NCBI GenBank assembly: GCA_964016885.1
Contig: OZ024744.1
Coordinates: 122,884,001-122,948,000, forward strand
Direction of reading: 5' to 3'
Source: Eledone cirrhosa
Taxonomy: Eukaryota
Length of the DNA stretch: 64,000 bases
The translations under genes and the position numbers were made by a program. The notes beneath the pieces were generated by a model, which had not been told where the DNA came from, searched no databases, and saw only the letters and a program-made list of their open reading frames with translations. Numbering within the stretch: the stretch's first letter is position 1; every line of letters begins with the position of its first letter. Positions 1 to 64,000 of the stretch are shown one piece after another.

Positions 1-1732
1 TGGTTCTGCTATTTTCTTGTCGTTGTTGCTGGGTGTGTGTGTTTTGTTGTTGTGTTTGCGATGTTGGTGCTTGTGGTGGTGGTGTTGAAGGTGTTGTTGG
101 CGGTGGGGTTGTCGCCGGTGGTGATGGTGGCGCTAGTGTGGGTGGTGATGGTGTTGGTGTTGTTGCTGCTGTGGGTCTCTTTGCAGTAGACTTTACCCTT
201 TTCTCATTTCTTTCCTCCCTTTTCAAAGGCGACGATGCGCTGCTTCTGCGTTTGTGCCTTCTTACGACCTTTTGCCATCTCTCTCCCACCTCACACTCCA
301 TGTCTGATTCTGTGAGGTCGGGGAGGGGTACCAACTCCACTCTTTCACTTGTTGTTGTTGGTGATGTTTGCACTGGAGTCTCTGTTGCAGCTGCATTTGG
401 TATTGCTGTTGTTGTTGTTAGTATTTCCACTGCTGCTGCTGTTTTTGATTTCCGTGGAGTGGGTATGGGTGCCACGGGCCTATCGTTCCTGGTTGCCGCT
501 TGTCCTGTTGCTGGTAGCCGTGGAGCCGGATTCGGAAGGAGGGGGGTTTTCTCCTTTCTCAGGGTCTTCTCGTTGCAGAAGGCCCTGAGGTGAGTCTTCG
601 ATCCACAGCGAAAGCATTTCGGGCGTTTGCCCTCAACACTTATGGGCAGTTGAGTGCCGTTATCGAAGTCTATCACATCCGGGATAGCTTCGATGCACTC
701 CTGGTTGGTTTGGATTAGCATCTCAATGGAGGAGCCGACCCAATCTTCTCTTACTTTTTTCTGTACTTGCAGTACAGTTGTTTTGTCCTCGATTCCGACG
801 AGGACAGACGCGGCCAGCCAAGAAGGGGTCATTCCGGGGGGGACGTGGGTCAGTTTGACCCTCACAATTTTTTGCCCACAGTAGGAGGGCACCAACACCA
901 TTTCCTCGCTCCTTAGGGTCACTACTGATTGGGCCTTTGCCTCCTGGGGTGTGGCAAAAAGTACGTCTACGGTGGCATATTTTTTGCCTCGGGTGATGTG
1001 CGTTTTCCGCTGCCACACAGACCCCAAGGCCTTTTGTATTTGGGCCTCTGTGGCTCTTTCCACCCTACGGGATTTTGTACTTACTGTACGGTACGTGACC
1101 GTACAGTGCTCTTGGGTTTCGAAAAAATTTTTCGCTGCCTTGCAGATTGCTCGGTGTCCGTTCTTTGTCACCATCTTCTTCGCTTCCTCTAATTCCTCAT
1201 TTGTTATGAGGATTGTTTCCAAGTTTTTCGCAATACCTGCAAATGAGATTGGTTTTTCTCTGCTGTTGTTGTTGTCGTCAGAGCTGCTGGTACTTTTGTT
1301 GTTGCTGCAGGTACTACGACTACTGCCTCCGCCGCTGTTGCTGTGGTTGTTGTTGGTGTTGCTGCTGCTAATGCTGTTGTTGTTTATGCTGCTGGTGATG
1401 CTGTTGCGGCTGCTACTGTTGTTTTCATTGTCACTGTTGCTGTTGTTATTACGGCTGCTACTGCTATTATTCCTGACGTCAGACGAATGAACTGGGTTTT
1501 CGTATTTCCCGCACACCTGTTTCGTCGCTGTCGTCGTCGTCGTGGAGAAACCTTGCACGCTTTGCACGAGACTTTTCTTTTCTTTCGTCGCTTGTGAAAG
1601 AGAAGGGAGGGAGAGAGACACATTTAAAGAAGGGAGGGAGAGAGACAATCTTCTCTCTGCTGTAGTGATGATTGAGGAAGAAGAAGACGGAATGAGTGGG
1701 AGTGACGTATGAAATTTCTTTTTCGTAGCCAT
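1..1732 (-). CDS. ORF1 (gag-like nucleic-acid-binding protein with CCHC zinc knuckle), apparently intact, C-terminus outside window
   Basis: AACATGG start at 1732 (MATKKKFHTS...), in frame with the Asn/Ser-rich tract and CFRCGSKTHLRAFC. G7 at 836-842 keeps the frame. Absent from the ORF track, consistent with no stop inside the window. Confidence 0.82.
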   Translation of the reverse strand, partial: MATKKKFHTSLPLIPSSSSSIITTAERRLSLSLPSLNVSLSLPSLSQATKEKKSLVQSVQGFSTTTTTATKQVCGKYENPVHSSDVRNNSSSSRNNNSNSDNENNSSSRNSITSSINNNSISSSNTNNNHSNSGGGSSRSTCSNNKSTSSSDDNNNSREKPISFAGIAKNLETILITNEELEEAKKMVTKNGHRAICKAAKNFFETQEHCTVTYRTVSTKSRRVERATEAQIQKALGSVWQRKTHITRGKKYATVDVLFATPQEAKAQSVVTLRSEEMVLVPSYCGQKIVRVKLTHVPPGMTPSWLAASVLVGIEDKTTVLQVQKKVREDWVGSSIEMLIQTNQECIEAIPDVIDFDNGTQLPISVEGKRPKCFRCGSKTHLRAFCNEKTLRKEKTPLLPNPAPRLPATGQAATRNDRPVAPIPTPRKSKTAAAVEILTTTTAIPNAAATETPVQTSPTTTSERVELVPLPDLTESDMECEVGERWQKVVRRHKRRSSASSPLKREERNEKRVKSTAKRPTAATTPTPSPPTLAPPSPPATTPPPTTPSTPPPQAPTSQTQQQNTHTQQQRQENSRT

Positions 1733-1948
1733 GTTGTTTTTTTGTTTAAAATGAAATTTTGGGTACAAAACCCCAATAACTGGTTATTTAACCCCGAAGG
1801 GCCAAATAACGGACAGAAAGACCCCTCTCACGAGGAGGAGGGTGTCTTTATCAACAATTTGGTTCAAGTTTTAAACAATTTACAATTGTTTTAACGGTTA
1901 AAAATTACTATACCTTACAGAGCCGAGCCTCCGTCAACCATGGCATTC
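1..1948 (-). mobile_element. Tx1-like non-LTR retrotransposon, copy 1 (5' part: 5' UTR + ORF1; continues left of window)
   Basis: Near-identical to ~6050-8007 of copy 2; 5' end (minus GAATGCCATGGTTGACGG) abuts (AAT)6. Confidence 0.93.
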
Positions 1949-1966
1949 AATAATAATAATAATAAT
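1949..1966. repeat. (AAT)6 spacer between Tx1 copies 1 and 2
   Basis: Read directly. Confidence 0.97.
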
Positions 1967-2228
1967 GATTTCTTTATTAACCACAAGGGTTTACATAAAG
2001 TAGACATTAAGGACAGTGCAGGACAATGCAGGACGGTACAAATGGGCATTTCTGCGTGTAAAAAAACAAAAACAGAGGATGTAACAAAAATAACAATGAA
2101 AATAACAATGAAAAATTCCCCAATAGGGGGGAGACTTCGGAGGGACATTTGTGGAGAAAGCCCAGTAAAAAGCCACAATGACCCTGACCACCAAGGCAAG
2201 TGCCCTCTCCCAGTTTTCCACCTTTAGT

Positions 2229-5200
2229 TTACAGATATATACTCAGAGTCGGCCCATTCACTCGGGCCATTCTTGCTTCTCTCACCCATCTTTCAACAAA
2301 ATGCTGGAAAGAGAGCACTTCCTTCTCTACTCTGATTTTCCTTTTCAAATGAAATTTGAAAAAGTCAATCAGAGCATCACCGAAGAGGTAAGTGCTCGTC
2401 TTCAGCCCTTTCAAACGTGTCCACCATACTATCTCTTTCGCCATGGCCACCAGACAGATAAAAACTGCCTGCCCTTCCCGGCTAAAGGAGGAGGGCGGGG
2501 CAATCCTCACGATAGACTCAGATGATAGCTGGATCCGTCCTAAACGCGACAGCAGGTGTTCGACATAAACCCACAAGTCAGCAATTTTCGGACACTGGAC
2601 GAGTGCGTGCAGGACGGTTTCGTCGCCCTGCGCGCATCTCGGACATGCCCGGCTGACGGCACCTCCATGCCTGTAGAGTTTATCCCGAACTGGCAAGGCT
2701 CCTCGGTAGCACTGCCAGGCCAGAGATTTCTGGAAGTTGTCCATAGGCCCCGGCCCGAAAGTTCTTCCGAAGAGATTGGCTAGTTGATTTTCGTCGACGC
2801 CTAGAGTTTCCCCAAGTACGTCGTCGCTCTTCCCCTCCACTAATCCTCTATAGAACGCCGAGGTGGAGTTTCCACCGATCACATTGCCCGATTGGTCGAG
2901 GGCTGTGAGCGCCTGAAGACATTCCAGTCTCCAGGCGCTCCCTCTCGGTCTTCGCTTGACCCAGGACTGCAGCTCCGTCAAGGAAACGAGCTGGGGAAAA
3001 ACGCGTCTAGCAAACGGCGACCACACCTGATCACCGTCGAGGAAGAGGTGGAGATGTCGTAGCCTGAGCGCGTGCCTGCGCATCATCAGCCACGGCATGC
3101 CCAGCCCTCCACGTAGCGGGTGTTGACAACAGATGGACCGCCTGACCATCGGAGCACGTCCCTTCCACAAAAAGCGAAAGAGCAAACGCTCCAGCGCAGT
3201 CAGGCGAGGCTTAGGACAAGGTACGACGGTTAGGCGGTAGCAGATGACAGACGCGATGTACGCGTTAGCCACCTCCGCTCGACCTTTCAGGGATAGCTTC
3301 CTCTCCGCCCATTTCTGGGTGAGAGAAGCCACCCTGCTCGTCACCTCGTCCCAGTTTTTGTCCGTCTGGAGGTCCGGACCGAACCAGACCCCTAGCAATT
3401 TAACCGGTCCGTCCGTCCAGCGCCCGACGACGCTGTTGGACGGCATGGACCTGCCTCTCCAGGTGCCGAGCTGCAGGCCCACTGACTTTTCCTGGTTGAT
3501 CATTGCTCCTGTCACCGCTTCGTATTCTCTTAGTGTAGTGCCGATCGCCTCGATGTGTTTGGCGTTCGACACCACTACGGTGACATCGTCCGCATATGCT
3601 GACACGGATCTTCCGCATCCTAGTTCGCGCGGGACTCCCCTCAACGTCTCCAGTTTGTGCAGTAATGGCTCGAGAGTCAATACGTACAAGAGGGACGAGA
3701 GGGGACATCCTTGGCGGACCGAGCGCATGATGTTGAACGGTTCCGACAGGTGACCGTTCACTCTCACTACAGAGCAGATGTCGCTGTGCATGGCAGCGAT
3801 CCAGCCTCTGAAGACGGGCCCAAAGCCAGCCGCCCTCAGGACTGCCGCTAGGTAACGATGGTCGACCCTATCGAAAGCTTTCGACTGATCTAAATTGATC
3901 AAGGACCCACCCGTGCCAGGTTCCCTAGCTACCCTCTCTACGATGTATCGCATGAGGTGGAGGTTGTCGTGGATGGATCTGTCGGGAATGGCGCATGTCT
4001 GCGCCTCTCCCACCAGACCACCAACGACAAGCGCCAACCTCTTTGCTAGCACCTTGGCCAAAATCTTAAACTCTGTGTTTAGCAGAGTTATGGGCCGGAA
4101 ATTGTCTATGTTATCCCCCTTGTTCGGATCCTTTCTCAGCAGTGCCACCGCTCCTCGGCTCACAGAACTGGGAATTCTCCCGTTCTGTTGCCAGTTGCAG
4201 TAGACGTCCGCCAAGAGGCCTCCGAACAACTCTGGCATCTGTACGTAAAGTTCATAGGGCAGACCATCCAAACCAGGCGATTTACCCCTTGTGCAGCCAG
4301 TCATTGCCTCCCTTACTTCAGCGGCTGTTATCGGCTTTTCGCAACACTTCGCCTCAGTGGCCGAGAGCCGCGGCAGTCCGTCGAGGTAGACACTAAAGTC
4401 CATCCCTCTACCCGGCCCCCCGCTGCCCCCGAACAGCTGAGCGAAGTGTCGCTGAAAAGCTTCACACATTTGCCCGGGATCGAGTAGCATGCGCCCGTCG
4501 TGGTCCACCAAAGACCGGATCGTGGCTTTGTTGCCACGACGCGCCTCCGCCACTCGGGCCCATTGAACGGCTTTCGTCCCCTCGTGTCTGAGAGCACGCA
4601 CCCTAGCTCTGACAACGCAGACTTCGTGCTTTGCATTGAAGAATTGGTCAAGGGCCAATTTCGCCGCAAGCACGTCGGTCGCAATGCCTTTGCTAAGCGC
4701 CTCGTCTAATTTTCTAACTAGTTCTCCCTCTGCTCTATTTTTCTCTATTGCTAAAGCCTTACTAAACCTAATCGATTCTATTCTAATCGCTCTTTTCAGA
4801 GCAAACCACCACTTGTTGTTGACGATGGCCCCCGTCAACGCCCTCTTAACTAGTTCGCTAATCCGGTCTCTGTAGGCCTTGCGCGCTGGTAAGGACGCGT
4901 TTAGCTTCCAGTAGCCGGGTCCTCGTCTATGAAGCCTATCTAAGTCAAGCACACAGGTCACGAATTTGTGGTCCGTGTAGCTGACTATCTTGAATTGTGG
5001 ACAGCCTATGCTAGACCTATCTATTTCCCTACAAAATACTCTATCTAGATATGATCTGGATGACCCTATGCGATTTGTCCAAGTCCACATTGGCACATTC
5101 GGGAAATCCAATCGGTACCTGTCAGACAGTTCAAAACGCCTGAGCAGGTTGGTGAGGCTATTGCACCCTCCACCCCTATCCGCTAATCCCACACAGTCCC

Positions 5201-5648
5201 AGCGTGCATCTAAGATCCCGTTCCAGTCGCCCACTAACACTAAAGAGCGGGACGTTCCAAGAAAGGTCTCCAGACGCCGGAAGAAATCAGGCCGCCCTGC
5301 TCCTGTCGGGGCATAGACGGCCACTAGCCTGAAAGCTTGCCCGTCTCCGCTGGTCACGTCCAGCACCACCAGCTTACCCTCTGGGTCCAGGAAGATGGCC
5401 CGTATGGCGAGATCCAAACCTCTCCGAAAAAGCATAGCAACTCCTCCACCCGATCCAGGACGGCTGGGAGATGCGTACACATCGTAGCCGCCGAAGATCG
5501 GTGCGAAGGCCCGTGCTTCGGAGATTCTGGTCTCGCTGATGGCCACTACATCTATGTTTAGTGACCTGAGGTCGTTGAGCAGGTGACCCTGCTTCCATGA
5601 CGACCCCAAGCCACGCGCATTTATGCTGCCTATTCTGAGTGAGGTCAT
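2229..5648 (-). CDS. ORF2 polyprotein: APE endonuclease + reverse transcriptase + C-terminal zinc finger (1139 aa, intact)
   Basis: APE motifs SINARGL, ISET, VYAP, VGDWN, YLDRVF, YTDH; GPGYWKLN; RT motifs KSPGLDGLP, FRPITLLN, DQSKAFDRVDH, RQGCPLS, YADD; C-terminal CPRC...ETVLHALVQC. Confidence 0.97.
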   Translation of the reverse strand: MTSLRIGSINARGLGSSWKQGHLLNDLRSLNIDVVAISETRISEARAFAPIFGGYDVYASPSRPGSGGGVAMLFRRGLDLAIRAIFLDPEGKLVVLDVTSGDGQAFRLVAVYAPTGAGRPDFFRRLETFLGTSRSLVLVGDWNGILDARWDCVGLADRGGGCNSLTNLLRRFELSDRYRLDFPNVPMWTWTNRIGSSRSYLDRVFCREIDRSSIGCPQFKIVSYTDHKFVTCVLDLDRLHRRGPGYWKLNASLPARKAYRDRISELVKRALTGAIVNNKWWFALKRAIRIESIRFSKALAIEKNRAEGELVRKLDEALSKGIATDVLAAKLALDQFFNAKHEVCVVRARVRALRHEGTKAVQWARVAEARRGNKATIRSLVDHDGRMLLDPGQMCEAFQRHFAQLFGGSGGPGRGMDFSVYLDGLPRLSATEAKCCEKPITAAEVREAMTGCTRGKSPGLDGLPYELYVQMPELFGGLLADVYCNWQQNGRIPSSVSRGAVALLRKDPNKGDNIDNFRPITLLNTEFKILAKVLAKRLALVVGGLVGEAQTCAIPDRSIHDNLHLMRYIVERVAREPGTGGSLINLDQSKAFDRVDHRYLAAVLRAAGFGPVFRGWIAAMHSDICSVVRVNGHLSEPFNIMRSVRQGCPLSSLLYVLTLEPLLHKLETLRGVPRELGCGRSVSAYADDVTVVVSNAKHIEAIGTTLREYEAVTGAMINQEKSVGLQLGTWRGRSMPSNSVVGRWTDGPVKLLGVWFGPDLQTDKNWDEVTSRVASLTQKWAERKLSLKGRAEVANAYIASVICYRLTVVPCPKPRLTALERLLFRFLWKGRAPMVRRSICCQHPLRGGLGMPWLMMRRHALRLRHLHLFLDGDQVWSPFARRVFPQLVSLTELQSWVKRRPRGSAWRLECLQALTALDQSGNVIGGNSTSAFYRGLVEGKSDDVLGETLGVDENQLANLFGRTFGPGPMDNFQKSLAWQCYRGALPVRDKLYRHGGAVSRACPRCAQGDETVLHALVQCPKIADLWVYVEHLLSRLGRIQLSSESIVRIAPPSSFSREGQAVFICLVAMAKEIVWWTRLKGLKTSTYLFGDALIDFFKFHLKRKIRVEKEVLSFQHFVERWVREARMARVNGPTLSIYL

Positions 5649-5683
5649 GTTTAAAATAGAGTGGAAAAGATGGGAAAGACCAC

Positions 5684-7793
5684 TTACCGTACTTTTGGTA
5701 GAGGAGGGATGGTTTTTACATCCCTTTTCACTTGATCGTCTGGTGAAGGGACCGTTGAATCGTCCCTTCGGCTGGTCGTCGGCTCTTCTAAGAGAATGTC
5801 TGAATATACTCTTCGATTGATAGTTCCTCCTAGGTCCCTGAAATCACCAACTGCGTTGGGGAATTTCGTTTTAATGTTTGTGTATTGTTTCTGTGCTATT
5901 TTTAGCAGTCTTATGTTAGTTGGCGTTTTGATTGGTGCTGGTATTATGTAGTCGTGTTGTGAAATGTCTGTGTGTTCAATTATGTAAGTCATTAGTTTCT
6001 TGTTGTGTGTATTTATTGCCGTGCATTTGTTTTTCTGGGGGTGGGGTGTGGTTCTGCTATTTTCTTGTCGTTGCTGGGTGTGTGTGTTTTGTTGTTGTGT
6101 TTGCGATGTTGGTGCTTGTGGTGGTGGTGTTGAAGGTGTTGTTGGCGGTGGGGTTGTCGCCGGTGGTGATGGTGGTGCTAGTGTGGGCGGTGATGGTGTT
6201 GGTGGTGTTGCTGCTGTGGGTCTCTTTGCAGTAGACTTTACCCTTTTCTCATTTCTTTCCTCCCTTTTCAAAGGCGACGATGCGCTGCTTCTGCGTTTGT
6301 GCCTACTTACGACCTTTTGCCATCCCTCTCCCATTTCACACTCCATGTCTGATTCTGTGAGGTCGGGGAGGGGTACCAGCTCCACTCTTTCACTTGTTGT
6401 TGTTGGTGATGTTTGCACTGGAGTCTCTGTTGCAGCTGCATTTGGTATTGCTGTTGTTGTTGTTAATATTTCCACTGCTGCTGCTGTTTTTGATTTCCTT
6501 GGCGTGGGTATGGGTGCCACGGACCTATCGTTCCTGGTTGCCGCTTGTCCTGTTGCTGGTAGCCGTGGAGCCGGTTTTGGAAGGAGGGGGGTTTTCTCCT
6601 TTCTCAGGGTCTTCTCGTTGCAGAAGGCCCTGAGGTGAGTCTTCGATCCACAGCGAAAGCATTTCGGGCGTTTGCTCTCAACACTTATGGGCAGTTTAGT
6701 GCCGTTATCGAAGTCTATCACATCCGGGATAGCTTCGATGCACTCCTGGTTGGTTTGGATTAGCATCTCAATGGAGGTGCCGACCCAATCTTCTCTTACT
6801 TTTTTCTGTACTTGCAGTACAGTTGTTTTGTCCTCGATTCCGACGAGGACATACGCGGCCAGCCAAGAAGGGGCCATTCCGGGGGGGGGGGGGGGGGACG
6901 TGGGTCAGTTTGACCCTCACAATTTTTTGCCCGCAGTAGGAGGGCACCAACACCATTTCCTCGCTCCTTAGGGTCACTACTGATTGGGTCTTTGCCTCCT
7001 GGGGTGTGGCAAAAAGTACGTCTACGGTGACATATTTTTTGCCTCGGGTGATGTGCGTTTTCCGCTGCCACACAGACCCCAAGGCTTTTTGTATCTGAGC
7101 CTCTGTGGCTCTTTCCACCCTACGGGATTTTGTACTTACTGTACGGTACGTGACCGTACAGTGCTGTTGGGTTTCGAAAAATTTTTCCGCTGCCTTGCAG
7201 ATTGCTCGGTGTCCATTCTTTGTCACCATCTTCTTCGCTTCCTCTAATTCCTCATTTGTTATGAGGATTGTTTCCAAGTTTTTCGCAATACCTGCAAATG
7301 AGATTGGTTTTTCTTTGCTGCTGTTGTTGTTGTTGTCGTCAGAGCTGCTGGTACTTTTGTTGTTGCTGCAGGTACTACGACTACTGCCTCCGCCGCTGTT
7401 GCTGTGGTTGTTGTTGGTGTTGCTGCTGCTAATGCTGTTGTTGTTTATGCTGCTGGTGTTGCTGTTGCGGCTGCTACTGTTGTTTTCATTGTCACTGTTG
7501 CTGTTGTTATTACGGCTGCTACTGCTATTATTCCTGACGTCAGACGAATGAACTGGGTTTTCGTATTTCCCGCACACCTGTTTCATCGCTGTCGTCGTCG
7601 TCGTGGAGAAACCTTGTACGCTTTGCACGAGACTTTTCTTTTCTTTCGTCGCTTACGAAAGAGAAGGGAGGGAGAGAGACACATTTAAAGAAGGGAGGGA
7701 GAGAGACAATCTTCTCTCTGCTGTAGTGATGATTGAGGAAGAAGAAGACGGAATGAGTGGGAGTGACGTATGAAATTTCTTTTTCGTAGCCAT
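5684..7793 (-). pseudogene. ORF1 of copy 2, disrupted
   Basis: ATG at 7793 matches copy 1; TAA at 7653-7655 (CAA in copy 1); G17 at 6881-6897 (G7 in copy 1) shifts the frame; knuckle CFRCGSKTHLRAFC retained. Confidence 0.88.
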
Positions 7794-8007
7794 GTTGTTT
7801 TTTGTTTAAAATAAATATTGGGTACAAAACCCCAATAAGCAGTTATTTAACCCCGAAGGGCCAAATAACGGGCAGAAAGATCCCTCTCACGAGGAGGAGG
7901 GTGTTTTTGTCTACAAGTTGGTCTAAGTTTTAAACAATTTACAATTGTTAAAGCGTTCAAAATTTACAGTACCTTACAGAGCCGAGCCTCCGTCAACCAT
8001 AGCATTC

Positions 8008-8040
<33 letters not shown>
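8008..8040. repeat. (AAT)11 spacer between Tx1 copies 2 and 3
   Basis: Read directly. Confidence 0.97.
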
Positions 8041-8041
<1 letters not shown>

Positions 8042-8284
8042 TTTTCTTTATTAACCACAAGGGTTTACATAAAGTAGACATTAAGGACAGTACAGGACAA
8101 TACAGGACGGTACAAATGGGCATTTCTGCATGTAAAAAAAACAGAGGATGTAATAAAATAACAAAGAAAAATTCCCCAATAGGGGGGAGACTTCCGAGGG
8201 ACATTTGTGGAGAAAGCCCATTAAAAGACCACAGTGACCCTGACAACCAGGGCAAGTGCCCTCTCCCAGTTTTCCACCTTTAAT

Positions 8285-11200
8285 TTACAGACACATACTC
8301 GGTCCATACTTGCTTATCTCACCCATCTTTCAACAAAATGCTGGGAAGAGAGCACTTCCCTCTCTACCTTGATTTTCCTTTTCAAATGAAATTTGAAAAA
8401 GTTAATCAGGGCATCACCGAAGAGGTAAGTGCTCGTCTTCAGCCCTTTCAAACGTGTCCACCATACTATCTCTTTCGCCATGGCCACCAGACAGATAAAA
8501 ACTGCCTGCCCTTCCCGGTTAAAGGAAGAGGGCGGGGCAATCCTCACGTTGGACTCAGCTGATAGCTGGATCCGTCCTACACGTGATAGCAGGTGTTCGA
8601 CATAAATCCACAAGTCAGCAATGCTCGGACACTGGACGAGTGCGTGCAGGACGGTTTCGTCGCCCTGCGCGCATCTCGGACATGCCCGGCTGACGGCACC
8701 TCCATCCCTGTAGAGTTTATCCCGAACTGGCAAAGCTCCCTGGTAGCACTGCCAGGCCAGGGATTTCTGGAAGTTGTCCATAGGCCCTGGCCCGAGAGTC
8801 CGTCCGAAGAGATTGGCTAGTTGATTTTCGTCGACGCCTAGAGTTTCTCCAAGTACGTCGTCGCTCTTCCCCTCCACTAATCCTCTATAGAACGCCGAGG
8901 TGGAGTTTCCACCGATCACATTGCCCGATTGTTCGAGGGCTGTGAGCGCCTGAAGACATTGCAGTCTCCAAGCGCTCCCTCTCGGTCTTTGCTTGACCCA
9001 GGACTGCAGCTCCGTCAAGGAGACGAGCTGGGGAAAGACGTGTCTAGCAAACGGCGACCACACCTGATCACCGTCGAGGAAGAGGTGGAGATGTCGTAGC
9101 CTGAGCGCATGTCTGCGCATCATCAGCCACGGCATGCCCATCCCTCCACGTAGCGGGTGTTGACAGCAGATGGACCGCCTGACCATCGGAGCGCGTCCCT
9201 TCCACAAAAAGCGAAAGAGCAAACGCTCCAGCGCAGTCAGGCGGGGCTTAGGACAAGGTACGACGGTCAGGTGGTAGTAGATGACGAACGCGATGTACGC
9301 GTTAGCCACCTCCGCTCGACCTTTCAGGGATAGCTTCCTCTCCGCCCATTTCTGGGTGAGAGAAGCCACCCTGCTCGTCACCTCGTCCCATTTTTTGTCC
9401 GTCTGGAGGTCCGGACCGAACCAGACCCCTAGCAATTTAACCGGTCCGTCCGTCCAGCGCCCGACGACGCTGTTGGATGGCATGGACCTGCCTCTCCAGG
9501 TGCCGAGCTGCAGGCTCACTGACTTTTCCTGGTTGATCATTGCTCCTGTCACCGCTTCGTAATCTCTTAGTGTAGTGCCGATCGCCTCGATATGTTTGGC
9601 GTTCGACACCACTACGGTGACATCGTCCGCATATGCTGACACGGATCTTCCGCATCCTAGTTCGCGCGGGACCCCCCTCAACGTCTCCAGTTTGTGCAGT
9701 AATAGCTCGAGAGTCAATATGTACAAGAGGGACGAGAAGGAACATCCTTGGCGGACCGAGCGCATGATGTTGAACGGTTCCGAAAGGTGACCGTTCACTC
9801 TCACCACAGAGCAGATGTCGCTGTGCATGGCAGCGATCCAGCCTCTGAAGACGGGCCCAAAGCCAGCCGCCCTCAGGACTGCCGCTAGGTAACGATGGTC
9901 GACCTTATGGAAATCTTTCGACTGATCTAAATTGATCAAGGACCCACCTGTGCCAGGTTCCCTAGCTACCCTCTCTACGATGTATCGCATGAGGTGGAGG
10001 TTGCTGTGGATGGATCTGTCTGGAATAGCGCACGTCTGTGCCTCTCCCACCAGACCACCAACGACAAGCGCCAACCTATTTGCTAGCACCTTGGCCAAAA
10101 TCTTGAACTCTGTTTTTAGCAGAGTTATGGGCCTGAAATTATCTATGTTATCCCCCTTGTTCGGATCCTTTCTCAGCAGTGCCACCGCTCCTCGGCTCAC
10201 AGAACTGGGAATTCTCCCGTTCTGTTGCCAGTTGCAGTAGACGTTCGCCAAGAGGCCTCCGAACAAGTCTGGCATCTGTACGTAAAGTTCATAGGGCAGA
10301 CCATCCAAACCAGGCGATTTACCCCTTGTGCAGCCAGTCATTGCCTCCCGTACTTCAGCGGCTGTTATCGGCTTTTCGCAACACTCCGCCTCAGTGGCCG
10401 AGAGCCGTGGCAGTCCGTCGAGGTAGACACTAAAGTCCATCCCTCGATCCGGCCCGCCGCTGCCCCCGAACAGCTGTGCGAAGTGTCGTTGAAAAGCTTC
10501 ACACATTTTCCCGGGATCGAGTAGCATCCGCCCGTCGTGGTCCACCAAAGACCGGATCGTGACTTTGTTGCCACGACGCGCCTCCGCCACTCGGGCCCAT
10601 TGAACGGCTTTCGTCCCCTCGTGTCTGAGAGCACGCACCCTAGTTCTGCCAACGCAGCCTTCGTGCTTTGCATTGAAGAATTGGTCAAGGGCCAATTTCG
10701 CCGCAAGTACGTCGGTTGCGATGCCTTTGCTAAGCGCCTCGTCTAATTTTCTAACTAATTATCCCTCTGCTCTATTTTTCTCTATTGCTAAAGCCTTACT
10801 AAACATAACGGACTCTATTCTAATTGCTCTTTTCAGAGCAAATCACCACTTGTTGTTGACGATGGCCCCCGTCAACGCCCTCTTAACTAGTTCGCTAATC
10901 CGGTCTCTGTAGGCCTTGCGCGCTGGTAAAGACGCGTTTAGCTTCCATTAGCCGGGTCCTCGTCTATGAAGCCTATCTAAGTCAAGCACACAGATCACGA
11001 ATTTGTGATCCGTGTAGCTGACTATCTTGAATTGTGGACAGCCTATGCTAGACCTATCTATTTCCCTACAAAATACTCTATCTAGATATGATCTGGATGA
11101 CCCTATGCGATTTGACCAAGTCCACATTGGGACATTCAGGAAATCCAATCGGTACCTGTCAGACATTTCAAAACGCCTGAGCAGGTTGGTGAGGCTCTTG

Positions 11201-11685
11201 CACCCTCCACCCCTATCCGCTAATCCCACACAGTCCCAGCGTGCATCTAAGATCCCGTTCCAGTCGCCCACTAACACTAAAGAGCGGGACGTTCCAAGAA
11301 AGGTCTCCAGACGCCGGAAGAAATCAGGCCGCCCTGCTCCTGTCGGGGCATAGACGGCCACTAGCCTGAAAGCTTGCCCGTCTCTGCTGGTCACGTCCAG
11401 CACCACCAGCTTACCCTCTGGGTCCAGGAAGATGGCCCGTATGGCGAGATCCAAACCTCTCCGAAAAAGCACAGCAACTCCTCCCCCCGATCCAGGACGG
11501 CTGGGAGATGCGTACACATCGTAGCCGCCGAAGATCGGTGCGAAGGCCCGTGCTTCGGAAATTCTGGTCTCGCTGATGGCCACTACATCTATGTTTAGTG
11601 ACCTGAGGTCGTTGAGCAGGTGACCCTGCTTCCATGACGACCCCAAGCCACGCGCATTTATGCTGCCTATTCTGAGTGAGGTCAT
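8285..11685 (-). pseudogene. ORF2 (APE-RT) of copy 3 with nonsense mutations
   Basis: Stops at 10948-10950, ~10843-10845, 10759-10761 and 8314-8316, plus a small 3' deletion; RT motifs altered (DQSKDFHKVDH, QGCSFS). Confidence 0.92.
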
Positions 11686-11720
11686 GTTTAAAATAGAGTG
11701 GAAAAGATGGGAAAGACCAC

Positions 11721-13657
11721 TTACCTTACTTCTCGTACAGGAAGGACGGTTACTCCATCCTTTTCACTGCTTGTGGCCTCCTCAGGAAAGATGTCCTTAT
11801 AAATCCTCCTGGAGAGTGCTTGTCGGAAGTCTCCGATGTCTTTGGGGAATTTTTGTTTTAGTGTCATGTACGTTTTCTGTGTGATGCGAGTGATTTGTAT
11901 GTGTGGAGGTGGTGTGAACTTTTGGGTTGTTGTGTAGTCTTTTTCTGTGATGCTGGTGTTGTGTTGGATGTAGTGTAATAATTGGTTGTTGTTCAAATTT
12001 AATGCTGTGTAGTGTGTATCGTTTTGGTTGTTTTGTTTTGTTTGTGTTTGTTTCTGTTTCGCTTTTTGGTGACTTTTGTGGTGTAGGTGATGGTAGTGTT
12101 GGGGTTAATGATGGTGATGGTGTTGGTGTTTGGAGTGATGGGGTTGGTGATGCTGGTGTGGATGGTGGCATATCTGTCCTAACTTTTTTGTTTGATAATC
12201 TAATTGTTTCTCTCTGTATTTTGTTTTTGGAGGGGGAAGGAAGAGAATTTTTTCCTTTTTTAGTTTCTTTTTTTCTTTTTTCCTGATACCGTTTCCCACT
12301 CCTCGTCGTCACAATCTGTCTCCAGTTGTGATAGGCCGGGGAGTGGAAAATCCTCCACAGACGCTAGTTTTGGTTGTGGCGTGGTGGATGGTGTAGGCGC
12401 TGGTGCTAGTTCTGGCGCGTTGGGTGGTGGTGGTGTTGGTTTTGCTACTGTTGCTGGGGCTGTTGCTGTTACAGTTGCTTCTGTTGTTGCTGCTGCCATC
12501 TCTGCTGTTGGTGGTGTTGATGGTTGAGTCACTGGGGTGGGTAGGAGAGGTGGCCTCAACCTTTTAGCCTGAGGGAAGAAAGCCCTTAGGTGGGTTCCCT
12601 CACCACAAACGACACACCTAGGCCTTCTGCCCTCGACAATTACGGTGAGGTGGCTGCCGTCAGTGAGGTCTATTACCTCTGGGATCTCCTCAATGCTCTT
12701 TTGGTCCGCTTGGATCAGGAGCTCCATCCCAGATTCGGACCAGTTCTCCTGCTTTTCTTTCGCTATTTCGATTATCTTGGTGTTGGCTTCGATGCCGGCG
12801 AGGACTGCAGCTATTAGCCAGGGAATTTCGATGGCCGGTGGAACGTGGGTGACCCTGATCTTTACGAGTCTCTGACCACAATAGCTTGGGACGAGTGTGA
12901 AGTCGTCACTTCTTAATGGGGCCATGTAGTGTTCTCTGGCCTCCTGTGGTGTTTCAAAGAACACGTCCACGGTTCCATACTTCTGCCCACGTCTGATGTG
13001 GGTTTTTTTTTGCCCACACATGTCCCAAAGCTTTTTGGATTTGGGACTCGGATGCCCGTTCCACTCGGCGCGAATTTATATTAATTGTTCGATAAGACAC
13101 GGTGCGTAGGCGCCGATGCTCCATTTTATTAGGTGTGTGTGTGTGTGTGGGGGGGGGGGGGGGGCTGACCCTGTACCCATCTTTCTTTACCATTTTTTTG
13201 GCTTCTTCTAATTCCTCCTGAGTTACCTGAAATGATTCGCACTGTTTTGCTACTCTGGCAAAACTCAGGGTGGTTTTCTTAATGTCATTGTTGCTGTTGT
13301 TGTTATCGTTATTTCTGTTATTATTAATTTTAGTTTCAGTTGTGGTGGTGGTGGCGTCAGTGGTGTTCGGTGTGGAACAGTTCATTTTGGTTGAATTAAT
13401 TTCGATATCACGAGTTAATTTATTTTTTCTTTTGTTTCTGTTGTCGCGGTGGTCGTGGGGGTGGTGGTTGTCGCGGTGGTGGCGGCTTTAACACCTGAAG
13501 TCATTGGTAATGGCGGGAAATGAATGTCTGCCTGAGACAAATTTAAAATATTGCTACTGCTTATATTTTTAGTGTTGGCAAACGTAGTAATATTTACAAT
13601 GGTGGTGTCGGTGTGAGGTGTTATTTTGTGAGAAAGGAGTGACTCTGAGTCAGCCAT
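11721..13657 (-). pseudogene. ORF1 of copy 3 (divergent type), multiply frameshifted
   Basis: Track pieces 13415-13657, 12954-13385, 12260-13021, 11797-12312 and 11721-11996 change frame at each join; knuckle CVVCGEGTHLRAFF has lost its last Cys; homologous to copy 2 ORF1 (LVPSYCGQ, THVPP). Confidence 0.85.
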
Positions 13658-13870
13658 GATGTTTCAAAGAAAAACTTTTGTTTGATAATTATAAAAGTTT
13701 AAATTTAGGACTCAAGGCCCCAATCTTTTTGGGTATCCTTTTCAGATAACAATGTATGTGCACTTATATACAATTAACAATAAAATTTTCCATGAATGGC
13801 AATTTTGAACAACTGAAAATAACAAACCTTTGCGGAGCTCACGATGATACGATTTACTACGTAGGTCGCC

Positions 13871-13888
13871 AATAATAATAATAATAAT
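13871..13888. repeat. (AAT)6: SINE tail and anchor of the Tx1 array
   Basis: Read directly. Confidence 0.95.
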
Positions 13889-14060
13889 TGTTTCTACGTT
13901 AGGCACAAGGCCAGCAATTATCAGTGTATTACTGGTACTTTATTTTAAGGATGAAAGGCAAAGTTAACCTCGGCGGGATTTGAACTCAGAATGGCAAGGG
14001 CCGTAACTCTATGCGTCAAAGCATGGCGTCCGACCCTCTACCGATACTGCCAATCCACCG
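13889..14060 (-). mobile_element. tRNA-derived SINE with (ATT)n tail
   Basis: Minus strand: A-box-like TGGCAGTATCGG, B-box GAGTTCAAATCCC, body ending GCCTTGTGCCTAACGTAGAAACA then (ATT)n. Another AAT run at 14061-14075. Resembles abundant octopus SINEs (from memory). Confidence 0.8.
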
Positions 14061-14191
14061 ATAATAATAATAATAAATGTGAAGACTAAAATCCAAAGAG
14101 GGCTCGATAAGGATAAATATATATCAAATATATAAGAACCCTAGATTCTTTGCTTAAACTTTAATCTGTTATTTTAATATATATATATATA

Positions 14192-14588
14192 TTTAGCAGC
14201 ATGGGATTGTAAATGTTATTGAGACACGAGTAACATAATAATGATGTCAACAGCAGAAATTAGAGATGAAATGTATGTTTATTTTGTTGTAGCACAAATA
14301 ATGTTGGTTAACTTGTATGGTTGAAGTTACACATAAAATGAGGTTACAAAAGGGAATATGCCATTGCGCCGGAAAGCCGGCAGGCCAAGGTGCAAAATCT
14401 CACCGTCACATGTACGTGTTGCTGGTTCGAAGTTCCTGGTGTGAGAGGAAGATTCTTCAAATCTTCGCGGGGAATTTCTCCCTCAGGACGCGTAGGGATA
14501 CATCCTCTTCTACTGGTGCTGATTGGCTGAGCTGAGCCAAATCACGCACAGAGAATGTATGTGAGCCCGCGGAATGTAGGTCACTACA
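14192..14588 (-). repeat. 3' LTR
   Basis: Minus strand TGTAGTGACC...GCTGCTAAA; differs from the other copy by 7 substitutions and 3 small indels (manual count). Confidence 0.9.
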
Positions 14589-14601
14589 ATACTTCCCTTC
14601 T
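14589..14601 (-). promoter_or_regulatory. Polypurine tract
   Basis: Minus AGAAGGGAAGTAT immediately upstream of the 3' LTR. Confidence 0.75.
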
Positions 14602-15896
14602 AGACGGAAGTCGATACAGATTATTGAATCAGCAAGAACAAATGCTGAAAGAGCACATCAGTGAAAAAATAATTGAGCAGAAGGATGCATGCAAGAAAAA
14701 AAATGAGGCGCTAAGGGCCGTGTTGAGCCGCTGTGTCAAATGACTAGCTGTTTTGTAGTTTATACGTGACCACCAAAGGTCTAACAGAAAACGGATAAAG
14801 TCTGACATGGGCGAAGTTGCCGTTCTTGCATTAAATGTTAATGGTAAGTGTTGTACCAGTAGCTGTGGATGAAGCTATTATGGTAGTTTACCAGTGCTGG
14901 CAAGAAGATGATGGGTAGGCGAGAAAATGTTGGCCTCCCAGATGTATTGCCGAATGTGCTAGGGAGCCAGGAAAAAATGGCTGGTTGCTTTGAAAAGAAA
15001 AAAAGCAAGTTGAATCTGTAGGTGGGTTGCAGTGTAAATTTCATAATTCGGGCGAATCCACAGAGGTGGTGGAAATGCTGACAAGTCCAGCTCTATTTGT
15101 TGTTTTCCCAGTGAGTCGGGTAAGGTAACAAGATGGAGGTTGTTATGGACGATGAGTGTGCAACGAGATGCGAAACTGTTTGAATTCAGCTGCAATTAGC
15201 ATTCTCGTGTTGCGGTGCCTGTTTGAATCCAGGTGAATTATGCTCTATGAGTCGCTAGCATGTGACGGCACCTCAACCAGGTGAAAAGGGATCTCGCAGA
15301 ATATTACGTTTGAAGAACATATACTAAGAACAACATGTTGGTAGGTGACAAAGAAATGTATGCATATGCAGGCATGTAAAACAGCAAAGAATGTGTATGA
15401 ATAAAAACCATGAGCAAACAAATAGCAAAAGAGCACAAAACATGCATTTTACAAAGAAATATGTGAATGTAACAAACTAATAATTCAAAGTCAATATAAG
15501 GGAGCAGAGAAATTAATGCTCAATGATAAGTTCAAAGTTTTTCAAAGTCAAATAGTTCACACATCACCAGTGTACAGACTTTCTGACACTAGTTCTATCT
15601 GAAAACTGAAAAAGAAGTTTGTTAATGCTACTAGGGGTTAGATGTATATTGTTTTTGAGAGTTTTCGTGGCCATTTTACCGTCCTGCCACCTTGTGTGAC
15701 ATAAGGTTGTGTTGCTTGTTTGTATTGCAGGAAGCCGTATCGAAAGAAAAAAAAATGTCTCCGGGCTATAATTTTGAAAATACATGTGAAAGCATAGAAG
15801 TAAACAATATGATGTGTGGTGGTTGCGTCGGTAAGGCTATGAAGCTGCCATATCACTATTCCCTGTTGTTGGTTAGTGGTTAAACAATGTTGTTGC

Positions 15897-15940
<44 letters not shown>

Positions 15941-16059
15941 TTGATTGTAGACAGGACTTGTCGGTAGCCATTTTGAAATTTCCTCGTGGCGAAAAGTTTT
16001 TGAAATACTGCTAATTTTTTAAAAATTTTAAAAGGAATATTTTGTATTTACAATATTCC

Positions 16060-16075
16060 TCACGTCAGGTCACCA
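16060..16075 (-). promoter_or_regulatory. Primer-binding site, tRNA-Trp-like
   Basis: Minus TGGTGACCTGACGTGA, 1 nt after the 5' LTR; nearly complementary to the tRNA-Trp 3' end (...TCACGTCGGGGTCACCA). Confidence 0.8.
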
Positions 16076-16076
16076 A

Positions 16077-16473
16077 TTTAGCAGCATGGGATTGTAAATG
16101 TTATTGAGACACGAGTAAATAATGATGTCAACAGCAGAAATTAGAGATGAAATGTATGTTTTATTTTGTTGTAGCACAAATAATGTTGGTTAACTTGTAT
16201 GGTTGAAGTTACACATAAAATGAGGTTACAAAAGGGAATGTGCCATTGCGCCGGAAAGCCGGCAGGCCAAAGTGCAAAATCTCACCGTCACATGTTGTAC
16301 GTGTTGCTGGTTCGAAGTTCCTGGTGCGAGAAGAAGATTCTTCAAATCTTCGCGGGGAATTTCTCCCTCAGGACGCGTAGGGATACACCCTCTGCTACTG
16401 GCGCTGATTGGCTGAGCTGAGCCAAATCACGCACAGAGAATGTATGTGAGCCCGCGGAATGTAGGTCACTACA
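16077..16473 (-). repeat. 5' LTR
   Basis: Direct repeat of 14192-14588. Confidence 0.9.
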
Positions 16474-16484
16474 CACACACACAT

Positions 16485-16536
<52 letters not shown>
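16474..16536. repeat. (CA)n/(TA)n microsatellite
   Basis: Read directly. Confidence 0.95.
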
Positions 16537-16538
<2 letters not shown>

Positions 16539-16540
<2 letters not shown>

Positions 16541-19390
16541 CATCATCATCATGATTTTACGTCCGCTTTTCCCTGCTTGCAAGGGTTGGACGGGTCCTAT
16601 TCAGCACAGCATCTATCCACTTGTCACGGTCCTTTGTCATCTCCTCAGTGAGATTCAGCAATCTGAGGTCTGCTCTCACCACCTCCGCCCATGTTTTACC
16701 TGGTCTACCTCTACTGCGTCTTCTTTCTACTGGGATTTCTTGGCACTTCTTTACCCAGCGGTCATCCTCCATGCGCATCACAAGTCCATACCATCTCAGT
16801 CTTCTCTGCTGCACACCACAACTTATCCCTCTTAAACCCAGTTTCTTTCTCAACTCATCACATGTCCATACTATCTCAGTCTTCTCTCCTGCACACCACA
16901 ACTTATCCCTCTTATACCCAGTTTCTTTCTCAACTCGTCCATGCTTGGTCGTTCATGCACATTGACATTGCACATCCAACGGAGCATACTTGCTTCATTT
17001 CTTTCCAGCCGTCGTATATCCTCTGCAGTTGCTGCCCATGTCTCACTACCATGCAGCATCGCGCATCTCACACAGGCACCATATAACCGTCCTTTCATAT
17101 GCAGGGAGAAACCCTTCTTGTCAACAAAGGAAGCAGCTCCCTAAACTTCTTCCAACTCGTCCTTATCCTAGATACTATGGCCTCGGAACACCCTCCTCCC
17201 ATGCTAATCTGATCTCCTAGGTACCGGAAGCTATCAACCACTTCTATAGAACCCACCTGCATTGGAAAAATGTGTCTACCACAGCGATTACTACTGCTAA
17301 CTTTCCCTGTACATCTACTTCATACATAGTTTTCCCTACCTGTTAGTTTGCCTGCTATCCCACTACATCTCTTGTGTACCCAAGATCAGCATTGTGTACA
17401 TTTTATAGAATTTATGCCAGTTCCTTTTCTACATATCGAACATAGCCATTTCCCTGATGGAATCAGAGTATTGTCCTCTTTTCTACTTATCAACACTTTT
17501 GTCTTAGCTAGATTCACTCTCAGTCCTCTTGATGCCAACTGCTGTTTCCAAAGCCAGAATTTATTCTCTAGCTCCTCTACTGATTCTGCTATAAGAACCA
17601 GATCGTCAGCATAGGGAAGTTCCCATGGGCAGCCAGTCTTAAACTCCTCTGTAATGGCTTGGTGGACTATAATGAACTAGAGCGGGCTGAGGACCAAACC
17701 CTGATGTACACCTACTTGTATCTGGAATTCCTCACTAAACTCCATACCTACTCTCACTTTACTGACAGCACCCCTGTACATAGCTTGCACTGTCCTCACA
17801 AGCCATTCCTCTACACCTAGTTTCCTTAGGGACCACCACCAGATGACAGATCGGGGTACCCTATCAAAGGCCTTCTCTACGTCAACAAAGGCTAAGTATA
17901 GTGGCTTATTCTTCTCTAAGAACCTCTCTTGTAGTTGCCTCACTAAGGAGAGGGCATCTGTTGTACTTTTCTGAGGCACAAAATCAAACTGCATCTCATC
18001 TAAATTGACCCTTTCTCTAATTAGTTGCACTAATATTCTCTCTGTCACTTTCATAACCTGATCCATCAGCTTTATGCCCATATAATTGCTCCTCTCCAGA
18101 GCATCCCCTTTACCTTTGTACCAATTTATGAGAATACTGCTGCACCAGTCTATGGGTATGACACCACCATATATAGCCTGATTAATGATGCATGCAACCA
18201 GTTTAGTGCCTACTTCTCCTGATGCCTGCAATTATCACCAACGGGCCAACAGCCTTACCATTATTCATTTCTTTAATTGCCTCTTGTACCCTATATTCAT
18301 CAATCTCAATAGTTGGCCCCTCTGTCGGGTCTACTAAGGGTAATTTCTCTCTCTCCCATTCGTTCTCCACATTCATCACTCTCTCATAATGACATTTCCA
18401 GGCCTCTTTTTTCTGATCATTCGTGACACTAAGTACACCGGCATCATCCCGGACACATTTATCTCCCACAATATCCTGATTTACACTGACACACTGCTTT
18501 GCAATGCGGAACACTGCACGTCTCTGATCTTCTCGTCGCAGAACATTGGCAAACCTCCTACTCTCAGCCTTCCTGCATGCTAAGTACATCTGACGTCTAG
18601 CTTCTCTCTTAGCGGCTGTATATCCTTCTCTACTCCCACCCTTTTTCGAAGCATTCCATGCTAGTCTTTTGTCTCTAATGGCCTTATCTACTGTGCTGTT
18701 CCACCACCAGGTCACTCTCTGTCTGATTGGAGCTCTGCTCCAGCCACAAGTTTCATCAGTAGCCTGCAGTAAGTTGTCACGTAAGAAATTGCAGTTATTA
18801 TCTGTCATACAACTCTAAATCGTCTTCTTTTTCATCATACACATCTTGAAGGGCTTTGCTAAATTTATATTTTAATGAAAGGTCTTTTAGCTTCCAGACC
18901 TTTCTTTTCCACACCTTCCTGTATGTCTCATTCTTTCTCATGATTACTGACATGTCACTAACGACTAACCTATGCTGTGGGGTACTTTCTTCCCCAGGGT
19001 ATGCCTTGGTATTAGACACTATCTGCCTGTCCCGCTGCCTAACTAGTAAGAAGTCAATCTGCCTTATGTGCTCGCCAGATTTGTAGGTTATTAGGTGGTT
19101 AGTAGGCTTCTGGAAGTTAGTGTTGCAAATGGTTAGTGCATTTGCATCACAAAATTCAAGAAGCCTCACTCCTTCATTTCTTGAGCCGTAACCGTGCCCA
19201 CCATATACCCCAGTGTATCCATCCATTGAAGTCCCCTGTCATTGAGGCTGTTTGTAGAAGTTGCTCATAAAAGCAGTCTTTCTCTTCTTTTCCTAGGCTT
19301 GCCTGTGGAGCATAGGCAGAGATGATTGTCAGTAGTCTCTTGCCTACAACTAATCTAAGCTTAATTATTCTATCACTAACTCTATTGTCC
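16539..19390 (-). mobile_element. RTE-clade LINE, 5'-truncated within the APE domain and degenerate
   Basis: Fragments IISAYAPQ, GHGYGSRNEG...LLEFC, IDFLLV, TPQHRLVV, LAFVDVEKAFDRVPR, GVHQG, CPWELPYADDL, LHGSETW, RRLRWYG; 3' tail (ATG)n at 16539-16552; many stops and frameshifts. Confidence 0.92.
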
Positions 19391-19434
19391 TATATATAAA
19401 CATTATAGTATTCTCAACATGTAGGGGAGCTGTA

Positions 19435-19435
<1 letters not shown>

Positions 19436-19472
<37 letters not shown>

Positions 19473-19579
19473 TATATGTCGCTTAAAAAGTCAGGTTCAA
19501 ATATAACCTCATATTGAATGGAGAGTGGGAGAGAAAGGAAGAGAGAGAGGGTTGAAAGCATGAGATGAAAAATTAGAGG

Positions 19580-19649
<70 letters not shown>
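19436..19649. repeat. (TA)n (~19436-19470) and (AG)n (~19583-19649) microsatellites
   Basis: Read directly. Confidence 0.93.
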
Positions 19650-19652
<3 letters not shown>

Positions 19653-20028
19653 GAAGAGGAAAAGAGAAAAGTGGGAATGAGATCGATGGAGCAGAACTTA
19701 TGGAGAATTGCGAAAAAAGGATAAAAAAGACGGAGAATGTAAACTAACAAGAAATAAACCTTTATCGTTAAATAAATCATCAGCTTCCTTCAAGTCTTAC
19801 ATAGTTTCTCATGGTAGAGGAAGGACTATGTCTTGCCCGTGCAACAGAACTCAAATTTCTGTTGTTCTGATACTGGAATAGGGGAACAAGAGAGAAGTGG
19901 GGCACATCCACACCAAGCCCTGGTTGGCAAGAAAAGAGGCTGTCTGTTATTCTGATGGGAAAAGCAGTAGCAGTAGGTGAGAAGAAAGCAAAAGTATCTT
20001 TGAAATTGAAATGGAAAAGAGTGTTGGA

Positions 20029-20192
20029 TTTTGTCCCCTTTTATCGTCAGTAGGGGTAGTTTACTCAATTTTGTCCCCTTTTATCACGAGTAGGGGTAGT
20101 TTACTCAATTTTGTCCCCTTTTATCATCAGTAGAGGTAGTTTACTTAATTTTGTCCCCTTTTATCATAAGTAAGGGTAGTTTACCCAATTTT
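20029..20192. repeat. 40-bp minisatellite, 4 copies
   Basis: Unit TTTTGTCCCCTTTTATC(GTC/ACG/ATC/ATA)AGTAGGGGTAGTTTACTCAA. Confidence 0.93.
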
Positions 20193-20259
20193 CACAACTA
20201 TTTTCTATATTGGTCGACTGTTATTACAGTCATTTTCAGCATTTATGATAGTGAAGCAC

Positions 20260-21090
<831 letters not shown>

Positions 21091-21299
21091 ACGATATTAA
21101 ATAAATGGAAATTATATTTATAAAACCATATTTATTTCATTATATATATTTCAGGGATATCATATTAAAAATATGTTATGCCTTCTTCAAACAAAATACA
21201 ATATAAACAGTCTTATAAATAGATAGATTCGACATACCTTTCAACATCGACTTGCATTTGAAAAGTTGATTTGGTAGTAAAAATATTATGGACAGTTGT

Positions 21300-21590
<291 letters not shown>

Positions 21591-22181
21591 AGAAACTAGG
21601 TAGTTGAGCACCAGTTGAATGACGTATCAATGATACATTTATTTATTTATTTAGCTCTAGTATTAATGTAGAGAGAGATATATGTGGTTAGGAGAGTAAA
21701 CAGCCGTTATATAGAGAGAAAAAAAGAAAAATAACCAGACATAAACGAGGCAGATTTAAAACACTATGTTTCATCAATGCAGAAATATTAGTTCGTATAA
21801 AACAGGCATTATAATGTAAATATCAGTATTCATGAATGAGACACGTATCTAACAAGCGCACACATACCTTCATAAAACACACGAATGTTCGGAGACGTAA
21901 GTCAACCAAAACATGAAGTACACATATACACACACCCACCATACGTACGAACCTGCATACTCACACAGACGCAAAACTCCCGTATACACACAGCCAAACC
22001 ATATGTACCAGAATATATAAAATTATACGCCATAACAATCAAATATACGTACGAGAAGGTATACGTACCTTCACAAAACATACGGGTATTATATACTTAC
22101 CTATGCAAATAAGTAAAGGTATAAACAAAACATATACTTAGCTCCCACATCAAGACGTAAAATATCCACGTATAGATCGTA

Positions 22182-22439
22182 CTATCCGTTAGGGTATAAC
22201 GTGGGGCTGTAATACAGGAAAGTTTTGTGCAATTTATGTTTACAAGCCGAAATTGCCTCAGATTTTTTGTTTAAGATGTGGTCTGTGGCATAGAGTATTT
22301 CCAGGGCCTCAGCGGCGCAGAGGTCACATGGTCTTTTATTTCCGTTATACGATCTAGCCCTAGCTAGGATCTCCCAGTGTAACTTATATTGGGTGTGGTT
22401 GTCTTTTAGACTCCAGATATAAGCTGAAAGTGACGTCAT
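22182..22439 (-). pseudogene. Penelope-like element fragment (region C-terminal to the GIY-YIG endonuclease core)
   Basis: TSLSAYIWSLKD...WEILARARSY...CDLCAAEALEIL...ILNKKSEAISACKH matches the CxLCxxE...LNK+xE...C+H pattern I associate with PLE C-termini. Confidence 0.65.
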
Positions 22440-22851
22440 ATTCCTTCTAAGAGGGTAAGAATTTGTTTAGCAAGATTCTTTATCTGAAAACATGTGTTGA
22501 AACCGATATTGTTATACTTTGGGAGGGTCATGTTGCCAATAAGAAACACACGCACCAATTGCTTTCACTTCAATTTATTATAAATTAAATTTATAAATTT
22601 AGGAATTTATAAATTTCCGGTTGGTTGGTTCCACAGCCAGATGATTGTTCATATATTGTCAAAGTTCTTTCGTCACACATTCTGTGACCTCTTCAGTGAC
22701 TGGGGATTCTTTTATTTGTTTTTGTGCCTCTCCTTTGTTCTGTCCTATGCCATCTTGTTTTTGTGTGTGTTGTCAACACACACAAAAACAAGAAGGCGTA
22801 GGACAGAACAAGGTTGGTCACCCGACCAGCCTTGCCTCAAGTAAGACAACT

Positions 22852-22906
22852 CCCGTCTAACCCATGCTATCATGGAAGATGGACATTAAACGATGATGAT
22901 GATGAT
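22852..22906 (+). mobile_element. Short RTE-type 3' tail fragment (LINE end or RTE-tailed SINE)
   Basis: CCCGTCTAACCCATGCTATCATGGAAGATGGACATTAAAC(GAT)n aligns with the 3' end of the RTE at 16539-16594. Confidence 0.7.
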
Positions 22907-23451
22907 ATATGTGAGTGTGTATATATATATACACACAGGATGATGATGATGATGATGATGATGATATATGTGAGTGTGTACATATATATACACAAACATA
23001 TATATATACGTTTAAATTTGGGGTTTCACCACTGAGAAGTATTGGTCATTCTGCAATGTTAACCATGCGGTAGTAGTAGGAAAGCAGTCAACGTTACGCA
23101 ACTCATCCATCTTTGATGTTGAATCCTGCTGGTGGTGCAAGAATGGAGTTAAAAATTATATTATAGAGTAAAATGACAGGATGGTAGACAGTTTGAATTC
23201 CTTCAATTATTTTTTTCTGTAAACACTATGCACATTTCAGTGGCCAGCTTAAGTATGAACCTGGTGACACCATCAGGTGGATATTGCATAATAGTTATAT
23301 ACCAAAGGAATTATGGTAAACACATTCAGACAGGTTTTAATGAAAAAGCAGAAAAGAAGGCGGACATAAACAGGCAAAATTGATCGTCTTTGAGTCAAAA
23401 CCAAAAAAAAACATTTTTTTATTTGTATTTTTTTCTTCTCTGCTTTCTTCT

Positions 23452-26400
23452 CTGAAAGGGTTAATGACATAGATTAGAAATACGGTAATGAAAGAGTTAA
23501 TGACATAGACAATGTCTTTCATTAGAAATGTGGTAGTGAAAGGGTTAATGACATAGACAGGGTCTTTCATTAGATATACAGTAATGAAAGGGTTAATGAC
23601 AGACAGTGACTTTCATTAGAAACATGGTAATAAAAGGGTTAATGACATAGACAGTGTCTTTCAATAGAAATATGGTAAGGAAAGTGTTAATGACATAGAC
23701 AGTATCTATCATAAGAAACATGGTAATAAAAGGGTTAATGACATAGACAGTGTCTTTCAATAGAAATAAGGTAAGGAAAGGGTTAATGGCATAGACAGTG
23801 TCTTTCATTAGAAATATGGTAATGAAAGGGTTAATGACATACAAGGTGTCTTTCATTAGAAATGTGATAATGAAAGAGTTAATGTCATAGACAGTGTCTT
23901 TCATTAGAAATATGGTAATGAAAGGGTTAATGAAATACAAAGTGTCTTTCATTAGAAATGTGATAATGAAACAGTTAATGACATAGACAGTATCTTTCAT
24001 TAGAAATATGGTAATGAAAGGGTTAATGACACAGACAGTGTCGTTCATTAGAAACATGGAAATGAAAGGGTTAATGGCATAGAGAGTGTTTTTCATTAGA
24101 AATATGGTAATGATAGGGTTAATGACATAGACAGTGTCTCTCATTAGAAATTTGATGATGAAAGGTTTAATGACATAGACAGTGTCTTTCATTAGAAATA
24201 TGGTAATGAAAGGGTTAATGACGTAGACAGTGTCATTCATTAGAAATATGGTAATGAAAGGGATAATCACATAGACAGTGTCTTTCATTAGAAATATGGT
24301 AATGAAAGGGTTAATGACGTAGACAGTGTCTTTCATTAGAAATATGGTAATGAAAGGGCTGATGACATAAACAGTGTCTTTCATTAGAAATATGGTAATG
24401 AAAGGGTTAATGACATAACAGTGTCTTTCATTAGAAATATGGTAATGAAAGGGTTAATGACATAGACAGTGTCTTTCATTAGAAATATGGTAATGAAAGT
24501 GTTAATGACATAACAGTGTCTTTCATTAGAAATATGGTAATGAAAGGGTTAATGACATAGGGAGTGTCTTTCATTAGAAATATGGTAATGAAAGGGTTAA
24601 TGACATAGACAGTGTCATTCATTAGAAATATGGTAATGAAAGGGTTAATGACATAGACAGTGTCTTTCATTAGAAATATGGTAATGAAAGGGTTAATGAC
24701 GTAGACAGTGTCTTTCATTAGAAATATGGTAATGAAAGGGTTAATAACATAGACAGTGTCTTTCATTAGAAATATGGTAATGAAAGGGTTAATGACATAG
24801 ACAGTGTCTTTCATTAGAAATATGGTAATGAAAGGGTTAATGACATAACAGTGTCTTTCATTAGAAATATGGTAATGAAAGGATTAATGACATAGACAGT
24901 GTCTTTCATTAGAAATATGGTAATGAAAGGGTTAATGACATAACAGTGTTTTTCAATAGAAATATGGTAATGAAAGGGTTAATTATATAGAGAGTGTCTT
25001 TCATTAGAAATATGGTAATGAAAGGGTTAATGACCTAGACAGTGTCTTTCATTAGAAATATGGTAATGAAAGGGTTAATGACATACAAAGTGTCTTTCAT
25101 TAGAAATGTGATAATGAAAGGGTTAATGGCATAGAGAGTGTTTTTCATTAGAAATATGGTAATGAAAGGGTTAATAACATAAACAGTGTCTTTCATTAGA
25201 AATATGGTAATGATAGGGTTAATGACATAGAGAGTGTCTTTCATTAGAAATTTGATAATGAAAGGTTTAATGGCATAGACAGTGTCTTTCATTAGAAATA
25301 TGGTAATGAAAGGGTTACTGACATAGAGAGTGTATTTAATTAGAAATATGTTAATGAAAGGGTTAATGACAGACAGTGTCTTTCATTAAAAATGTGGTAA
25401 TGATAGGGTTAATGACATAGACAGTGTCTTTCATTAGAAATATGGTAATGAAAGTGTTACTGACATAGAGAGTGTATTTAATTAGAAATATGTTAATGAA
25501 AGGGTTAATGACATAGAGAGTGTCTTTCATTAGAAATATGGTAATGAAAAGTTTAATGACGTAGACAGTGTCTTTCATTAGAAATATGGTAATGAAAGGG
25601 TTAATCACATAGACAGTGTCTTTCATTAGAAATATGGTAATGAAAGGGCTGATGACATAAACAGTGTCTTTCATTAGAAATATGGTAATGAAAGGGTTAA
25701 TGACATAGACAGTGTCTTTCATTAGAAATATGGTAATGAAAGGGTTAATGACATAACAGTGTCTTTCATTAGAAATATGGTAATGAAAGGGTTAATGACA
25801 TAGACAGTGTCTTTCATTAGAAATATGGTAATAAAAGGGTTAATGACATAACAGTGTTTTTCATTAGAAATATGGTAATGAAAGGGTTAATGATATAGAG
25901 AGTGTCTTTCATTAGAAATATGGTAATGAAAGGGTTAATGACCTAGACAGTGTCTTTCATTAGAAATATGGTAATGAAAGGGTTAATGACATAGACAGTG
26001 TCTTTCATTAGAAATATGGTAATGAAAGGGTTACTGACATAGAGAGTGTATTTAATTAGAAATATGTTAATGAAAGGGTTAAATTCATAGACAGTGTCTT
26101 TCATTAAAAATATGGTAATGAAAGGTTAATAACATAGACAGTGTCTTTCATTAGAAATATGGTAATGAAAGGGTCAATGATATAGAGAGTGTCTTTCATT
26201 AGAAATATGGTAATGAAAGGGTTAATGACCTAGACAGTGTCTTTCATTAGAAATATGGTAATGAAAGGGTTAATGGCACAAAGCTTGTTTTTTATTAGAA
26301 ATACGGTAATGAAATTTTTTATGACGTAGACAGTGTCTTTCATTAGAAATATGGTAATGAAAGGGTTAATGCCATAGACAGTGTCTTTCATTAGAAATAT

Positions 26401-27603
26401 GGCAATGAAAGGGTTAATGACATACACAGTATCTTTCATTAGATATATGGTAATGAAAGGGTTAATGACATAGCCAGTGTCTTTCATTAGAAATATGGTA
26501 ATGAAATGGTTAATGACATAGACTGTCTTTCATTAGAAATATAGTAATGAAATGGTTAATGTCATAGACAGTGTCTTTCATTAGTAATATGGTAATGAAT
26601 GGGTTAATGACATAGTCAGTGTCTTTCATTGGAAATATGTTAATGAATGGGTTATTGACATATGTAGTGTCTTTCATTAGAATATGGTAATGAAAGCGTT
26701 AATGTCATAGAGAGTGTCTTTCATTAGAAATATGGTAATGAAAGGGTTAATGACATAGACAGTGTTTTTCATTAGAAATATGGTAATGAAAGGGTTAATG
26801 ACATAGAGAGTGTCTTTCATTAGAAATATGATAATAAAAGGGTGAATGACATAGACAGTGTCTTTCATTAGAAATATGGTAATGAAAGGGTTAATGACAC
26901 ATTAGAAATATGATAATGAAGGTTTTAATGAAGTAGACATTGTCCTTCATCAGAAATATGATAATTAAATGTTTAATGACATAGACAGTGTCTTTCATTA
27001 GAAACTTGGTAATGAAAGGGTTAATGTCATAGACAGTGTCTTTCATTAGAAATATGGTGATGAAAGGGTTAATGGCATAGACTGTGTCTTTCATTAGAAA
27101 TATGGTAATGAAAGGGTTAATGACATAGACAGTGTCTTTCTTTAGAAACATGGTAATGAAAGGGTTAATGATACAAACAGTGTCTTTCATTAGAAATATG
27201 GTGATGAAAGGGTAATGGCATAGACAGTGTCTCTCATTAGATATATGGTAATGAAAGGGTTAATGACATAGTCAGTGTCTTTCATTAGATATATGGTAAT
27301 GAAAGGATTAATGTCATAGACAGTGTCTTTCATTAGAAATATGGTAATGGAAGGGTTAATGACATAGACAGTGTCTTTCATTTGAAATATGCTAATGAAA
27401 GGGTTAATGACATAGTGTCTTTCAATACAAATATAGAAATGAAAGGATTAATGACATAGACAGTGTCTTTCATTAGAAATATGGTAATGAAAGGTTTAAT
27501 GACATAGCCAGTGTCTTTCATTAGAAATATAGTCATGAAAGGGTTAATGACAGAGATAGTGTCTTTCATTGAAAAATATGGTACTGAAAGGGTTAAATAT
27601 ATA
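23452..27603. repeat. 48-bp satellite DNA, left block
   Basis: Consensus GACAGTGTCTTTCATTAGAAATATGGTAATGAAAGGGTTAATGACATA in tandem. Confidence 0.98.
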
Positions 27604-27867
27604 TATTTCCTTTATTTGCCACTAGGGCATCAAAAGTGGGACAAGTACAAAGGGGGGAGTTTACACAAAAAGGCGTCCTCAATAAGGAGAAGGCAATAAC
27701 AAAATATAAAAATAAAATAAGATATAACAAAAAATAAAATTTTTAACAAAATCCTCAATAGAGAGGAGGCGCCTTGGGGGGTCGCACACACCCCCGAAAA
27801 AAGTGTGCAACCCTTCTCCTCAGGAGCACAGAGAAGGGGTGCTCCCTTGGTCTTTCATCTTCCTCAC

Positions 27868-30661
27868 CTATAGTCTGATGTAGAGTGAAGGCCCATTCAC
27901 ACGGGCCATTCTCGCCACTTTCACCCATCTTTCATAGAAACGGCTGGGGTGCAGCACCTCTCTCTCCATCCTGATCCTTCTTCCGAAATGATATCGGAAG
28001 AAACGGACCAGTTGTTGGCCAGAGAGAAAGGTGCCCGACCTCAGTCCTTTCAGACGCGTCCACCATACAACCTCTTTCGCCATGGCTATTACGCACAGAA
28101 ACACCGCCTCTGCTTCATCTTTGAAGGGGGGAGGCGGCTTGATCATTACAATAGACTCGGTGGTCAACCGGATCGGTCCCACCCTTGACAGCAGTTGTTC
28201 GACATAGCCCCACAGATCGGCTACGCCCGAGCAGTGTACTAATGCGTGTGCAACGGTTTCCTCGTCGCACACGCATCTGGGACAGATCTTTTTGGCGGGG
28301 TCCCTACCCGGGCGCCCGTGTCTGTAGAGCCTTTCTCGAACGGGTAAAGCCCCTCGGTAGCACTGCCAGGCCAGGGACTTCTGGAAGTTGTCCATAGGTC
28401 CCGGGCTGAATGTCCTACCGAACAGGCTGGCCAGTTCGTCCTCCTCCATGTCTAGGGCTTCTCCGAGGGCGTCGTCGCACCTGCTGCGTACCAGCCCTCT
28501 ATAGAATGTTGCGGTGGAGTCTCCACTGATAACCGGATCCGCCTGCCAGAGGGCGGTGAGCGCCTGGGCACACTCAGTGTGCCAGGCGCCCAGTTTTCTC
28601 GGTCTTTGCTTGACCCAGGATTGCAGCTCGGTGAGTGAGACGAGTCTGGGAAAGGTTCGTCTCACAAACGAGGCCCACACCGGTTGTCCGGTGAGGAATA
28701 CGTAGAGGTGCCGTAGCCTTAATGCGTGTTTACGCATCATTAGCCACGGCATCCCGAGAGGTAGCCGTTCACCTTGACCCTAGAGCAGATGCGGCCGCTG
28801 TGCATAGCAGTGATCCAGCCCCTGAAAACGGGTCCGAAGCCTGCCGCCGCTAGCACCGCATCCAGGTAACCATGGTCGACCCTATCGAACGCCTTAGATT
28901 GATCCAAGTTGATCAGAGCCCCACCAAAGCCGGGTTCGTTCCCAACCCTCCCTATGATGTATCGCATGAGGTGGAGGTTGTCATGGATGGACCTGGACGG
29001 GATAGCGCATGTCTGCGCATCTCCCACCAGGTTGCCCACGACAAGCGCCAACCTCTTTGCTAGCACCTTGGCCAAAATCTGTAACTCTGTATTTAGCAGT
29101 GTTATGGGCCTGAAGTTACTTATTTCGTCCCCCTTGTTCTCGTCCTTCCTCACTAGCGTGACTACGCCCTTGGTCACAGTACAGGGAATTCTCCCGTTCT
29201 GTTGCCAGTTGCAGTAGACCGCCTCGAGGAGATCGGGGAACAAGTCCGGCATAGCTAGATATAATTCGTAAGGAAGACCATCGAGACCCGGGGATTTGCG
29301 TTTGCCGCATTGGCTCAGCACGTCCTCTATCTCAGCGGCTGAAATCGGCTCCTCGCAGGACTTCGCCTCCCTGTCCGAGAGGCGCGGCAGGCCGTCGAGG
29401 TATGGACCGAAGTCCACGTTCCCAACCGGCTCCCCGCCCCTCCCGAACAGTCGGGCAAAGTGCCTTTGAAAGGCCTCACACATCTGCTTAGGCTCAAGAA
29501 TCGCCCGTCCATCCAGGTCTCGCAAAGACCGGATGGTGGATTTAGTTCCACTGTTGGCCTCTGTCACGCGGGCCCAGCTAACAGCTTTGGTCCCCTCGTT
29601 CCCTAGAGCACGTATTTTACTTCGGACAATGCAGCCTTCGTGCTTCGCGTCGAAAAACTGGCTCAAAGCCGTTCTCGACGCTAGCACTCTGGCCACGTCG
29701 CCGCTTCTAATTGCCTCTTCTACTCTATCTATTAGCTCCCTTTCCTTCCTATTCCTATCCGCAGCTAGAACCTTACTAAATTCTATCGAGACTACTCTAA
29801 TCTCTCTCTTTAGAGATACCCACCACCTGCTGTTGACGATCGCTCCAGTCAACCGTTCCTTAACTAACGTACTAATCCGATTCCTGTAGGCTCTACTTGC
29901 CGGCAAGGACAAGTTGAGCTTCCAGTAACCGGGGCCCTGTCTATGAGTTCTGTCAAGGTTGACCATGCAGGTCACTAATTTGTGGTCTGAATAGCCAACA
30001 ATGCGCATTTTTGGACAACTTAAAAAGTCCTTATCCTTAATTCTAACTAAGAACCTATCTAGGTACGACCTAGATGATCCGCTACGATTTGCCCAATCCA
30101 GGTTGGCGCAGTCGGAAAATCTAGTCGATATCTATCGGCCAGGTCAAATCGACCGATTAACCCTTTGAGGCTATTACACCCCTCTCTATCGGGGCAGGCC
30201 CCTACGTAGTCCCAGCGTGCATCTAGGATACCATTCCAGTCCCCCACTAATAGCAAGGAGCGGGACGTCCCTAGAAAAGTCTCCAGACGATGGAAGAAGT
30301 CCGGCCGCATTGACCCGAAAGGGCCGTAGGCGGCTACCAACCTAAACGCTCCGCCTTTACCACTGCCAAGGTCCAGAACCACTAGTCGACCCTCCGGGTC
30401 CAAATGTACCATCTGTGTTGCGAGACCCAGATGTTTTTGCAGCAGAACGACAACTCCACCCCCACCTCCGGGCTGACAGAGAGATGCGTGCATCTCAAAG
30501 TCATCAAAGGTGGGGGCCAGCTGTCGCACGTTGCTGATCCGGGCCTCGCAAATAACCATCACATCTATACGTTGTGTCCTGAGGTCATTTAGAAGCATTG
30601 CTTGCTTCCAAGTTGAGCCCAGGCCACGCGCATTTAAACAGCCTACTCTTAGCATAGCCAT
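27868..30661 (-). pseudogene. ORF2 of copy 4: frameshift in APE and ~640-bp deletion of the RT core
   Basis: Starts MAMLRVGCLNARGLG; frameshift near 30095; VNGYLS joined directly to GMPWLMM at 28755/28756, so QGCPLS and YADD are missing relative to copy 2. Confidence 0.9.
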
Positions 30662-30685
30662 GTTGGTGGTGAAGAGAAAAGGCAC

Positions 30686-32473
30686 TTACCTCTCTGCGTC
30701 CCGGGTATCGGGCTGCACAATTTCCATTAGGGTGGGGGGTGGGTTGTTGGGTGGGGTGGTGGTTTGTGGAAGTGTGGGGGCATCAGTGTGTTGTGTGGTT
30801 GGGGAGCTTGGAGTTGTGAGGGTGTTTGGGGAGGGGGTGGGATAGTTTTTTAGGAGGACGCGGTTAATGGGCCCGACGCAGGGGGGACCCACGTCCTCTT
30901 TAAAATTGTTTTTTAAAGTTTTATAGGTGTCCTGTGGGGCCTTAATCATTTTGAGGTGGGGGAAATCCCCTGCCTGGGTGAAGTTAGGCCCTTGTGTTTT
31001 TATTAGATTGTTGTTGTACACAATGTTTAACAGTTTTTTGTTTCTTGTATTTATGTATGTGTATGCATGTTTTTGTTTTTGTGTGGTGTTTTTTGTTTGC
31101 TGTTGTGAGCTCTTTTGTGTTGGTGTCAGTGTTATGTTTTGGGGAGGGTTTTTTTTCATTTGTGTGTCTGAGGTGTGTTTTCTTTTTTTTCTTTTGATTG
31201 TGTGGAAGTGCTCCTCCTCGTCTGACGACGAACTAGGATCATCTTCCGCGTTGGAGGGGAGGGGTATATTTTCGGGTTGTGTTTGCGGTACGGGTGTTTT
31301 GGAAATTGTTTTTGTTTTTTGAGTGGAGGGGATGGGTTGGACATTGTTTTGTTTTGGTTTGAGCTGTGGTGGTTGTTTTTGTAGTGGTAGTTGTGGTGAT
31401 TGTGTTGGTTGTGCAGTTGTTGGTGGTGTAGGCAGGATTGGGGTTTTCTTATTAAGTTGGGGACAGACAGCCCTCAGGTGACCTCTGGTTCCGCAGAGGT
31501 AACACGAGGGCCGTCTACCCTCAACGGTAATGTTGATGAAGGTTAGATCATCCAGTATGACGCGTTCAGGGATCTGGGCGATCCTTTCGGGCCTCATTTG
31601 AACTACAAGTTCGAGGCTCGTTCCACTGAACGCGTCACCCGATGCCTTTCCCATGGACACCAGCATGTCATCCTCCAGGTCCAGAAAACCTGTCAAAACC
31701 CACCATATGTCCATAATCGGCAGGATGGTGTGGATTTTTATTTTTTGTGTTCTTCTACCCATGTACGTAGGGTAGAAGGTGTATGCGGTGGATGTGATTG
31801 GTTTGATGGACAGTTTCACTGCTGTGTCCCTGTCCTTCATGAGAATGGATAGACTCCCGTAGAGTCTATCCTTCTGAATGAAGGTGATGTCCTTCATGAC
31901 GTCTTTTAAAACCAGCTCTATCTCGCTCTGTGATGGTTGAGCTGGTTTTTTACTTTTGTTCGAGATTGTCCTAAACATGACCGTGTTTAGGAGTCTCTGG
32001 CTTTTTAGTTCCGGGGGGGAATGGATTGTGAATGAACCATTTTCCCCGTACACTATATATTTTTTCGCATCCGCCAGTAGCTTCTTCGCTTTTGTTATAT
32101 CTACTGGCAGATAGTCGAGGGTTTTCCTTGTCGTCTCGGCGAAGGAGAAATTTTGTTTGTTTGTGTTGTTGTTATCGTTGGTGGTGTTGTTGTTATCATT
32201 GTTGTTGTTGTCACCGTTATTGGTCTTGTTGTTGTTATTGTTATTGTTATTGGTGTTGCTTTCGTCCGTGGCATTGTTGTTGTTGTTGCTGTTGCTGCTG
32301 GTTCTTGGGGTTGTTGCCATGGCAACGTCAAGTTGTCGGTTAACAGGTGGAGAGAATTCTTCCTCTGGCTGACCTATCTTCTTGACCTCTGCTACTGTGA
32401 CAGTGGCAGGGGGAAGCTGTAAGTTCATCTTCCCCTTTCCTCCTTCGAATTTTGGTGAAGAAGCTTCGGCCAT
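30686..32473 (-). CDS. ORF1 of copy 4 (595 aa, intact), CCHC zinc knuckle
   Basis: Asn-rich N-terminal region, central domain homologous to the other ORF1s (PTYMG, VEGRRP), CYLCGTRGHLRAVC, Pro/Thr/Gln-rich C-terminal half. Confidence 0.9.
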   Translation of the reverse strand: MAEASSPKFEGGKGKMNLQLPPATVTVAEVKKIGQPEEEFSPPVNRQLDVAMATTPRTSSNSNNNNNATDESNTNNNNNNNNKTNNGDNNNNDNNNTTNDNNNTNKQNFSFAETTRKTLDYLPVDITKAKKLLADAKKYIVYGENGSFTIHSPPELKSQRLLNTVMFRTISNKSKKPAQPSQSEIELVLKDVMKDITFIQKDRLYGSLSILMKDRDTAVKLSIKPITSTAYTFYPTYMGRRTQKIKIHTILPIMDIWWVLTGFLDLEDDMLVSMGKASGDAFSGTSLELVVQMRPERIAQIPERVILDDLTFINITVEGRRPSCYLCGTRGHLRAVCPQLNKKTPILPTPPTTAQPTQSPQLPLQKQPPQLKPKQNNVQPIPSTQKTKTISKTPVPQTQPENIPLPSNAEDDPSSSSDEEEHFHTIKRKKRKHTSDTQMKKNPPQNITLTPTQKSSQQQTKNTTQKQKHAYTYINTRNKKLLNIVYNNNLIKTQGPNFTQAGDFPHLKMIKAPQDTYKTLKNNFKEDVGPPCVGPINRVLLKNYPTPSPNTLTTPSSPTTQHTDAPTLPQTTTPPNNPPPTLMEIVQPDTRDAER

Positions 32474-32689
32474 TTAAAAAAATATTGACTTTTCAACAAG
32501 AAAAAACTTTTTTTTTAACTATTTCGCCTAAAGGCGTAGAATATTTTGAGAGACTGACCAGATCAAAGTTTGACCTGGCAGTCCCTCTACAAAATGGTAC
32601 AAAAATTAAAGTTATCAGACAAGAATTTCTATAGAAATTTAAACAGAACTTACTCAGACTCAGCAAGTTATACGCGTGTGTCCATCCCA

Positions 32690-35600
32690 AGACAGTGTAT
32701 TACATTAGAAATATGGTAATGAAAGGTTAAATGACAGTCTCTTTCATTAGAAATATGATAATGAATATTTTAATGACATAGACAGTGTCTTTCATTAGAA
32801 ATATGGTAATGAAAAGGTGAATGACTTAGACAGTGTCTTTTATTAGAAATATGGTAATGAAAGGGTTAATGACATAGACAGTGTCTTTTATTAGAAATAT
32901 GGTAATGAAAGGGTTAATGACATAGACAGTGTCTTTCATTAGAAATATGGTAATGAAAGGGTTAACGACATAGACATTGTCTTTCATTAGAAATATAATT
33001 AAAGGGTTAATGACATAGACAGTGTTTTTCATTAGAAATATGGTAATGAAAGGGTTAATAACATAAACAGTGTCTTTCATTAGAAATATGGTAATGATAG
33101 GGTTAATGACATAGAGAGTGTCTTTCATTAGAAATTTGATAATGAAAGGTTTAATGGCATAGACAGTGTCTTTCATTAGAAATATGGTAATGAAAGGGTT
33201 ACTGACATAGAGAGTGTATTTAATTAGAAATATGTTAATGAAAGGGTTAATGACATAGACAGTGTCTTTCATTAAAAATGTGGTAATGATAGGGTTAATG
33301 ACATAGACAGTGTCTTTCATTAGAAATATGGTAATGAAAGTGTTACTGACATAGAGAGTGTATTTAATTAGAAATATGTTAATGAAAGGGTTAATGACAT
33401 AGAGAGTGTCTTTCATTAGAAATATGGTAATGAAAAGTTTAATGACGTAGACAGTGTCTTTCATTAGAAATATGGTAATGAAAGGGTTAATCACATAGAC
33501 AGTGTCTTTCATTAGAAATATGGTAATGAAAGGGCTGATGACATAAACAGTGTCTTTCATTAGAAATATGGTAATGAAAGGGTTAATGACATAGACAGTG
33601 TCTTTCATTAGAAATATGGTAATGAAAGGGTTAATGACATAACAGTGTCTTTCATTAGAAATATGGTAATGAAAGGGTTAATGACATAGACAGTGTCTTT
33701 CATTAGAAATATGGTAATAAAAGGGTTAATGACATAACAGTGTTTTTCATTAGAAATATGGTAATGAAAGGGTTAATGATATAGAGAGTGTCTTTCATTA
33801 GAAATATGGTAATGAAAGGGTTAATGACCTAGACAGTGTCTTTCATTAGAAATATGGTAATGAAAGGGTTAATGACATAGACAGTGTCTTTCATTAGAAA
33901 TATGGTAATGAAAGGGTTAATGACATACAAAGTGTCTTTCATTAGAAATGTGATAATGAAAGGGTTAATGGCATAGACAGTGTCTTTCATTAGAAATATG
34001 GTAATGATAGGGTTAATGACATAGAGAGTGTCTTTCATTAGAAATGTGATAATGAAAGGTTTAATGGCATAGACAGTGTCTTTCATTAGAAATATGGTAA
34101 TGAAAGGGTTACTGACATAGAGAGTGTATTTAATTAGAAATATGTTAATGAAAGGGTTAAATACATAGACAGTGTCTTTCATTAAAAATATGGTAATGAA
34201 AGGTTAATAACATAGACAGTGTCTTTCATTAGAAATATGGTAATGAAAGGGCTGATGACATAAACAGTGTCTTTCATTAGAAATATGGTAATGAAAGGGT
34301 TAATGACATAACAGTGTCTTTCATTAGAAATATGGTAATGAAAGGGTTAATGACATAGACAGTGTCTTTCATTAGAAATATGGTAATGAAAGTGTTAATG
34401 ACATAACAGTGTCTTTCATTAGAAATATGGTAATGAAAAGGTTAATGACATAGGGAGTGTCTTTCATTAGAAATATGGTAATGAAAGGGTTAATGACATA
34501 GACAGTGTCACTCATTAGAAATATGGTAATGAAAGGGTTAATGACATAGACAGTGTCTTTCATTAGAAATATGGTAATGAAAGGGTTAATGACGTAGACA
34601 GTGTCTTTCATTAGAAATATGGTAATGAAAGGGTTAATCACATAGACAGTGTCTTTCATTAGAAATATGGTAATGAAAGGGTTAATGACATAGACAGTGT
34701 CTTTCATTAGAAATATGGTAATGAAAGGGTTAATGACATAACAGTGTCTTTCATTAGAAATATGGTAATGAAAGGATTAATGACATAGACAGTGTCTTTC
34801 ATTAGAAATATGGTAATGAAAGGGTTAATGACATAACAGTGTTTTTCAATAGAAATATGGTAATGAAAGGGTTAATTATATAGAGAGTGTCTTTCATTAG
34901 AAATATGGTAATGAAAGGGTTAATGACCTAGACAGTGTCTTTCATTAGAAATATGGTAATGAAAGGGTTAATGACATACAAAGTGTCTTTCATTAGAAAT
35001 GTGATAATGAAAGGGTTAATGGCATAGAGAGTGTTTTTCATTAGAAATATGGTAATGAAAGGGTTAATAACATAAACAGTGTCTTTCATTAGAAATATGG
35101 TAATGATAGGGTTAATGACATAGAGAGTGTCTTTCATTAGAAATTTGATAATGAAAGGTTTAATGGCATAGACAGTGTCTTTCATTAGAAATATGGTAAT
35201 GAAAGGGTTACTGACATAGAGAGTGTATTTAATTAGAAATATGTTAATGAAAGGGTTAATGACATAGACAGTGTCTTTCATCAAAAATGTGGTAATGATA
35301 GGGTTAATGACGTAGACAGTGTCTTTCATTAGAAATATGGTAATGAAAGTGTTACTGACATAGAGAGTGTATTTAATTAGAAATATGTTAATGAAAGGGT
35401 TAATGACATAGAGAGTGTCTTTCATTAGAAATATGGTAATGAAAAGTTTAATGACGTAGACAGTGTCTTTCATTAGAAATATGGTAATGAAAGGGTTAAT
35501 CACATAGACAGTGTCTTTCATTAGAAATATGGTAATGAAAGGGCTGATGACATAAACAGTGTCTTTCATTAGAAATATGGTAATGAAAGGATTAATGACA

Positions 35601-38600
35601 TAGACAGTGTCTTTCATTAGAAATATGGTAATAAAAGGGTTAATGACATAACAGTGTTTTTCATTAGAAATATGGTAATGAAAGGGTTAATGATATAGAG
35701 AGTGTCTTTCATTAGAAATATGGTAATGAAAGGGTTAATGACCTAGACAGTGTCTTTCATTAGAAATATGGTAATGAAAGGGTTAATGACATAGACAGTG
35801 TCTTTCATTAGAAATATGGTAATGAAAGGGTTAATGACATACAAAGTGTCTTTCATTAGAAAGGTGATAATGAAAGGGTTAATGGCATAGACAGTGTCTT
35901 TCATTAGAAATATGGTAATGATAGGGTTAATGACATAGAGAGTGTCTTTCATTAGAAATGTGATAATGAAAGGTTTAATGGCATAGACAGTGTCTTTCAT
36001 TAGAAATATGGTAATGAAAGGGTTACTGACATAGAGAGTGTATTTAATTAGAAATATGTTAATGAAAGGGTTAAATACATAGACAGTGTCTTTCATTAAA
36101 AATATGGTAATGAAAGGTTAATAACATAGACAGTGTCTTTCATTAGAAATATGGTAATGAAAGGGCTGATGACATAAACAGTGTCTTTCATTAGAAATAT
36201 GGTAATGAAAGGGTTAATGACATAACAGTGTCTTTCATTAGAAATATGGTAATGAAAGGGTTAATGACATAGACAGTGTCTTTCATTAGAAATATGGTAA
36301 TGAAAGTGTTAATGACATAACAGTGTCTTTCATTAGAAATATGGTAATGAAAAGGTTAATGACATAGGGAGTGTCTTTCATTAGAAATATGGTAATGAAA
36401 GGGTTAATGACATAGACAGTGTCATTCATTAGAAATATGGTAATGAAAGGGTTAATGACATAGACAGTGTCTTTCATTAGAAATATGGTAATGAAAGGGT
36501 TAATGACGTAGACAGTGTCTTTCATTAGAAATATGGTAATGAAAGGGTTAATCACATAGACAGTGTCTTTCATTAGAAATATGGTAATGAAAGGGTTAAT
36601 GACATAGACAGTGTCTTTCATTAGAAATATGGTAATGAAAGGGTTAATGACATAACAGTGTCTTTCATTAGAAATATGGTAATGAAAGGATTAATGACAT
36701 AGACAGTGTCTTTCATTAGAAATATGGTAATGAAAGGGTTAATGACATAACAGTGTTTTTCAATAGAAATATGGTAATGAAAGGGTTAATTATATAGAGA
36801 GTGTCTTTCATTAGAAATATGGTAATGAAAGGGTTAATGACCTAGACAGTGTCTTTCATTAGAAATATGGTAATGAAAGGGTTAATGACATACAAAGTGT
36901 CTTTCATTAGAAATGTGATAATGAAAGGGTTAATGGCATAGAGAGTGTTTTTCATTAGAAATATGGTAATGAAAGGGTTAATAACATAAACAGTGTCTTT
37001 CATTAGAAATATGGTAATGATAGGGTTAATGACATAGAGAGTGTCTTTCATTAGAAATTTGATAATGAAAGGTTTAATGGCATAGACAGTGTCTTTCATT
37101 AGAAATATGGTAATGAAAGGGTTACTGACATAGAGAGTGTATTTAATTAGAAATATGTTAATGAAAGGGTTAATGACATAGACAGTGTCTTTCATTAAAA
37201 ATGTGGTAATGATAGGGTTAATGACATAGACAGTGTCTTTCATTAGAAATATGGTAATGAAAGTGTTACTGACATAGAGAGTGTATTTAATTAGAAATAT
37301 GTTAATGAAAGGGTTAATGACATAGAGAGTGTCTTTCATTAGAAATTTGGTAATGAAAAGTTTAATGACGTAGACAGTGTCTTTCATTAGAAATATGGTA
37401 ATGAAAGGGTTAATCACATAGACAGTGTCTTTCATTAGAAATATGGTAATGAAAGGGCTGATGACATAAACAGTGTCTTTCATTAGAAATATGGTAATGA
37501 AAGGATTAATGACATAGACAGTGTCTTTCATTAGAAATATGGTAATAAAAGGGTTAATGACATAACAGTGTTTTTCATTAGAAATATGGTAATGAAAGGG
37601 TTAATGATATAGAGAGTGTCTTTCATTAGAAATATGGTAATGAAAGGGTTAATGACCTAGACAGTGTCTTTCATTAGAAATATGGTAATGAAAGGGTTAA
37701 TGACATAGACAGTGTCTTTCATTAGAAATATGGTAATGAAAGGGTTAATGATATAGACAGTGTCTTTCATTAGAAATATGGTAATGAAAGGGTTAATGGC
37801 ATAGACAGTGTCTTTCATTAGAAATATGGTAATGATAGGGTTAATGATATAGAGAGTGTCTTTCATTAGAAATTTGATAATGAAAGGTTTAATGGCATAG
37901 ACAGTGTCTTTCATTAGAAATATGGTAATGAAAGGGTTACTGACATAGAGAGTGTATTTATTTAGAAATATGTTAATGAAAGGGTTAAATACATAGACAG
38001 TGTCTTTCATTAAAAATATGGTAATGAAAGGTTAATAACATAGACAGTGTCTTTCATTAGAAATATGGTAATGAAAGGGTCAATGATATAGAGAGTGTCT
38101 TTCATTAGAAATATGGTAATGAAAGGGTTAATGACCTAGACAGTGTCTTTCATTAGAAATATGGTAATGAAAGGGTTAATGGCACAAAGCTTGTTTTTTA
38201 TTAGAAATACGGTAATGAAATTTTTCATGACGTAGACAGTGTCTTTCATTAGAAATATGGTAATGAAAGGGTTAATGCCATAGACAGTGTCTTTCATTAG
38301 AAATATGGCAATGAAAGGGTTAATGACATACACAGTATCTTTCATTAGATATATGGTAATGAAAGGGTTAATGACATAGCCAGTGTCTTTCATTAGAAAT
38401 ATGGTAATGAAATGGTTAATGACATAGACTGTCTTTCATTAGAAATATAGTAATCAAATGGTTAATGTCATAGACAATGTCTTTCATTAGTAATATGGTA
38501 ATGAATGGGTTAATGACATAGTCAGTGTCTTTCATTGGAAATATGTTAATGAATGGGTTATTGACATATGTAGTGTCTTTCATTAGAATATGGTAATGAA

Positions 38601-41600
38601 AGCGTTAATCTCATAGAGAGTGTCTTTCATTAGAAATATGATAATAAAAGGGTGAATGACATAGACAATGTCTTTCATTAGAAATATGGTAATGAAAGGG
38701 TTAATGACACATTAGAAATATGATAATGAAGGTTTTAATGAAGTAGACATTGTCCTTCATCAGAAATATGATAATTAATTGTTTAATGACATAGACAGTG
38801 TCTTTCATTAGAAACTTGGTAATGAAAGGGTTAATGTCATAGACAGTGTCTTTCATTAGAAATATGGTGATGAAAGGGTTAATGGCATAGACTGTGTCTT
38901 TCATTAGAAATATGGTAATGAAAGGGTTAATGACATAGACAGTGTCTTTCTTTAGAAACATGGTAATGAAAGGGTTAATGATACAAACAGTGTCCTTCAT
39001 TAGAAATATGGTGATGAAAGGGTAATGGCATAGACAGTGTCTCTCATTAGATATATGGTAATGAAAGGGTTAATGACATAGTCAGTGTCTTTCATTAGAT
39101 ATATGGTAATGAAAGGATTAATGTCATAGACAGTGTCTTTCATTAGAAATATGGTAATGGAAGGGTTAATGACATAGACAGTGTCTTTCATTTGAAATAT
39201 GCTAATGAAAGGGTTAATGACATAGTGTCTTTCAATACAAATATAGAAATGAAAGGATTAATGACATAGACAGTGTCTTTCATTAGAAATATGGTAATGA
39301 AAGGTTTAATGACATAGCCAGTGCCTTTCATTAGAAATATAGTCATGAAAGGGTTAATGACAGAGATAGTGTCTTTCATTGAAAAATATGGTACTGAAAG
39401 GGTTAAATATATAGACAGTGTATTACATTAGAAATATGGTAATGAAAGGTTAAATGACAGTCTCTTTCATTAGAAATATGATAATGAATATTTTAATGAC
39501 ATAGACAGTGTCTTTCATTAGAAATATGGTAATGAAAAGGTGAATGACTTAGACAGTGTCTTTTATTAGAAATATGGTAATGAAAGGGTTAATGACATAG
39601 ACAGTGTCTTTTATTAGAAATATGGTAATGAAAGGGTTAATGACATAGACAGTGTCTTTCATTAGAAATATGTTAATGAAAGGGTTAACGACATAGACAT
39701 TGTCTTTCATTAGAAATATAATTAAAGGGTTAATGACATAGAGAGTGACTTTATTAGAAACATGTTAATGAAAGCGCTAATGACATAGAGAGTGTATTTC
39801 ATTAGAAATATGGTAATGAAAGGGTTAATGACATATACAGTGTCTTTCATTAGAAATATGGTAATGAAAGGGTTAATGACATAGACAGTGTCTTTCATTA
39901 GAAATGTGGTAATGAAAGGGTTAATGACATAGACAGTGTCTTTCATTAGAAATATGGTAATACAGTGTCTTTCATTAGAAATATGGTAATGAAAGGGTTA
40001 ATGACACAAAGCTTGTTTTTTATTAGAAATATTGTAATGAAATTTTTAATGACGTAGACAGTGTCTTTCATTAGAAATATGGTAATGAAAGGGTTAATGC
40101 CATAGACAGTGTCTTTCATCAGAAATATGGTAATGAAAGGGTTAATGATATAGACAGTGTCTTTCATTAGAAATATGGGAATGAAAGGGTTAATGACATA
40201 GACAGTGTCTTTCATTAGAAATATGTTAATGAAATCTTTAATGGCATAAATAGTGTCTTTCATTAGAAACATGGTAATGAACGGGTTAATGGCATAAACA
40301 GTGTCTTTAATTTGAATTATGGTAATGAAAGGGTTAATGACATAGACAATGTCTTTTATTGCAAAATATGGTAATGAAAGTGTTGATGACAGACTGCCTT
40401 TCATTAAAAATATGGTAATGAAAGGGTTAATGACATAGACAGTGTCTTTCATTACAAATATGGTAATGAAATGGTTAATGACATAGACAGTGTCTTTCAT
40501 TAGAAATATGGTAATGAAAGGGTTAATGACATAGACAGTGTCTTTCATTAGAAATATGGTAATGAAAGGGTTAATGACATAGACAGTGTCTTTCATTAGA
40601 AATATGGTAATGAAAGGGTTAATGACATAGATTGTCTTTCATTAGAAATATGGTAATGAAATGGTTAATGACATAGACAGTATCTTTCATTAGAAATATG
40701 GTGATGAAAGGGTTAATGGCATAGACTGTGTCTTTCATTAGAAATATAGTAATGAAAGGGTTAATGACATAGACAGTGTCTTTCTTTAGAAACATGGTAA
40801 TGAAAGGGTTAATGATACAAACAGTGTCTTTTATTAGAAATATGGTGATGAAAGGGTAATGGCATAGACAGTGTCTCTCATTAGATATATGGTAATGAAA
40901 GGGTTAATGACATAGTAAGTGTCTTTCATTAGATATATGGTAATGAAAGGATTAATGTCATAAACAGTGTCTTTCATTAGAAATATGGTAATGGAAGGGT
41001 TAATGACATAGACAGTGTCTTTCATTTGAAATATGGTAATGAAAGGCTTAATGACATAGCCAGTGTCTTTCATTAGAAATATGGTCATGAAAGGGTTAAT
41101 GACAGAGACAGTGTCTTTCATTGAAAAATATGGTACTGAAAGGGTTAAATATATAGACAGTGTATTACATTAGAAATATGGTAATGAAAGGTTAAATGAC
41201 AGTCTCTTTCATTAGAAATATAATAATGAATATTTTAATGACATAGACAGTGTCTTTCATTAGAAATATGGTAATGAAAAGGTGAATGACTTAGACAGTG
41301 TCTTTTATTAGAAATATGGTAATGAAAGGGTTAATGACATAGACAGTGTCTTTAATTAAAAATATGGTAATGAAAGGGTTAATGACATAGACATTGTCTT
41401 TCATTAGAAATATGGTAATGAAAGGGTTAATGACATAGACATTGTCTTTCATTAGAAATATAATTAAAGGGTTAATGACATAGAGAGTGACTTTATTAGA
41501 AACATGTTAATGAAAGCACTAATGACATAGAGAGTGTATTTCATTAGAAATATGGTAATGAAAGGGTTAATGACATAGACAGTGTCTTTCATTAGAAATA

Positions 41601-44600
41601 TGGTAATGAAAAGGTGAATGACTTAGACAGTGTCTTTTATTAGAAATATGGTAATGAAAGGGTTAATGACATAGACAGTGTCTTTTATTAGAAATATGGT
41701 AATGAAAGGGTTAATGACATAGACAGTGTCTTTCATTAGAAATATGGTAATGAAAGGGTTAACGACATAGACATTGTCTTTCATTAGAAATATAATTAAA
41801 GGGTTAATGACATAGAGAGTGACTTTATTAGAAACATGTTAATGAAAGCGCTAATGACATAGAGAGTGTATTTCATTAGAAATATGGTAATGAAAGGGTT
41901 AATGACATATACAGTGTCTTTCATTAGAAATATGGTAATGAAAGGGTTAATGACATAGACAGTGTCTTTCATTAGAAATGTGGTAATGAAAGGGTTAATG
42001 ACATAGACAGTGTCTTTCATTAGAAATATGGTAATACAGTGTCTTTCATTAGAAATATGGTAATGAAAGGGTTAATGACACAAAGCTTGTTTTTTATTAG
42101 AAATATTGTAATGAAATTTTTAATGACGTAGACAGTGTCTTTCATTAGAAATATGGTAATGAAAGGGTTAATGCCATAGACAGTGTCTTTCATCAGAAAT
42201 ATGGTAATGAAAGGGTTAATGATATAGACAGTGTCTTTCATTAGAAATATGGGAATGAAAGGGTTAATGACATAGACAGTGTCTTTCATTAGAAATATGT
42301 TAATGAAATCTTTAATGGCATAAATAGTGTCTTTCATTAGAAACATGGTAATGAACGGGTTAATGGCATAAACAGTGTCTTTAATTTGAATTATGGTAAT
42401 GAAAGGGTTAATGACATAGACAATGTCTTTTATTGCAAAATATGGTAATGAAAGTGTTGATGACAGACTGCCTTTCATTAAAAATATGGTAATGAAAGGG
42501 TTAATGACATAGACAGTGTCTTTCATTACAAATATGGTAATGAAATGGTTAATGACATAGACAGTGTCTTTCATTAGAAATATGGTAATGAAAGGGTTAA
42601 TGACATAGACAGTGTCTTTCATTAGAAATATGGTAATGAAAGGGTTAATGACATAGACAGTGTCTTTCATTAGAAATATGGTAATGAAAGGGTTAATGAC
42701 ATAGATTGTCTTTCATTAGAAATATGGTAATGAAATGGTTAATGACATAGACAGTATCTTTCATTAGAAATATGGTGATGAAAGGGTTAATGGCATAGAC
42801 TGTGTCTTTCATTAGAAATATAGTAATGAAAGGGTTAATGACATAGACAGTGTCTTTCTTTAGAAACATGGTAATGAAAGGGTTAATGATACAAACAGTG
42901 TCTTTTATTAGAAATATGGTGATGAAAGGGTAATGGCATAGACAGTGTCTCTCATTAGATATATGGTAATGAAAGGGTTAATGACATAGTAAGTGTCTTT
43001 CATTAGATATATGGTAATGAAAGGATTAATGTCATAAACAGTGTCTTTCATTAGAAATATGGTAATGGAAGGGTTAATGACATAGACAGTGTCTTTCATT
43101 TGAAATATGGTAATGAAAGGCTTAATGACATAGCCAGTGTCTTTCATTAGAAATATGGTCATGAAAGGGTTAATGACAGAGACAGTGTCTTTCATTGAAA
43201 AATATGGTACTGAAAGGGTTAAATATATAGACAGTGTATTACATTAGAAATATGGTAATGAAAGGTTAAATGACAGTCTCTTTCATTAGAAATATAATAA
43301 TGAATATTTTAATGACATAGACAGTGTCTTTCATTAGAAATATGGTAATGAAAAGGTGAATGACTTAGACAGTGTCTTTTATTAGAAATATGGTAATGAA
43401 AGGGTTAATGACATAGACAGTGTCTTTAATTAAAAATATGGTAATGAAAGGGTTAATGACATAGACATTGTCTTTCATTAGAAATATGGTAATGAAAGGG
43501 TTAATGACATAGACATTGTCTTTCATTAGAAATATAATTAAAGGGTTAATGACATAGAGAGTGACTTTATTAGAAACATGTTAATGAAAGCGCTAATGAC
43601 ATAGAGAGTGTATTTCATTAGAAATATGGTAATGAAAGGGTTAATGACATAGACAGTGTCTTTCATTAGAAATATGGTAATGAAAGGGTTAATGACATAG
43701 ACAGTGTCTTTCATTAGAAATATGGTAATGAAAGGGTTAATGTCATAGACAGTGTCTTTCATTAGAAATATGGTAATGAAAGGGTTAATGACACAAAGCT
43801 TGTTTTTTATTAGAAATATTGTAATGAAATTTTTAATGACGTAGACAGTGTCTTTCATTAGAAATATGGTAATGAAAGGGTTAATGCCATAGACATTGTC
43901 TTTCATCAGAAATATGGTAATGAACGGGTTAATGGCATAAACATTGTCTTTAATTTGAAATATGGTAATGAAAGGGTTCATGACATAGACAATGTCTTTT
44001 ATTGAAAAATATGGTAATGAAAGGGTTGATGACAGACTGCCTTTCATTAAAAATATGGTAATGAAAGGGTTAATGACATAGACAGTGTCTTTCATTACAA
44101 ATATGGTAATGAAAGGGTTAATGACATAGACAGTGTCTTTCATTAGAAATATGATAATTAAAGGGTTAATGACATAGACAGTGTATTTCATTAAAAATAT
44201 GATAATGAAAGGGTTAATGATATAGAGAACATCTTTCATTAAAAATATGGTAATGGAAGGGTTAATGACATAGACAGTGTCTATCATTAGAATATGGTAA
44301 TGAAATGTTTAATGACATAGAGTGTGTCTTTCATAAGAAATATGGTAATGAAAGGGTTAATGGCATAAACAGTGTCTTTCATTAGAAATATGGTGATGAA
44401 AGGATTAATGACACAGACAGTGTCTTTCATTAGAAATATGGTAATGAAAGGGTTATTGACTTAGACAGTGTCTTTCATCAGAAATATGATAATTAAAGGG
44501 TTAATGATATAGACAGTGTCTTTCATTAGAAATATAGTAATGAAAGGGTTTATGACAAAGACAGTGTCTTTCATTAGAAATATGGTATTGAAGGGTTAAT

Positions 44601-47600
44601 GACATAGACAGTGTCTTTCATTAGAAATCTGATAATGAAAGGGTTAATGACATATACTGTGTCTTTCATTTGAAATATGTCAATGAAAGGGTTAATGGCA
44701 CAAAGCTTGATTTTTACTAGAAATATTGTAATGAAATTTTTAATGACGTAGACAGTGTCTTTCATTAGAAATATGGTAATGAAAGGGTTAATGCCATAGA
44801 CAGTGTCTTTCATTAGAAATATGGTAATGAAAGGGTTAATGACATAGACAGTGTCTTTCTTCAGAAATATGGTAATGAAAGGGTTAATAATATAGACAGT
44901 GTCTTTCATTAGAAATATGGTAATGAAAGGGTTAATGACATAGACAGTGTCTTTCATTAGAAATATGGTAATGAAAGGGTTAATGACATAGACAGTGTCT
45001 TTCATTAGAAATATGGTAATGAAAGGGTTAATGACACAAAGCTTGTTTTTTATTAGAAATACTGTAATGAAATTTTTAATGACGTAGACAGTGTCTTTCA
45101 TTAGAAATATGGTAATGAAAGGGTTAATGGCACAAAGCTTGTTTTTTATTAGAAATACGGTAATGAAATTTTTCATGACGTAGACAGTGTCTTTCATTAG
45201 AAATATGGTAATGAAAGGGTTAATGACATAGACAGTGTCTTTTATTAGAAATATGGTAATGAAAGGGTTAATGACATAGACAGTGTCTTTCATTAGAAAT
45301 ATGGTAATGAAAGGGTTAACGACATAGACATTGTCTTTCATTAGAAATATAATTAAAGGGTTAATGACATAGACAGTGTTTTTCATTAGAAATATGGTAA
45401 TGAAAGGGTTAATAACATAAACAGTGTCTTTCATTAGAAATATGGTAATGATAGGGTTAATGACATAGAGAGTGTCTTTCATTAGAAATTTGATAATGAA
45501 AGGTTTAATGGCATAGACAGTGTCTTTCATTAGAAATATGGTAATGAAAGGGTTACTGACATAGAGAGTGTATTTAATTAGAAATATGTTAATGAAAGGG
45601 TTAATGACATAGACAGTGTCTTTCATTAAAAATGTGGTAATGATAGGGTTAATGACATAGACAGTGTCTTTCATTAGAAATATGGTAATGAAAGTGTTAC
45701 TGACATAGAGAGTGTATTTAATTAGAAATATGTTAATGAAAGGGTTAATGACATAGAGAGTGTCTTTCATTAGAAATATGGTAATGAAAAGTTTAATGAC
45801 GTAGACAGTGTCTTTCATTAGAAATATGGTAATGAAAGGGTTAATCACATAGACAGTGTCTTTCATTAGAAATATGGTAATGAAAGGGCTGATGACATAA
45901 ACAGTGTCTTTCATTAGAAATATGGTAATGAAAGGGTTAATGACATAGACAGTGTCTTTCATTAGAAATATGGTAATGAAAGGGTTAATGACATAACAGT
46001 GTCTTTCATTAGAAATATGGTAATGAAAGGGTTAATGACATAGACAGTGTCTTTCATTAGAAATATGGTAATAAAAGGGTTAATGACATAACAGTGTTTT
46101 TCATTAGAAATATGGTAATGAAAGGGTTAATGATATAGAGAGTGTCTTTCATTAGAAATATGGTAATGAAAGGGTTAATGACCTAGACAGTGTCTTTCAT
46201 TAGAAATATGGTAATGAAAGGGTTAATGACATAGACAGTGTCTTTCATTAGAAATATGGTAATGAAAGGGTTAATGACATACAAAGTGTCTTTCATTAGA
46301 AATGTGATAATGAAAGGGTTAATGGCATAGACAGTGTCTTTCATTAGAAATATGGTAATGATAGGGTTAATGACATAGAGAGTGTCTTTCATTAGAAATG
46401 TGATAATGAAAGGTTTAATGGCATAGACAGTGTCTTTCATTAGAAATATGGTAATGAAAGGGTTACTGACATAGAGAGTGTATTTAATTAGAAATATGTT
46501 AATGAAAGGGTTAAATACATAGACAGTGTCTTTCATTAAAAATATGGTAATGAAAGGTTAATAACATAGACAGTGTCTTTCATTAGAAATATGGTAATGA
46601 AAGGGCTGATGACATAAACAGTGTCTTTCATTAGAAATATGGTAATGAAAGGGTTAATGACATAACAGTGTCTTTCATTAGAAATATGGTAATGAAAGGG
46701 TTAATGACATAGACAGTGTCTTTCATTAGAAATATGGTAATGAAAGTGTTAATGACATAACAGTGTCTTTCATTAGAAATATGGTAATGAAAAGGTTAAT
46801 GACATAGGGAGTGTCTTTCATTAGAAATATGGTAATGAAAGGGTTAATGACATAGACAGTGTCACTCATTAGAAATATGGTAATGAAAGGGTTAATGACA
46901 TAGACAGTGTCTTTCATTAGAAATATGGTAATGAAAGGGTTAATGACGTAGACAGTGTCTTTCATTAGAAATATGGTAATGAAAGGGTTAATCACATAGA
47001 CAGTGTCTTTCATTAGAAATATGGTAATGAAAGGGTTAATGACATAGACAGTGTCTTTCATTAGAAATATGGTAATGAAAGGGTTAATGACATAACAGTG
47101 TCTTTCATTAGAAATATGGTAATGAAAGGATTAATGACATAGACAGTGTCTTTCATTAGAAATATGGTAATGAAAGGGTTAATGACATAACAGTGTTTTT
47201 CAATAGAAATATGGTAATGAAAGGGTTAATTATATAGAGAGTGTCTTTCATTAGAAATATGGTAATGAAAGGGTTAATGACCTAGACAGTGTCTTTCATT
47301 AGAAATATGGTAATGAAAGGGTTAATGACATACAAAGTGTCTTTCATTAGAAATGTGATAATGAAAGGGTTAATGGCATAGAGAGTGTTTTTCATTAGAA
47401 ATATGGTAATGAAAGGGTTAATAACATAAACAGTGTCTTTCATTAGAAATATGGTAATGATAGGGTTAATGACATAGAGAGTGTCTTTCATTAGAAATTT
47501 GATAATGAAAGGTTTAATGGCATAGACAGTGTCTTTCATTAGAAATATGGTAATGAAAGGGTTACTGACATAGAGAGTGTATTTAATTAGAAATATGTTA

Positions 47601-50600
47601 ATGAAAGGGTTAATGACATAGACAGTGTCTTTCATCAAAAATGTGGTAATGATAGGGTTAATGACGTAGACAGTGTCTTTCATTAGAAATATGGTAATGA
47701 AAGTGTTACTGACATAGAGAGTGTATTTAATTAGAAATATGTTAATGAAAGGGTTAATGACATAGAGAGTGTCTTTCATTAGAAATATGGTAATGAAAAG
47801 TTTAATGACGTAGACAGTGTCTTTCATTAGAAATATGGTAATGAAAGGGTTAATCACATAGACAGTGTCTTTCATTAGAAATATGGTAATGAAAGGGCTG
47901 ATGACATAAACAGTGTCTTTCATTAGAAATATGGTAATGAAAGGATTAATGACATAGACAGTGTCTTTCATTAGAAATATGGTAATAAAAGGGTTAATGA
48001 CATAACAGTGTTTTTCATTAGAAATATGGTAATGAAAGGGTTAATGATATAGAGAGTGTCTTTCATTAGAAATATGGTAATGAAAGGGTTAATGACCTAG
48101 ACAGTGTCTTTCATTAGAAATATGGTAATGAAAGGGTTAATGACATAGACAGTGTCTTTCATTAGAAATATGGTAATGAAAGGGTTAATGACATACAAAG
48201 TGTCTTTCATTAGAAAGGTGATAATGAAAGGGTTAATGGCATAGACAGTGTCTTTCATTAGAAATATGGTAATGATAGGGTTAATGACATAGAGAGTGTC
48301 TTTCATTAGAAATGTGATAATGAAAGGTTTAATGGCATAGACAGTGTCTTTCATTAGAAATATGGTAATGAAAGGGTTACTGACATAGAGAGTGTATTTA
48401 ATTAGAAATATGTTAATGAAAGGGTTAAATACATAGACAGTGTCTTTCATTAAAAATATGGTAATGAAAGGTTAATAACATAGACAGTGTCTTTCATTAG
48501 AAATATGGTAATGAAAGGGCTGATGACATAAACAGTGTCTTTCATTAGAAATATGGTAATGAAAGGGTTAATGACATAACAGTGTCTTTCATTAGAAATA
48601 TGGTAATGAAAGGGTTAATGACATAGACAGTGTCTTTCATTAGAAATATGGTAATGAAAGTGTTAATGACATAACAGTGTCTTTCATTAGAAATATGGTA
48701 ATGAAAAGGTTAATGACATAGGGAGTGTCTTTCATTAGAAATATGGTAATGAAAGGGTTAATGACATAGACAGTGTCATTCATTAGAAATATGGTAATGA
48801 AAGGGTTAATGACATAGACAGTGTCTTTCATTAGAAATATGGTAATGAAAGGGTTAATGACGTAGACAGTGTCTTTCATTAGAAATATGGTAATGAAAGG
48901 GTTAATCACATAGACAGTGTCTTTCATTAGAAATATGGTAATGAAAGGGTTAATGACATAGACAGTGTCTTTCATTAGAAATATGGTAATGAAAGGGTTA
49001 ATGACATAACAGTGTCTTTCATTAGAAATATGGTAATGAAAGGATTAATGACATAGACAGTGTCTTTCATTAGAAATATGGTAATGAAAGGGTTAATGAC
49101 ATAACAGTGTTTTTCAATAGAAATATGGTAATGAAAGGGTTAATTATATAGAGAGTGTCTTTCATTAGAAATATGGTAATGAAAGGGTTAATGACCTAGA
49201 CAGTGTCTTTCATTAGAAATATGGTAATGAAAGGGTTAATGACATACAAAGTGTCTTTCATTAGAAATGTGATAATGAAAGGGTTAATGGCATAGAGAGT
49301 GTTTTTCATTAGAAATATGGTAATGAAAGGGTTAATAACATAAACAGTGTCTTTCATTAGAAATATGGTAATGATAGGGTTAATGACATAGAGAGTGTCT
49401 TTCATTAGAAATTTGATAATGAAAGGTTTAATGGCATAGACAGTGTCTTTCATTAGAAATATGGTAATGAAAGGGTTACTGACATAGAGAGTGTATTTAA
49501 TTAGAAATATGTTAATGAAAGGGTTAATGACATAGACAGTGTCTTTCATTAAAAATGTGGTAATGATAGGGTTAATGACATAGACAGTGTCTTTCATTAG
49601 AAATATGGTAATGAAAGTGTTACTGACATAGAGAGTGTATTTAATTAGAAATATGTTAATGAAAGGGTTAATGACATAGAGAGTGTCTTTCATTAGAAAT
49701 TTGGTAATGAAAAGTTTAATGACGTAGACAGTGTCTTTCATTAGAAATATGGTAATGAAAGGGTTAATCACATAGACAGTGTCTTTCATTAGAAATATGG
49801 TAATGAAAGGGCTGATGACATAAACAGTGTCTTTCATTAGAAATATGGTAATGAAAGGATTAATGACATAGACAGTGTCTTTCATTAGAAATATGGTAAT
49901 AAAAGGGTTAATGACATAACAGTGTTTTTCATTAGAAATATGGTAATGAAAGGGTTAATGATATAGAGAGTGTCTTTCATTAGAAATATGGTAATGAAAG
50001 GGTTAATGACCTAGACAGTGTCTTTCATTAGAAATATGGTAATGAAAGGGTTAATGACATAGACAGTGTCTTTCATTAGAAATATGGTAATGAAAGGGTT
50101 AATGATATAGACAGTGTCTTTCATTAGAAATATGGTAATGAAAGGGTTAATGGCATAGACAGTGTCTTTCATTAGAAATATGGTAATGATAGGGTTAATG
50201 ATATAGAGAGTGTCTTTCATTAGAAATTTGATAATGAAAGGTTTAATGGCATAGACAGTGTCTTTCATTAGAAATATGGTAATGAAAGGGTTACTGACAT
50301 AGAGAGTGTATTTATTTAGAAATATGTTAATGAAAGGGTTAAATACATAGACAGTGTCTTTCATTAAAAATATGGTAATGAAAGGTTAATAACATAGACA
50401 GTGTCTTTCATTAGAAATATGGTAATGAAAGGGTCAATGATATAGAGAGTGTCTTTCATTAGAAATATGGTAATGAAAGGGTTAATGACCTAGACAGTGT
50501 CTTTCATTAGAAATATGGTAATGAAAGGGTTAATGGCACAAAGCTTGTTTTTTATTAGAAATACGGTAATGAAATTTTTCATGACGTAGACAGTGTCTTT

Positions 50601-53600
50601 CATTAGAAATATGGTAATGAAAGGGTTAATGCCATAGACAGTGTCTTTCATTAGAAATATGGCAATGAAAGGGTTAATGACATACACAGTATCTTTCATT
50701 AGATATATGGTAATGAAAGGGTTAATGACATAGCCAGTGTCTTTCATTAGAAATATGGTAATGAAATGGTTAATGACATAGACTGTCTTTCATTAGAAAT
50801 ATAGTAATCAAATGGTTAATGTCATAGACAATGTCTTTCATTAGTAATATGGTAATGAATGGGTTAATGACATAGTCAGTGTCTTTCATTGGAAATATGT
50901 TAATGAATGGGTTATTGACATATGTAGTGTCTTTCATTAGAATATGGTAATGAAAGCGTTAATCTCATAGAGAGTGTCTTTCATTAGAAATATGATAATA
51001 AAAGGGTGAATGACATAGACAATGTCTTTCATTAGAAATATGGTAATGAAAGGGTTAATGACACATTAGAAATATGATAATGAAGGTTTTAATGAAGTAG
51101 ACATTGTCCTTCATCAGAAATATGATAATTAATTGTTTAATGACATAGACAGTGTCTTTCATTAGAAACTTGGTAATGAAAGGGTTAATGTCATAGACAG
51201 TGTCTTTCATTAGAAATATGGTGATGAAAGGGTTAATGGCATAGACTGTGTCTTTCATTAGAAATATGGTAATGAAAGGGTTAATGACATAGACAGTGTC
51301 TTTCTTTAGAAACATGGTAATGAAAGGGTTAATGATACAAACAGTGTCCTTCATTAGAAATATGGTGATGAAAGGGTAATGGCATAGACAGTGTCTCTCA
51401 TTAGATATATGGTAATGAAAGGGTTAATGACATAGTCAGTGTCTTTCATTAGATATATGGTAATGAAAGGATTAATGTCATAGACAGTGTCTTTCATTAG
51501 AAATATGGTAATGGAAGGGTTAATGACATAGACAGTGTCTTTCATTTGAAATATGCTAATGAAAGGGTTAATGACATAGTGTCTTTCAATACAAATATAG
51601 AAATGAAAGGATTAATGACATAGACAGTGTCTTTCATTAGAAATATGGTAATGAAAGGTTTAATGACATAGCCAGTGCCTTTCATTAGAAATATAGTCAT
51701 GAAAGGGTTAATGACAGAGATAGTGTCTTTCATTGAAAAATATGGTACTGAAAGGGTTAAATATATAGACAGTGTATTACATTAGAAATATGGTAATGAA
51801 AGGTTAAATGACAGTCTCTTTCATTAGAAATATGATAATGAATATTTTAATGACATAGACAGTGTCTTTCATTAGAAATATGGTAATGAAAAGGTGAATG
51901 ACTTAGACAGTGTCTTTTATTAGAAATATGGTAATGAAAGGGTTAATGACATAGACAGTGTCTTTTATTAGAAATATGGTAATGAAAGGGTTAATGACAT
52001 AGACAGTGTCTTTCATTAGAAATATGTTAATGAAAGGGTTAACGACATAGACATTGTCTTTCATTAGAAATATAATTAAAGGGTTAATGACATAGAGAGT
52101 GACTTTATTAGAAACATGTTAATGAAAGCGCTAATGACATAGAGAGTGTATTTCATTAGAAATATGGTAATGAAAGGGTTAATGACATATACAGTGTCTT
52201 TCATTAGAAATATGGTAATGAAAGGGTTAATGACATAGACAGTGTCTTTCATTAGAAATGTGGTAATGAAAGGGTTAATGACATAGACAGTGTCTTTCAT
52301 TAGAAATATGGTAATACAGTGTCTTTCATTAGAAATATGGTAATGAAAGGGTTAATGACACAAAGCTTGTTTTTTATTAGAAATATTGTAATGAAATTTT
52401 TAATGACGTAGACAGTGTCTTTCATTAGAAATATGGTAATGAAAGGGTTAATGCCATAGACAGTGTCTTTCATCAGAAATATGGTAATGAAAGGGTTAAT
52501 GATATAGACAGTGTCTTTCATTAGAAATATGGGAATGAAAGGGTTAATGACATAGACAGTGTCTTTCATTAGAAATATGTTAATGAAATCTTTAATGGCA
52601 TAAATAGTGTCTTTCATTAGAAACATGGTAATGAACGGGTTAATGGCATAAACAGTGTCTTTAATTTGAATTATGGTAATGAAAGGGTTAATGACATAGA
52701 CAATGTCTTTTATTGCAAAATATGGTAATGAAAGTGTTGATGACAGACTGCCTTTCATTAAAAATATGGTAATGAAAGGGTTAATGACATAGACAGTGTC
52801 TTTCATTACAAATATGGTAATGAAATGGTTAATGACATAGACAGTGTCTTTCATTAGAAATATGGTAATGAAAGGGTTAATGACATAGACAGTGTCTTTC
52901 ATTAGAAATATGGTAATGAAAGGGTTAATGACATAGACAGTGTCTTTCATTAGAAATATGGTAATGAAAGGGTTAATGACATAGATTGTCTTTCATTAGA
53001 AATATGGTAATGAAATGGTTAATGACATAGACAGTATCTTTCATTAGAAATATGGTGATGAAAGGGTTAATGGCATAGACTGTGTCTTTCATTAGAAATA
53101 TAGTAATGAAAGGGTTAATGACATAGACAGTGTCTTTCTTTAGAAACATGGTAATGAAAGGGTTAATGATACAAACAGTGTCTTTTATTAGAAATATGGT
53201 GATGAAAGGGTAATGGCATAGACAGTGTCTCTCATTAGATATATGGTAATGAAAGGGTTAATGACATAGTAAGTGTCTTTCATTAGATATATGGTAATGA
53301 AAGGATTAATGTCATAAACAGTGTCTTTCATTAGAAATATGGTAATGGAAGGGTTAATGACATAGACAGTGTCTTTCATTTGAAATATGGTAATGAAAGG
53401 CTTAATGACATAGCCAGTGTCTTTCATTAGAAATATGGTCATGAAAGGGTTAATGACAGAGACAGTGTCTTTCATTGAAAAATATGGTACTGAAAGGGTT
53501 AAATATATAGACAGTGTATTACATTAGAAATATGGTAATGAAAGGTTAAATGACAGTCTCTTTCATTAGAAATATAATAATGAATATTTTAATGACATAG

Positions 53601-56600
53601 ACAGTGTCTTTCATTAGAAATATGGTAATGAAAAGGTGAATGACTTAGACAGTGTCTTTTATTAGAAATATGGTAATGAAAGGGTTAATGACATAGACAG
53701 TGTCTTTAATTAAAAATATGGTAATGAAAGGGTTAATGACATAGACATTGTCTTTCATTAGAAATATGGTAATGAAAGGGTTAATGACATAGACATTGTC
53801 TTTCATTAGAAATATAATTAAAGGGTTAATGACATAGAGAGTGACTTTATTAGAAACATGTTAATGAAAGCACTAATGACATAGAGAGTGTATTTCATTA
53901 GAAATATGGTAATGAAAGGGTTAATGACATAGACAGTGTCTTTCATTAGAAATATGGTAATGAAAAGGTGAATGACTTAGACAGTGTCTTTTATTAGAAA
54001 TATGGTAATGAAAGGGTTAATGACATAGACAGTGTCTTTTATTAGAAATATGGTAATGAAAGGGTTAATGACATAGACAGTGTCTTTCATTAGAAATATG
54101 GTAATGAAAGGGTTAACGACATAGACATTGTCTTTCATTAGAAATATAATTAAAGGGTTAATGACATAGAGAGTGACTTTATTAGAAACATGTTAATGAA
54201 AGCGCTAATGACATAGAGAGTGTATTTCATTAGAAATATGGTAATGAAAGGGTTAATGACATATACAGTGTCTTTCATTAGAAATATGGTAATGAAAGGG
54301 TTAATGACATAGACAGTGTCTTTCATTAGAAATGTGGTAATGAAAGGGTTAATGACATAGACAGTGTCTTTCATTAGAAATATGGTAATACAGTGTCTTT
54401 CATTAGAAATATGGTAATGAAAGGGTTAATGACACAAAGCTTGTTTTTTATTAGAAATATTGTAATGAAATTTTTAATGACGTAGACAGTGTCTTTCATT
54501 AGAAATATGGTAATGAAAGGGTTAATGCCATAGACAGTGTCTTTCATCAGAAATATGGTAATGAAAGGGTTAATGATATAGACAGTGTCTTTCATTAGAA
54601 ATATGGGAATGAAAGGGTTAATGACATAGACAGTGTCTTTCATTAGAAATATGTTAATGAAATCTTTAATGGCATAAATAGTGTCTTTCATTAGAAACAT
54701 GGTAATGAACGGGTTAATGGCATAAACAGTGTCTTTAATTTGAATTATGGTAATGAAAGGGTTAATGACATAGACAATGTCTTTTATTGCAAAATATGGT
54801 AATGAAAGTGTTGATGACAGACTGCCTTTCATTAAAAATATGGTAATGAAAGGGTTAATGACATAGACAGTGTCTTTCATTACAAATATGGTAATGAAAT
54901 GGTTAATGACATAGACAGTGTCTTTCATTAGAAATATGGTAATGAAAGGGTTAATGACATAGACAGTGTCTTTCATTAGAAATATGGTAATGAAAGGGTT
55001 AATGACATAGACAGTGTCTTTCATTAGAAATATGGTAATGAAAGGGTTAATGACATAGATTGTCTTTCATTAGAAATATGGTAATGAAATGGTTAATGAC
55101 ATAGACAGTATCTTTCATTAGAAATATGGTGATGAAAGGGTTAATGGCATAGACTGTGTCTTTCATTAGAAATATAGTAATGAAAGGGTTAATGACATAG
55201 ACAGTGTCTTTCTTTAGAAACATGGTAATGAAAGGGTTAATGATACAAACAGTGTCTTTTATTAGAAATATGGTGATGAAAGGGTAATGGCATAGACAGT
55301 GTCTCTCATTAGATATATGGTAATGAAAGGGTTAATGACATAGTAAGTGTCTTTCATTAGATATATGGTAATGAAAGGATTAATGTCATAAACAGTGTCT
55401 TTCATTAGAAATATGGTAATGGAAGGGTTAATGACATAGACAGTGTCTTTCATTTGAAATATGGTAATGAAAGGCTTAATGACATAGCCAGTGTCTTTCA
55501 TTAGAAATATGGTCATGAAAGGGTTAATGACAGAGACAGTGTCTTTCATTGAAAAATATGGTACTGAAAGGGTTAAATATATAGACAGTGTATTACATTA
55601 GAAATATGGTAATGAAAGGTTAAATGACAGTCTCTTTCATTAGAAATATAATAATGAATATTTTAATGACATAGACAGTGTCTTTCATTAGAAATATGGT
55701 AATGAAAAGGTGAATGACTTAGACAGTGTCTTTTATTAGAAATATGGTAATGAAAGGGTTAATGACATAGACAGTGTCTTTAATTAAAAATATGGTAATG
55801 AAAGGGTTAATGACATAGACATTGTCTTTCATTAGAAATATGGTAATGAAAGGGTTAATGACATAGACATTGTCTTTCATTAGAAATATAATTAAAGGGT
55901 TAATGACATAGAGAGTGACTTTATTAGAAACATGTTAATGAAAGCGCTAATGACATAGAGAGTGTATTTCATTAGAAATATGGTAATGAAAGGGTTAATG
56001 ACATAGACAGTGTCTTTCATTAGAAATATGGTAATGAAAGGGTTAATGACATAGACAGTGTCTTTCATTAGAAATATGGTAATGAAAGGGTTAATGTCAT
56101 AGACAGTGTCTTTCATTAGAAATATGGTAATGAAAGGGTTAATGACACAAAGCTTGTTTTTTATTAGAAATATTGTAATGAAATTTTTAATGACGTAGAC
56201 AGTGTCTTTCATTAGAAATATGGTAATGAAAGGGTTAATGCCATAGACATTGTCTTTCATCAGAAATATGGTAATGAACGGGTTAATGGCATAAACATTG
56301 TCTTTAATTTGAAATATGGTAATGAAAGGGTTCATGACATAGACAATGTCTTTTATTGAAAAATATGGTAATGAAAGGGTTGATGACAGACTGCCTTTCA
56401 TTAAAAATATGGTAATGAAAGGGTTAATGACATAGACAGTGTCTTTCATTACAAATATGGTAATGAAAGGGTTAATGACATAGACAGTGTCTTTCATTAG
56501 AAATATGATAATTAAAGGGTTAATGACATAGACAGTGTATTTCATTAAAAATATGATAATGAAAGGGTTAATGATATAGAGAACATCTTTCATTAAAAAT

Positions 56601-59600
56601 ATGGTAATGGAAGGGTTAATGACATAGACAGTGTCTATCATTAGAATATGGTAATGAAATGTTTAATGACATAGAGTGTGTCTTTCATAAGAAATATGGT
56701 AATGAAAGGGTTAATGGCATAAACAGTGTCTTTCATTAGAAATATGGTGATGAAAGGATTAATGACACAGACAGTGTCTTTCATTAGAAATATGGTAATG
56801 AAAGGGTTATTGACTTAGACAGTGTCTTTCATCAGAAATATGATAATTAAAGGGTTAATGATATAGACAGTGTCTTTCATTAGAAATATAGTAATGAAAG
56901 GGTTTATGACAAAGACAGTGTCTTTCATTAGAAATATGGTATTGAAGGGTTAATGACATAGACAGTGTCTTTCATTAGAAATCTGATAATGAAAGGGTTA
57001 ATGACATATACTGTGTCTTTCATTTGAAATATGTCAATGAAAGGGTTAATGGCACAAAGCTTGATTTTTACTAGAAATATTGTAATGAAATTTTTAATGA
57101 CGTAGACAGTGTCTTTCATTAGAAATATGGTAATGAAAGGGTTAATGCCATAGACAGTGTCTTTCATTAGAAATATGGTAATGAAAGGGTTAATGACATA
57201 GACAGTGTCTTTCTTCAGAAATATGGTAATGAAAGGGTTAATAATATAGACAGTGTCTTTCATTAGAAATATGGTAATGAAAGGGTTAATGACATAGACA
57301 GTGTCTTTCATTAGAAATATGGTAATGAAAGGGTTAATGACATAGACAGTGTCTTTCATTAGAAATATGGTAATGAAAGGGTTAATGACACAAAGCTTGT
57401 TTTTTATTAGAAATACTGTAATGAAATTTTTAATGACGTAGACAGTGTCTTTCATTAGAAATATGGTAATGAAAGGGTTAATGGCACAAAGCTTGTTTTT
57501 TATTAGAAATACGGTAATGAAATTTTTCATGACGTAGACAGTGTCTTTCATTAGAAATATGGTAATGAAAGGGTTAATGCCATAGACAGTGTCTTTCATT
57601 AGAAATATGGCAATGAAAGGGTTAATGACATACACAGTATCTTTCATTAGATATATGGTAATGAAAGGGTTAATGACATAGCCAGTGTCTTTCATTAGAA
57701 ATATGGTAATGAAATGGTTAATGACATAGACTGTCTTTCATTAGAAATATAGTAATCAAATGGTTAATGTCATAGACAATGTCTTTCATTAGTAATATGG
57801 TAATGAATGGGTTAATGACATAGTCAGTGTCTTTCATTGGAAATATGTTAATGAATGGGTTATTGACATATGTAGTGTCTTTCATTAGAATATGGTAATG
57901 AAAGCGTTAATCTCATAGAGAGTGTCTTTCATTAGAAATATGATAATAAAAGGGTGAATGACATAGACAGTGTCTTTCATTAGAAATATGGTAATGAAAG
58001 GGTTAATGACACATTAGAAATATGATAATGAAGGTTTTAATGAAGTAGACATTGTCCTTCATCAGAAATATGATAATTAATTGTTTAATGACATAGACAG
58101 TGTCTTTCATTAGAAACTTGGTAATGAAAGGGTTAATGTCATAGACAGTGTCTTTCATTAGAAATATGGTGATGAAAGGGTTAATGGCATAGACTGTGTC
58201 TTTCATTAGAAATATGGTAATGAAAGGGTTAATGACATAGACAGTGTCTTTCTTTAGAAACATGGTAATGAAAGGGTTAATGATACAAACAGTGTCCTTC
58301 ATTAGAAATATGGTGATGAAAGGGTAATGGCATAGACAGTGTCTCTCATTAGATATATGGTAATGAAAGGGTTAATGACATAGTCAGTGTCTTTCATTAG
58401 ATATATGGTAATGAAAGGATTAATGTCATAGACAGTGTCTTTCATTAGAAATATGGTAATGGAAGGGTTAATGACATAGACAGTGTCTTTCATTTGAAAT
58501 ATGCTAATGAAAGGGTTAATGACATAGTGTCTTTCAATACAAATATAGAAATGAAAGGATTAATGACATAGACAGTGTCTTTCATTAGAAATATGGTAAT
58601 GAAAAGTTTAATGACATAGCCAGTGCCTTTCATTAGAAATATAGTCATGAAAGGGTTAATGACAGAGATAGTGTCTTTCATTGAAAAATATGGTACTGAA
58701 AGGGTTAAATATATAGACAGTGTATTACATTAGAAATATGGTAATGAAAGGTTAAATGACAGTCTCTTTCATTAGAAATATGATAATGAATATTTTAATG
58801 ACATAGACAGTGTCTTTCATTAGAAATATGGTAATGAAAAGGTGAATGACTTAGACAGTGTCTTTTATTAGAAATATGGTAATGAAAGGGTTAATGACAT
58901 AGACAGTGTCTTTTATTAGAAATATGGTAATGAAAGGGTTAATGACATAGACAGTGTCTTTCATTAGAAATATGGTAATGAAAGGGTTAATCACATAGAC
59001 AGTGTCTTTCATTAGAAATATGGTAATGAAAGGGTTAATGACATAGACAGTGTCTTTCATTAGAAATATGGTAATGAAAGGGTTAATGACATAACAGTGT
59101 CTTTCATTAGAAATATGGTAATGAAAGGATTAATGACATAGACAGTGTCTTTCATTAGAAATATGGTAATGAAAGGGTTAATGACATAACAGTGTTTTTC
59201 AATAGAAATATGGTAATGAAAGGGTTAATTATATAGAGAGTGTCTTTCATTAGAAATATGGTAATGAAAGGGTTAATGACCTAGACAGTGTCTTTCATTA
59301 GAAATATGGTAATGAAAGGGTTAATGACATACAAAGTGTCTTTCATTAGAAATGTGATAATGAAAGGGTTAATGGCATAGAGAGTGTTTTTCATTAGAAA
59401 TATGGTAATGAAAGGGTTAATAACATAAACAGTGTCTTTCATTAGAAATATGGTAATGATAGGGTTAATGACATAGAGAGTGTCTTTCATTAGAAATTTG
59501 ATAATGAAAGGTTTAATGGCATAGACAGTGTCTTTCATTAGAAATATGGTAATGAAAGGGTTACTGACATAGAGAGTGTATTTAATTAGAAATATGTTAA

Positions 59601-62600
59601 TGAAAGGGTTAATGACATAGACAGTGTCTTTCATTAAAAATGTGGTAATGATAGGGTTAATGACGTAGACAGTGTCTTTCATTAGAAATATGGTAATGAA
59701 AGTGTTACTGACATAGAGAGTGTATTTAATTAGAAATATGTTAATGAAAGGGTTAATGACATAGAGAGTGTCTTTCATTAGAAATATGGTAATGAAAAGT
59801 TTAATGACGTAGACAGTGTCTTTCATTAGAAATATGGTAATGAAAGGGTTAATCACATAGACAGTGTCTTTCATTAGAAATATGGTAATGAAAGGGCTGA
59901 TGACATAAACAGTGTCTTTCATTAGAAATATGGTAATGAAAGGATTAATGACATAGACAGTGTCTTTCATTAGAAATATGGTAATAAAAGGGTTAATGAC
60001 ATAACAGTGTTTTTCATTAGAAATATGGTAATGAAAGGGTTAATGATATAGAGAGTGTCTTTCATTAGAAATATGGTAATGAAAGGGTTAATGACCTAGA
60101 CAGTGTCTTTCATTAGAAATATGGTAATGAAAGGGTTAATGACATAGACAGTGTCTTTCATTAGAAATATGGTAATGAAAGGGTTAATGACATACAAAGT
60201 GTCTTTCATTAGAAAGGTGATAATGAAAGGGTTAATGGCATAGACAGTGTCTTTCATTAGAAATATGGTAATGATAGGGTTAATGACATAGAGAGTGTCT
60301 TTCATTAGAAATGTGATAATGAAAGGTTTAATGGCATAGACAGTGTCTTTCATTAGAAATATGGTAATGAAAGGGTTACTGACATAGAGAGTGTATTTAA
60401 TTAGAAATATGTTAATGAAAGGGTTAAATACATAGACAGTGTCTTTCATTAAAAATATGGTAATGAAAGGTTAATAACATAGACAGTGTCTTTCATTAGA
60501 AATATGGTAATGAAAGGGCTGATGACATAAACAGTGTCTTTCATTAGAAATATGGTAATGAAAGGGTTAATGACATAACAGTGTCTTTCATTAGAAATAT
60601 GGTAATGAAAGGGTTAATGACATAGACAGTGTCTTTCATTAGAAATATGGTAATGAAAGTGTTAATGACATAACAGTGTCTTTCATTAGAAATATGGTAA
60701 TGAAAAGGTTAATGACATAGGGAGTGTCTTTCATTAGAAATATGGTAATGAAAGGGTTAATGACATAGACAGTGTCATTCATTAGAAATATGGTAATGAA
60801 AGGGTTAATGACATAGACAGTGTCTTTCATTAGAAATATGGTAATGAAAGGGTTAATGACGTAGACAGTGTCTTTCATTAGAAATATGGTAATGAAAGGG
60901 TTAATCACATAGACAGTGTCTTTCATTAGAAATATGGTAATGAAAGGGTTAATGACATAGACAGTGTCTTTCATTAGAAATATGGTAATGAAAGGGTTAA
61001 TGACATAACAGTGTCTTTCATTAGAAATATGGTAATGAAAGGATTAATGACATAGACAGTGTCTTTCATTAGAAATATGGTAATGAAAGGGTTAATGACA
61101 TAACAGTGTTTTTCAATAGAAATATGGTAATGAAAGGGTTAATTATATAGAGAGTGTCTTTCATTAGAAATATGGTAATGAAAGGGTTAATGACCTAGAC
61201 AGTGTCTTTCATTAGAAATATGGTAATGAAAGGGTTAATGACATACAAAGTGTCTTTCATTAGAAATGTGATAATGAAAGGGTTAATGGCATAGAGAGTG
61301 TTTTTCATTAGAAATATGGTAATGAAAGGGTTAATAACATAAACAGTGTCTTTCATTAGAAATATGGTAATGATAGGGTTAATGACATAGAGAGTGTCTT
61401 TCATTAGAAATTTGATAATGAAAGGTTTAATGGCATAGACAGTGTCTTTCATTAGAAATATGGTAATGAAAGGGTTACTGACATAGAGAGTGTATTTAAT
61501 TAGAAATATGTTAATGAAAGGGTTAATGACATAGACAGTGTCTTTCATTAAAAATGTGGTAATGATAGGGTTAATGACATAGACAGTGTCTTTCATTAGA
61601 AATATGGTAATGAAAGTGTTACTGACATAGAGAGTGTATTTAATTAGAAATATGTTAATGAAAGGGTTAATGACATAGAGAGTGTCTTTCATTAGAAATT
61701 TGGTAATGAAAAGTTTAATGACGTAGACAGTGTCTTTCATTAGAAATATGGTAATGAAAGGGTTAATCACATAGACAGTGTCTTTCATTAGAAATATGGT
61801 AATGAAAGGGCTGATGACATAAACAGTGTCTTTCATTAGAAATATGGTAATGAAAGGATTAATGACATAGACAGTGTCTTTCATTAGAAATATGGTAATA
61901 AAAGGGTTAATGACATAACAGTGTTTTTCATTAGAAATATGGTAATGAAAGGGTTAATGATATAGAGAGTGTCTTTCATTAGAAATATGGTAATGAAAGG
62001 GTTAATGACCTAGACAGTGTCTTTCATTAGAAATATGGTAATGAAAGGGTTAATGACATAGACAGTGTCTTTCATTAGAAATATGGTAATGAAAGGGTTA
62101 ATGATATAGACAGTGTCTTTCATTAGAAATATGGTAATGAAAGGGTTAATGGCATAGACAGTGTCTTTCATTAGAAATATGGTAATGATAGGGTTAATGA
62201 TATAGAGAGTGTCTTTCATTAGAAATTTGATAATGAAAGGTTTAATGGCATAGACAGTGTCTTTCATTAGAAATATGGTAATGAAAGGGTTACTGACATA
62301 GAGAGTGTATTTATTTAGAAATATGTTAATGAAAGGGTTAAATACATAGACAGTGTCTTTCATTAAAAATATGGTAATGAAAGGTTAATAACATAGACAG
62401 TGTCTTTCATTAGAAATATGGTAATGAAAGGGTCAATGATATAGAGAGTGTCTTTCATTAGAAATATGGTAATGAAAGGGTTAATGACCTAGACAGTGTC
62501 TTTCATTAGAAATATGGTAATGAAAGGGTTAATGGCACAAAGCTTGTTTTTTATTAGAAATACGGTAATGAAATTTTTCATGACGTAGACAGTGTCTTTC

Positions 62601-64000
62601 ATTAGAAATATGGTAATGAAAGGGTTAATGCCATAGACAGTGTCTTTCATTAGAAATATGGCAATGAAAGGGTTAATGACATACACAGTATCTTTCATTA
62701 GATATATGGTAATGAAAGGGTTAATGACATAGCCAGTGTCTTTCATTAGAAATATGGTAATGAAATGGTTAATGACATAGACTGTCTTTCATTAGAAATA
62801 TAGTAATCAAATGGTTAATGTCATAGACAATGTCTTTCATTAGTAATATGGTAATGAATGGGTTAATGACATAGTCAGTGTCTTTCATTGGAAATATGTT
62901 AATGAATGGGTTATTGACATATGTAGTGTCTTTCATTAGAATATGGTAATGAAAGCGTTAATCTCATAGAGAGTGTCTTTCATTAGAAATATGATAATAA
63001 AAGGGTGAATGACATAGACAGTGTCTTTCATTAGAAATATGGTAATGAAAGGGTTAATGACACATTAGAAATATGATAATGAAGGTTTTAATGAAGTAGA
63101 CATTGTCCTTCATCAGAAATATGATAATTAATTGTTTAATGACATAGACAGTGTCTTTCATTAGAAATATGGTGATGAAAGGGTTAATGGCATAGACTGT
63201 GTCTTTCATTAGAAATATGGTAATGAAAGGGTTAATGACATAGACAGTGTCTTTCTTTAGAAACATGGTAATGAAAGGGTTAATGATACAAACAGTGTCC
63301 TTCATTAGAAATATGGTGATGAAAGGGTAATGGCATAGACAGTGTCTCTCATTAGATATATGGTAATGAAAGGGTTAATGACATAGTCAGTGTCTTTCAT
63401 TAGATATATGGTAATGAAAGGATTAATGTCATAGACAGTGTCTTTCATTAGAAATATGGTAATGGAAGGGTTAATGACATAGACAGTGTCTTTCATTTGA
63501 AATATGCTAATGAAAGGGTTAATGACATAGTGTCTTTCAATACAAATATAGAAATGAAAGGATTAATGACATAGACAGTGTCTTTCATTAGAAATATGGT
63601 AATGAAAGGTTTAATGACATAGCCAGTGCCTTTCATTAGAAATATAGTCATGAAAGGGTTAATGACAGAGATAGTGTCTTTCATTGAAAAATATGGTACT
63701 GAAAGGGTTAAATATATAGACAGTGTATTACATTAGAAATATGGTAATGAAAGGTTAAATGACAGTCTCTTTCATTAGAAATATGATAATGAATATTTTA
63801 ATGACATAGACAGTGTCTTTCATTAGAAATATGGTAATGAAAAGGTGAATGACTTAGACAGTGTCTTTTATTAGAAATATGGTAATGAAAGGGTTAATGA
63901 CATAGACAGTGTCTTTTATTAGAAATATGGTAATGAAAGGGTTAATGACATAGACAGTGTCTTTCATTAGAAATATGGTAATGAAAGGGTTAACGACATA
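32690..64000. repeat. 48-bp satellite DNA, main block with higher-order repeats (continues past window)
   Basis: Same monomer; variant patterns recur at offsets of 1,914, 2,074, 12,354 and 11,999 bp. Confidence 0.98.

Follow-up and report, generated by a model that had tools for sequence, protein, structure and literature searches.

Conserved 5′ splice-site motifs at the reading-frame ends of Tx1/L1-type LINEs and a possible ORF2-containing intron

In one lineage of Tx1/L1-type LINEs, strong 5′ splice-site motifs are maintained where the reading frames end. The motifs hold defined positions, are conserved, and are retained in the genomic copies, including those that are truncated at the 5′ end. 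From the sequence we infer as likely their use by U1 or the spliceosome, the choice of acceptor, and the purpose, which would be to make more ORF1 protein than ORF2 protein. The preferred reading, which comes close to being probable, is that the donor at the ORF1 stop (D1) is joined by splicing to a 3′ UTR acceptor, through the use of alternative donors, giving an ORF1-only mRNA as the EVD element does for Gag.

The window, i.e., the whole stretch of 64,000 nucleotides that was analysed, contains tandem LINEs of the Tx1/L1 type arranged head-to-tail, with the following elements and parts:

1..1948, minus strand: 5′ part of copy 1, a member of the copy 2 family with its ORF1 stop beyond the window
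1949..8007, minus strand: copy 2, full-length LINE with two ORFs (Tx1/L1 group), ending in (ATT)n
5684..7793, minus strand: copy 2 ORF1, with a CCHC knuckle, ending Arg-TAA
2229..5648, minus strand: copy 2 ORF2, intact, with endonuclease, reverse transcriptase and zf-RVT
1973..1990, minus strand: conserved 3′-terminal hairpin (ACC-CTTGT-GGT) and AATAAA of copy 2
8008..13870, minus strand: copy 3, with ORF2 and 3′ UTR of the copy 2 family and a different ORF1
27600..32682, minus strand: copy 4, divergent family, ORF2 68% identical in amino acids over 446 residues
30686-32473, minus strand: copy 4 ORF1, intact (copy 4 ORF2 is broken)

The ORF1 of copy 2 carries a frameshift at a C run near position 6900, and that of copy 3 is broken at several places. 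An (ATT)n repeat separates copies 1-3 and also precedes copy 3, while copy 4 is embedded in a 48-bp satellite and terminates in (AT)n inside it. A target-sequence preference is a feature of many members of the Tx1 clade, which also have a separate ORF1 with RNA-binding domains and a CCHC knuckle. The ORF2 products match the Pfam families Exo_endo_phos, RVT_1 and zf-RVT (APE endonuclease, reverse transcriptase and C-terminal zinc-binding region); among solved structures their best match is L1 ORF2p (E about 1e-52), and the nearest named protein match is a pol-like protein of Ciona (27%). The ORF1 knuckle, C-x2-C-x4-H-x4-C, is read in the translations, and the atlas matches of ORF1 are zf-CCHC and ZCCHC3-type clusters at 0.90-0.92. 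A Pfam search assigns no family to the ORF1s of the window and gives a weak zf-CCHC match for ORF1 of the outside family L076. The Tx1/L1 assignment is probable; the reverse transcriptase tree is a quick version with unlabelled clades, and no named Tx1 reference was among the relatives returned. Rfam returns sub-threshold matches only, none of them within the elements.

The donor motifs lie as follows (the slash marks the putative splice point):

5682..5690, minus strand: donor D1 of copy 2, ACG/GTAAGT, overlapping the ORF1 stop, G at 5687
11719..11727, minus strand: donor D1 of copy 3, AAG/GTAAGT, G at 11724, at the edge of the block common to copies 2 and 3
30684..30692, minus strand: donor D1 of copy 4, GAG/GTAAGT, G at 30689
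32648..32656, minus strand: donor-like site in the 5′ UTR of copy 4, TGA/GTAAGT, weak and not above shuffles

The original prediction described a donor overlapping the Arg-TAA end of each ORF1, and this is what is found: at 5687, 11724 and 30689 the G is the third base of the Arg codon before TAA. With an approximate splice-site matrix, D1 ranks first among 313 GT sites in copy 2, 292 in copy 3 and 239 in copy 4, and it is the best GT site in four of the five elements scored. From 200 shuffles per element, the probability that a given 10-nt stretch holds a donor at least this good is estimated at about 0.001 in copy 2 and about 0.0001 in copies 3 and 4. One of 61 TAAs in copy 2 and one of 66 in copy 4 sits in GGTAAGT, and each is the ORF1 stop itself. 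RNA folding around the donor gives no shared structure. The stop-overlapping donor motifs themselves are real; the intron is unproven.

The three copies were initially counted as three independent cases. Copies 2 and 3, whose ORF2 products are 94.7% identical in amino acids (fourfold sites 0.93) and whose 86-nt alignment starting at the donor shows no difference, count only once, so the window represents two lineages, not three. Outside it, a family of genome G001 has AAG/GTAAGT 1 base past the ORF1 stop in 63/64 non-redundant ORF1 ends, which are tandem copies and hence one lineage. Its ORF2 is 43% identical to that of the window, and the fourfold sites agree at 0.27 versus a random expectation of 0.26; a donor kept in a lineage with randomised silent sites is unlikely to be due to chance. 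In the window the motif contains the stop, in G001 the stop precedes it by 1 nt, and the base following donor position +6 varies (G, C or T), which indicates that nucleotides rather than codons are conserved. A degraded copy in G002 retains GAG/GTAAGT although its stop is TAG and its spacer differs; the donor is weakened or lost in three of four degraded G002 junctions. Family L076 has no ORF1 donor and shows a TAATG stop-start overlap instead. The expected conservation in a wider family sample is thus borne out in the G001 lineage and fails in L076, one of the two outside families. The Arg-TAA overlap and the 19-residue tail (see below) are present in the window and are details of that lineage, since the distant family has its stop before the donor.

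The motif could in principle reflect chance and shared ancestry, because the TAA stop gives half of it and the copies are relatives of one another: copies 2 and 3 are non-independent, copy 4 still has 0.55 of its fourfold sites in common with copy 2, and the antisense strand of copy 2 bears perfect donors too. This explanation is largely refuted and very improbable, as the G001 donor makes no use of the stop and its silent sites are saturated, the positional probability per lineage is about 1e-4 to 1e-3, and the pattern is repeated at the ORF2 stops of three lineages.

The sampling behind these comparisons comprised 401 genomes of the class of G001 (400 scored, one not), among which only G001 itself matched. 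Viral contigs scanned for further families yielded nothing, and two loci from a metagenome scan were rejected as an unrelated degraded element. Other relatives at about 40% are P0002, P0003, P0005, P0012 and P0016. The G001 elements are also arranged head-to-tail, each unit starting a few bases after the AATAAA of the preceding one.

A conserved donor-like motif need not serve splicing, since a conserved donor of human L1 is retained because it lies within a RUNX3 site (PMC5860796). The motif might accordingly be a look-alike, recognised by a protein that binds DNA or RNA, or serving as a hotspot at which ORF1s are exchanged by recombination; the 12 nt that copy 3 and the outside unit L003 have in common (AGTAAGGTAAGT) exceed the need of U1 pairing by four, and the boundary of identity between copies 2 and 3 coincides with the motif. 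Such an origin is nevertheless quite improbable: the variants GTAAGT, GTGAGT and GTGAGG, preceded by AG, CG or TG, obey the splice consensus, conservation in the spacer ends past +6, and the ORF1 swaps in G001 occur upstream of the motif, not at it.

A second donor (D2) is present at or shortly after the ORF2 stop of copy 4 and of both outside families; it is new and absent from the original finding.

27862..27870, minus strand: donor D2 of copy 4, TAG/GTGAGG, directly at the ORF2 stop, rank 2/239, p=0.07 within the 3′ UTR

In the main G001 family, D2 lies at +14 past the ORF2 stop in all 54 of 54 ends (27 GTAAGT and 27 GTGAGT, both U1-compatible), and in L076 at +40 (CAG/GTAAGT, p=0.008); copies 2 and 3 have no good donor at this stop. 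Across all D1 and D2 sites, the donor lies between 4 nt before and 40 nt after a stop. Nonsense-mediated decay follows a 50-55 nt rule, and at these distances the junction would not trigger the decay for that frame. A signal for translation re-initiation was considered and rejected, because the motif recurs after the ORF2 stop, where no frame follows.

The predicted intron and its candidate 3′ ends are the following:

2052..5687, minus strand: predicted ORF2-containing intron of 3,636 nt, with the whole ORF2 inside
2052..2085, minus strand: candidate acceptor of copy 2, pyrimidine tract and CAG, following 81 AG-free bases
8126..8150, minus strand: candidate acceptor of copy 3, with p about 0.04-0.05 when compared with shuffles
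27678..27700, minus strand: non-canonical GAG (27678-27680) of copy 4, after a 74-nt AG-free U-rich tract
1991..2051, minus strand: predicted post-splice ORF1 extension of copy 2, 19 residues and a stop

A pyrimidine tract with CAG indeed ends at 2052 in copy 2 and at 8126 in copy 3, the frame of the tail reads NAHLYRP(A/V)LSCTVLNVYFM and a stop directly before AATAAA, and the GAG at 27678-27680 and the TAG at 27622-27624 of copy 4 exist as described. The qualification of the acceptors as strong does not survive. When dinucleotide shuffles of the U-rich 3′ UTR serve as background, four of the five elements have a best acceptor that does not exceed it (p=0.35 in copy 2, 0.88 in copy 4, and 0.47 and 0.68), copy 3 being the sole exception, and AG-free stretches are unremarkable in four of five. 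Four of five elements have a pyrimidine tract with YAG downstream in the 3′ UTR, and in copies 2 and 3 no other acceptor scores higher. The GAG of copy 4 corresponds in position to the copy 2 acceptor, and the TAG is an unlikely acceptor because it sits in the loop of the conserved terminal hairpin. Candidate branch points were spotted by eye only. Another acceptor-like site, 250-290 nt upstream of the ORF2 stop, follows a coding motif, Pro-Pro-x-Phe, and is not among the top ten of copy 3.

The acceptors may also lie elsewhere, in the 5′ UTR of the next tandem unit, in a host exon, or in the element's own 5′ UTR through back-splicing, so that ORF1 or ORF1 and ORF2 would be cassette exons of read-through transcripts. 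The head-to-tail order in the window and in G001 suits this scenario, as do copy 4, which has donors and no good 3′ UTR acceptor, and L003, whose best acceptor is in the 5′ UTR (score 14.6, p=0.03). It remains improbable in view of the 5′ UTR of copy 2, where the best acceptor scores only 2.6, and of the nine out of ten 5′ UTRs tested that have no acceptor above background.

The main rival, although unlikely, is the binding of U1 snRNP without productive splicing. U1 would occupy every non-coding segment (5′ UTR, spacer and start of the 3′ UTR) and would aid transcription, nuclear retention of the full-length RNA, or suppression of nearby poly(A) signals. The donors are far above chance and the acceptors are not, every genomic copy is unspliced, and the 5′ UTRs of the G001 family contain a donor-like AAA/GTAAGT (p=0.01-0.02 in all four such types tested). 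Copies 2, 3 and 4, moreover, carry an AATAAA or ATTAAA at a distance of 190-335 nt upstream of the ORF1 stop, and the major donor of HIV has the same geometry relative to an upstream poly(A) signal. The earlier suggestion that U1 shields ORF2 from premature polyadenylation is weakened, since ORF2 contains neither AATAAA nor ATTAAA in any of the five elements, which leaves nothing downstream to protect. Furthermore, 23 of 61 G001 ORF1s have neither signal in their last 500 nt and still keep the donor, and some splicing would normally be expected of a perfect donor that is followed by a pyrimidine tract and CAG.

Retrotransposed copies of the spliced form (ORF1 with the short tail), which had been proposed as a test, are not found: all 68 ORF1 ends in G001 adjoin an ORF2 endonuclease match, and none of the three ORF1 ends in the window is without ORF2. 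The 5′-truncated copies retain the 3′ UTR donor, and together these features indicate that the transposed template is unspliced. Units of 3.1 kb in G001:C9 resemble spliced copies and are actually 5′-truncated. A protein search for ORF1 with the predicted tail returned no homologue whatever. When contigs from four of six sequencing runs (run type unspecified) are aligned to 5600-13900, contigs X4 record 9, X5 record 17 and X6 record 30 traverse a donor unspliced; among the joints listed, none of 15 falls at a donor-acceptor pair (1212 further joints), which is no evidence either way.

Returning to splicing within the element, the ORF1-stop donor would be joined to the 3′ UTR acceptor, ORF2 would be removed, and an ORF1-only mRNA would result, with the unspliced RNA probably serving as the transposition template. 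This would supply ORF1 protein in excess of ORF2 protein. With D2 as the 5′ site in place of D1, the same acceptor would yield an mRNA with both frames. The TAATG overlap of L076, which takes the place of the ORF1 donor, speaks for such a switch. The acceptors mostly at background, the GAG as the only site of copy 4, and the lack of D1 in L076 speak against it, as does the fact that a spliced RNA of copies 2 or 3 would retain the terminal hairpin and might therefore retrotranspose, while no such copy is found. A more far-reaching form, held more tentatively, is that the spliceosome is the LINE's own expression switch: the whole ORF2 would be an optional intron, the donors at the ORF1 and ORF2 stops would generate ORF1-only and bicistronic mRNAs, only unspliced RNA would be copied, and loss of D1 would be followed by TAATG coupling.

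LINEs are usually seen as intronless bicistronic RNAs, in which weak translation of ORF2 sets the ratio of ORF1p to ORF2p. Donors kept at both ORF ends across saturating divergence imply selection for contact with U1 or the spliceosome, and, if they are spliced, they would represent a new means of setting protein stoichiometry and of separating the mRNA from the template. A literature search found no paper on conserved donors at ORF stops or on an ORF2-containing intron. The elements resemble Tx1-clade and L1-group LINEs in having two ORFs, with APE endonuclease, reverse transcriptase and zf-RVT in ORF2, and Tx1-clade elements in an ORF1 with a CCHC knuckle and features of ZCCHC3-type RNA-binding proteins; their microsatellite-like flanks are like those described for Kibi and Koshi (PMC4494074). 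L1-Tx1 families are named among the recently active elements of Octopus vulgaris (PMC13282606). The RNA of human L1 contains functional splice sites, and its splicing is reported as harmful (PMC5860796). In the SpIREs, the donor is in the 5′ UTR, splicing is harmful and spliced genomic copies are known, whereas the LINEs of the window and G001 carry their donors where the ORFs end and yielded no spliced copy. Genomic copies of Penelope, with its short 5′ intron, and of TART, with antisense introns, keep the introns while the transcripts are spliced; in the accounts of introns given in these sources, neither is reported to remove the reverse transcriptase frame from the sense RNA (PMC2377424, PMC1636488). 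HAL1 (half-L1) elements are ORF1-only derivatives of L1 (PMC5753468). The predicted spliced RNA has the HAL1 layout and would suggest a route of origin for ORF1-only elements, but HAL1s are genomic elements, and ORF1 ends without ORF2 number 0/68 in G001 and 0/3 in the window. The gag RNA of Drosophila copia undergoes gag-only splicing. A comparable case is the Ty1/copia element EVD of Arabidopsis, where splicing to a short GAG form produces an mRNA for the structural protein only beside the full-length RNA (PMC12252137). EVD and copia have LTRs and a single fused frame, and their isoform has been demonstrated, in contrast to the LINEs of the window, which have no LTR, are bicistronic with two separate frames, and have the whole ORF2 as the predicted intron. 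If true, the switch would be the LINE counterpart of Gag splicing in copia and EVD and a direct route to half-L1 elements.

Strong splice-donor motifs at the ends of the LINE reading frames are conserved across saturated divergence, missing in some lineages and kept in genomic copies. The first three of the four LINE copies in the window are arranged head to tail. The ORF2 of copy 2 is intact and contains endonuclease, RT and zf-RVT domains, and ORF1, which carries a CCHC knuckle, is similar to RNA-binding proteins of the ZCCHC3 type. Such domain content fits the Tx1/L1 group.

LINE copies and terminal hairpins in the window
1-1948, minus strand: copy 1, partial LINE
1949-8007, minus strand: copy 2, LINE
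8008-13870, minus strand: copy 3, LINE
27600-32682, minus strand: copy 4, LINE inserted in a 48-bp satellite
1973-1990, minus strand: terminal hairpin
8047-8064, minus strand: terminal hairpin
27611-27628, minus strand: terminal hairpin

The satellite around copy 4 (23473-27596 and 32690-64000) comprises >740 copies and shows higher-order repeats, with block periods of roughly 2 kb and 12 kb. Immediately upstream of copy 3 lies a SINE-like repeat flanked by (ATT)n (13880-14060); (ATT)n tails may be the target of copies 1-3. By the resemblance of this SINE, the host animal is likely a cephalopod. Two 400-bp direct repeats (14191-14588 and 16076-16473; 96% identity, 1.9 kb apart) resemble LTRs that would bound a small non-autonomous element, and the degraded remains of an RT-encoding element from a different LINE type, with an RVT_1 match, occupy ~16550-19400 on the minus strand.

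The original prediction placed ORF2 inside an intron running from a GTAAGT donor at the ORF1 stop to an acceptor in the 3′ UTR. All of its motifs were found in place, and the reading frame beyond the acceptors of copies 2 and 3 reads as predicted. When scored with an approximate donor matrix, the ORF1-stop donor is the top GT site of each element (1/313 in copy 2, 1/292 in copy 3, 1/239 in copy 4). The positional chance of this is about 1e-3 to 1e-4 per copy, and mere coincidence is a very improbable explanation. The donor is present in all three supposedly divergent cases, but copies 2 and 3 count as one lineage, because sequence identity is 95% over a stretch that starts shortly before the donor and takes in ORF2 and the 3′ UTR (86 aligned nt from the donor onward are identical), although their ORF1 cores share only 53% identity. 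The switch from divergent to near-identical sequence coincides with the donor (5687 versus 11724), suggesting that ORF1 was exchanged, the breakpoint lying at the donor or close by. The acceptors that had been called strong in copies 2 and 3 are present, but they do not clearly exceed the U-rich UTR background (shuffle p=0.35 in copy 2, 0.04-0.05 in copy 3; 0.88 in copy 4).

The wider family sample came from an endonuclease alignment search, which gave 43 loci across two bacterial bins. These species-representative bins, G001 (CAXXMW01 contigs 2-18) and G002 (contig C16), hold LINE arrays of animal type that total hundreds of kb. Because the arrays are tandem and their LINEs intact, the contigs are likely mis-binned animal DNA, probably host contamination. 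The ORF2 of the G001 main family is 43% identical to that of copy 2, and fourfold sites match at 0.27 against a random expectation of 0.26; the neutral sequence memory is therefore gone. Its ORF1 nevertheless ends in TAA followed by G/GTAAGT. The donor occurs in 63/64 non-redundant ORF1 ends, which are related tandem copies counted as one lineage; the exception is a degraded G002 copy. Among four degraded G002 junctions, a TAG stop is followed by a perfect donor in one, the donor is weaker in another, and it is gone from the other two. In G001 the base after the motif varies and the stop precedes the motif rather than lying inside it, and among donor-bearing elements the spacing to the ORF2 ATG is unequal (13, 28 and 39 nt). 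The motif is thus preserved at the nucleotide level. The expected wider conservation thus holds for the main family and fails in a second G001 family, L076 (49% identical to the first), where the ORF1 stop lacks a donor and overlaps the ORF2 start (TAATG). A quick tree separates the window elements from L076 and L003, a main-family unit, which fall together. The pattern is most simply explained by a single loss in L076; two gains are another possibility.

Within G001, units L003-L045 and L087 join a single ORF2 family to numerous divergent types of 5′ UTR/ORF1 N-terminus, with ORF1 cores down to about 47-55% identity. They form long head-to-tail arrays, each unit starting a few bases past the preceding AATAAA.

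A second donor follows the ORF2 stop in some lineages: TAG/GTGAGG at +0 in copy 4 (rank 2/239), GTRAGT at +14 in the G001 main family (rank 2/389 in L003; 54/54 ends, 27 GTAAGT and 27 GTGAGT) and CAG/GTAAGT at +40 in L076 (rank 1/393). Shuffling within the UTR gives p=0.07, 0.03 and 0.008, respectively; copies 2 and 3 lack this donor. Candidate acceptors downstream in L003 and L076 do not exceed shuffles (p=0.47 and 0.65-0.68). Several G001 5′ UTR types also have a donor 50-110 nt from the UTR start, significant in the four AAA/GTAAGT types tested (p=0.01-0.02) and not in two other G001 types, L076 or three window UTRs. A donor-like 5′ UTR site, TCG/GTAAGA (L003 ~1910-2000, L010, L030), is sequestered in a long-range stem of 13-14 perfectly paired bp, with a strong acceptor about 190 nt after it.

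All 68 G001 ORF1 ends adjoin an endonuclease match by coordinate comparison, so the predicted retrotransposed copies of ORF1 plus a short tail were absent, as was any ORF1-only copy, among these ends. Short tandem units on G001 contig C9 are 5′-truncated copies retaining the region behind the second donor. Together these observations mean that unspliced RNA was inserted. Upstream of the final AATAAA, every lineage has a small terminal hairpin whose loop reads CTNGT and whose stem shows compensating changes (L003 ~8595-8621; L076 ~16790-16823, besides the window); it is likely the 3′ signal recognised by RT. A TGTA/AATAAA signal also occurs internally in L003 (~8380) and L076 (~16525), 240-290 nt before the terminal signal. 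If a spliced mRNA ended at this internal site, the hairpin would be missing and the mRNA would not be copied.

Placing ORF2 in an intron is plausible in view of the donor, and spliceosomal use of the ORF-end donors is inferred. The favoured reading, held tentatively, is that alternative donors feed a 3′ UTR acceptor. U1 binding without splicing matches the asymmetry between donors and acceptors but is unlikely; its proposed role as a shield for ORF2 is weak, since none of five elements has a poly(A) hexamer in ORF2. Use of outside acceptors when arrays are read through is improbable. A protein site resembling a donor, with a precedent in the L1 RUNX3 case (PMC5860796), is about equally improbable. 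If alternative donors do feed a 3′ UTR acceptor, use of the ORF1 donor would yield an ORF1-only mRNA. Its stop would move to the last exon in copies 2 and 3 and lie just ahead of the junction in G001, so that under the 50-55 nt rule these mRNAs would be safe from nonsense-mediated decay. The product would be surplus ORF1 protein.

The ORF-end donors are real and conserved, and in this known kind of element they are a feature that has apparently not been described before. No description of the splice-donor/ORF2-intron architecture was found in a full-text literature search at the level of titles and abstract openings, with Repbase reports, most subscription journals and supplements outside its scope. 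The comparison literature covers HAL1 and Tx1 (PMC5753468), Tx1 targets (PMC4494074), octopus and cephalopod repeats (PMC13282606, PMC8967140, PMC9115989; "splic" had no match in the available text of two of these) and PMC9341512. Introns are named in L1, Tad, kangaroo-1, Penelope and Athena transcripts in a TART paper (PMC1636488), and the Penelope intron is treated in PMC2377424. A proposed likeness is to EVD, in which splicing supplies excess Gag (PMC12252137), as it would supply excess ORF1 protein here.
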